This document shows positions 1 through 64,000 of a stretch of DNA of 64,000 nt, piece after piece (position 1 is the first letter of the stretch; each line of letters starts with the position of its first letter). The stretch covers positions 8,990,001-9,054,000 of the forward strand of contig NC_047083.1 in assembly GCF_902459465.1 (NCBI RefSeq), in the 5' to 3' direction. The translations under genes were made by a program, and so were the position numbers. The notes under the pieces were generated by a model. It was not told the DNA's origin, did no database searches, and worked only from the letters and a program-made list of their open reading frames with translations. The stretch comes from Asterias rubens. Lineage: Eukaryota.

Positions 1-2659
<2,659 letters not shown>

Positions 2660-2836
2660 TAAACCCCGGTCAATAAAGTATAGACCGGGCAAGTCCTGCG
2701 CGATTCAAACCTTTTTTTCGAGGAACTTTTGGTTCCCATCCATGTACATAAAACTTTAAAATGTTAAGAAACCACATCAGAATGCTTTATACGGGAACGA
2801 TGGATGTATTGTACTGAATTATTATTTACCTGTTAA

Positions 2837-3217
2837 AGGAACACGTTGCCTTGGAACGGACGAGTTGGTCAAAACAAAAGCGTCTGTAACCGTTTTTTAT
2901 ATAATGCATATGGTTGGAAAGATGTTTTAAAAGTAGAATACAATAGTCCACACAAGTTTGCCTCGAAATTGCGTGTTTTTCTTCTACTGTGCGATCTAAC
3001 ACGGTCAGCCATTTATGGGAGTCAGAATTTTGACCCCCATAAATGGCCGACGTGTTAGTCGTCGAGGTAAAAGGGAAACCACGCAATTTCGAGGCATGTT
3101 TGTGTGGATCATTGTATTCTACTTTTACAACATCTTTCTACCCATATGCATTTTATAAAAAACGGTTACAAACGCTTTTCAAAGACCAACTCGACCGATC
3201 CAAGGCAATGTGTCCCT
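2837..3217. mobile_element. Foldback non-autonomous DNA transposon with TTAA target duplications (Kolobok-like)
   Basis: ttaa|AGGAACACGTTGCCTTGG ... CCAAGGCAATGTGTCCCT|ttaa; almost the whole element is an imperfect palindrome; TTAA at 2833-2836 and 3218-3221. Confidence 0.85.
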
Positions 3218-3321
3218 TTAATAATAATACTAGGTTCTTAAAAAGCGCTTGATCACACCCCTAAAGGTGTGTTTCAAAGCACTCTGTATTTCTTCCTGCG
3301 TGGTATAGTTCTGTTTTGGGA

Positions 3322-3475
3322 CCAGGGGTGGATTTCACAAAGAGTTAGGACTAGTCTTATCTCGAGTTAGGACCAGTTACTCATCCTAACTTAGGACTAT
3401 CCATGCAATGTGTATATCTCCTAGGACTAGTCCTAAGTTAGGATTAGTTCTAACTCTTTGTGAAATTGACCCCAG
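3322..3475. mobile_element. Palindromic MITE (GGGGTGGATTTCACAAAG / CTAGGACTAG family)
   Basis: TIR ggggtggatttcacaaagagttagga / ctaactctttgtgaaattgacccc; related copies at 46116-46279 and 9026-9221. Confidence 0.75.
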
Positions 3476-5159
3476 TTCCTTTAAAAGCACTATGGAATGG
3501 TTTACACGGTTCTGTGGCGCAACATAGTCCGGTGCTCCTACCTCTCGGCCATGCCAAGAGTATTAACTGCTAATAATGGTGTATTCTTGGATGAACAAAG
3601 TCCTTTGTGAAATTTCCGTTTGGTTCTGAACTGGTATTGAAGGTCGAGAGTTTGTATTATATATTAGAGATGGGCTTCGCCCAATTGTTTTTGAATACTA
3701 TGTTTATCTTTCTGTGAACGAAATTTTATATCAAAATGTATCATGGTTAGGGGTAAAATGGTACAATATTTCTAGAAATACATGTCTTCCAGTGATTTTA
3801 GTTGAAATTGAAATTTTGTGCCATAACGTAAAAACAACAGGGTTGCTGTTCCAGTTTTGAAATGGTGGTAAAACTGCACAAAACCAAAACTACTGCATTC
3901 ACCACATGATGTCATATATCATGGCATATTATCATTCAAAACCACAGTGTATGGTTCAAAAACAAATGGGATTGCTACTCCAGTTTTAAAATTTGCAGTG
4001 ATTGAAATGGTGGTAAAACTGCATAAAACCCAAACTACTGCATTCACCACATATCACTACATCATTCAAAACCACAGTGGATGGTATTAAATGGTCAACT
4101 AGTTGCAACTAAATAAGCAATTGTTTTCACAAAGATTCTTTTTGCATACTGTTCATATTTATTGTACATACATATACATTGCTGACTTTTTTATACTGTG
4201 ATATTGAGATAGAATTCAAACAAACCAACTTTACCATAAAGTTTCGATTTTAACCTAGTTTTTGTTGAAGTAGAGTCTAGGGAAATTCATTCCGAACATC
4301 TGAATGTGTTCAGAAATATTTCTAGGGACTAAAACTTTCATCATTGCTAAGTTGAACCAGCCTTGTTTTTGCGAGAACTTTTAAGAATTTTATTTGTGAA
4401 GAAAATAAACCTGCAACTCCGAAAAGAAAGACCACAAAAACTGAACAGCCTACCGGCCAAAATTACTTTAAGTTTACATTGTGTCTATCCCACAGAGATT
4501 TTTGCTGAGCAAATTTTAAAGCAGTATTTTCTCCTTAAAGCCATTGGACCTTAATGGCTGTGGAAATTTAGGCTCATCAGATCGGTCATCAGAGTCGGGA
4601 GAAAATAACAGGAAAACTCATCCTTGCATCAGCACGTTTCGCCGTGTTTGACATGTGTTTAAAATAAATCCGTAATTCTCGCCATCGAGAATTGATATTG
4701 TTTTACTGAGTATACAGTGCTACACACATCGGTGTATATTGGTAAAAACCAAAAATTAATATTCTTTATCCCGATGCAAATTTAACATCTATTTTTGTAT
4801 ATCAAAAAGGAAATAATGTCTTTTTTTCCACCAGGTAGTCACAAAAAAAAGACTGAAAAAAGACAAAAGTCAGAAGTTTCTGATCCTTATAAACTTATGT
4901 CCATTTATTACTGACACTAAACCCTTTGCCTTGACCACCACACCTACAACCTCCAACAAAACTCTCATCCCCATCTTCTAAATTCAAAAAGAACTTACAA
5001 CCTCAACTTATTCATCCTTACTTACTTATGTACCCCCTTAATTTACATAGTTACTTGTAACATTGATTGCATGCTTCTTCATGCATTTTTTTATAATTTA
5101 TAAATATTTTTGTTTTTTTACATGAGAAACAAAGTTTTCCATATGGACAAATGCATGTA

Positions 5160-5355
5160 CATAGTACACAGTCAACCCTCCTACTGTCTGACCATTAAAT
5201 AGTGATAGATGTACGCATTAAGAATTCGGAGAGTGCATCTACAAAGTACACAGTCGACCCTCCTACTGTCTGACCATTCAATAGTGCATTAAGAAAACGG
5301 AAAAATGCATTTACAGAGTACACGGTCAACCCTCCTACTGTCTGACCATTCAACA
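5160..5355. repeat. Three copies of the same 70-bp minisatellite family
   Basis: tacacagtcaaccctcctactgtctgaccatt near 5165, 5248 and 5319. Confidence 0.85.
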
Positions 5356-6320
5356 TTTTAAATGATGCGTTAAGATATCAGAAAAATGCCTACGTACACT
5401 GTAGCACATAGAAAATTACCTCATACAATACATTACAATAACACAAAAGCTGACATTTTAATACATTTTATTCTACTGCACAAATAAAAAAACAAATAAA
5501 ATTTCATCAGCTGCCTAAGAAAGAAAAAACACAAGAAAAGTTCATGCAGGGATAAAAATTAAAACTAATATTTCTGCTACATTTTGTAACAATTGAAAGA
5601 GAAAAAAACATAAGCCTAAAAGCACCAATTTTACATACAATACACACCAAAAACTTATTTCATCGGTTTCTTTTACTAGAAAAAATTAAAATATGGTTTG
5701 CATTAATATTTAACAAATATTGCTTTGTTTCTTTAAGTTTAGTTTTACTTTAAGTAAGCATCACGCTCAGGAAATTTCACTGATGCAAAATTCTCTTTTT
5801 TTTTGTAAACATTGATACTTCTTTAACCATACATCTTTGTTATCTTTCTAACTTAATATCATAGTGGTTACTGTCAGCACAGGAAAAAAAAACACATTAA
5901 GTGTAAAATCCACCGCCCAAAAAACACCACCGACAACAAAATTTGTCCTTAAAAAATGATCAAAACAAGGCAGACTATAATATGCCCCTTCGGCTTGCTT
6001 TGCCGGCAGGATACACACATAATTTGACAGCTAAATACAATCTATCCATGAATTCTTAGATTTGCATTAATGAGCACAGTAACAAGGTTACTAACTAAAA
6101 TGTGATAAAATTTACTTTTTTGCCGGGCCTCTGTAAACGTCTTCTCCTCAGCAGCTTTCTTTCAACATTAATACTTCTCGTCATCAAGGAAAAATCAGGG
6201 CACCAGTCGCCAGCTGTTTACATAACATGGTAATTTATGCTGGTTACCAATTATGCTTAGCATTTGCTTTAACAAGACCAGAATTTAAATGAGAAAGAAT
6301 AACTTTTAAGGTTCAAATTA

Positions 6321-6950
6321 TTAGACTGGCCATCAAGTCATTTACTGTTCATTACTCCTTGTGTAAATGGATTTGGTTCTTGCATCGCATGGGTACATGT
6401 ATGTTATGAAACAGCTGTAGCAGACACTCTACAGACTCAATCAAGTCTAGGACTAGACTGGCCATCAAGTCATTTACTCCTTTTTTCTCCTTGTGTGTGT
6501 GTATTTAGTTATTGTACCACATGAGTATGCTGTGACTCAGTTAGCGGCAGACACTCTATCAACTGAATCAAGTCTAGGATTAGACTGGCCATCAAGCCAT
6601 TTACTCTTTTTTTTCTCCTTGTGTGTGTGTATTTAGTTATTGTACCACATGAGTATGCTGTGACTCACTTAGCGGCAGACACTCTATCAACTGAATCAAG
6701 TCTTGGATTAGACTGGCCATTAAGTCATTTACTGTTTATTTCTCCTTGTGTGTGGATTTAGTTCTTGTGTCGCATGAGGATGTTGTGACTCAGTTAGCGG
6801 CAGACACTCAATCGACTGAATCAAGTCTAGGATTAGACTGGCCATCAAGCCAATTCCGTTCATTTCTCCTTATGTTTGGATTTTGTTCTTGTAACACATG
6901 AGGATGCTGTGACTCAGTTAGTGGCATACACTATCGACCAAAGGTGTCCA
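6321..6950. repeat. Tandem repeat, unit about 128 bp, 5 copies
   Basis: ttagactggccatcaagtcatttact...gcagacactctatcaactgaatcaagtctagga units start near 6321, 6453, 6580, 6709 and 6833. Confidence 0.9.
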
Positions 6951-7008
6951 GTGCCTTTAAGCATACTTTTGTGTTTGACATTTTTTTTTTGACAAGTCAC
7001 CCTTCCCT

Positions 7009-10000
7009 TCATGGTGATCCTTGATCGTCCGTCTGCGTAGCGGTGCTGAACAGCGCCCTCTGTGGTGTCTGCGTTCCTCTAGCCCGTCTCTCCGGTGCAG
7101 CAGATGATGGTGAGGAGGAGGAGGAGGTCGGTGGGTGAAGGCCGAGACCTCTAAGTCCGAGCTCTTGATACATGTACATGTAGCTGCGTCGTCGATGGAC
7201 CAGATCATGCCTTGGGTAGTCATCATGGGATAGGGAGTCAAGCTGGTAGCTTTGGTCGGCGGAGAAGTCATCTGGTGATGTGAAACTCCTGTAAAAGCGG
7301 CAAAAACATATACATGTATGGATGAAATGGCCGAGGGGTTAAGAGCAACAAATTCTTGATCGTGTGGTTAAGTCATCAGAGTGTGGGTTCGAGTCCTGGT
7401 CATGACACTTGTATCCTTGAGCCAGACACCTTACTCTAATTGATTCTCTTCACGCAGGGGTATAAATTTGTACCTGCAAGGGTCTTTTAAACTCCGCCCC
7501 TCTGCACACAACCAAAGGATCCCCCTCTTTTACCACAATGGCTCCGCCCCTTTCTTATTTCAATTTATTTATTAGACCTCAATGTCTCAAACACTCATCA
7601 GCCTCTCCCACCCCGCCTTCTTTATAAACTCTAGAAACCCCCCTCTTCTGACAGGGATGAGAGTCATTACTAACGAAAAAGTCTGAAACTTGGATACAAA
7701 TTCAAAGGTTTGTTGAAATGATGACATTTCTACCTATTGGTAACCACTGGGGCTATAGATTACAAGGAGCTTTTGGAAACAGTATCCAAAGCACAAGAGA
7801 AGTAGACCAATGAGCAGGATTTCTTTATTTGTGGAAACAAATATTGCCTGATTTTCTTCACCAGGCCGACATAAAAAGTCTGAATTCAGCAAAAAGTCTG
7901 AACAATCTCATCCCTGTTCTGACCATGCTAGCTCCACCCCCTTTGTGGACTTACGATGGGGAGCAAATCCGCAGGTCTCCTCTGTTGGTTCCATACACCA
8001 GCCCTCTACCGGGTTGAGGGATCCATTTCACTGTATTTACACTGACGTGATGACGTCGTTCGGTCTCGCTGCATGTATGATCGACGTCGCAGACGTGAAG
8101 TAAGGACTCCTCTCCTGCTCCTTCCTTGTGGAGTTTATAGATCATACCAATAAGCTGAAATTCAAAGAAGACAAAAAACTCAATATGTACAGTCAATTTT
8201 TCATCATTCATTTCCTTGCGATAAGAACACTGGACTCAAGCTCTGGTGTTTCTGATCAGCAGAGTGTGGGTTCAAGTCCCAGTCTTGTCACTGTGTGTTG
8301 TGGCCGAGTGGTTTTACACACTGGACTCAAGTGTTTTTGATCAGCAGAGGGTGGGTTCCAGTCCCACGCTTTCTTACTTGCGTAGCAGCTTTATGAACAA
8401 ACTTCAACCCAGTTCCAAAACATGTTTGTAAGCACAATATAATTTGCTAAGCAGAGAAAAACTTGCTTAGTAGAAGTAACTCTACCTGCCAGAGTGCCAT
8501 GAAGTTAACTTTGTTGTGACTGGGTTCGAATTTTTTTGGGCTTAGCTTAGAAATTTGCTAAGCAATAATTCTTCCCTTTTTCCCCTTTTTCTTCCAATTC
8601 ATAAATGCAAACAATTCAGTAAACACTTTTAGACTGGTGTACAGTACCTGTTTAGATGACATATGAAGGTGTAGTTTACGGGATGCCAGACCGACCATCA
8701 CGAAACCACTCAAAGGAGATATAGATACTGTGATGGCATTGGGACCTAAATGAAAAAACAAAAATAACAAATTAACAAAAAACATTGAAGGTTAAAGTTT
8801 TCTTGTCTTGTAAGTTCTATACAAAGTTGCATTCCTTTAAGGTAATCCCTTGAATACTGCATGCTCCGGGGCCCAATTTTATGCAGAAAATACTGCTTTA
8901 AAAATCAGCAATAATGAGCAGAATACCAGCCACAAGTTGTACAATGTGACATTGTATTTTGGTTGGTAACCTTATTCTTGTAAGCATAATTAAGCTTAAG
9001 CATAATTCTGTTTAACTTTTGTAACTAAGGACCAGTCCTAGGACTCTTTTAGGAGTGATTAAAACTTAAGGCTAGTCCTCCTTAAGATGAGTGACTCGTC
9101 CTAACTCAAGATAAGACTAGTCTTAACTCTTTGTCTGCGCCTTGAACACCCAGCAGGGTGGATACGTGCGCATTACAAGTCTTACTATTATTATTATTAT
9201 TATTTGTGAAATCCACCCCTGATGTTCTACTTTATAAAAATCTTTCTGGATCACAATAAAAACCAAATTTCGGTCATGAGCTTTTGCCTTGTTGGTGGCA
9301 CTTACTGCAGAAAACAACACAGAAGGAAAACTATACTCACCAAAGCTTTTTGTGTGGAGCACGTCCCCAAAGTTATGAGGCATGAGGGAGTATATGGCAA
9401 GAACTCCGTCGTCAGGAAAACCGAGAGGACTCGGGACGAAGGTTGCTAGGTAACGGCTGTCTTGGGAGATATCGCAGCTTGCGTCGTTGTAGAGCTTGCA
9501 GTGGGGTACGATAACGTTATGATCGGCTGAAGAAAAACAACAAGTTTCACCGGTAAAACCCACTTCAATACCTTAAAGGGCACTGGACACTATTGGTAAT
9601 TACTCAAAATAATTGTTGGCATAAAAACTTACTAGGTAAATAGCAATGCAGAGCTGTATAAAACATTGTGAATAACGGCTCCCACTAAAGTAGCGCAGTT
9701 TTTGAAAAAGAGGCAATTATCTCACCCAAAATATTAAAAGACTTCAGGCCTGAAGCCTTTTATAATGCATCTGAAAGCACACACATTTGTTCAACAAGGG
9801 TGTTTTTTCTTTCATTATTCTCTTGCAACTTCGTTGACGACTTACAGATTTGTTATTGTATGCATATGTTGGGATATACCAAGTGAGAATACTGGTCTTT
9901 GATAAGCTTAGTCTTTGACAATTAACAAAGTAACCGGTGCCTTTAAAGGGAAGTATACATCTGGTAATCACTCTTTTGGGGGGATAAAAGAAAAAGATTT

Positions 10001-13000
10001 ACCGTCATTAATATCTGGGAGTTCAAACTCTGAGAAGTCCCACCACTGTAACCTGAAGGTGGTACTTCCAATATTGTTGGCCACAGCTGTCTCCCCGCGA
10101 CCGGCAAACGCACCTGAAAGAAAACCATTATTGATGTTTGTCTTACATCCCTAACGATGCTAAACGCAACAATATGCACCACCAAATGGTAGTTATATTT
10201 GACGAAATCTGTCATTCTTTGACTGAATTTGTTGCATTTAGCAGTCTTTTTGTTGTGTTGTTCGAGAGAAATAAAATAACAATAATGTTGGTGATCATTA
10301 TAGGAACAAATTTGATACACCTCAAAAAAAGTTTCAACCATTCAAAATCTGAAATAAGTAGAGAGTTAAACTTTTCGCAGGAACATTTCTTTCACTCGTC
10401 AATACTATCAGAGTGAGGCTAAGAGGTAGAAATAGTCTGGTACCAATAACAGTATGCTATGCATTAGTATTACTGGTATAAAGGGTGTGAGACTTACTGG
10501 CGATGGTTCTGTTGATAGCTGCATGGACTACAGGAGGGGGTGGATGGTATGTCTCGTCGAAAATACTGTTTCTTGGTTGGTGATGATGTGCTGAGAACTG
10601 GTTTCTCCTAAAGGCCACATACAAAAATATGATAAGACTTTAATGGGAAACTTTAGACTATCTGCAATTCACCAAGAGAGGGCGCTCTTCACCAGGTAAT
10701 GTCAACAACTTAGGAATAGGAGAAGCATGAGTGACGGTCACTGACAGCAAATACCTTGTGTTTTGTGTGTTTTTGATTTTGCATTTAGATTTAGCCAAAC
10801 TGTATTTTGTTTTTCATAACACAATGCCAGCATAAACCAAACTGTTCTGGAACAGGATGTACTGGACACGAGTTCCCCCAAGGATAAAAAGCGGTGTACA
10901 TGAGTTTTTGGGAGTGTTTCTTCTAGGGTAACTAGCAAAAATTCCAAAATGCTGACCTGCCAAAAATTTAGAAGAAATCTGAAGTTTAGTTGTATGACAA
11001 TGTATCTGATTTAATTGGACTTTTGGCTTCCGAGTATTTGTACTGTTCTTCTATGAGTATTGGTACTGTTCTTCTATTTAGAAAGGACACTAAGGCAATT
11101 TCTAATTGATAAAGGACACCACGTTTTGATTGAATATCATTGCTGGATCTTACCCAAGTTGAGAGCGTAGCGGTCCTTGTCGAGACTGCCTCAGAATTCT
11201 CCTAGGAACTCTGGCTGGCATGTCCATCCTCTCCGTTTCGTTCAGCTGCCGGGACGGGGCGTTCAAGAGAGCGACGTGAAGATGTCTCCGAGTATGGAGA
11301 GGGGCGACACGTCGCGCTCCGTACGCTACACCCGGAGGTCCTATGAAAATAAATACAAGAGCAATTAACAAGAAAGTTGGAGTACTGTTTTCACATTTTG
11401 GCCGGAGCTTCTGTCTGTCATTTATTTTTATTAGATAGAGTGCAGAAGAGTAATTGTTAATTATGTTGGTGAAAGGTTGGGATCAACATAACAACCCCTT
11501 CCCATCATAATGGATTTTCCAATCTGTAAATACTAGTCTATACCAACCTGTGGGCTGGGCGACGCCTTGTGATTCAGGTGGTCCGAGTTCGACATCCCCC
11601 TGGGGCAAGCGCTGCCGATTCGACCCATGGTGACTCCGCCACAAGTTGTAGCGACGATACCGGGAATACCCATCAAACTGAGTAACCGGATTCATCGGAT
11701 TTACAGTAGAGAGAGAGTCTGAGATTGGTTCGGCAAGGGTTTCCTCTCTTCCTTCTTGCATGTACGCCGGACCTCTTGAACCAATATCCTGGGAGGTTGG
11801 TGCGCGAGGTGCGTAACGTGGTCTGGTAACCGGTCTCGCATTGTGCATTGATAGGTCCATTCCCTGACTCGCTTGGAACCGTAACCTGAATGGGTTTTGG
11901 GAATCTCCTTCAGACATATTGGCGGAAAATCTAGCGTCCCGTCTGGCGAGATTTCTAGGTCGGTACTCATCCTGGGGATCGGAGCCCTCCTCCTCTTGGT
12001 GGTTAGCTATTTCAGATGTTTCAGAGCTTTGAAGCTGCTCAACATTCACAGGAGGTACATGTGCATTGACCTCACGAGGTGCTTCTACATTGTTCTTTTG
12101 CCGGGGTAGATTTCTTGGCGAGTTGGAGTCCGCGTTTGAGCGAGGTACATTACACCCCTCAGAGCTACCTCGAGCTACAGATAGATCTAAAGGGTTCAAC
12201 TCGGAACTAACTGGATTCCTGTTTTGGTTTGTAGATGCGTCGTAAGGCGGGATATTGTACGAGGTGCTGATACTAGTGACGGGATGCGACAATGTCCGCA
12301 AGGATGAAGAGCTAGGGGACGGCAGATTTAGTCCACTCGAATGCGAGGTGCTACTTATTGGGTGGGAGGCGCGACTCGCAGGTTGAGCTGTGCTAGCGGC
12401 AAGGTGGGAGCTCCTACTGACTGAGTCGGAGGTACTGTTCACTAAGTTTAAGGTACTAGTCATCGAGGTACTATTAACCGAGTGTGAGGTGCTATTCACC
12501 GAGTGTGGGGTACTATTTACAGAGTGCGTGGTACTCAACATAGAGGATATGGTTCTATTAGAAGCACTATTCAGTGAGGACGACGCTCTTGATTGAGGCG
12601 AGGCATCAGTATCTGACGTGCTGTCTGGAGGCGCCGTGAGGGGAATCGTTCCAAGATGGGCTGTGTAAGCACGAGGCTGCTCACGCATTACAACACCGCT
12701 CTGCTGGACGACAGCGGCCTGGGGACATGACAGAGTTTCTGAGAGGAGAGCCGGTTGCATGTCCGACTCCGAGTCTGTAGATGTTGTGACCAGACCTCTC
12801 TGGTTGGCAGATCCTCCACTTCTTGTTGGTTCTGAATCAGATCGAGAAGGGCGACTGGCCTGCGCTACCGCCACAGCCTCCGACGAGAGGCGAGTTGATC
12901 TTTGGTTTACATTGTTCAGTGTACGCTCATCGCTTGACGTTATTCGATGACAACTTGACGACGGGCCAACGTCTTGGAGACCACTTGACACTTCTGCGTC

Positions 13001-16000
13001 TGAAAAGGATAACCTCTGACGGCTTGTCCTGACCAATCTATTGCCTGTACTTGATGATGACCCTGCGGGACCTGACGATTGAATGGTAGGGTGTATTAGA
13101 TTGCTAGGACCTGCAGGTTGGTCTTGCTCAGTCATGTTCGGACAGTGACGCTTTGCTTCCGGTGAGTGGCAATCCTTTGTTGAGCCGTTTTGGCTCTCAC
13201 TATCCAGGACATGTTGTGAGCTTGTGGAGGGTGCAGTTGAATGCCTGCTCCCTGAGGCTAAATCAAGAGGTCTTGAATCAGACGTAAGAGCAGAGATTCC
13301 CTGATCATTGTCCGAGCTCACTGACACTGAAGCTTCTAGTTCCGGGCTTTCTTGATTTGAGGCTGGGGGTAGTTGTTGGAGCCTCCCTACATGTGGTAGC
13401 AGAGGCTGCCTTGCCTCATCAGAGTGCTCCTGAGGAACATTCGATGACGTTCTCGCCACTCTAATCTCATCTCCGCCTGTGACATCCATATTCACATACA
13501 TGGATGTAAAGTTCCCTGACTCCTCCTGTGAAGCACGAGTGCGACTCTCACCATGGCCCTGACCGTTTTCGGCGGAGGTTTCCAAGTCGGACCATTCTCC
13601 ATGCACTCTTCCCACATTGTCGCTGTGTATTCTTGCTTCCTCACTTCCATCACCCTGGTCTCTTATCTGAGAGCCAATCCCACTTCTGCTACTAGTTGCT
13701 TGGCGAGCTATACCATCTGCCTGATGCATTAAATATGGTTCATCTTCACCGTAATACATTCCTTGCGGTGGGACTCGATCATTCCGAGTACCTCTGTGGA
13801 ACCACGAGAAACTGTTTGAGAGGCTGCTCTCACGGTTGACTCTTCTTAATCCAAGAGCGGTCAGGGTTACAGCCGCAGCGTATTCCCTCGCCTCTTCGAG
13901 AGTCTCACTCTGAATCGGAGACATTGGTCTCTCTGGCTCCCGAGGCAGAGAAGAACCTTGGGACAGAGGGAGGCCCGAGGAAGAAGCTCTAGAGAGACAA
14001 GGGTCTAGGCGCATTGTTCTTGGGTATGGTGTTGTATTGTCAGAGACTCCATAAAGCCGATGCCTGCTTTCTCTGCTGTCGATCTGTTGTCTGCAAAATG
14101 AATAACGAAAACTGTCAATTAAAGGAATAAAAAGAGTGGTGACGAGTTCTTAATTAGGCGTTTTAAAATCGGCTGAGTCGTGGACAAGGGACTTCACTTG
14201 GAACAGTGTTCGTTTAACAACTTGGAATGCAGGCTTTGTGATTCACGCTGAATGAATTGCATACTTACTCAAAAGAGAACAATCAATTCTAGTGCTTTCT
14301 TTAAAAACTTTTATAGTCTTGGCATTGTTGAGGTTTCATTGTGAGAATGAACTTCTTTTCTCCAAAAAAGAAACTATTTTCTTTTCTCCAAAAGAAACAT
14401 CTTGTTGATTACCGCAGTGAAGTTGTTTATATCTTGTTGCGCTAACAAAACAAGATGGGATTGCAAGATGCAAATTGAACCATCTTGTTATCGATACAAC
14501 TGTCTTGTTTTCTCCTGCACAAGTCAATGCCACCAAACCGAGGCTGAAAGGGAAAATAGACTGGTCCCATTTGCTTGAATGAGAAACAGCATTCGAATAT
14601 CTACTGGGAACATTGGGTTTATCACTTACAGGTTTTCTGGCTCTGGTTCCTCATCAACAGGAGCATTCGCAATTCCAGTCAGGAGGTTTTGACCGAGCGG
14701 ACTGAACCTCACAAGTCTGCGTAGAACAAAAAAAAAACATACAGTTTATCAAATTTTTATCTGTGGTGAAGACGTTAAGGCATTGTAAACCTTTGGGTTT
14801 TTTAACCGTTCGACAGTTTTAATCTAAATGCCTCCTTCTTTTTGAAATGAAATTCAAACAGGTTAGTTTTATTGTATACACTCTACATCTTATAAGGATT
14901 AAAACAATCAAACGGTTCAAAAATCCAAGGTATACTCTGCCCAAAAGTATGATGATAATTATCAATTTATAGTTTTCCGTTAAACTTTCCTTGATGTGTA
15001 CATAATATTAATAATAGTGGCTTCTTAATAGCGGGCATATAGTGATAATAATAATAATAATATTGAAGTCTTATAATGCGCACGTATCTACCAAACAAGG
15101 TACTCAAGGCGCTGAGTATTTTTTATACAAACTTTCAGAAAGATAGGTTACTGCAGTGATGAATTTTGAGACCCTATTAGTTAGCACCATATAAGGGTTT
15201 ACAAGGTGCTACGGTGCATTGAGCAGTCACAGCCAGGAACACCGGGGCGAACCCCTTCTCTTTTCGATAAGTGCACTGGGTTCTTTTACATGCGTTACAC
15301 AACACACGGGACCAACGGCTGTCACTGAGAAACGCTCAAGGCGCTTCACATGTACTCAATTGTCATGCTAGTGAACAATTGTATAAAATGTTGCTATCTT
15401 ATGGAAATTTTGAAGTAAGGATTCCAAATTTAGAAGATCTGTATATATTTTAACCTGACTTTCTCTTGTGATGACGAGATCATGACTGACGCAAAGGGTA
15501 CTGGCTGCCGCCAGTCCCAGAGTAGAATTTGGTCATTGGTTGCAATTGCCAGAACCTGATCCCGTGGATGAAAGGACAGAGATGCTATCATGGAATGATT
15601 GTCTGACTGCCAAACTTCACTGCTACCCTGTGATAATGGGAAAAATAAACCAAGAGAATCAATACTCAAAAGTATATCAAGTTGGCAAAGTTGGTTCTTT
15701 CCCTGTCTTTCACCTCTGTGGACCACCGTTTCAAAACCACACCTCAGACTGGAACCTTGCATTTGATTTTGGGTTTTTTTTCTGATTGGGATTTTTTTTT
15801 CTAAAACAGTTCACTTTTAAGGCATCCTTGGTTCATAACCTGACATGTACAATAATAAAAACATCAATCGACAACTTCAAAAGAAAATTAAAACACACTA
15901 GTTCACTTATACTAAATACTTACATTGGGTTTAATTTAACTAGGGGCCTACAAGAAGTGCTCATTATAAATCCATATTATTATTATTATTACTAATTAGT

Positions 16001-17137
16001 AACAAGAATTGAGTTTGTTGTAATATTGGAACTAGAGGCTGTGGCTAAGGTTTGATCGTCACGTTCTGTGTTGAAGCATAGGAAGCCATTAGCAACAGTC
16101 TTAGCAACAGCCGTAGCCACAACATTGGCTTACCTGCAAGTCCCATACTCGCACCTCCCCGCCCAAACATCCCGATGCAAGGATTTCATTCGACGAAGGG
16201 TGAAAGGTCACACACCACGGACTCCTTGGGTGACCAGTCAACGTCTGAATGTGTTCGCCGGTAGACAACCGTGAAATGTTAATGCAATGGTCGACGTGAG
16301 AAGAGGCTACCAGCTTGTGGTCGGGACTAAACGAGACTAGGAAAGTACAGCGAGGTGTTCCTGGCAAGTTGCAAGCCTTTTTGGAAAGGAAACAATCAAA
16401 AAATGTTGTGAACAAAACATTCCAGATAAAATTAAAGTTAAAGATCACATTTCAATCACAAAAAAGGTGTGGTGAAAAAATACCTAATCTGAATCCCATT
16501 ATTTTAAATACCAGAATTCTCTCCCCAGCCAAATATTTCATTTTTACCTGAAAATGAGCAGTGTATACTCTGCTTTATTTTTAACAACGAGATTCGAGAC
16601 CCCTACCTGGAAGATTGTGTGGGTTTTCCCCATTTGGTGTGGGTATTCCTTCCACACCATGAATTGAAAGAAACTGAACATATTCTAGTGTCATTCATGA
16701 GTGTGTTTGTACAAAATACAATTACAAATACAAGTAAATGCATAAAATAATTGATAATAATAGTAAACAAATGAATAAATTATAAATAAAACAGCGCTAA
16801 AATGAAAATCCAACAAAGCAGAAAACAACCTCTATTAATTATTATTTAGTATTAAAACGAAATATACAACAGATTTCTCAATCTATGCTGAAAAGAGGAT
16901 GCAAAACTGAAACAAGTCAGTTATTATAAGATTAAACAGTGATTTCTTGCAGTTGCACTATGTTTGTGAAAATGTTATGATGGAAAAAACAACCCTCACT
17001 TTGTTGTCTGTCGAAGACGTTGCAGCGATCTCTTCCGCGAAATATGGAAGAGTATTTCTTCTAGCATGTATTCGACCTCGAAATCCGATCTCCCTGTTCT
17101 TGAGGCTGATGTAAACGTTCCTATGTTGCCGCACCAT
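7009..17137 (-). CDS. AMBRA1: AMBRA1 (split-WD40 DCAF, activating molecule in BECN1-regulated autophagy), 12 coding exons, 1451 aa
   Basis: Exons (minus) 17000-17137, 16134-16376, 15455-15627, 14630-14716, 11548-14090, 11154-11340, 10498-10607, 10003-10113, 9341-9526, 8648-8745, 7955-8154, 7009-7288; total 4356 nt, all phases consistent. Motifs match human AMBRA1: [15 protein letters not shown]...[13 protein letters not shown]...[14 protein letters not shown]; [10 protein letters not shown]; [12 protein letters not shown]; [11 protein letters not shown]; [26 protein letters not shown]; two TQT motifs. The 2.5-kb exon encodes the disordered insert. Confidence 0.96.
7320..7482 (+). mobile_element. 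tRNA-derived SINE (head and core)
   Basis: A box TGGCCGAGGGGTTAAG, B box GGTTCGAGTCC, core gacacttgtatccttgagccagacac...cacgcaggggtataaatttgtacctgcaaggg. Other pieces at 8222-8370, 33960-34014, 35350-35590, 41715-41757 (-), 19660-19700 (-), 58350-58530 and 62635-62821 (-). Confidence 0.8.
9577..9942. mobile_element. Kolobok-like MITE family A in an AMBRA1 intron
   Basis: ttaa|agggcactggacactattggtaatt ... aattaacaaagtaaccggtgcct|ttaa. Confidence 0.75.
15045..15320 (-). mobile_element. Second SINE/retro-element family with a (TTA)n tail
   Basis: (AAT)n run on the + strand followed by aagggtttacaaggtgct...ccaggaacaccggggcgaaccccttctc; similar text at about 32040-32240 and 41390-41460. Confidence 0.6.
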
Positions 17138-18661
17138 CTTTGCTCTTTTGGTTCTTCCCAAATAGCTCAAAAATAGAGATATTTCAGTTACATTTGGGAG
17201 CGGATATGGAACGACTTTCCGGGGGCAGCTGCTGCTTTGACTACTTTTTGGGGACCATTATCATTTTGTATACCGCCCTCATGCGTTCTGTATATATAAG
17301 GGGCAAAGAAATATTTTTTGATACAAAAATAATGGTTGAGCGCGCCCTCACGTGGTCAAGATTACGGCGCATTAAAGTTTTGTCTATAAAGTTTTCCGCA
17401 AAATAAATATATATAATAGCAATCTCTTTTCAGGTCTTTATGCAGAAATCTTATTGTATTACTTTGTTCTTTACTATTACAGTTTAACTTTTAAAAGAAT
17501 TTTTGATTTTTTCATAGCATTTTTTTAATCCACCCGACGAGCGCGGGGGTTGGGTGGAGCTATCTCTTCCCACGCCCCTCTCTCTAAAAAACCCCGAAAC
17601 GAAACAAAAACAACAAACAAGAAAATTAGCCGTTAAAATGTGTGCCCCTTGTATCAGAAAATCTTGGACCCCCTGTAAACAAATAATTATTCATATTAAT
17701 TTTGACATTAATTTTGCATTGATTTAAATCAATCATGCATTGCTTGTTTGTATGAAAATGAAATGACCCAAAACGTGAGCAGACGATAACTTCCTTCTAA
17801 CACTAAAACGGGCATTTCAACCAAGTGAAGTGGTCTATACAGTAAATGAAAAAAACGTTGACTCCAACTACACAATATAAAATAAAATGATAACGCGCTT
17901 GCGTATCCCAAAACTTTTTTGCCTGTGAACTAGAATGTTGTTGATGGGGGCGCGCGTTGTGTGTAAAAAGAAGTTAGTTAAGTCATTGTTAGCTAGTTGT
18001 GTCTGTTTGGGCAAGTACGTTTCCGGACGACTTCTGAACTTTGTTTGCTGTTTTGAAAGAAAAAACTGTAAGTTGACATTGAAATGTATTACTCTCTAAA
18101 ACGCACCTCCGACAATCTTCAACAAAAATGATTTTCATGTATTTAGGGATGGCTGTAGTGTAGGCTCATCCATCAAACAGACTAATTATAAATTAATAAT
18201 AAGTTTAGACTTAGTTTTAGAGTGACCGATTTTATTTTTAGTTTGTCCCTTTTTCCACGTAACATTTTCCAGTTTGACACTGACAGGACACTGCACTGAC
18301 AATGACACTGACACCTGCCATATCATGACTGCTGACCTGCTGACAGTGACATGCTGTACATATTATAATTTCTGTTTGTTGAACTGCATTTCAACTTAAA
18401 ATATTGCCATTTTTTATTTGTTATTAAAATATTTGAGAATAAAAAATGGGGCTCATCTAGGTTCAGGCTGTTGAGCTTGATGGTAGAACTACGGGTTTCA
18501 ATATTCATACTTTATGAACTTTTTTTCCACTTGTTACAGGACATACTCTTCTCGATTTCAAACAAGCTTAGCTTTTGACAATCCAGCTGAAGTTTTTAAA
18601 TAGCTTAACTTTTGACAACCCAGTTGAAGTTTTGGCCAAACCGATTGCAGTTGTGTTCAAG
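17138..18661. promoter_or_regulatory. Divergent AMBRA1/PRDM9 promoter region
   Basis: The two start codons diverge 1.5 kb apart. CACGTG near 17349, a GC-rich box near 17530-17580, ETS-like TTCCGG near 18021 and a probable 5'UTR donor ACT|GTAAGT near 18067. Confidence 0.55.
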
Positions 18662-21600
18662 ATGGCCAGGCCAAAGAGACCAGATGATGGCATTGAACAG
18701 TTCTTCTCTGCCACTGAATTTCAAGAAATGTCCGACTATGAAAAGCTGAGGCTGAGAAATATGAAAGCCAACTATGAAATGATGGTTGAAATTGGTAAGC
18801 AGCATTGTTAATTAAAGGACAAATGATTAAAATTAAGGGTTAGGGCACAAATTTGGGTTGAAGCAAAACAAAACATTATTTCCAGCTAGATGAACAAAAT
18901 TATCTTTCAGCCACTAGCACTTACTTGGTTATTTTATTTATTCATTTTTTTGTGGGGTCTTATGCCATCATGATGTGCATAGAATCACCATAAAATAGGA
19001 TTGTCAGGAAACAGTTATATTCAACACTTTACTGACCTCAACATACTTTAGATCATGTACTAAGGTGAACATTATTTCTTGAAGGTCTTTGAAAATACAC
19101 TGTTGGTGGTTTAAGGTTTAATGGTTTATTTAAAGTCAACTGGAAGTGGTATTTTTTCAAAATAAAGCTTTTGTCACTTATGTGTTTTGATGAGTGGAAT
19201 GTGAATAAAACTGTTTGGGGGGCTGACTCCGCCTACCCCTTTTTTTGACGTCAATCGAGCAGACTTTGCCTGCAATGCGTATAGTAAACACACGTGCAAA
19301 GTACATGTACGGACCAAGTCGTGAGTTTGTACGTTTCAAAAAAGAAAAATTTTTCTTGTCCGGCAATGCCGACCAGGTGTATTGCTGCTGAATGCAGAAA
19401 AACACTTTTTGAAATGTACCAACTCACGCCTTGGACGTACATGTACTTTGCACGTGTGTTTACTATACGCATTGCAGGCAAAGTCTGCTCGATTGACGTC
19501 AAAAAAAGGGGTAGGCGGAGTCAGCCCCCCAAACAGTTTTATATATTTTTTAACATACAAATCGTGACAAACAATTACTAAACAAGTTGTTTTATTGTTC
19601 GTAAGCATATACTCTTATGTTTGAAAGAAAAATAATTCTATTTCCAGGTGACTTTAACCACCAGAACTTGAATTTGATGCTCTTAACCACTCGGCCACAA
19701 TACTCTACATTCTGAGTTTACAATTTTAAAAGACATTCAATTCACACAAACAAAAGATAATCAAACTTTAGGGTGTGCACGTATTTGTCATTGATGGAAA
19801 ACTTAATGCAAAACAAAATTCTCAAATTATAGTTAATCAGATTTTGTTATAGAAAAGGAGAAGACATCAGCATAGCAAACAGGTTTATTATTTAATTATC
19901 ATATTCCTTGTTTCTATTTCAGGTTTGACAATACCCAAACCAGAGTTTATGAATGGTCCATTTCGTAAGAGAAAACCTAAGTTTGTAGAGAGTGACAATG
20001 ATGATGAAGAGTGGAAACCTGGGTCATCTGCGGATAAAACAAACAGAAAAACAGGTCGGTTAATTGTTATATAATAATGACGTCTTCTATAGCGCCGGTA
20101 TCCACAAAAAAGTGCTCATGGTGCTTAGGCTATATGACAGAGAAAGTGGGCCAGTGCTTTCACTAAAAAAACTGTTGGTTCACATAATCTAAATTAGTAT
20201 ATTTTTCAACCTTTTGCTTTGCCTATTGTTGAGTGCCATGTGCTACTGCGTGGCAGGAGTGTGCGGTAAGAATCCACTAAATAAGTTGGTATTATTAGTT
20301 ACAGTAATCTTGGATTCATGTTATAAGGGTAGTGGAAGGCTGCTTGGGAAGTAAGGGACTTCAAAAACTGAGATTGGGCTTTGTGGTCTAAGCAAACAAA
20401 AATAAGAAAACCTATACCCATTTAACTGGCCTTACTTTTGCTGCTGAATGTACAACATTGAAAGTTTCTTGTGCAAAGTTTAACAAGGAGTAGATGTTCA
20501 CACGGATACTTTGTGAAGTTTGTGGTACTATTTTGACAAATGAGATGGTAAAACTCACTGATGTTTTTAACACTTCAATACTACACTTTTTCATACAACT
20601 ACTTTTAAATGAGATAAACACGGTTGAAAACCGGCCTGAGATTTCATTAAAACCCTATGGGTTCACACTTTAATCCAATTTAGTATATTATTTTTTTAGC
20701 TTTTTTTGCTTAGGCTTTTGTTGAATGCAATGTGACACTCTGTGGCAGAATTGTACGCTATAAGAAACCAATCACTTGAATTGATTTCTTTATGGTCTTT
20801 TCTCTAACTGTCTTGAAACATTTAGTTGCGGGATGAAACAATTTAAAATTTTATCTGCGTTTAGACATGTTTTCATCTGCCTGGTAAAAAAGGGGAGCTG
20901 TATTTTCTTCAAATATTCAACACAGTTACCATTCTTTCTTCTCCATGTAAATTTTTTTATCTATTAAACCTCTGAATAAGTTTGGCTTTTCATTCTTTGC
21001 TGCAGTTTATAAGAGAAAAAAGACATTCACAGTTCCACTTAAAGGTACCCAACAACAGTCCACTTCAGTGAACTTGATGGCAAAGGTAAATTCTAAATTA
21101 TTTCTTAAAGAAATTAGTAAAACAGATAAAAGTAATTATTGAATCAATGATGAGCAATGAGCATAACTTGTTTGTACAATTGGCAAAACACGAGAAAGTG
21201 AAGTTAAAAGAAGTTACCATAATATTGTAAATTTGCTTTCCACTTATCTCCCAAAACTCATGGGGGCGACAAATATAATCAGTTTTGTTTCATTGGAAAT
21301 ACTGAGGCTCACCAGTTTTTATTTTAATATTCAATTATTTTTTAAAATGCAGCAAGTAAAAAATAAACGCAGTCAAAGTTCAACCATTTAATAAAACTAT
21401 GCGCAAATTTTTCTGATTTTTTTACTCTAGGAAAAGTCAGACTTTTAGTATTAATAAGTCCTGAAAATATTTTACATACAGCCTATGTGTACATGTATGT
21501 CAGAGCTGTACTGGAAAAAAAAACTGTTCCTACTTTTTTTCTTGGACTAAATATCATGCCTGTTATTTGACGGTATTGAATTTTTTCCCCGTCTACTACC

Positions 21601-24600
21601 ATTTTGCAGGAAGTATCTAAGTTAAGTTATATAAGGCCTGAATGATATGCATCTTGTATTTTTGTTTGAGAAGAAAAGAACAAAGTGTCAGGAAATTTCA
21701 ATTGTAATTTTAATAAACATTTGTAAAATTATTTCTTCCTTGTCTAGACTTCCTCATCAAGTCACACCTCACCACCAGAGCAGCCAGAGCAGGAGGCAAA
21801 ACAACGAGAAGGTGAAGATAACTTTGATTTCCTTGGCCGTGTCACAATCAGTGACTCTGGAAAACTCATCCCATGTGGAACTCAAAATCCGGAACCTCCA
21901 AAAAGACAACCAGCTAAAAGAAAAAGAGGTACTCCCATAATTAGAAATATTTCTTTACATGCCATGAGTCAAAATTGTTTAATTTATTACTGTTTATTCT
22001 TGGTAAATTACTGTTTATTCCAAGGTGCTCGGCAAGAAAAAAAAACCTGACATGAATATAAAAATTGACAAACATAAACAATTTTTGTTTTATATTCAGG
22101 AATGCACTTTTCAGCCAATGTTTTGTTTAGTGTAATGCCAAAGAAATCTAAAACAAAAACTAAAAAAGTTGAACCTGTTCCTTTTTACTGTTATTACAAA
22201 GTTAATAAATAGAAAGTTAATTACAAAGTTAGTTACAAAGTTAATACAAAACTGCTAAAAACAACCCCCTAAAAAAACTAATTATTTTAGCATCACAAAC
22301 AAAAAAGAAAGAAAAGAGAAATCTGAGCCGGCCAGATATTGTAGAATAAGTCAGCTTAACTTAGGGCTTGCCACAAATTTGAGTTTAGAATATAGTTCTT
22401 TAAAAAATATAGCCATTGGTACAAATTAGTGTTAGCAAAACTATAATGGTTCCACAGTTATTAAATAAAAACAATATAATATTGTCAATAAGAACTGAAT
22501 CCCCCGAAAAAAATTCAGAAAGTTTTTCATTTGTTTTTAAATTTCGTAGATCAGTCTAACCTTTTTGTGTAACAGTTGCCCAAATGAGGAGACTAATAGT
22601 ACAAAATGTAAAATATTTATACAAGTTGCAGTCTTGAAAAAAAAAGGTTGGTCTAAAAATGTTTCTCCCATTTTCCACATCTTCAGTTGTTGACACGTCA
22701 CAGAGAAAAGAGCAACGTTATCCACGGCGTGCAGCAGCCAAGAAATGCTACAAGGACTTGGATGGACCTAACGATGACAGTTTTGTGTGTATGTAAAAAA
22801 GTGCTTATGTTAAAGCTTGAGGTTTACTGTTGTAAAACTTTCTAATAAAAGTTCCAGAGAAACCAGGGGTGAAAACTTACTATCAATTTGGATAGTAAAA
22901 AATAATATGGGATCATCACAAAATATGATTGATCATCTTTCTGGAATGTTCTTATTCTTTCATAAAAAAATTGTTTAAAAGTCATATATGACTTTTAAAA
23001 CTTTTGTTTATTTAGTATCTACTTAAAAAGATATGCTGTTTATATGGGGTTGGTTATTAAGACATTTTGCAATAGAATATAAAAAGAATATACAACGTGT
23101 ATATATATGAGTTTAATTATATCTTCTTTTGGAAAACAGATTGTGAAGACTGCCATGAGCTTTTTGAGAATAGCTGTCCTCAACACCCTCTGACCGTCAT
23201 CGAAAACACCCCAGTCACAAAAGGATGTAGAGATCATGCTAAGCGTAGTCTTCCAGATGGACTTATCGTCAAGGAAGCTGGTATCAAGAATGCTGGCCTA
23301 GGTGTTTGGGCTGAGAAGGCTTTCCCCAAAGGAGTGAGGTTTGGACATTATGGAGGTGAAATTGTTGGGGAAGAGGAAGGCAGAGAAAGTGGCTATGCTT
23401 GGGAGGTAAGTGGGTACCTAGCCTGTGAGGGCAGAGATGGTTCTTGTGATTGATTTATTAAACCGAGTAGTGCATTTGTAGTGTATCAGGGAGCTGAGAT
23501 GGTTTAAGGAATGATTTAAGGCCCAGGGAACAGGGGTAATAGTAAATATAATAGATATTACATATATGGGGTATAAATGTTGGAAGTGCTTCAACAGGGG
23601 TGAAAAGTGCGATATGAAAACTGGCGATTATTATTATTTGGACTTTGAAAAACTGAGATTGGCTTTCTTTCCTACTCCAAGTTTACCAATGGAATATGTC
23701 CACAGCAATTCTTTGTAGTACTTTGACGTAGTGACTCGAATTAACCTGATGTTTTTAATACTAATGCTCTGCTTTTCCAGACAACTAATTTTAAAAGGTG
23801 TTAATAAAAACAGCAGACAACAAATAAAATCATCTGCATAAACTTGGAGAGTTCAATAATAATTTTTAAATTTGTTGTTGTTGCATAACCAACCTTTGTT
23901 TCATATCACAACAGATCTTTGATCACAATGGCAAAAGCCATTACATTGACGGCAAGAACCCCAGCAAAGGCAATTGGATGCGATACGTGAACTGTGCATG
24001 CAATGAGGCAGAACAGAACCTTGTTGCCTACCAGTACTGTGGTCAGATCTACTATAGGAGTTTTAAGACGATCTCACCAGGTCAGGAGCTACTAGTTTTC
24101 TATGGTGAAGAATACGCTTCTGAGCTTGGGATTGTGATGACAGAAAATGATGGCAAACAATGTGCCAAAAGTAAGTTTAAATTCCCCTCAATGTGAACCC
24201 AAAACAACTTTTTGTACTAAAAAAAATGTTGTTTTATAAAGTTGCAGGAACTTCTTCAATAAATGTTATTGGCATTTTGAAGGAACCACCTGAATGTGGC
24301 AAACCTCAGTTGACTTGCATAATGTAATTATTATGGCTGTAAAATAAAAAAAATTAAGTTGCTTGAAAAATAGGAGGTGATCTTGTTAGCAAACTGCCAG
24401 AATTCTCTTTGATTTTTAACATCTAAAAAGAAAGCTAAAAAACTTACAAGTTTTACTTTTATTCGGGCTTGAATAATCTTAATGGTTTATAAATAATTTA
24501 CTTGAGACAAAAAGGTGTACATTGGTGAATGATTGGAAGGTTTCCCCTTGCTCAGTTTGCTTTCAATGTTTCCTAAAACTCTCTGTATAGTGCACTAATT

Positions 24601-26046
24601 GCAATACATTTATTCCAAAAAGGGAATCATGTGAAATCATATCCAAGAGTTCTACACCTTAAAAAAAGATGTAGAAGACAAGAAGGGGGGGGGGAATAAA
24701 AAATTAATACAATTTTTAATTTAAAAGATGTTAAATGATTATTACTTTAACCCGTTTTCTTTTATACAGATGACCTGCACCCATGTACTCGATGTGACAA
24801 GATCTACACAGATTTTAAGTATCTAGCCGGGCACATGAAGTACTCCCATGGATCATCTACTGAGTGGTACGACTACTTGAAATCAACAAAACACTCTTTC
24901 AACATCACAGCATGTAATCGCAAAGTTGCTTCTCAAGTACAGAGTTCATTCAGAAACATGAAAGTACCCTTTGGCTGTAACACAAATACAAAATTCATGA
25001 AAATAAGCTCAAATGTAACTGAATTGCAACAGTTTGCTTGCAGTCAGTGTAGCACAAAGTTCAACTCAATAAATGACTTGGAAGCTCATGGATTAACGCA
25101 CATCAACGAAGATGGTGAGAAAAGGGCAAGTAGGAATTTAAGAAAGGGACGATGTAAATCATCACAACAAATCGGGAATGTTGACCTCAGAAGGGAACAA
25201 GGAAAGGGCAATTCTAAACTACCTACCGAAATAGATGATGGTGTTTCAAGGAATGCCTCCAACAATTACAAAAGCATAACAAATAATTCAAATGTTTTGA
25301 AAAAAGATACAAAAGCAAAACAAAGCTCTAAAAACAATTTCATATGTGACAATGAATTTGCACTTAGTACCAATGAAGTATGTGAACAAAATACATGGAG
25401 TGGTAACTTTAAAACACATCAAAGAACTCACACAGGAGAGAAACCATTCGCTTGTAACCAGTGTGAGTCAAGATTTGCCCAAAGGTGTGACTTGAAAAAA
25501 CATCAAAGAACTCACACAGGAGAGAAACCATTCGCTTGTAACCAGTGTGAGTACAGATGTACAAAGAAGGGTAACTTGAAAACACATCAAAGAACTCACA
25601 CAGGAGAGAAACCATTCGCTTGTAACCAGTGTGAGTACAGATGTGCACGGAGGCATCACTTGGAAACACATCAAAGAACTCACACAGGAGAGAAACCATT
25701 CGCTTGTAACCAGTGTGAGTCAAGATTTGCCCAAAGGTGTGACTTGAAAAAACATCAAAGAACTCACACAGGAGAGAAACCATTCGCTTGTAACCAGTGT
25801 GAGTACAGATGTACACAGAGGGATCACTTGAAAATGCATCAAAGAACTCACACAGGAGAGAAACCATTCGCTTGTAACCAGTGTGAGTACAGATGTGCAC
25901 GGAGGCATCACTTGAAAACACATCAAAGAACTCACACAGGAGAGAAACCATTCGCTTGTAACCAGTGTGAGTATAGATGTACAGAGAAGGGTAACTTGAA
26001 AACACATAAAAGAACTCATCACACAGGAGAGAAACCATTCATCTGA
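18662..26046 (+). CDS. PRDM9: PRDM9 (Meisetz) histone-lysine methyltransferase: ancestral KRAB, SSXRD, zinc knuckle, PR/SET, post-SET finger and C2H2 array; 8 coding exons, 808 aa
   Basis: Exons 18662-18794, 19923-20054, 21006-21085, 21748-21928, 22687-22788, 23140-23405, 23915-24170, 24770-26046; total 2427 nt in phase. [44 protein letters not shown] (human [40 protein letters not shown]). [31 protein letters not shown]. Knuckle [25 protein letters not shown]...RFGHYGG...NWMRYVNCA...[15 protein letters not shown]...[10 protein letters not shown]. Post-[13 protein letters not shown]...HMKYSH. Confidence 0.93.
19134..19653. mobile_element. TTAA-flanked Kolobok-like non-autonomous transposon in PRDM9 intron 1
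   Basis: ttaa|AGTCAACTGGAA ... TTCCAGGTGACT|ttaa (11/12 TIR match); long internal inverted repeat (about 19205-19340 vs 19410-19541) around a spacer. Confidence 0.85.
25429..26016 (+). repeat. Coding minisatellite: 7 x 84-bp C2H2 zinc-finger units of PRDM9
   Basis: Units start at 25429, 25513, 25597, 25681, 25765, 25849 and 25933 with near-identical cacacaggagagaaaccattcgcttgtaaccagtgtgag. Helices: [49 protein letters not shown]. Confidence 0.97.
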
Positions 26047-27119
26047 AATAAACGTGCAATGAGCAAGTACATCAGTAAAAGTACAATTATTGTTACATGT
26101 ATAAGGATTATTTTTGTTATTATAAAAAAAGTATAAATGTATTTTCTATCTATTTTTAAGGAAGTGTTTTTATAACTGATTTTTTTTCCCGGTAAAGACA
26201 GTTGGGTTGCAGTTAAATTGTTTTCCCTGAAATTTAATAACTATGCCTATTTAAAATCAATGAACTGATGGGACTGACTAAACAACAAAGCAAATTTAAT
26301 TGCTTTTATACATTTTTTAGAGGGTTTGGGGTACACAAAGAATTTATAAAAAAAAATTAAAAACAAAAAATTTACAAAAAAGTGTTTACCAATTTGAATT
26401 CAACTTGCAATTCACTTCAATGTATTATAAACATCACATTTAAAACATGAACAATGCCTCCCAGTGTGCATCAATGATCAATACACATTTTTTTTAAATA
26501 TTCACTCCAAATCGCTCCAAGTGTACAAAACAGTGTTCATTTTATCCTGTTGTCTAGTATTTATTGTTTCTCCTTCGTATTGTTGGATGGAGATGTGTAA
26601 TTTACAAAAATTGAAAATATATTGGTTTTGAATGTTTCAATGTTAACCTAAATAAAAACATTGTCCCTTGTTCATGTTGAAAACATATCCCACACTTTTT
26701 TAAATCATAAATTTTAAATTTATTTTCATCCTTCAATCTTATTGTCCCTACCAAACATAATTACTCTAAAAACGGTGAGAAAAAAGACTACACCCAATGA
26801 CCTTTAACCTGCTTGATCTGGTGTCCACTGTACTCGTGTGGCATTTAATGCATCAGTTAGCCTGTCCACAGACTATTCTCATTCAGTCAGGATCACAGCG
26901 TACTGAACAATATTGTTACATATTGACTGCCATAAATCGCCTGTGAACTTCTTTTTCCTTACACAATTACACAAGAGAAGACCACCTCAATTGGAGATGA
27001 AACTTTGCCCGATTTGGTAATTATGTTTTAACAATGTATGTTGAGGAAATTATGTTTTTGTCCGAGTTCCGTAAAAAATAAAGATTTTAGTAAATGTAAA
27101 ATTACTAATTTTACATTCA

Positions 27120-27645
27120 ATAACATGGCGACGTCTGATGAATGGGTTGTATTTCTTTTTATTTTAGTTTCTAACTAAAAACACTTTTATGAAAAGTATA
27201 TGTCGTTCAGTTTTGATTGTTTAATAATCTTTAATAATATTATTGGGTAATCTTCCGGTCGTCGCCACCAATTTATCCGCCGTTAATTAACTCCAAAACC
27301 ACTGAATTTTTTTCTTACCTTAGAAGAAGGGTTAACGCATATATACATCCAGAAAAAAAAGAGAGAAAAAAAACGTAACAGTTTGTAAACAAAGGTCAAA
27401 ATTGGGCCGTTTTCGACTCCCAGTGACATCGAACTCCGCCATGTTTATGTTGTTTGTGTGTGTGAGTGTTGTTGTTCAACGCTCCAATCAGTCGGTCAGC
27501 GTCCATGCGCAATGGAAAAAATCGCTAGGACTGATTCATTTCCGAAATGGGTACACTGAAATTATTTTGGGAAGGGAGGAGGGGAGGGAGGGAGGACGGA
27601 GGGAAATTCGAACAAACCACAAAATAACCACGTGCGTTTATGAAG
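27120..27645 (+). promoter_or_regulatory. ATG13 promoter and probable non-coding first exon
   Basis: YY1-like AACATGGCG (27122) and CGCCATGTT (about 27437), ETS CTTCCGG (about 27251), E-box CACGTG 27629-27634 and donor GAAG|GTAATG at 27645/27646. Confidence 0.5.
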
Positions 27646-29019
27646 GTAATGTTATGTTATAAGAATAGGCTGTTATGGTTTCAATACAATGACCGTCATT
27701 GCATAATAAGCAGGTTGAACTAGTCTACGGGCCTGTACGGCGGGGGTATATCTTATTTTAGCCACCCAGCAAAAATAAGGGGAAATGAAGTCCAACATCC
27801 ATGTAATGTATAATAATCCCTTTAAATTGCAGTTGGATGATATGGACATTTTGCCTTATTTGAACTAATGTAACAATTTCTATACCCTGCCACCACTAAT
27901 TTAATATTACTCACACAAAATTCCAAATGAGATTCCTTTTCTTTGTTGTTTGTAAAATGAGTGAAAATGTGACAGTAACTATTAATTATTCATCCCCAGC
28001 TAGACTAGATTACACTTGGTATACGATCACTGTATGAACGTATTCTGTGTGAAGACTACATTCGTACTTTGTTCTGTCTCTAGAGTAGTGTACTGACTGT
28101 TGTAGTTGTACCTTTGGTTTATTATTTTTTTTATAGCTCAATATTGCGTGGTTAAACTGCTGTCTAGTCCAAGCAAGCTAGCCCACTTTGCTGGGCTGTT
28201 AGTGTTATGGCTCTCTTTTATCATCGGTATTTTGTGCTTATTAATATTATTAATCATGGCGCCTATTGATGTATGTTGATTGATAAGAGTAAGACCGATG
28301 AATCGATGATGAAATAGAGCCAAATAATCGTAGCAGTCCGACAAGGTCCCTTGCCCACCACACAAGCACAAGTGGAGATAACAACTTGTTAGTTGCGATA
28401 ACGTAACTCTTCGGGAGGAGTTATATAACTAACATACAACTAACATAGGCCTAATTGTAAATATCTTGTATGTAGACCTAACTGTAAATATCTAAGGGAT
28501 TGAGTTCGAATAAAAAATACAATAATAGAAAGTAATAAGATGTTGAGAATAAACAGATTGCTTTTTGATTAATTGTTTTTATATACAAATTTTATGGTGA
28601 ATTTGAAACAAAATGAAGCCATACACATTTCTTTCTTCATGGAATTAGGCCGAGCCAAACAAAAATAAAGGGTACATTTTAGTTTAGTTCATTACGAAAG
28701 TTTTGGATGTTTTAGCATTTTAACCAGCAATCTGCATTTTTGCTACTTCCAATTCCAGCTGTAAATATGGTGTTCGCTTGTTTGTATTTAAATTTTACAT
28801 AATTTTATTGCATCACTATTTAAGATCATTTCAGTTAGAACAAATGTTTTTGACTTTTTAAACAAAACTTCAAGTTTATAGAAGTGCACTGCATGTGAAA
28901 GGCAGAATTTGACAGTTATTTGAATAAATTCAACAGTTATTCAAAATGCATTTCATTGTCTTCTAACAATTATAAAGCCATTGTGTAAAAGTACGGGCAG
29001 GCATTGTGTAGTGGGAAAC

Positions 29020-29265
29020 GGGAAGTTTTAGCTGCATGTTACGCAAGCAAAAAAGTGAATGTGTACGTCAGACAATTTTGTTGTAAAAATCTCATGTTTT
29101 AAACTTACGTGAAGTTACCATTTCTCACATCAGGTACGTACGTGCTGACGTCTCTCGTTACCATTAAATAAGCCCAAAATGGTGACATCACCTAGAAACG
29201 AACAAAAATTATCTGAGACGTTCATGATCACGTTTTTGCCCGCGTAACGTGCAGCTGAACCTCCC
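29020..29265. mobile_element. MITE with a TIR of about 35 bp
   Basis: gggaagttttagctgcatgttacgcaagcaaaaa / tttttgcccgcgtaacgtgcagctgaacctccc. Confidence 0.65.
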
Positions 29266-30013
29266 GATTGTGCCTAAGTTGATGAGACTACAAGCGTGGA
29301 ATTCAGCACGTCACAGTTAGAGCAAAAAAAAGTTAATGGCCTGACGTCAGGCCATTAACTATTTTTTGCATTTATACCAACTATTTTTTGCATTTATACC
29401 ATCGGTTGGTTGGTAAATTGTTTGCAACAGCTAATTTTATTGTCACAGTAAGAGCGTGGAAATAACGGAGTATTTCGAGGAGTCGAGAAGGAGTCCCGCT
29501 TCAAAGGTTCAGTATCTGTTGCTGCATGTTGGCTTCAATGCATGCTTTCAATCAACAAGCTAACAAGGCATCAAATTGTTAATTAATGTACTCGCAGTAT
29601 TTAAAGATTTATGTCTGACCAAATCAACCTCTAAGGAAGTTTAGGGCTGCGCCAAGTCAATGTTTGGAATGGGTCTTGCGAATAATGGCGCAAGGGCTAA
29701 TTGTTCCCAGAAGCTTGGAAGTTTTACAACATACTTGGAAAAAAGTGTTAATTTGCCAATTCTAGAAACTTTCCAGGAACATGTAAAAAACTTCCAACCT
29801 ATACGTAGGTATTTCTTGCTGGTATTCATGCTTGGTGCGCCAGGCCAGAAACACGGGACAGTGTTCAGATTATTCTGACAAAATTTGAAAAAGCTGTGGT
29901 CGTCTGTTTTTGTTTTGCATTTATGGCTTTCCATAGTTTTCCAACCTCGATTGACGAAAAACTTGGGCTAAGCATAATTTTTTCTTTTCCATCTTTTTAC
30001 TTAGGTATGAATC

Positions 30014-33000
30014 ATGATAGCCAAGGGTACCAGTGAAGAGCCAAATCCATTGCGGAACACGGCAACCAGTGCCTCAAGTAGCCTCAGTGATCGAGAACAA
30101 AAAGATCTGAATAAGTTCATTAAATTTCTTGTATTCAAGGTAAATAAATAATTGCATCAATAAATTTACACTAGGAGCAAGTTCAAGTTCATGATTGACT
30201 GGCAAAGTAAACTTTGCGCAGTGACTCACTTCTCATCAGAATGACTCGTTTGTAAGGCTAGTCAACAACCACGGTGTATTCAACGCTTCCATCTCCTTCT
30301 GCCTTGTCGCGTATAGTGTCACTGATGCCAAACAAACCTTAAACAAAATTTGAACTTAGCAATCATCTTTTAGCAATTTTGTTTATAATCGTTTACATTA
30401 AAGCTAATTTCAGTTGAGCAGGATTTCAGATTTTGATATAATTAGTGAGAAAAAATACCAAAAATCAAAACTGAGCCAGTTTTCAATTTTAGCTCTGTTG
30501 AGTATTTGATGCATCTATATGTAGGGTTTCATTTAGACTTTTGAAGAAGTTGTAAAATGGTTGTCGCAGTGAAAGCGTTCTGACTCTTTCTCCGTGCATT
30601 CTGAATCGCCCCGGGATTCACGTGACACTGGCGGTATTCACGTGAGACTGCTGGCAACCGCAAGAATTCTCACGACTTCGGTCCCATTTAATAGGGAGTA
30701 GAAGGTATTCGATCGCGGAAACCTGAATCATATGCCACCGTGACTTGACTATCTCACCGCGACAGACAATTAGTGACTTGTCCATAAGTATTTGATCTGA
30801 TCTATTTAAACATGTTTGGTTTCATTTGAACTTTTGTTTTGTTTTATCAGTCAGTTCAGGTAATTGTGCAGTCTCGTTCTGGAGAAAAAACAGATTCTGC
30901 GTCAAAGGCAAAATCAGATGGTACTGATTGGGTAAGTGTTTCTGTGCCATAATTATAGCGACCACAAATGGCTGCTTTATCGGCGTAAAATGGCAGCTTA
31001 ATCGACCAAAAAAGGCTGCCATAACAGCCACAAAGGGCTGCATCATTTGTATGTTTTTTCCCAGACAATTTTTGGAAACATCGTGTCAAAAAAACAAAGA
31101 ATTTAATCATCTTAATTAAAATGTCTTATTTGATAGTTTTGTTCTTTTTTCCCGTTTTTTTTACAGTTCAATTTAGCAATTTATGACAACCCGAATGTGA
31201 AAAGTAATGTCAAGAAGCTACTTTCCCAGGAGCTGCCTAGGGTGGGCTCCCCCTTGAATGTTGAGGTTTCCCTGGAAACAAGTGAGGTAAGATTGCTGAA
31301 CTTAAGAAATGTTTATCATTCATTTAATGTCTGTAGCGTAGTGGTTTATTAAAAACATTTAAAAAGTCACGGCAAGAGGCCAAATTAAATTTTAATTACA
31401 ACTATACAATTATTAGAATAAATATGTTACAAATATAATTATATATATGTAAAGGGGCACAAAGGCCACAAAAGGCCACGACACAAACACGGAACACTAA
31501 GAAAAAATAATGATATTAAAACTAATCAATTTCATTATCTTGTATCTTGTCTTCATCATACATTTTGAAACTCTAGGGAGACAAGATGGTCCTAGAGGGT
31601 TGGAGTCTAGTTCTTAACGACAACTGCGACCCAGGCGCAAAGATACACTACGCAGTCTACAACCGTCTTGGTCTCCTTCTCAAGTCGCTTATTCAAGAAA
31701 AAATAATGATATTGAAACTAATCAATTTCTTTAACTTGTATCTTGTCTTCATCATACATTTTGAAACTCTAGGGAGACAAGATGGTCCTAGAGTGTTGGA
31801 GTCTAGTTCTTAATGACATCTGCGACCCCGGTGCAAAGATACACTACGCAGTCTACAACCGTCTTGGTCTCCTTCTCAAGTCGCTTATTTGTGTCTCGAG
31901 AGTGACGCCTGCGTATCGCATCGCGAGGCACCAGCTAGGAGCAGACTACCGGGTGATCTCTCGGATGAACTTAAGAGAGAAGAAGCTCTCCCATCTCGGT
32001 GAAAGTAAGTGTTATGGGTTCATAATAATAACAAGAATTATACTAATAGTTATACTAGGTTCTTTTTTATACAGCACTTTTTCACATCCATTGGGGCATA
32101 TATGTTGAGCTTCGCTTTGAAGTATGAGACCTATTCCTTTAAAGCATTTTAATGGTTTACAAGGTGCTGTGGTGCAATATGCTGCCAATCAAACCAGGAA
32201 CACTGGGGCAAACCCCTTCTATTTTTTCATAACCGCAGTTCTTTGAAGTAAGCGTTTACTCAAAATGCACTAGACTATCCATAATTATTACCAAAAGTGT
32301 ACACATCCTTTAAACAATTTCCGTTTGAAAAAACCCAGCAATGCCAACTGTTATTGTAACCGAGTGTCTCTTTTCTTTTCATGACTAGATTTCCACTCTT
32401 TGAATGTTGGTTCAGTGGCTACACCCATCGGCTCCCTCGTTCTATCCGTGGCTTATCGGACCAAACTAACTCTCTCTGTTCAGTAAGTGCTAATCGGACT
32501 AAGGCCAGGGGCCAATTTCATAGAGCTGCTTAAGCAAAATAATTGCTAAAGCACGAAAATAGCTTGCTTATTTTACACATGTTACTGGCCAAAATTTCAT
32601 GCCATATATATTGCTTGTGACTGGTATTTAGCTGTTGTTTACTTAGCATAACAATTGGGTTGAGTCTTGGCCTTGACTCTGATTTTACTAAGCAATGATG
32701 TTTCTGCTTAAGCAAATTCTTTTGCTTAAGCAGCTCAATGAAATTGGGCCCTGGTTCACACTTCCTATGAAAGGGAATGCGATACGAATTTCGATGTCAC
32801 ACATGGCTGTTTTCGCAGCGCATGTTTCGCAGGAGTTGAACACTAGTCAACTGATGTGAATTATTTGTTGGAATTTTTGACGTCAAAATCGTATAGTATC
32901 GCATCTTATTATCATCTTAACTGTGTCAAAGTCGTATAGTATCACATCTTATTATCATCTTAACTGTGTCAAAATCGTATAGTATCGCATCTTATTATCA

Positions 33001-36000
33001 TCTTAACTGTTTCAATTGAAAAACACACAAAGAGAAGATTGTTTTAAAGGCAGTGGACACTATTGGTAATTGTCAAAGACTAGCCTTCACAGTTCGTGTA
33101 TCTAAACATATGCATAAAATAACAAACCTGTGAAAATTTGAGCTCAATCGGTCGGCGAACTTGCGAGATAATAATGCAAGAAAAAAACACCCTTGTCACA
33201 CGAAGTTGTGTGCGTTTAGATGGTTGATTTCAAGACCTCAAGTTCTAAATCTGAGGTCTCGAAATCAAATTCGTGGAAAATTACTTCTTTCTCAAAAGCT
33301 ATGGCACTTCAGAGGGAGCTGTTTCTCGCAATGTTTTATACCATCAACCTCTCCCGATTTCTCGTCACCAAGAAAGGTTTTATGCCAATAATTATTTTGA
33401 GTAATTACCAATAGTGTCCACTGACTTTAAAGGTGATACTCTGCAGAATTGAAACATATTTGTGAAACCCGTAGAGTAAGGACTGGCCATGCTCTTTGGT
33501 GAGACCGATAAAACTCGACATTTGAACATCATTCAAAAATACAAGACAATATGACTTGCCCTGTCTTGAGCTTACTGGCCAAACATTGAAAATCAGGCCA
33601 GTGTTTTATTGTTTAATTTGAGCCCTGCCAAATGTCTTAATGAAATCAAGAGGATTGAAATGAATGCACTTTTTTCATTTATGTCTATCCAAAGAAAGAG
33701 TCTAAATTGAAAGACCATCACCCGTTCTTAGTAGAGTTGAAGCAGTAAACTATATTTCTTGTATTATTTTCTCCATAGACAACTGCACACTAGTGGAGTC
33801 AACCCAGTAGCCGTTAAAGATGACTACTACAGTAACACCAGCCCTAAAGGTCGAGGGTCATCTCCAGCAATGCCTCAAAATTACTCACCAGGGTAAGCTG
33901 AAGGTGGCCTTAATCAGGTTTCAAAAGCAGGCTTGATATATTTCCTACTGTAGAGTGTCAAGTTTGAGCGGATAAGAGCAATGGGTTCGAGTCCCAGTCG
34001 TGACACTTGTGTCCTTAAAGGCAGTGGACACTATTGGTAATTACTCTAAATAATTATTATCATAAAACCTTTCTTGATTACGAGTAATGGGGAGAGGTTG
34101 ATAGTATAAAACATTGTGAGAAACGGCTCCCTCTGAAGTACTGTAGTTTCCGAGAAAGGAGTAATTTTTCACGATTTTGATTGTGAGACATCAGATTTAA
34201 AATTTGAGGTCTCAAAATCAAGCATCTGAAAGCGCACAACTTAGTGTTACAAGGGTGTTTTTTTCTTTCATTATTGTCTCGCAACTTCAACGACCGATTG
34301 AACTCAAACTTTCACAGTTTTTTTTAAATTTATACATATGTTGAGATGTTGAGATGACCAAGTGAGAAGACAGGTCTTTGACAGTTACCAATAGTGTCCA
34401 ATGCCTCTAAGCAAGACACTTAACCTACAAGTGTCATGACCGGGACTATAAACCCACACTCTGCTGAACAGAAGCACATAGGGCTTGAGTTTGGTGCTAT
34501 TATCCGCTCGAACACGACACCCCATAATAAATAAATAAACATATCGGGCATAAATTAACATATCGAGCATGACAAAGAAGCAGTAAATTTTTGACTTGAA
34601 TTGTTTTGATCAGGTTGGACGAATCAGCGATCATGGACGGATCGCAAGATCTGTGCGCTACTTCATTCTCTACCTCACCGCCTGATCCGTATACGTTACA
34701 TGGTTACCTAGCAACATCTCCCCCGAATAGGTCAAAGGTCAATGAGGAGAAACCACGCGGGTAAGAGTTTTTCTTCTTCAGCTAAAAAATTTATATAAAC
34801 ATTCTGGTAACAACATTTTTTTTTTTATTTAGCCTGTACAAAAACCTATTGGCTGTTGTCAGTAACGCATGTCGTGTGGATGGGGCTTTACCTCAACCAT
34901 ATTCATGAGCGAGGGCCGAATTCTCATCCCTGGTTCCTTTACCATCATGTACATGTAGCAAACATATTTTTGTTGTTTACCAAACAAGCGCGCAACTATT
35001 AAGCACAGGATAACACGCAATCTTTGAATTAAAAGTTAACTTCTTGTTTTTTCTTTTTTACCTTTTAAGGGGAAGCCCAGCTTTGGGTACGTCAGACATC
35101 AACTCAGGAAGATTGGGAGCCTTTGCCTCTCCAAAACAGTCAGTAACAGATCAGGTAAAAACTTACATATTGGTTAAGAAATGCCGAACATCAGTCACCC
35201 TAACCTACAAAAAAACCCAATAAATGTGTGCTTGAGAGCTTGGGTTCGCCCTGGTGTTTTCTGGCATGGGTGGCTGCATTCTGACTGAGCCACATTACCT
35301 CGTAATCCAATAATTTTCTGAAGCAACATTGAAGCAATGTATAAGTGTGCCATGGTGGAGCGGTCTAAAGTTTTGGTGGGTTACTCCTAGAGTTGAATAG
35401 GTTTATGACACTTCCGTCTCTGAGCAAGATACTTCGCTATAATTGCTTCTGTTCACCATATTTGCTTCTGTTCACCCAGGCGTGGGTACCTGCAAGGGTA
35501 GAGGTTGATATTGTGTACGAAAAAGGCTTTTGAATGCTACGGCAGCTCAGTGCTGTAAACTCCCCAGGGAGCTGAGAGTGATTAAAGGATTTTATTGGCA
35601 AATGACAGGACTCAATTTCAGAGAGCTGCTCCTCAAGCAGAAAATATTGCTTGAAACGTTTCTGCTAAGCAAAGAAATTCGCAGGAAAACAGTCACAGTC
35701 ATGTGGCATGATAGTTTGGCTGGTAACCTTAATCTGGTTAGCATGATTTTGTTGTGCTTAGCTACTTTTCATGCTAAGAAGCTCTATGAATTTTGGCCCT
35801 GGGCACTAATGTAAAGCGCATTGATACATGTTGTTGTAAAACCGCTATACAACATTTATAAGAACTAGTTTTTGTTTTTATTGTAAGAACTGTTTATTTA
35901 ATTATGAAGCTATTTCTTATTGATGTTTGTAGAGTGAGATGGTTCCCAGTGATATACCATTTCTGTCTTTACTCCAAGAACACACATCTTCTTTAGACCA

Positions 36001-38180
36001 GTCTAGCATCAAAGATAAATCAAGTTCCTCAGATCAGGTAAGTGTCCCCTTAAAGTTGTCTACATTTTAAGCATTTCTTGTATTCCCTACCTACTCATGG
36101 TCTTATTTTTCAGGAAAGTTTTGGAGGTAGATGAGTAATATTTTTCCTTTGAAAATAACGTTGCCAAAACCCTGACTTGTCAAAGGAAATACAACAATAT
36201 TTTAACTGTTGTATCTACTGTCTTTATGTCAATGCATTTTTACTATTGTATCTACTGTCTTTATATCAATGCATTTTTACTGTTGTATCTACTGTCTTTA
36301 TATCAATGCATTTTTACTGTTGTATCTACTGTCTTAGTGTCTTTATATTAATGCATTTTTACTGTTGTATCTACTGTCTTTATGTCAATGCATTTTTACT
36401 GATGTATATACTGTCTTTATATCAATGCATTTTTACTGTTGTATCTACTGTCTTTATATCAATGCATTTTTACTGATGTATATACTGTCTTTATATCAAT
36501 GCATTTTTACTGATGTATATACTGTCTTTATATTTGCATTTTTACTATTAGAGAAGTCCTGCATTAGGTCTTGTGTTTTCATTTTTTTTTTCGCGGGGGG
36601 GGGGGGGGGGGGGGGGGGGGTTGTGGTATTTCCTTACTTTTACCAGTTGTTAGCTTTTAAATCATTGTGTATAATGAAGAAAACAAAATTAGGCCAAATT
36701 ATTTCGTTATGAGTTTTTTTACATCTTATGGAATGGGCTCAATATAAATCAATAAATTATTATTGTTGTTATTGTTTGTGACAGACGTCGTCAGATCAGC
36801 AAGACCCACAAGCCTCTTCATCATCGCAACACTCTAAGGAATCTTCACAGAGCCAACACTCTGTAGCGGAAGACTTTGTCATGGTAGAATTTGTGAGTAA
36901 TCATTAATTATGCTCCAAAATGTACAGCATTTAAGGAAATAGCTATATTACAAAAAGACATAAGGCTGGGCTATACTTCTTGGGAATTGCAAAAGAGAAG
37001 CCAGCTTCCTTAAATCACAATTTGGAAAATGTTTCATAACTGATTGTTTGCCTCACATAAGTCGCTTCAAATTTCCATACTTGTTGAAGGACTTTAACTG
37101 ACAATGGTTATAAGTTATTGTTAAAATCTGTTTTTAACATTGAAATGTGTTACAATCAAATGTGCAATATAAATGAATTAGTTATAAAAGTAAGAGTATA
37201 GATAAACATTCTGTCAAAGCAGGTTTCCTTCTTTTTACATCACTAAAAAGAAGATTAGACTGGTCTTCTGTCTTGTTTTATAGTAACCACTATGTGGCAG
37301 CCAGGGGTTAAAGGCAGTGGACACTATAAGTAATTACAAAAAATAATTGTTAGCATAAAATCTTACTTGGCTTCGAGCAATGGGGAGAGGTTGATAGTAC
37401 AAAACATTGTGAGAAACGGCTCCCCCTGAAGTAATTTAGTTTTCGAGAAAGAAGTAATTTTCCACGAATTTGATTTCGAGACCTCAGATTTAGAATTTGA
37501 GGTCTCGAAATCAAGCATCTGAGAGCACACAACTTCGTGTTTTTTCTTTCATTATAAACCTCGCAACTTTGACGACCAATTGAGCTCAAATTTTCACAGG
37601 TTTGTTATTTTATGCATATGTTGAGATACACCAAGTGAGAAGACTGATCTTTGACAATTACCAATAGTGTCCAGTGTTTGCCATTCAATTGAGTTTTGAT
37701 GACTTATTCCTTTCAGAATCCTGCCTTTGCCAAACCAGAGAGTAACAGCGACGTCGTCAGTTTTTATCGTCAGTTCCAAATGGCGCCCCCATTGGCCATG
37801 TTTGACAACCAGCCAACCCTTGAAGAAACACTAGTGAGAAGAATCTGAAATTTTAATTTAGTCTTTATTAAAGACACTTTGGCAATTGATGTATATTTCT
37901 ATGTTCATTAGGTTCATATGAGAATTTGATGTACTTTTATCTTTTTATCTTCTCCATTTTTTGAGGTTTTGAGGAAATAAATATAGAAAAATAAATAGGA
38001 TTAAAACAATTAAACGGTTCGAAAAACAAAATGTATATTCAAAACATTAACTTCATTTTTTGTCCCTGTTTTTTTTTTCAGGAAGTGCTACCCACACAAC
38101 TTGCCAAATTTGAGGAAACTCAGGTTGACTTTGACAATTTTGTCCAGTCACTTCAACGAGATAGTGAAGAAAGCGACTAA
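30014..38180 (+). CDS. ATG13: Autophagy-related protein 13 (HORMA domain, LIR, C-terminal ULK1-binding motif); 12 coding exons, 475 aa
   Basis: Exons 30014-30139, 30851-30931, 31167-31286, 31773-32004, 32389-32482, 33779-33892, 34614-34760, 35070-35154, 35933-36037, 36785-36892, 37717-37833, 38082-38180; total 1428 nt in phase. Motifs: KDLNKFIKFLVFKSVQVIVQSR, GTDWFNLAI, VYNRLGLLLKSLICVSRVTPAYR, SQDLCATSFSTSPP, LIR EDFVMVEF, C-terminal DFDNFVQSL. A probable non-coding exon 1 ends at 27645 (AG|GTAATG). Confidence 0.96.
31499..31890 (+). repeat. 196-bp tandem duplication of an ATG13 splice acceptor plus 117 nt of exon
   Basis: Copy 1 at 31499-31694 and copy 2 from 31695; both contain ttttgaaactctag|GGAGACAAGATGGTC. 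Confidence 0.95.
32505..32754. mobile_element. MITE family C (GGGCCAATTTCATAGAGCTGCTTAAGCA termini)
   Basis: ccaggggccaatttcatagagctgcttaagca ... tgcttaagcagctcaatgaaattgggccctgg; relatives at about 62960-63200, 35605-35800, 49090-49280, 8380-8570 and 8867-9010. Confidence 0.8.
32885..33012. repeat. Three tandem copies of a 43-bp unit
   Basis: aaatcgtatagtatcgcatcttattatcatcttaactgtgtca x3. Confidence 0.85.
33048..33426. mobile_element. Kolobok-like MITE family A (AGGCAGTGGACACTATTGGTAAT termini)
   Basis: ttaa|aggcagtggacactattggtaatt ... aattaccaatagtgtccactgact|ttaa. Confidence 0.85.
34019..34406. mobile_element. Kolobok-like MITE family A, nested in a SINE
   Basis: Same termini in the opposite internal orientation; it interrupts the SINE core gtccttaa|...|gcaagacact. 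Confidence 0.8.
36200..36545. repeat. Minisatellite, 37-bp unit, about 9 copies
   Basis: atgcatttttactgttgtatctactgtctttatatca repeated in an ATG13 intron. Confidence 0.9.
37312..37676. mobile_element. Kolobok-like MITE family A
   Basis: ttaa|aggcagtggacactataagtaatt ... aattaccaatagtgtccagtg; right end slightly eroded. Confidence 0.8.
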
Positions 38181-38225
38181 CGAGTGAAAGCAATGCCAGT
38201 ACTAAATCAAGTATTATAAGGAAGT

Positions 38226-38270
38226 TGTCCTGACGATGACTAGAGCAAGCTATAGTCGAAACGCTGAGAC
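38226..38270 (+). ncRNA. Penelope-type minimal hammerhead ribozyme motif (degenerate) in the ATG13 3'UTR
   Basis: CUGACGA (38230-38236), U, stem II GACUA/UAGUC (38238-38242/38253-38257), GAAA (38258-38261), C-GCU, GAGAC. U16.1 appears mutated to C. Confidence 0.55.
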
Positions 38271-38621
38271 CTAAGAACTGACTCCTCGCTAGTGCAGGTA
38301 ATAACGACCCGTTAAGCTTAAGTAGTAGTCCCAGCCAAGTTTCTACCTTCTGCGCAGGTAGTTGTTAAGAAGCAGAACAGTTCTTCTCAGAACTGAGAAG
38401 TCTCCCAAATTCTGAAAATCTCCTCCGCGGTAGTAGAATATAAAGCAAGACAGCTCTCTAAAGAACAAAATCTACCTGGCAAGTAGATATCGGTACTACC
38501 GAAACAGGCTGGGACTACCTTTGTTTGCCATGATCTGCAAAACAAAACTCAAATTGTTTGGTTGCTTCTTACACTCACATCCTTTCCTGCTTTACATCTT
38601 AACAAGTGACTAGCCCCTTAA

Positions 38622-38969
38622 AGCCATTGGACACTTTCGGTAAACAGTATTGTCCAAGGCCCACACTTCGTGTATCACAACTTCTATATAAAATAACAAA
38701 CCTGTGAAAATTTAGGCTCAATCGGTCATCGGAGTCGGGAGAAAATAACTTGTTTCCGCACGTTTCCTCGTGTCATGACATGTGTTCAAAATAAATTCGT
38801 AATTCTGGCTATCGAGAATTGATATTGTTTTAATGTTTTCTCAAAAAGTTCAGCATTTCATGGAATAATATTTCAAGAGAAGTCTTTCACCATTATCTTC
38901 TGTAAACCCTGTAAGTTATTTGTAAATCTGTGAACTTTTTTGTTTCTGTACCGAAAGTGTATAATGGCT
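38622..38969. mobile_element. TTAA-flanked MITE family B (AGCCATTGGACAC termini)
   Basis: ttaa|agccattggacactttcgg ... ccgaaagtgtataatggct|ttaa; related copies at 56740-57234, about 63613-63873 and truncated at about 4539-4900. Confidence 0.85.
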
Positions 38970-39499
38970 TTAAATGTACATGATTGGGGACGTGATCAAA
39001 CCAATTTTGTAGTTGCAACTATTTTCTAAAAGAAACAACTTTTGTTGCCCAGAGTTTTCTCAAAAGAGAGTGTCATTTGTATTTCGCTGCAGCCACTGAT
39101 CGTGTTGGGGAAACTGTAAGCGAGAAATGAGGCTGATGTTGTTGGGGTCTGGATGGGGGTTAGTGGTTGGGGCGGGGAGGGGGGCGAGCGCTCCGACATC
39201 CGTTGATCGAAATGTAAACTTTAGCAGACTGTTGTATCAGTAGATTGTGACGGTCGAGTGAAAAAAAGGTCCTAAAACTATTTGTTTGGACAATAAACAA
39301 TTACAGTAGAAGTTTTGCTCAGAAGCTTCAGTGTTGATTTACTAAGCCTACCTTAGGCCTCTTTAGTTCTTGAATTTGCATCTCCTCGAGTGTGTAATTG
39401 TTGGGCATGGCAGAGTTTGCAAAGGGCACCAAGGCAATGAATATGGGCAGCATGGATACATTTGCCTCTTTTTCTTCTGTGAAGTATTATGAATGCAGT

Positions 39500-40003
39500 G
39501 TTCTAACTGTTTGACTATTCAATATCATCCACTGTTGTTTTGGATGCATCAGAACAGTACACAGTCAACCCTCCTACTGTCTGACCATTCATTATCACCC
39601 ACTTTTGTTTATAATGCATCTACACAGTACACAGTCAACCCTCCTACTGTCTGACCATTCATTTTCATCCACTGTCATTTTGGATGCATCAGAACAGCCA
39701 ACTCTCCAACTGTCCAATAGTTCATTATCATTCACTGTTGTTGTGGATGAATCTGCACAGTACACAGTCAACCCCCCTACTGTCTGACCATTCATTATCA
39801 CCCACTGTTGTTGTGGATGAATCTGCACAGTACACAGTCAACCCTCCTACGGTCTGACCATTCATTATCACCCACTGTTGTTGTGGATGAATCTGCACAG
39901 TACACAGTCAACCCTCCTACTGTCTGACCATTCATTATCATTCACTGTTGTTGTGGATGAATCTGCACAGTACACAGTCAACCTTCCAACCGTCTAACCA
40001 TTC
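39500..40003. repeat. Minisatellite, 70-bp unit, about 7 copies
   Basis: tacacagtcaaccctcctactgtctgaccattcattatc starts at 39558, 39628, 39761, 39831, 39901 and 39971, plus one degenerate unit. Confidence 0.9.
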
Positions 40004-40574
40004 AAAAAAAAAATCACTCTGAGGCTTATTGTAAATTTCCAATTGATTTTTAATTGTTCTAGAGCACACCTGTGATGACCAATGTTAATAGCATTCTTAG
40101 TTGAACTTCACTTGATATACAAAGAACATCATGCACATGAGCTAATGCTTCAACTTTTTAATTTTAACAAAGTGTTAACATTTTAATTAATGTTCAAAGT
40201 TAATCACTGTTTTGTCTGATGACAATTTTGTACTGTGTGTATATATTATTACATTGATGGAAGTGAATAAAAATGTTGAACAAATAATTACAAAATAATG
40301 ATTTCCCAGTATGTTTGCTTTTTCTTTTTATGATTGTTCCTGAGCGGGTTGGAACTCAAGATGCTGGGTTCAACATTCTATCTTGTATTTTATGCTAGTT
40401 CGTCGGGAGGCTGTGTATTTGTTTATATTTCAACCTTTTTACAAATAATACATATATATACATATATACATAAATTCTTCTTTTTCCCCGTTTCTTCTTA
40501 GGAAGTGCTACCCACACAACTTGGTAAATTCGTAGAGAACTTTGCAAAAAATTTAAAAGGCAATTTTTCATTAA

Positions 40575-40950
40575 AGGCAGTGGACACTATTGATAATTGT
40601 CAAAGACTAGCCTTCACAGTTGGTGTATCTCAACATATGCATAAAATAACAAACCTGTGAAAATTTGAGCTGAATTGGTCGTCGAAGTTGTGAGATAATA
40701 ACAAAAGAAAAAAGCGCCCTTGTCACACGAAGTTGTGTACTTTTAGATGGTTGATTTCGAGACCTCAAATTCTAAATCTGAGGTCTCAAAATCAAATTCG
40801 TGGAAAATTACTTCTTCCTCAACAACTATGTCACTTCAGAGGGAGCTGTTTCTCACAATGTTTTATACTGTCAACCATTCCCCATTACTTGTCACCAAGT
40901 AAAGTTGTATGCTAATAATTTTTGTTGAGTAATTGCCAATAGTGTCCACT
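40575..40950. mobile_element. Kolobok-like MITE family A
   Basis: ttaa|aggcagtggacactattgataattgtcaaagac ... aattgccaatagtgtccact; highly similar to 33048-33426. Confidence 0.8.
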
Positions 40951-41025
40951 TCTGATAAGTGTTGGAGCTAGTTTGTGTGGAGTTGGCATAGCTCACTGTG
41001 GACTTAAAAATGTACATTCATTCAT

Positions 41026-44000
41026 CTATTTATGTTGTGAGAGGTCCAGTGTTCGAGACAGTCTGAAGATGTGAGGCAACATTCCACTGAGCTGGGAGAA
41101 CAAATCGTCCGATATTCCCTGCAAGTTAAAAAAAATCAAATCAATTAGATTTAATATTTTCATGAAGGCCTTCATGAAAATAGTTGCTGATGAAACGCCA
41201 TACAATTAAGATAACTAGGGGAGAGTTAGTGTGTTGTGTATATTTAAAATGTGTTTTCAAATGCATTTTCAAAATATGGCAAAACCCCGGACAGAAATGT
41301 TTTTAACAATAAGTCTGTTTATAAAAATGATTTAAACTTGTAGATTGTTTGTAGGTACAATGTACTCAGTGCCTTGACAAACTGAAATATTTAAGACAGG
41401 ATTTTGAAGTTTTTGAACTATGAGACCGATTATTGTAGCCACCTTACAAAGGTTTACAGTGAAGGGAAACAATGTAAATGGTAACGGACTAAAAAGTGAA
41501 TTTTGTTCTTTTTACCTTTGGAACGACAAACTGGATTGTTCGACTCTCACTGCCTCCCCACTGTGCCATCTCCATCATGAACCCCTTCACACACTTCAAG
41601 ACAAGCTCCGCCCTCTTTACACACCATGGGATTGTCATTTCCTGAATAAATTAACAAATTTGCATAAGTCAATTGATTTGCATAACTTAGACTATTTCCT
41701 GAGACTCATTCCAGAGTTTGAGTCCAATGCTCTTGACCGCTCGGCCACAACACATCTGCTGTGATTTAGCAACTTCCGCCCAACTTCCCCCAAGACACAT
41801 CAATGAATATTCATGAATGTTAATCTTATCCACTTGGCCATGACACTCCAATGAATATTCATGATTGTAAATGTGGCTCACCTCATACATCTCATAGAGC
41901 AAGAATAGCGGCAAGGTGACGGAGAGAACATCAAACCGAACACAGCTCTTGAGGATGTTCCTAAGGGCAAGGATGCATGGATGACGAGAGTTGATGTCTC
42001 CGTTACGAAGGTTGTCATCAGTGACGAGATGGAACAGAACGTGAACCTCCGCTAAGTTAGAATGCTTAGTGATGTAGAAATCCCCTGAAAAGTAATTATT
42101 TATGTCCTTCGTTAAAGGGTTTGGGGATTTTTGTATGACAAAAAAACATACTTAACGTCCAAAGGTTTACACCAAACACAAACGTCCACAGATTTACAGT
42201 AAACTTACCGGTTTAAAAACAATAATTGTAGAAAGCTCCCCTGAAAATATTATTTGCTGAGGTGCTGTAGTTTTTTGAACATGAGTAAATTTTGATCAAT
42301 ATTTAATAGTTTTTAGTTTCACCCTTCACTATAAAGTCCTGAAAAAAAAACATTAATTCTTCTGCGCTTTTATGTTGTCCGCCATTTATCAAAATGTAGG
42401 CTAGTAATAGGCCTCAACTTTTCAACTTGCATCGGAATTTCAAAACTTGTTTCTACCTGCTTTGAGGTTCGATGTGATTTCTCCATCCTCGGAGGATTGT
42501 CTTGACTCGCTAGATGCTACTGATCGCCGGTCACCCCCACCATTGCTGGAACCTAACCAAAAAAGAGGAAACACAACTGTAAATTATAACTATATGCCTA
42601 GCTTCCAGCTCTACGATACCCTACCAAGAGTATCTGTCAAGATCAGGGACAGGAGGATGAGACTGGATGGCTACTGTTTCCGCCAACCAGAGCTAGCTTT
42701 GATCCCCTTAGTTCTTTGGAAATCCATCGATCGAAACAGGAGCAAAGGCAGGAGGAGACTTACATTCGCAGATAAGCTGAAGAAGGACGCAACTCAACAA
42801 GAAACAACTGAGCTTAGGACGTTGATGCTGGATCGAAATGCATGGAAGACGACCATTAGAGTTTCCTGAGAAGGCGTCGGCTGAAGACAACCTCTCGCTA
42901 AACTCACTCATACATTAATGTTCCTCAGAAGATGAGAAAACCAAAAGAACAAAAGGAAAATATTCTGAGGAACACGCCAAGGGTTTTCAATTAATATTTA
43001 CCATCTTGACTGAGTTTTTCAGCCTTCCTAGTCCGGCGTAGTGTATTAGCTTGCACAGCATGCTGCTGGATCACACGTAACTGTGTGTCCAAATCTGGAA
43101 AGTGGAAATCTGTAGACTGCTGACAGACAGCTGCAAAGTCTACAAATGAAAAATACAAATAATTCATAATTATTTTAAAGTTATAAAATTCCTAACCTCT
43201 GAAGAAGGTTTATGTAATTGGTTCTGTAGGCCTACCCCTTAACCACCTATCTCTTAGCAAGAAGCCAGGTATATATCAATCTTATCAGTCTAAACATTTG
43301 GTTGTTCAGTTACCATAGTGTGGAGTATTTTTATTGATTTTTTGCAGCTTCTATACACCAGAGGAAGTTTGTAAATTGTACATTTTAAAATTTGTCAGAA
43401 TTTCTTGAAAGAAATAGGTCACTTTTTGGAGTCAGAGGAACAGCGACCTTGCTTTGCTTCTGTTCACATTTATGCAAGCCAGAGTTAGGCTGGAAGGGAA
43501 AACTGTCTGGTACCCCTTTCTGGCTTGGGGGGTTGTTTACCACAATTGCCTAAGGGTATACGGGGAACATGACCCAAAGAGTGAGCTCACCTCGTTTGAT
43601 TCCCGTGTAGGAATTGATCCGGTCATCCACCATGAGTATAAGCCCGGACAACGAACCAGAGAACAAGGACATTGCTGTCTGTAATCTCTGGGGTTGAGGT
43701 TGAGGAGTTCCCCTGTAAAGGTTAAAGGTCAAAGGTTAAAGGTGAATGAAGGGGAAATACACCTGAGTAAAGAGGAGCAATTATGGTTAAGTGTTTTGCT
43801 CAAAAACACAAGTAATATTACCGGAATCAAACCCCTCTGATGATTCAACTATCAGAACTTAAGTTTGAGGCAGTAGACCATTGATCCAGTCATGGCAAGT
43901 CACCATCTTAAAATCTTGTGAAACACTCATTGACCAAAAAATAGTAGCACTCACCCATCTCTGTTGGGCTTGTGTTTACACAAATCCAAGACGTCTCTGG

Positions 44001-47000
44001 ACATCAGACGTATGTTGTGCATCGTCTTCATTTGGGCACCTGAACGTGAAAACAGGTAAAGGAAGTTGTTAAATATCGTTTCAAGCAAATGGTTTTGTTA
44101 ATCTTCACCAGGTAAAATGATATTCTTAACTTGAGTCTTGAGTTTTTTTGTTTTCAATTACCAAGATGAATTGTAAAGCTCTCCTCAAGTTTGGGTTCTT
44201 CAACGATAACTTCTCTCCTCGTTGGGGGCAGCAGATCGGACATGGCTCGGATCCGCCGACTGACGGGTCCTTCTGTCCCATTCTCCATGTCATCTCGTAT
44301 CTGCTGGATCCATGTTCTGAATTCCTCTCTCTGTGAGTCTTGTAGGTTTTTAAGCTCGCTGTGCCATTTCGCTTCTTCACGCTGGGAAAAAATGTCAAAT
44401 TTCACTTTTTTCGTTACCAAAGGTGACTTATTTTTACTTGACTCATACTCCCGCTTCCTTACCATAGGTGACTTTAATCAACTACACTCATATACCCTTT
44501 ATTCCTTACCAAAGAGGCATTTGTCACTTTAAGACCAGTGCACTTTGCTGTTGTGCACTAGATGGCTTGCCATCACCACCACAACAATACATACCTGTAT
44601 ATTATCAAAATGTTGCGCAGCTAGCCTGTTAACTTGCTGGTCATTGTGAGTGTAGTCCAGGTTCTGCACTGCTTGTTGTATTTGCACCGCTTGCCTTTAA
44701 AAAAAAAAATGCATGGTTAACAAAACATTATGCTATACTTTTATATTGATAATTTGTTTGTAAAAAAAAAAAAAAAGTAAAAACTGCCAATTTGACATCC
44801 CTTTGTATAAACATTTTTCCATTGTCTTTGATTCTATTAGAACAGAGTGTGGGTTTGAGTCCTGGCCCCGAAATTCATTGCTTCTCTTAACCGTGGTGTA
44901 TAAGGAACCTGAGACAGTCTTGTCGCTTTAACTGAGCAGCTAGGGGTTGTTTGTGCCAAGGTGTTGAGAAAGTTAAAGAAATTATCTTAAAGTATGCCCG
45001 ATAAACAGGGACTTGCGCCTTGATCTAGTTGCTAGGATATGTGCACTTATTATAAGAACCAATTAGTTGGTGGGCGTGAATAAACCCTCTTGTAAAGTAT
45101 ACTGAAGACCGTACGTTTCTTGAAGTTTAGCTAAAGCTTGATCTCTCTGTATCAGAACATCCTCAACGGCCACAGCGTAAGTGTGTTCCAAACGAAACAA
45201 AATCTCCAATGCCGGTGAGTGTATAAGCTTGTGGTACAATTCCGCAAATCCCACTTCTGGTTTGGGCTTACTGTCTGGTGCATATGCCACACACTCCTGT
45301 TGATTCATAAACCATTGAGAGAACACAAGTTCAGAGTCGATACAAATTTATTTTCAAAGTCTTTCACAGTTCTAAGTGTTGCTAATAAAACAAAACATGT
45401 TGAAGCTAAAGGTTAATTAGCTTCTGACTGACAAAAAAAGAAAGAAAATATATTGTCAAAATAAAAAGACTGCCAACATAGGGCTAGATATTTATACAGG
45501 CATGATACATGTATTTGGTCCTGTAAAATGAAACACATGTTTAATTATAATGTCAGGATTAAAATGTATTCTATCATGTCTTTAAAAGTTTATTGACAAG
45601 TTCCAAATACCTGTGTGTAAGCCTTTGCCCATTTGTCAGCAATATTTCCGATGTCGTCATCGCCGGCCTTCTGTAATGATTCAATGGCCTCCTGGGCATT
45701 GTTATTATGAAAGGTTGTCGTTTCCTTGGTAACAAATTTGTCAAGCTTCAACGTTATGTCTGTAAAACAAAGATCAAAAGTGAAAAAAGAAAAATTGATT
45801 TCACTATCTTTGATGCTGGAATCTTACTTTGACTATCAGGAGGAAGGGGATGTTTAGGTTATTGCAGTACAATTATTACAACTGAATATGTATGTATGAT
45901 TTGGATTGTTTAACGTAGGTAGCATTCAATTAACAATGAGCTGAGGAGTGAGTAACATTAGGTTTTTTTGTGTGAACAGAATATATTCAGGTTCAGTCAT
46001 TTACTTGATCCACCATGTTCATTTTTAGCAATTGGTCCTCTTTTTGATTTTTTTTACAAAAAATATCAGGCTAGCTCGAGCTCTCAGAGTGTCAGTGGTA
46101 GTGGTAACAAGACATCTGGGGTGGATTTCACAAAGGTAGTCCTAACTTAGGACTAGTCCTAGGCAATGCTAAGAGATAGGACCAGTCCTAAGTTAGGATG
46201 AGTTACTGGTCCTAACTTAGGACCAGTCCTATCTCTTACTTAGCATTGCTTAGGACTACCTTTGTGAAATCCACCCCTGCCCTCACAAGCAAAAGGTTGT
46301 TAGTTTGAATCCACCACAAGCGATTTGCCAGAGTTTTTTGTTTCACAGATTGACAGATCCTGGAAAAGTACTGACTGAGTGTACAGAACAGAACAGCAAA
46401 GCACACTGCCCCAACCAGTTAATACTCAGTCAAATTGAATTTGTGGATGTGGGTAATTCTACCTCCATGGTCTAACTCTGTAGGTGTAGCAGTCTTGTCT
46501 AATTTTATTTTTATAAATATAAAACAAAAAACAAACAAAGAAACATCTTAAATATGTATCTGAATGCATTATAATTATATGCTTTAGAAGTTACAGAATG
46601 TTGCGTAGACGAGCAAACTGAGTCGGAGTGTGACTTTTATCACAGTCAGAGTAACTTTTATTAGAGAGAAACAACAAGTACATGTAACATCAAAACATGG
46701 TCTCTTATAATACACAAGAAGTAGTAAACAAGGTCGCTTGAGGGCGCTATAAACTTTGTCTAAGTCCTCAATTCAACACAGAAAATTAGTTTGGCATTCA
46801 TAGTATTATTATGAACATAATTCTTTGTTCAAATTTTCAATCCAAGTACAACCACACACACTGACAGTGACTGGGCGTTTGTTTACGTTTTACCTTCCTC
46901 AACAAAACACGGTAGATTGTGGGCGGTGACCAGCCTCCCGACAAACTCTCGAGTGCTTATTCCAAGAGGGATTGGGACTGGAACTCGGAGCTTAGAATAT

Positions 47001-47053
47001 AATTCCTTTGTCTTGAACTGAAAGTTGAACTCTTTATCTACCCCTGCCGACAT
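41026..47053 (-). CDS. FERRY3: FERRY complex subunit 3 (C12orf4 homolog, DUF2362); 12 coding exons, 557 aa
   Basis: Exons (minus) 46894-47053, 45611-45759, 45115-45296, 44595-44694, 44162-44381, 43955-44039, 43591-43712, 43002-43139, 42457-42552, 41882-42084, 41516-41641, 41026-41118; total 1674 nt in phase. Motifs: [42 protein letters not shown]...[43 protein letters not shown], all matching human C12orf4. Confidence 0.95.
42600..42895 (+). mobile_element. 3' fragment of an RTE-clade non-LTR retrotransposon in a FERRY3 intron
   Basis: Translation [61 protein letters not shown]...[13 protein letters not shown] resembles the RTE ORF C-terminus (RRLRLAGHC.R ... VLW ... GR..TY.D.L..D ... DR..WR). 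Confidence 0.75.
46116..46279. mobile_element. Palindromic MITE, same family as 3322-3475
   Basis: ggggtggatttcacaaaggtagtcctaa ... ttaggactacctttgtgaaatccacccc near-perfect inverted repeat. Confidence 0.8.
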
Positions 47054-47508
47054 TTTGATGAAGATCCTCCGTCGCGATGACAATGAAAAGGGAGAAAAAC
47101 CAGCGAGTTTCTATTACACGATGAAGGAATAGGAAGGTTGACCTTTCAAAGTGAGGTCAAATTTAGAGGCACAGTCACTATTTCTAAAAAAAACACTGTT
47201 TTTTAATTTATTAAAATAAAAGTTAAAACGTGCTTTTGAAATAATAAATAATAATTTAATATCAAATTAATTTTTTAAATTGAAATAATGTGAGTTATTT
47301 GTCAATAATTACGTTAAAATTAAGTTTAAAAAGAATTATTTATTACTGACCTCTGACCTAAATTATATTTCAGTCCGAGTCGCGCGAACTTACAAATTCT
47401 CAGCACAAAATGTGAAGTTTGTTTACTATATTTTTCATACATCAAGCAGGCTTAATACATTGATAGAATTGTTTCGAGTTTAATAGAAGGGTCAGGAAAT
47501 TAAGGAAT
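47054..47508. promoter_or_regulatory. Bidirectional FERRY3/RAD51AP1 promoter
   Basis: The start codons diverge 455 bp apart. E2F-like TCGCGCGA at 47380-47387 and DR1 TGACCT-C-TGACCT at 47347-47359. Confidence 0.7.
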
Positions 47509-50500
47509 ATGTCAGACAGTCGCAAATCATCCAGGTAATCTTTTTATTCTAAAGTTAAAGTATAATTTGGTAAACTGTTCGTTGGCCTGAAGTTGAATGA
47601 ACTGTGATATGAAGAAGCTCACCGACTTTGGTTGGTAAAAATTTCAATATTGTGATATTTAAAAAATTAATTTTCAGATCAAGGAAGACGGTGTGCTATT
47701 CAAAATTTGGTGAAGACGATAGTGATGGTAAGGTTACTTTTATTTCTCAGAGTTTTTAGACCCCCTTTTTGGACCAAAAATGTGAACATTTTGTGATGAT
47801 TGTTATTGTTTTGTAAAATGTTTTGTAACTTTCCTCTCTGCAATTTTTATCTCTGTTGATTGACCCCACCCCAAAATGTGTCAGAGTATTGAAAAGAACA
47901 GTTTTATTTTGTCAATACTAACTGAGCAGTGTCTTGAAACAATTGGTGGCCGGATTGACCATCTTCTCCCAGTTCTGATAATTCCTTGCAAAGTGAATAT
48001 ATGAATGTTGTAATATTTATTTGCTGTTGTGATATGTTTCTGTGTTTGTTTATTTATGAATATTTCTTCCATTTTAGGTTTTCGCGTGCAGCATTCTGTA
48101 AAAATGTTCAGTAATTGGTCAACTATAAATTGTTATCAATTTGATTTTGCTTGCATTGTTTTGCTTTAATTGATACACTCCCAGTCCCAACCCAACCCAC
48201 TCTTTCCTCCTGAGTTTTTTTTAAAGGAATTTTGTTAATTGATTTTTAGTTTAGGGTAGGCTTACGTTGTAGTGTGCATTTTTGTACTAATTTTCACGAA
48301 ATGTATTAAACGTCTTTAAATTCACAGCAATTCTTTTTTGTTTCATATTTTGCTCATAACAAGTGTATTATAAAATCTCTTTGTCTTTTCTTCTGAAATT
48401 TGATAGAAATTTGGTAAATTATTTTGGAAGTAATGTGCAATTTTGTATCTTTTGGGGGGCGATATTTAAGCCTAACTGTAATCTGTAACATCTCTTAATA
48501 ACAGTTACTAGAGGCCTACCCCTAAGTAGATACTTTAATTTTATGCTCCATATTGTTTCTTAAATCAATTTGAATCAACTGCAGTAGTTCAACTGTACTA
48601 CATCCAGACAGGAACAAGTTAAAACTATGATATTTTGTTTCCCTTCAAGATGACTTTGCTCGAGCAACACCCCCTCCGCCGAAAAAATCTAAGGTGGAGA
48701 AGAAAGACAAATTATCCAAGACCAACAGGAGCAAAGAATCAAAAGAGAAGAACTCGGCAGTTACAAATGACGACAACAACAGGGCTGACAGATGTAACAA
48801 AAGGACAGAGAGGTATGTGTGTCCCACCCCCCCCCCCCCACAAAGACATTTTCAGGCATGCAAACTTTTACTCCTAGAACTATGAGGTTAGTTCCACGAT
48901 CCTTCGTGGAGACGATAGAGGAATAAAACTCATAGCTCTAGGGGTAGCAACTTTTCAGCTCTACAGCTGAGTTTCTCTTAGTTTCATCAAAAAAGTTTGG
49001 TGAATTATACTATCTGTTGTTTTCTGCCATTTTGTTTTCTTAAAATATAAACAAATTGTGTTCCAGGCAAGGAGGAGCAGATGATTGGTCCCAGTTTCAA
49101 AAAGCTGCTTATAAAGCACAAAATAGCTAAGCAGTATAAAATTTGGCTACCACAATAGGGTTACCAGCCAAACTACCATGTCACATTTACAATTTGTGAC
49201 TGGTATCTTGCTAATACTTGCTTAGCAGAAAATTGATGAACACTATTTGCTGTTTAAGCAGCTCTATGAAATTGAGCCCTTCTTTTCTACCAGGTTGTCC
49301 TCGTACACAATTTGTCAACTAATACTCCCCTTGCATCTATTTTTCCTTCCGTGTTCTGGTCTAAGAATCTCCCCTGATGATAAAGCCTTTGATCGTGAAA
49401 TGCAACTTGCTCTGGAGCTATCAATGCACGACTCTGAAGAATCGCAGCCGACTGAGGCACCCTCAAACCATCCTCCATGCGGCAAGACGAAGGCAATTGA
49501 AGCGCAAATACACTTAACAGGTAAACTAAGTCAGGGCATTAAGCGTTAATATGGTATATAAATTGTTTACTTCTAATAGTTCTAATAATAATAATAAGAC
49601 ATTTGTAAAGCGCCTTGCAAAAGTCAATAGGGTTTTAGGAAAAGAAAGAACAATAATTTCAAGAAAAAAATTGAAATCTCGCCGATTACAATAGCTGTTC
49701 TTCTCGGAACATCTAATAATTGAATCACAAAGGATATAAAGAGCAAGTTGACACAAAAAAAGCTTCAAAAGACCAAATCTTCTTTAAATTTTTGTTTCTA
49801 ATAGCACCCAAAACAGAAAACTCATCCACCAGTGATTCAACCAGTGACGTCACAGACAACAAGGAAAACATGGTTGTCATGACGACCAAGCCGCCACCCT
49901 CCTTCCAAGAACCTGATGATGAGATCGTCTTTGTAGAATCTCTGGATGAGGATGAGGTTGTTGGAGGAAGGCGGAAGAGGAAAGCGGCCAAGGAGGCGGT
50001 TGCCAAGCAACGGAAGATGGCCGGTGAAGAGTGCGAGGAGAAAGAGGACACAGAGTTTACAGTTGGTACGAGAAATAGTTTAATAAGTGTTGTTTAATAA
50101 ATCTATTTACTGTTGTTATTATGAACCGAAAGAAGTCGTGATGGCCATTTAAATTAAACTATTTCAATTTGTTTTTGCATATTAGACTGCAACGCAGCAA
50201 TCAGTTCTGATGAATTCGATAGTGGCGACGCCGACAGCGATTATGAAGAATTCACTGCATCAAAGAAAAAGACGAAGCGAGTAGGGAAGGGCAAAGGAAA
50301 GAGCCCCAAGTCTGCAGAGAGGAGTGCGAGGACTCCAGCAATCGGGAAGAAGGGTGCTGGGGACAGCAAACCAAAACCAACACCTAACAGAATGGCCATT
50401 ACAAGTAAGTTGATGAGGTTGGAGGCGCTTAAGGGGCTCAATTTTTGAAGTTTTCCTTTTTTTAGCAGACCTGCTTCTTGTCATTCTTCCCAAGTCTTCA

Positions 50501-51524
50501 CACAGAATTAAAGATCCAGCAGAAAACTACTTCAAACTTACCCCTAAACTTCTGGACGTACATTCCCTCCACACGGCATATATTTAATGACAAGTGGTGA
50601 GAGTTATCGTTGAACAACAAGATTGCGCTGTGTTCAAAGTTTGCGCCCCAAGTGGTGAGAGTTATCGTTGAACAAGATTGCGCTGTGTTCAAAGTTTGCG
50701 CCCCAGCTATTCTGAGCGGATATTTAAATCAGTCAGATTTGAGAATTGGATGTACAGTGTACTTAAACTTACAAAGGACCCCCACTTGATGGCACTTTTT
50801 TATTTTTCCCACTGTTTTTCTTTAGGTAAGACAAATAAACCTTCCACCCCGGTAACCCCCCTAGCAAGACGCCCCCAGGCCGCTGGTCCAGTGAGCAACC
50901 CAGTCACCCCCCTAGCAAGACGCCCCCAGGCTACAGGTCCAGTCAGGGGCTTCACACCGCCAGGGAGCCTCGAAGGGAACAAGCGGGCGACCCTACCATC
51001 CCCGCTACCCGTCAAACGAACGACTTGGTCCTCACCATCAAGTGAGTATTATTAAAAAAAAATAATTATTCAGTATTAAAAATTAAGTTGAGGTAATAAA
51101 TGTGAATTTGTTGCTCAAGAAGTTATCCAAACAAAACATAAAGCTCAGTTTTATAACACTAATTTTGTTTTTTTAACCTTACACCGATATGTGTTAGCAC
51201 TGTGTACTCCGTACTTTCTTGAGTTCTGTGGGGAAAAAATCACGGGCATATTACTCAGGATTCAAACCCAAAAGGGATATTAAAAGTTTATTTATCTATC
51301 TATCTATCTGTCAAAACATTTCTGTATCTCCTTAACCTTTGAAAAAAACAAAAACGTTTTGAACAAAAATCTCATTTTCTCAATTTTGTTTGTGTTTTAC
51401 AGGTTCAAATGAGGCCAACCCACTGGGAGGAGTCAAACTAGTCTCCCCCAACCAGCACATGAGACTCGGTCTGTCCAGAAATATAAGGATAAAACCACTG
51501 CATCCGAATGCTAAGGCGATTTGA
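47509..51524 (+). CDS. RAD51AP1: RAD51-associated protein 1 homolog (RAD51AP1/NUCKS family); 8 coding exons, 403 aa
   Basis: Exons 47509-47534, 47678-47727, 48650-48812, 49366-49520, 49805-50065, 50186-50404, 50826-51041, 51403-51524; total 1212 nt in phase. N-terminal RKTVCYSKFGEDDSDDDF, DDKAFDREMQLALELSM, RKRKAAKEAVAKQRK, and C-terminal RAD51-binding SPNQHMRLGLSRNIRIKPLHPNA* (human SPNQSLRLGLSRLARVKPLHPNA). The exon 4 acceptor could alternatively be at 49274. Confidence 0.9.
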
Positions 51525-52040
51525 TGCCTTGATTGAAGACTAGCTGCAACTTAGGGTTGAGGGCGCCCTTTAATCTCATGAAATTATGTTAGATGCATTT
51601 TTAGCTTATTTTTTTAGCCTGTTTTTTTTTTTTTTTTTATGCTTTTCATTTGATTCACTATGGGTATTTGATGATGATAAACATTAGAAATGTAAAGTGT
51701 ACATTTTTTATGGTGACTGCTTTATATTCTTCCAATCTCGAACTGTATAGTCTTACTCAGTGCGCCCTATACTCATATTTTATCTAAATATTTGTAAATA
51801 AATTACTGTAAATTAACACACGGCATACTAGCCGGACCAAATCAAACTATTGGAGTGACAAATAAAAAAAGGATGAAGTGTGGCGAAAACTTTTCTCTCA
51901 GACAGTACTATCATTGGTGTTGTGTTGCCTCATGTGTCAAATCAATTCGATTTAAATAAACTATTTGTGTTCTTTGATCAAAGTTTACAAATAAAAATCA
52001 AAACAAAATAAAGAAAATAACAAATAATTCTCTTAAGAAC

Positions 52041-52940
52041 TGGTACTGGTATGAACTTTTTCGGCCGGATACTTAGCTCTGGAGGATTGGTACTGGTATG
52101 AACTTTATGATCAGTGAGCTTTCAGATGGAAACTTAGCTCTGGAGGATTGGTACTGGTATGAACTTTATAATCGGTGAGCTTTCAGATGGAAACTTGGCT
52201 CTGGAGGATTGGTACTGGTATGAACTGTTCAATCAGTGAGCTTTCAGATGGAAACTTAGCTCTGGAGGATTGGTACTGGTATGAACTTTATAATCAATGA
52301 GCTTTCAGATGGAAACTTAGCTCTGGAGGATTGGTACTGGTATGAACTTTATAATCAGTGAGCTTTCAGATGGAAACTTAGCTCTGGAGGATTGGTACTG
52401 GTATGAACTTTATAATCAGTGAGCTTTCAGATGAAAACTTAGCTCTGGAGGATTGGTACTGGTATGAACTTTATAATCAGTGAGCTTTCAGATGAAAACT
52501 TAGCTCTGGAGGATTGGTACTGGTATGAACTTTATAATCAGTGAGCTTTCAGATGGAAACTTCGCTCTGGAGAATTGGTACTGGTATGAACTTTAGAATC
52601 GGTGAGCTTTCAGATGGAAACTTAGCTCTGGAGAATTGGTACTGGTATGAACTTCAGTATCAGTGAGCTTTCAGATAGAAACTTAGCTCTGGAGAATTGG
52701 TACTGGTATGAACTTTATAATCGGTGAGCTTTCAGATGGAAACTTAGCTCTAGAGGATTGGTACTGGTATGAACTTTATAATCAGTGAGCTTTCAGATGG
52801 AAACTTAGCTCTGGAGGATTGGTACTGGTATGAACTCTATAATCAGTGAGCTTTCAGATGGAAACTTCGCTCTGGAGAATTGGTACTGGTATGAACTTTA
52901 GAATCGGTGAGCTTTCAGATGGAAACTTAGCTCTGGTGCT
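52041..52940. repeat. Minisatellite, 61-bp unit, about 14.5 copies
   Basis: gagctttcagatggaaacttagctctggaggattggtactggtatgaactttataatcagt, period 61 (52081, 52142, 52203 ... 52874); no unique spacers. Confidence 0.95.
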
Positions 52941-53756
52941 AGTATATGAACTTAAGAATTAATAAAGCTTCAGTTCGAATCTAACAATATGATTGAAGAA
53001 AAAAATGAACAAGCCGATTCCTTGTTGTATAACCTTTACCTTTATTATGATCATCAACTTAAATATTTCATAATGCGGTTAAAATAATGTGCTTAATAAA
53101 AATAGGAAGACACCATTTAAAATCTTTCCCCCAAATTTAAAAATTAAAATTGTCAACTCCTAAAACATACACTATGTTTCTGTTCTGCAGGGAGTTCAGT
53201 TAGGGTACTCTAGAGCACGTTATAATTCAAATACAAGGACTTAAAGAATGGTGTACTTTTTGTAGTAACTCTACAAGTTTGAGCATTAAAACATACTTGG
53301 GGTGCGTTTGTTTAGCTTCCCTGGGTCAGCCCCCAGTGCCCTGCTTGTGGAGTGGGTCACGTGGGGGCTGGCCCCGGGTACACGACGTCACTACGAGAGC
53401 GGTGAGTGGTCGTTCGTGTAGCTCTTGTCAGTGGCTCACCCGAGTTATTTTATAATAAAAAAAAACAAGTTATTTTGTAATTAAAAAACAGATGCCCGGT
53501 GCTTAAACAATGGCTCTTGGTGGTGCCATAAATAAAAACTTCCATTTTACTTTTTTCAACAAAGTGCCAGATTTCGAAATTATTATTTTGGCATGGGGGT
53601 CACATTTATGCTATTGAATGACAAAAGAAGAGGCTATTTCTTTAGCGATACAATGTGGTGTTTGCAGTTTTGCTTGGTGTGTGAAAAACAAGATATGAAT
53701 TAACAATAATTAATAAGCTTGAAGGTACAAATCTCTTTTGGAGGCAAAGTTGTTGT

Positions 53757-53803
53757 GGTTTTGACATTTCGAACAGTTTCCTCTGCTCATCTTCAGGAGA
53801 AAG
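53757..53803 (-). ncRNA. Penelope-type minimal hammerhead ribozyme motif, one arm of an inverted pair
   Basis: Minus strand: cuuucuc CUGAAGA U GAGCAG aggaaa CUGUUC GAAA U GUC aaaacc. Catalytic core, stem II and GUC triplet are intact; stem I is imperfect. Confidence 0.55.
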
Positions 53804-54082
53804 CCAGAATATTCTTTCTCCGGAAGTAAGCAGAGTATACTGTTTGAAATGTCAAAACCACATTTCAGAGCCAACACTCCTAAAAAAGGAGATTTTACAC
53901 AAAATGGTTCCCGCAAGTTTTTTTTAATAACTCCTTCCTATCTCGATTTTGCACTTACAAAAGGCTTAGCAAAAGATCAACATAAATACGCCCCAAAGTT
54001 TAGCTTTTTGGTACCATTAACCATTATTAATATGATAAAAAAAATATATTAATTTATTGAAGATGAATAATAATTTGGAGGG

Positions 54083-57000
54083 TTATGTGGTCCCATATCC
54101 CCACCAGGATGCGCCTTGTTTCTTCAGAACGCCTTCTTTCTGTAGAAAATAGAAATAAAACAGAAGACAAAATATTTGTCATTGATCTTTTATTACTCAT
54201 TGTGTTACTGTTTGATCAATGACAATGTTTTTGAATAAGATATATACTATGCCAGCCTGCAATATGATCGTGTCATAAATACCACAGTTCACAGTCAACC
54301 CTCCTACTGTCTGACCATTCAATATAATCATCTGTGGTTTTAAAGGATATACCCTATGCCAGCCTACAATATAATCTTGTGCTATGATTACCACAGTACA
54401 CATGTTTGTGTTTTGTTGTACAAAAAGTATCCAAACCCTTCAAAAAAGTAGAACAAACATACGTAATTTTCTGAAAAAATTGTGGTTTTAAAATGTAGAA
54501 AACCTTTACCTCTCTTCGTGTAAACTGCAAGATGGTTGATATAGCACTGAACATCTGTTGTCTTTTCGAGTGGCTCTCTGTCTGTAGGTAACACAGTACC
54601 ACGTTCTTCAAGTATTCCAAGTTTGTGCCTTCCCTAGACCTGCAGTAGATGCAATCAAAATATGCAAACAATAATGGTTATTCGAAGGAATACTTGTAAA
54701 GCATATGAAGTAAAAACTGAATGGGTAAACGGCTTACAGTGATTAAAAGTTCTGACTTGCATATCCAGCGCCCCCCCCCCCCCCCCCATTCCCGATGGAG
54801 TACTACGATTACATTTGGGCCAAGCTTCTTCATGTATATAAAGAAAACAAGTTCTCCCCCCCCGGGGAAAAAAAAATTAGGATAATAATACCTGTTCCTT
54901 TTCCATCTTTCTGCCTCGTCCCTCAACTCGTCCAACTGCTCCTCGTGGAGCTGCACAGCCATTGCGTGTTTCTCCTGCAGCTGCCGTAGAGCGCCCTCTA
55001 CCTGCTGTTTCTGTTTCTTTATTGTAGAGAGCTCAACCTCGCGTCGGGCGCGCTCCTCGGCAAAGTGGAGCAAGGATGGGTTATTACTCTGAACCTGTAG
55101 GCAATGACATATTTCAGATTAATTTCACATTTTTTTTACTCTACCCTGAAATAAGAACATCAAAGAAAAATTGCATTCAAAATTCTTTATAACAGGGATG
55201 TGATAGCGATTTGATAGAATAAACTTCAAGAAAAAATTGGCCTTAACACGTTGTCCATGAAAGAACCGATGGTGTAAGTTCTCAACATTTCGATTGTTAT
55301 GCTCGAGTGTCTTCAGGAGAAAGAGTGCACTTTCAGTGATTGAAGTTGAATTTCTTTTAAAAAAATGTTTTACCATGGACACCTGGAGTTGTGAGACTGT
55401 TTCTGCTGCTTCGGACCTGGGCCTGTCTTCATCGTCTGTGAAGACGTCACTAGAAGTCTGTCGGGACAAACTGTAGTCACTAAAAATAATATATATATAT
55501 ATAAACGATATTAAAAATCTTCTTTTATTTCGAGTGGTGTCCTCGGTCAATGATAATAGCAATGACCTGCAAACTGCCCTCCTCCTGTGCAGGTTTTAGC
55601 ACTAACTGACTAAGCTTGGGAAACCCGAGATAGAGATCTGTGTTTGACAGTGATTGACCACCCTTGAGTTTATGCTTGTCTGGCTCCCAGACCCCCATTG
55701 GGAATGCATATACCTTTCCATGGTAGTCCCACCAAATCGGTTGTTGAGTTGTTGTCGTAGCAAGTCAATCTCTTGCGCTTTCTCAGCCAGTAGCGCCATC
55801 GTTCGGTCTCGTTGCCGATGGATCTGCTGCTCCATATCGGCTGCTCTGTGCTAAAGTCGCAAAAACAAATACCAGAAAAACAATACCAGGTTACTATGGT
55901 AACAAATTGTAATCTTCTGGGTTTCAATTTTTTTCATGGAAAAATGCCAGTTTTGCCGCAAGTGAAAATCTGGAGCAAAATTGTGACAATGAAGAGCACA
56001 AGAAAATTTGTATCTTTCGGTTTAATACAAAAAAATGTCATGCAACAATTTGTTTTCTTTCTGAAAACTAAGACATACATTTGTGGATTTGGATGTAAAT
56101 ACACAAGTGATCGAGGTCCATTCCTTTTTTGTTGGGTTGGGGGGGGGAGGGGAGGAGAATGCCTTTTGACTAATATTTGAAAATGTAATCAGAACATCAT
56201 GTGACACGGTTTACAGGTTGGTTTAAACAGTGGCAAAAAAGGAAATTTGAAAACAGAACTTCTTTGGATTTCTAAGCGTCACAGTCGCAGTAATATTGAC
56301 TTATCGATTAATGAATTACCTTATACTCTGATTCTGCTTGACTTAAGGCTGTGCGATGTTGCTCCTTCAATTTGAAAATCTTGTCCTCGTAATTTGTCAC
56401 CTAAAGAAAAGAGAAAAAAACAAAGCTTTAGTTTACTCGATACTTGAAAATGGTTGAACAGCTGTTTTTGGAGGAGTGAATTTGGAAGTAACCTTTTTTT
56501 TGGGGGGGGGAATGCAATGTTTTGGCAATTACAAATCCTTGTTTCAGTAAGTGCTATTTTAGAACATTTACCGTTTGTTTGTGGTTGGCCTCTTCGTCGT
56601 CGAGTTGTTGTCGTAAAATTGAGATGCGTTCCCTCATTTCACTGACTTGGTTCTGCAAGGCCTCAATCTCCTTGTTACTGGATGTATCCTACCAAAAAAA
56701 CATGTGGTTTTAGTATACTACACACCCTCTCTTCCTTAAAGCCATTGGACACTTACAGTAAACAGTATTATCCAAGGCCCACACTTCGTGTATCACAACT
56801 TATATATAAAATAACAAACCTGTGGAAATTTAGGCTCAATCGGACATCGGAGTCGGGAGAAAATAACAGGAAAACCCACCCTTGTTTTCGCACGTTTCGC
56901 CACGTCATGACATGTGTTTAAATCCGTAATTCTCGTAGTCGAGAATTGATAATTGTTTTAATGTTTTCTCAAAAAGTAAAGCATTTATTATTATTATTAT

Positions 57001-60000
57001 TATTATTTATTCGGCCAAGATTTCAACAAACAGTACAAGATACAATATTGAAATATAAATAAAGAAATATAACAGTATAAGAAACAATGAATGTAAACTT
57101 ATGACATCTAGAACAATATTCATGGAATAATATTTCAAGAGAAGTATTTTACCATTACCTTCTGTAAACCTTATAAGTTATTTGTAAATCTGTGAACTTT
57201 TTTTTTTTTTCTGTTCCGAAAGTGTATAATGGCTTTAAAACATAGGCCACTTTAGTCAAATGCACTCATACCACGCTCTTCCTAACCATTATGAATTACT
57301 TTAGAGCATAGAGTCAAATTGATACTTGCTCACAGTTGAAATAAATACTAGTGCCATTTAACCCATACAACAATACCTAAAAGCACACAGGGAACAAAAC
57401 CAACCTTGACTGTTTTATTCTTCAAGACGCCCTGTGCTCTAAGTTTGTATCTCTCAAACTCATCCTTCAACTGTTTCAACTCTTGCTGGCAAGACCTATG
57501 ATTAGGGTGGCCCTCTAGACTTGCATGGTCTTCAATGTTACACAAATCTATGGAGAGTAATGAAAAAGAAGATTAGGTAACAGACTAAAGAAAGAGGTTA
57601 GAATAAAAACATTCCTTTCATCTGACAACTAACACCTGTCATCTCTATGTAATTCCTTTTGCGAACAGTTGTCCTATTTGGATTATGCAAAGACAAGTAT
57701 AGGCACTGTTTGACCTGCCCCAGGCAGATTTTACCCTTCATCTATAAAGTTTAATGACCCAAGTAATTTAATGTAAACACACCAACTGGTGAAGGGATGT
57801 GTAGTTTCTGAGTTTTTGTGGTGAAACTTGAACGGCGTTTTCCCGTACTGAACAAAAACCATCAGAATGCAGCAGTGATGATTTTTCTTAGACGGATCTG
57901 AATTTGTTGGCTATAGCTATTGCTACAACTCATGCTGAAGGATGTCCCATACACCAATCCTGGAACGCAAGGGTTGGGCACCGTGTGCCACTGCTGCTGT
58001 GTACCTGTGCCTATTTTTGTGCACAAAGACATGAGATAATTGGTGTATACTTCAGCACGTAATGACGGGGCGATCAAGCCATGGGGCCTTACCATCTATG
58101 TCGACAGGTTTTTCTGACTTCTGACTGGCCAGCTTCAGAAGTCCTTTCAAGTTAAGGATTTTCTCCGTCAGTTCGGACACCGTTGCGTCTGGGTTGATAA
58201 TCTCTTCTGGTTGATTGCTCTGAAATTTGTTGACCGCTTTGGCGAGGGCCGTGTTTTCAAGATCAAGTTGGACGATGCGCTCTTTTAATCGTCTGCAAGC
58301 CAAAATAATAAAGCGTAAGAAATACAAATATATGAGGAGTTGATTTAGCTTGGTGCTCTATTTATTTGGCAGCACAGGTTGAATAATTCCAAGGGAGCTG
58401 AGATGGGTTTAAAAGGAATGAAATAAAATGGCCTAGTGACCAGGATAATAATGATGAAGTGCTGTGTGAGCGTCTGTGAGTTACGGACCTGAGCGCTATA
58501 TAAGAAGCCACTATTATTACTGTTATTATTATTAAAACCCACATACTGTATAGCTTGCAGATCTTGTTGTTTAACTCGATCATAACTTCCGACAACCTCC
58601 GACAACTCAGCGAGTTTACTCTCCAGGGTAGCGACTCTCTCCTCTTCAGCTTCCCTGAGCTGCTTTAAGATCTCTCTCGACTCCTTCGCCTTAAGCTGCT
58701 CCGCCTCCACTTGTATCCGATGCTGTGCCTACATAATAATAAGAAGACGAATACCAGGATCTCTTTAGCGCCATTCCATCTACAATCCCGGCCCAAAATT
58801 CTTAGGCCACCCTTTCCTGACGTTATATACAGCAGGGGGCCCAACGAGATATGGCCAGGATTGTAGATCATGGCGCTCAGCAACAAACAATGTAAAACAA
58901 ATACATTTAGAGAGCAGGTGGAAACAGGCGAGTTTTGAAGTTGTTTTTGAATGACCAAACAGTGTCCATTGATCTGATATGAGATGGTATATTGTTCCAC
59001 AGTTTCGGGCCAGCAGTTGTGGAGTCTTTGTTCGTGTTAGTGTTCTTGGACCTTTAGTCTGACGGCAGTGTACCATCTTAGCAGGGTCGAAGACGGGATC
59101 GACCAGATGCATGGAACTGGATTACAGCGATCAGCGATCACGGTTTCCAAATCCGAAGTTATATTCAGAGTTTCAAATCATACTCCTGTACAGGGTTTGT
59201 TTCAATTTCTACTTATCTACAATCTCGGCCAAAATGCGTGGGCCAACCATTCGCAACGTTACCATAATAATTTCCTGTCCGTTGGAGCGCATAAGACCGC
59301 GCAATGAGAGCCAACATTGAAAGGGGGTACAGGGGCCACGTAAGGCCGGGAACGTACGTACCTTCATCTCCGCCATTTCCTTCTGGAGTTGTAGGAGAAG
59401 TGGGGAGGGTCGTGAAGCTTTCTCTTCGGCCGTTCTCAACTGCGTTTTGAAGATCTCAAGATCTTTAGTCAAACGCTTCACATGTTCTTCATACGCTGCA
59501 GACCTTCACATAAAAAAGGGAGCAGAAAAAAAACATAATTGAAATGAGTTGGTATTAACTTATCATGGAACAAGATCAATTATACAGTGCACATCATCCC
59601 AGTTACAATGCTAGTGAATACATTGGAAAGTAGAATAAGACTGTCTTACTTGTCCGGCTGTGATTGCGCAATCGCTAACCCATCTTCCATGTCACTCAAC
59701 TGCAAGAATACAAAAATTGAAATAAATAAACAACAACAAAATTTAACAATATTGCTTTTGGCAAATCTAGTTGTCAAACAAAAAATGAAACACTATAGAC
59801 CAGAATTGTGTAAACTACCTGGTCGTTTTGTCTAAATTACATCTCTCCCTTCACCACCAGGTATTACAGGATCTGTCTGTTTGTCTGTCTAATGTTTGTA
59901 TTTGTTTGTTTGTCTGTCTAATGTATTTATCTGTTTGTCTGTCCAGTGTATTTATCTGTCTGTTTTTCTGTCTAATGTTTGCATCTGTCCCACCTTGATC

Positions 60001-63000
60001 TCCACTAGCTCTTTATTGGATCTTGTTGAGTCAACAGTGTTTGCAGCTGTCCCCTCGTCACCTGGTTTGTTTGTCTACGATCTCATCTGGCTGTCTGTCA
60101 GTCTGTCTGTCTAATGTTTCTTTTTAAGAGCTCTTTATCACTCCTCTCTCGAGTCAACAGAGCTAGTAAATATCTGATCATCACCTAGTCTGTTTGTCAA
60201 CCTAATGACTTGTCAGTCTGTCTGTCTAATGTATGTATCTGTCTGTTTGTTTGTCTGTCTAATGTAGGTATCTGTCCCACCTTGTTCTCCAATAGTTCTT
60301 TATCACTTCTCCCTCCCTTCAACACCTGGTCTGTTTGTTTATCATGCTAATGACCTGTCTGTTTGTCTATTAATCTAACAACCTGTCTGCTTGTCTGTCT
60401 AATATATTTACCTTGTTCTCCAATAGCTCTTTATCACTCCTCTCTCGAGTCAACAGCGTTTGTAACTCTCTGATCATCACGGCATGGTTGACTTGTTCAG
60501 CTTCTCGTTCTTGCTGTTGAAGCCTCAACTTGTTCCGAGACTGCAAGTACAAAAACAAAATCGTTTTAAGTCTCTGTTTAAAACTCATTTGTTTGAAGCT
60601 GCTTACTTGTTATCTATCTTTCATTCTCTGTATATTTTATTGATCTCTTTATGCGCTTAGAGGCATAGTGCTTTACAAATGTCGCTATATTGTAATATTT
60701 TATGGGAAACATTTTGTCTTGACTTGACTTGCTGCCTTGTTTCAGTGTTGCCTTTCAGACTGTTCATGTCTTACCTCGTTGATTTGCTCCTGAAGTCTGG
60801 TTTTGGTTTCTTCAAATTGCTCCCTTCCTTCTTGTTGACTTCGTAAAGACTCTTCATATTCTTGCTGCAGACCAAGAAAATTGTCAGCAAATAAATAAAT
60901 TTGACTTGAGTGGGATTATTTGACAATTAATTTCTACAAATAGGTCAACAGATTCAGTCAATAAATTCAGAAGTCAATAAAACTTTTAATCCATAAATCA
61001 GTAAACTAAGAAATCTTGAAGTAAAACAAACCCAATAAATCTTTCAATCAATAGATCAAAGAACAATCAATCCTAAACAAAAAAATCAATAAACCATTCA
61101 CTAAAAAAAAAAAATCAACGATAAATAATCAACCTAAATAAATTTGTGAATAACCAATAGTCAATCAACCATAAATAAGTCAATAAATATTTAAATCAAG
61201 TAACTAATCAACAATAATTTTGTCAATAAAAACATAAAATAAAACAATAAATCTTCAAAACAGTATTCCTACCCTAAGCTTCTTCTTGTCTGCTTGGAAG
61301 CTTGCCTCCATCTTGGATTTCTGTCCGGTAACCGTTGCTAGGGCAGTTGTGAGCGTGCTCAGTTGGTCCTTAAGCTGCTGGTAGTTGACGTGATCTTCTT
61401 TCTCCATTGATTCCGTATCTGAGCCATCTTTACCCTAAAAATTGTAAAAAGAAAAAAACAAATACTCACAAGAAATTTCTCAAAAATGAAGCACAGATTG
61501 AAGCATCTTCACAGCACATGGTCAACCCTCCTACTGTCTGACCGATTAACACCGCGCTACTTTCCCAACTTTTTCTGAAGCATCTATGGTCAAGTGCCTT
61601 GCTCAAGTGCACAAGTCTCATGACTGGGATTCAAACCCACACGCTAGAGCTTGGGTCTAATGAACTGCAATGCCTCAACTCCCATAACCTGTTTCTGTTA
61701 AACATTACTATTATGTGCTTAGCAATTTTTTGTGCTTATAGGAAAATTGAGCCCTGCGGTTGATTTTACTAAACACAGGATTTATCCTATCTTGAGTTAG
61801 GTACTGAGTTCATTGCGCATCCTTTTGTCTGTGGATACAGAACTAAGATAGGAAGAGTTTGGTAAAATCGACGGTTGGACTGTTGGCCATGATACGCCGC
61901 CACAATGTTTAAATGCAAGGTCTCTACACGTACCTCATCTTTGGTACCTTTCGGTTCACCACCTCCCTCTTCCTTCTTCCCTTCTTCTCCATCATTCTTC
62001 TGCCCCTTGGGCTTGGATCCTTGGGATGCGCCTCCCAACCTCTGAGGGGGTGCATTACTCAAGGCTTGGACGCTGGCCTCCAGAGCTTCCTTCTCTTTGC
62101 TCAAGCTTTTGTAGGCCTGGACGACATCTTGAGTGCAAGGAAAAAGAAGACGAATTACCATCTTGAAGAAAAGAACACTTGATCAGGTTTGAATGAAAGA
62201 CGATCAGGTTTTAATGAAAGACTAAGTACAAAAGGTTATCAGCAAGGAGAAAAAAATCGCAAGGAGAAAAAAATTGTTAAGTTCAGTCTCAAAGCTCATT
62301 GATTATATAAAGTTTATACTACAACCAATCCCACAGAGAAATGCAAAAAAATACTGTCAAAATCATTAAATCGCAATGGCATAATTTGGCTGCAGCAATT
62401 TAATTGACAAGCAAAAAGTCAATTCATACTTCTCTGTTGGAGAAGTGAGAGTTTTGGAGTTGCTACACTATGTTTAAATTAAAGTGTCGAAGGTTGTGAA
62501 CAACTACAGTTTGCTCTCGTTATAAAGTGCATTGTTAAGAAAAGATGCTGATAACAAAGAGTACATTCCAAAATCCTAAATCTCTCTGCTTTGAGTATCT
62601 TTGTTTTGCTGTCCTTTTTTTTTTTTTTTTTTTAACAAATTCTTATATAGCGCATTTCACAATAAACCGTATCAATGCGCTTTACATCAGTCCCCTGGTC
62701 ATTGGGCCAATAACATCCCTTTAATCTTTCTCAGCTCCCATTAAGGAGTATATAGCCCCGAGCTGCCGCGGCGCTCCAAAAGCTTTTTCATTCACAATAT
62801 CAACCTCTACCCTCGCAGGTAGTGTTTTATGTTCCTGTTTAACAACGCTCCTGTTATACAGAGGTTCTTCTTATAAATAATTACAAGAGTACATTCTGAA
62901 GTACCAAGTCTAATTTCTGCTCTGTGTTTCTTAGTTTTGCTGTCTTCTTATTTATTTGACCAATTTCATAGAGCTGCTAAGCACACAAATTTGCTTAGCA

Positions 63001-63338
63001 TGAAATTTCTTCCTTGATAAAAACAGGATTACCAACCAAATATCCACGTGATTTTCAGGATTTAAGCAAACAACAGCTGAATACCATTAACATGGAAAAT
63101 GCAACAAATTGAAATTTGGTTGGTAATCCTGTTTGTTTCACGGAAGAAATTTCATGCTTAGCAGTTTTGTGTGCTTAGCAGCTCTATGAAATTGGGCCCT
63201 TGTTTTAACAAGAGTTGTCTATGTATTCGGTTGTTTCTCATTGCCTAACCAACCTCTAAGTCTGCCTTCGTATCGACCCAGTTGATCTTTCTGCTTCTCT
63301 ATCGTTTCTAACAAATCTTTCCGAGTTCCTCTGTCCAT
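54083..63338 (-). CDS. GCC1: GRIP and coiled-coil domain-containing protein 1 (golgin GCC88); 17 coding exons, 732 aa
   Basis: Exons (minus) 63254-63338, 61934-62127, 61273-61434, 60775-60864, 60412-60540, 59650-59699, 59362-59503, 58547-58728, 58093-58292, 57405-57547, 56572-56688, 56320-56400, 55714-55850, 55374-55470, 54892-55094, 54510-54639, 54083-54139; total 2199 nt in phase. Motifs: KDLLETIEKQK...RLRDVVQAYKSLSKEKEALEAS, QLSTLTTALATVTGQKSKMEASFQADKK, EFERYKLRA, GRIP domain SREGTNLEYLKNVVLCYL...ISTILQF, terminal ASWW. Confidence 0.94.
56740..57234. mobile_element. MITE family B with an internal insertion of about 130 bp carrying a (TTA)n tail
   Basis: Same termini as 38622-38969; extra segment about 56985-57118 begins with ttattattattatt. 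Confidence 0.8.
58830..59120 (-). mobile_element. 3' fragment of an L2/CR1-clade LINE in a GCC1 intron
   Basis: A minus frame reads TAGPKLWNNIPSHIRSMDTVWSFKNNFKTRLF, the typical L2/CR1 RT C-terminal motif. A + strand tail FKSLFKTHLFEAAY lies at about 60567-60695. Confidence 0.75.
62635..62821 (-). mobile_element. 3' half of the same SINE family
   Basis: Reverse complement matches acctgcgagggtagaggttgatattgtg...ggagctgaga...aaagcgc...gcgctatataagaa, followed by a poly(A)-like tail. Confidence 0.7.
62960..63200. mobile_element. MITE family C
   Basis: ccaatttcatagagctgctaagcacacaaa ... tgtgtgcttagcagctctatgaaattgggccc. Confidence 0.8.
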
Positions 63339-63612
63339 CCTTTGAATCTTTTATCGAAATTTACCTGAAAAAAAAAAGATAATTAGGTTACAGAATTTTC
63401 ATTTTCTAGAATATGAATTGGTTGTTCCCAACATTTGTACCAATTAAACAGTAGATAGAGCTGCTAAGCAGAACACAGCAGCTAAAGCCGCTTGTAACAA
63501 CAACAAATAATTATATTTAGCTTACCACACCAGCCAAGCATTGTTCTGTTGTGACTAGTATCATTTCCATTTTCGCTCAGCATAAAATTTTCAAGCAATA
63601 TTTTCTGCTTAA

Positions 63613-63873
63613 AGCCAGTGGACTCTTTCGGAACAGAAAAAAAAAAAGTTCACCGATTTACAAATAACTTACAGGGTTTACAGATGGTGAAAGACTTCTG
63701 TAAAAAAAAATTTTATTCCATGAAAACTTCATGGAATAATATTTCGTTGAAATGCTTTACTTTTTGAGAAAATAGTAGAACAATATCAATTCACAATATT
63801 TTATATGTAAGTTGTGATACACAAAGTGTGGGCCTTGGGAAATACTGTTTAACGAAAGTGTAAAAAATGGCTT
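63613..63873. mobile_element. MITE family B, opposite orientation
   Basis: ttaa|agccagtggactctttcgg ... cgaaagtgtaaaaaatggct. Confidence 0.7.
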
Positions 63874-64000
63874 GAGGATATCTCATTGAGGTAAATTAGA
63901 TACTATGTTATTTCATATCAAAAGAAAAAGTGGTGGCGCCATACGGAAACTTTTCCATTCTAATTGACACTATTCAGCTATTTAGCTTTTTTTAACCCAG

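Follow-up and report, generated by a model that had tools for sequence, protein, structure and literature searches.

The window, by which we mean the whole 64,000-nucleotide stretch of Asterias rubens DNA that was analysed, carries on its plus strand a PRDM9 gene of eight exons (Table 1), and the stretch shown here is the C-terminal DNA-binding finger array that ends this complete PRDM9 orthologue. The spliced frame is 2427 nt long and encodes 808 amino acids, with AG/GT at all exon borders. Along the encoded protein, an ancestral KRAB domain is followed by an SSXRD domain, a PR/SET domain with three catalytic tyrosines, two lone fingers and seven tandem C2H2 fingers. All seven tandem fingers are encoded by one exon, the terminal exon 8, where the array lies inside an open reading frame of 431 codons (24751-26043, plus strand). 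Scans of the window for Rfam families and tRNA genes gave no match.

Table 1 Features of the PRDM9 locus, with positions counted from the first base of the window.
Feature	Positions	Strand	Content and basis
Exon 1	18662-18794	+	Start codon and first half of ancestral (SSX/PRDM9-type) KRAB-related domain; 100% match to P0001; borders and phase verified
Exon 2	19923-20054	+	Remainder of KRAB-related region and acidic DEEW motif; P0001 mapping, mouse PRDM9 BLASTP, profile-profile alignment
Exon 3	21006-21085	+	Linker; P0001 mapping, splice borders
Exon 4	21748-21928	+	Linker; P0001 mapping, splice borders
Exon 5	22687-22788	+	SSXRD-like motif (RYPRRA...); BLASTP and hhalign (probability 99.85) against vertebrate PRDM9 SSXRD
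Exon 6	23140-23405	+	Pre-SET zinc knuckle and first half of PR/SET; Tyr aligning to Y276; Pfam PRDM2_PR, E 5.5e-7
Exon 7	23915-24170	+	Second half of PR/SET; Tyr aligning to Y341 and Y357; Pfam PRDM2_PR, E 4e-33, and SET, E 2e-9
Exon 8, unique part	24770-25401	+	Post-SET lone finger (24778-24849), second lone finger (25033-25101), low-complexity linker; ORF and Pfam zf-C2H2
Degenerate half unit	25402-25431	+	5' edge of array, lacking the Cys pair; TRF array start
Seven C2H2 finger units (coding minisatellite)	25432-26019	+	Exactly 84 bp each, cut at TGEKP linker; order A-B-C-A-D-C'-B'
Extra His codon, truncated eighth linker (TGEKPFI) and TGA stop	26020-26046	+	His codon 26020-26022; linker and stop 26023-26046
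Intron of the RefSeq model	25115-28083	+	Donor G|GTGAGA after 25114, acceptor AG|AGTAG before 28084; removes the whole array

The identity of the gene was established by several comparisons. A protein search returned the A. rubens protein annotated as 'histone-lysine N-methyltransferase PRDM9-like' (P0001, 499 aa), and when this protein was mapped back, 498 of its 499 residues were identical to those encoded by the window. The family-named database matches of P0001 were all called PRDM9 or PRDM7. In BLASTP, P0001 was colinear with mouse PRDM9 (E 1e-70) over the KRAB-related region, SSXRD, the zinc knuckle, PR/SET and the post-SET finger; the alignment covered mouse residues 25-84, the KRAB region, to which exon 1 aligns, and at the other end the post-SET finger of exon 8 was paired with that of mouse PRDM9. 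The Pfam models of KRAB (PF01352) and SSXRD (PF09514) gave no match on the sea star sequence, and for this reason pairwise and profile-profile alignments were used instead. When the N-termini of eight echinoderm proteins were compared with those of eight vertebrate proteins by hhalign, the two profiles aligned with a probability of 99.85 and an E value of 1e-30 over 189 columns that include both KRAB and SSXRD, exon 1 again being aligned. The SSXRD motif, encoded by exon 5 and lying between KRAB and SET, was thus found by BLASTP as well as by hhalign.

For both SET exons, a search of the PDB ranked PRDM9 structures above PRDM14, PRDM11, PRDM2 and every other PRDM. The best matches of exon 6 were the PRDM9 structures 4c1q, 6nm4 and 4ijd at an E value of about 3e-19 (3.4e-19), with PRDM11 as the next family at 2e-9, and those of exon 7 were PRDM9 structures at 3.5e-23. 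The three catalytic tyrosines, which Baker et al. 2017 (PMC5519329) take as a functional criterion for PRDM9, are kept in the motifs FGHYGG, QIYYRS and LVFYGE, opposite FGPYEG, KIFYRT and LVWYGD of the mouse protein, the shared patterns being FGxYxG, IxYR and VxYG; their numbering as Y276, Y341 and Y357 was mapped by motif, via an isoform with an offset of +4. A genome search found one other close locus (85%), a paralogue described below, and the next best reached only 45%.

The finger array is a coding minisatellite. At 25402-26040, TRF reported a period of 84 (7.6 copies, 88% matches, score 967) and also a period of 252 (2.5 copies, 94% matches, score 1108). A preliminary description of this DNA had given seven 84-bp units in a pattern A-B-C-A-D-C'-B' consistent with a 252-bp higher-order duplication, and cutting at the TGEKP linker indeed gave seven units of exactly 84 bp in this order. 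Fingers 1 and 4 are identical in DNA and fingers 3 and 6 are one base apart (GAA or AAA, giving E or K at helix position +5), again as described; fingers 2 and 7 differ by four bases. The residues at positions -1, 2, 3 and 6 of the seven successive fingers, QCDK, KGNT, RHHT, QCDK, QDHM, RHHT and EGNT, also agreed with those given before. Multi-unit blocks of the array have been duplicated recently, and the degenerate half unit at its 5' edge carries helix residues that match the units of its own array. The Pfam model zf-H2C2_2 matched seven stretches of the array (E 7e-59). An AF2 model built from a 32-row alignment contained seven canonical beta-beta-alpha fingers with a mean pLDDT of 96.2 and resembled solved poly-finger arrays, including those of PRDM9, CTCF and ZFP568.

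The framework codons are nearly identical among the units, and amino-acid change clusters at positions -1, 2, 3 and 6, which contact the DNA. Only 17 of the 84 nucleotide columns vary, 15 of them within a block of 11 codons (codons 13-23), and in the other two the differences are confined to the last unit; the framework of units 1-6 contains no synonymous difference at all. The preliminary description had the linker and Cys codons identical save for one TAC/TAT difference and the variation confined to the recognition helix. The near-identity stood, but the last unit also has CAA>AAA (Q>K) and CAC>CAT outside the helix, so that the confinement, although it holds for 15 of the 17 columns, was somewhat overstated. 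It could not be upheld that the variation is limited to the four contact positions, because residues also differ at -5 (S/Y), at the position of the structural Phe (F/C), at -2 (A/T), at +1 (R/K) and at +5 (K/E): the contact positions hold 55% of the amino-acid diversity among units and the remaining 45% lies elsewhere. Under the textbook recognition code, the fingers are predicted, with low reliability, to read the 21-nt motif 5'-nAC nGG nGA kCA nGG nAk kCA-3'. A genome-wide count of this motif was rejected: a match to all 21 nucleotides of the degenerate motif should turn up about 0.4 times by chance, and readings from the recognition code are not dependable enough.

To place these values among the zinc-finger arrays of the same genome, we used the Baker et al. 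2017 measure, which Rudler et al. 2026 also apply, namely the share of among-finger amino-acid diversity that falls at positions -1, 2, 3 and 6. The controls were 27 other A. rubens arrays with at least five fingers each, picked by best match rather than at random. The contact-position share was 0.546 for the window array and 0.532 for the paralogue, compared with a mean of 0.289 and a maximum of 0.386 for the 27 controls (range 0.21-0.39), so both PRDM9 arrays are outliers against these non-randomly chosen C2H2 arrays of the species. The nucleotide identity of the framework was 0.989 in the window array, whereas the controls had a mean of 0.782 and a maximum of 0.914 (range 0.51-0.91). The suggestion that a homogenised framework with diversified contacts marks this array as PRDM9, and that its contact-site diversity should exceed that of ordinary zinc-finger arrays, was therefore borne out, and the signature belongs to a full orthologue. 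Crude Nei-Gojobori pN/pS values, which are pairwise counts on the six unique units and not a site-model test, exceeded 1 at the contact codons only, where the value was 1.61; the remaining codons of the variable block gave 0.54 and the framework 0.22-0.32.

The units of an array are also alike in a derived state that they have in common. Cys stands where a structural Phe is usual, and a Tyr precedes it by two residues, in 5 of the 7 window fingers and in all 7 fingers of the paralogue. This state was present in 12 of the 14 units of both PRDM9 arrays but in only 5 of 382 other sampled A. rubens fingers, and its presence in nearly all units, rare as it is elsewhere, is as concerted evolution predicts. 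In their shifted aromatic residue these fingers may be akin to the 'aromatic swap' fingers known from ZFY. A homogenised framework does not by itself point to PRDM9, as the genome contains other homogenised arrays that lack PR/SET; the array at C23:714604-715574, for example, reached 86% matches in TRF but had a contact share of only 0.31.

The close relative found by the genome search, which was run with the array DNA and a SET exon, lies on contig C8. It has all eight exons, and its catalytic-tyrosine sites are identical to those of the window gene. The duplicated block corresponds to approximately 17766-26149 of the window, and the introns of the two copies are 73-80% identical. Between the paralogues, exons 1-7 gave a dN of 0.025 and a dS of 0.237, indicating purifying selection on both copies, and the unique part of exon 8 gave a dN of 0.158 and a dS of 0.258. 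The C8 array consists of a half unit and seven units (7.6 copies in TRF) with a framework identity of 0.951. Its contact quartets, EGKT, VSSK, EGKT, VSST, SGVT, QGKR and QGTK, include none that occurs in the window array, and the fingers of the two arrays do not correspond to one another position by position.

The same two loci bear on the possibility that the number and order of units in the window array are an assembly artefact, produced by collapsed or mis-joined repeats. Assembly is difficult for tandem 84-bp repeats in which 51 bases are identical from unit to unit. However, a layout of 7.6 copies recurs at two independent loci whose helix codons differ, the frame is kept exactly, and the best-matching sequencing runs contained 0.77 of the words sampled from the stretch. 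We consider such an artefact very improbable.

Each array contains near-identical pairs of units (0-1 differences), whereas the closest pair between the arrays is five sites apart. The half unit of the C8 array has helix residues that match the C8 units and not the window units, as the half unit of the window array matches its own. Internal duplicates and own-array half units are the marks expected of a within-array turnover that would have continued since the duplication. In their framework, on the other hand, the two arrays have an identical consensus: no locus-specific fixed difference was found there, against 2.2-2.6 synonymous differences expected (P approximately 0.07-0.11). Either chance or exchange between the loci could account for this identity, and, as the result is marginal, we do not claim interlocus gene conversion.

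In the public annotation, both A. rubens RefSeq proteins, P0001 and the paralogue model P0122, are without finger arrays. Splicing exons 1-7 to 24770-25114 and then to 28084 onward reproduced the annotated 499-aa P0001 exactly, and P0122 passes from exon 7 to an exon 22 kb downstream, in which it ends, so that exon 8 is skipped. The two models may represent genuine isoforms without fingers, or they may derive from RNA of tissues other than gonad. No public protein containing the array was found by the protein searches and the exact look-up: an exact-protein look-up of the 403-aa ORF returned no record, and a protein search with the array alone gave, at best, matches of about 59% identity to unrelated zinc-finger genes and no Asterias allele. 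A metagenome scan with a 34-nt framework pattern gave 0 matches. The annotated models, the exact junction 25114>28084 and the failure to find the array in public proteins are what one would expect if the finger-less proteins were the chief products and the array a little-used or decaying 3' end, uniform because it was duplicated recently and variable in its helices because constraint was relaxed.

We judge this account improbable. Both arrays are open over 588 bp with all Cys and His ligands intact, despite an intron identity of 73-80% and a dS of 0.24 between the copies. The framework pN/pS of 0.2-0.3 also speaks against it, and a pN/pS above 1 at the contact codons does not fit simple decay. 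In addition, the orthologues of Patiria, Lytechinus and Diadema are annotated with their arrays. From these intact frames and ligands in two copies, the selection pattern and the annotated arrays of the orthologues, we infer that the array is included in the mRNA and probably belongs to the main product. An AATAAA lies at 26047-26052, directly 3' of the array's stop codon, and is a weak further hint of array inclusion. Because the public annotation omits both arrays, a survey based on annotated proteins would wrongly count A. rubens among the species without a complete PRDM9.

On balance, we think it probable that the window contains a complete PRDM9 whose array is homogenised by exchange of units, whose contact residues are under diversifying selection and which most likely specifies hotspots. 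Unequal exchange and gene conversion between units would homogenise the framework and reshuffle the fingers, while diversifying selection would keep altering the DNA specificity. Most likely the protein acts as its vertebrate counterpart does, binding its motif during meiotic prophase and depositing H3K4me3 and H3K36me3. Such marking would set double-strand-break hotspots that erode over time, and this erosion would in turn give a Red Queen turnover of the array; the second full-length paralogue probably does likewise at other sites. This mechanism, with unit exchange and diversifying selection acting on a hotspot-specifying PRDM9, is one that we infer from the vertebrate analogy. The preliminary description further predicted that the array would be polymorphic in the population. 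A gene that may read these marks was also looked for. On contig C16, a zf-CW exon is followed by a PWWP exon that scores below the Pfam cut-off and was found by reading the locus, this locus being absent from the results of a PWWP family search of the genome; the arrangement suggests that the A. rubens genome contains a ZCWPW-type reader gene.

A true PRDM9-family gene could also use its fast fingers in another role, such as germline transcription, chromatin control or an arms race with transposons or satellites, and place no hotspots. Transposon-targeting zinc-finger genes, for example KRAB zinc-finger genes, likewise combine rapid contact-site change with a homogenised framework. Mobile elements lie close to the locus, with a MITE family in intron 1, and no recombination data for A. 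rubens were found in the literature searched. Furthermore, it is unusual for a dosage-sensitive hotspot gene to be present in two full-length copies at once, as discussed by Rudler et al. 2026 (bioRxiv 10.64898/2026.09.07.749791). However, the four domains together with the three catalytic tyrosines form the combination tied to hotspot-directing PRDM9 (Baker et al. 2017, PMC5519329), a ZCWPW-type reader gene appears to be present, and the contact share lies above those of all 27 sampled ordinary arrays. A role of this kind, without hotspot placement, seems to us unlikely, though it deserves to be taken seriously.

If the window gene does specify hotspots, the paralogue gives room for a further, tentative reading, in which two co-active PRDM9 genes on different chromosomes of A. 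rubens would direct recombination with non-overlapping specificities, their framework being kept identical by exchange between the loci. We regard this as possible but rather doubtful. If true, the multi-paralogue state of cnidarians would have a counterpart in a deuterostome invertebrate. Whether PRDM9-directed recombination with self-destroying hotspots predates the vertebrates is an actively studied question. Echinoderms are the closest large invertebrate group to the chordates and their gametes are easily obtained, and the window locus and its paralogue offer two concrete, apparently intact arrays for asking it.

Similar arrays were seen in other species. We compared the PRDM9-like proteins of Patiria, Lytechinus pictus, L. 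variegatus, Diadema, Strongylocentrotus, two crinoids, a sea cucumber, a mussel and a nemertean, and in each of them the array was homogenised, with a framework and contact sets not shared with the others, the contact shares being 0.31-0.64. The two Lytechinus species differ completely at the contact positions, and the Diadema array has a three-unit higher-order repeat like the 252-bp one in A. rubens. L. variegatus and Lineus have two such PRDM9-like genes each. The model of a brittle star (Amphiura) had only three fingers in register and a contact share of 0.15, and the annotated Acanthaster array is truncated.

In earlier work, Oliver et al. 2009 (PMC2779102) described concerted evolution and positive selection at positions -1, 3 and 6 in the Prdm9 of Nematostella, Lottia and Capitella; sea urchin Prdm9 was mentioned there only for its germline transcript, and no echinoderm array was analysed. 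Thomas et al. 2009 reported that the remainder of the PRDM9 protein is conserved in echinoderms. An analysis of a sea star PRDM9 or of an echinoderm array was not found in the literature searched. With its concerted fingers and its excess of contact-site change, the A. rubens array is a further case of the pattern already described in these other invertebrates.

Compared with mammalian PRDM9, the A. rubens gene has the same order of domains, namely the KRAB-related domain, SSXRD, zinc knuckle, PR/SET, post-SET finger and last-exon array, as well as the three catalytic tyrosines, 84-bp units, a near-identical framework and variable positions -1, 2, 3 and 6. It differs in having only seven fingers, in having mostly Cys for the structural Phe (with the Tyr two residues earlier), in the extra lone finger before the array and in the presence of two full-length copies. 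In addition, its protein is not recognised by the Pfam models of KRAB and SSXRD. The ordinary C2H2 arrays of A. rubens, including the one at C23:714604-715574, resemble the PRDM9 arrays in the 84-bp period, the TGEKP linkers and a partial homogenisation, but they are without PR/SET or KRAB, and their framework identity and contact share are below those of both PRDM9 arrays.

The closest parallel to the paired genes is in cnidarians, whose genomes contain several full-length PRDM9 paralogues; according to Rudler et al. 2026, no other group had been seen to have such functional-looking copies side by side. A. rubens is like them in that its genome contains a second, recently duplicated full-length copy, and in that both copies have the four domains, the catalytic tyrosines and diverse contacts. 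It is unlike them in being a deuterostome and in that both of its copies have the same number of fingers and identical framework DNA. The pair of full-length PRDM9 paralogues in a deuterostome is the freshest element of our finding.

A second full-length PRDM9 gene was found in the A. rubens genome, on a contig (C8) other than that of the window, and all eight exons were present in this paralogue, with dN 0.025 and dS 0.237 against the window gene. Its array consists of a half unit and seven fingers. The framework DNA of the two arrays is identical, and no quartet of contact residues (−1/2/3/6) is common to both. Between the SET domain and the array, the linker evolves fast (dN/dS ~0.6), and a 12-codon deletion in the C8 paralogue destroys the counterpart of the second lone finger that precedes the window array.

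Of the 14 PRDM9 fingers (window 25432-26019 and L002:1501-2088, the C8 array), 12 carry Cys (C-x2-C-x-Y-x-C) where the C2H2 fold has its structural Phe, a state seen in only 5 of the 382 other A. rubens fingers sampled. Despite this substitution, canonical fingers are still predicted by AF2. The contig of the window also has a large ZNF cluster that includes another minisatellite-like 84-bp finger array. The contact-position diversity share of this array, 0.31, is in line with that of ordinary arrays.

Both RefSeq models of the A. rubens PRDM9-like proteins leave out the finger arrays. Splicing 25114 to 28084 yields exactly P0001, the model of the window gene, and the terminal exon of P0122, the model of the C8 paralogue, corresponds to a locus (L057, C8:12038135-12038200) lying 22 kb past its own array. 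In protein-based surveys, A. rubens would be scored as a species without a complete PRDM9.

On contig C16, exons that encode the beginning of a PWWP domain lie less than 900 bp after a zf-CW exon. The architecture of this locus is of the ZCWPW type, which makes it a candidate reader of PRDM9 histone marks.

Positions of features in the window and at other A. rubens loci (G000, genome; C, contigs; L, fetched loci)
Feature	Position	Remarks
72-bp repeat, non-coding tandem array	window 5215-5353	
128 bp x 4.8, non-coding tandem array	window 6320-6932	
Intronless Ser-rich open frame	window 11483-14014 (−)	843 aa
Perfect inverted repeat, 107 nt	window 19205-19311 + 19436-19542	spacer 124 nt; intron 1 of window PRDM9 gene
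Second lone finger (FACSQC...HGLTH)	window 25033-25101	before array
Stretch spliced out in P0001, includes the array	window 25115-28083	
37 bp x 9.2, non-coding tandem array	window 36199-36546	
70 bp x 7.2, non-coding tandem array	window 39506-40004	
61 bp x 14.3, non-coding tandem array	window 52067-52936	94% matches
Second full-length PRDM9 gene	G000:C8:12004151-12015109	L002, L014, L023, L024
Other 84-bp minisatellite-like finger array	L055:2605-3575 (G000:C23:714604-715574)	11.6 copies, 86% matches
zf-CW exon, then PWWP-start exons	L062:474-1554 (G000:C16:4458973-4460053)	zf-CW E 4e-13

Elsewhere in the window, the intron 1 inverted repeat belongs to a MITE-like family of ~300 bp, for which a first look at the genome gave at least 1724 candidates (93-94% identity). 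The Ser-rich open frame sits in a GC-rich island (GC 0.51 vs ~0.37 around it), and neither a Pfam family nor a usable ESM Atlas match was found for it. On visual inspection of the TRF output, the 72-bp repeat seems to contain the 70-bp consensus again.

Two PRDM9-like genes with differing arrays were also observed in Lytechinus variegatus (P0129/P0141) and, likewise, in Lineus longissimus (P0143/P0144), and the array of a Diadema PRDM9-like protein (P0130) is a three-unit higher-order repeat, with QCNT, RFIT and QSDT occurring twice in this order.
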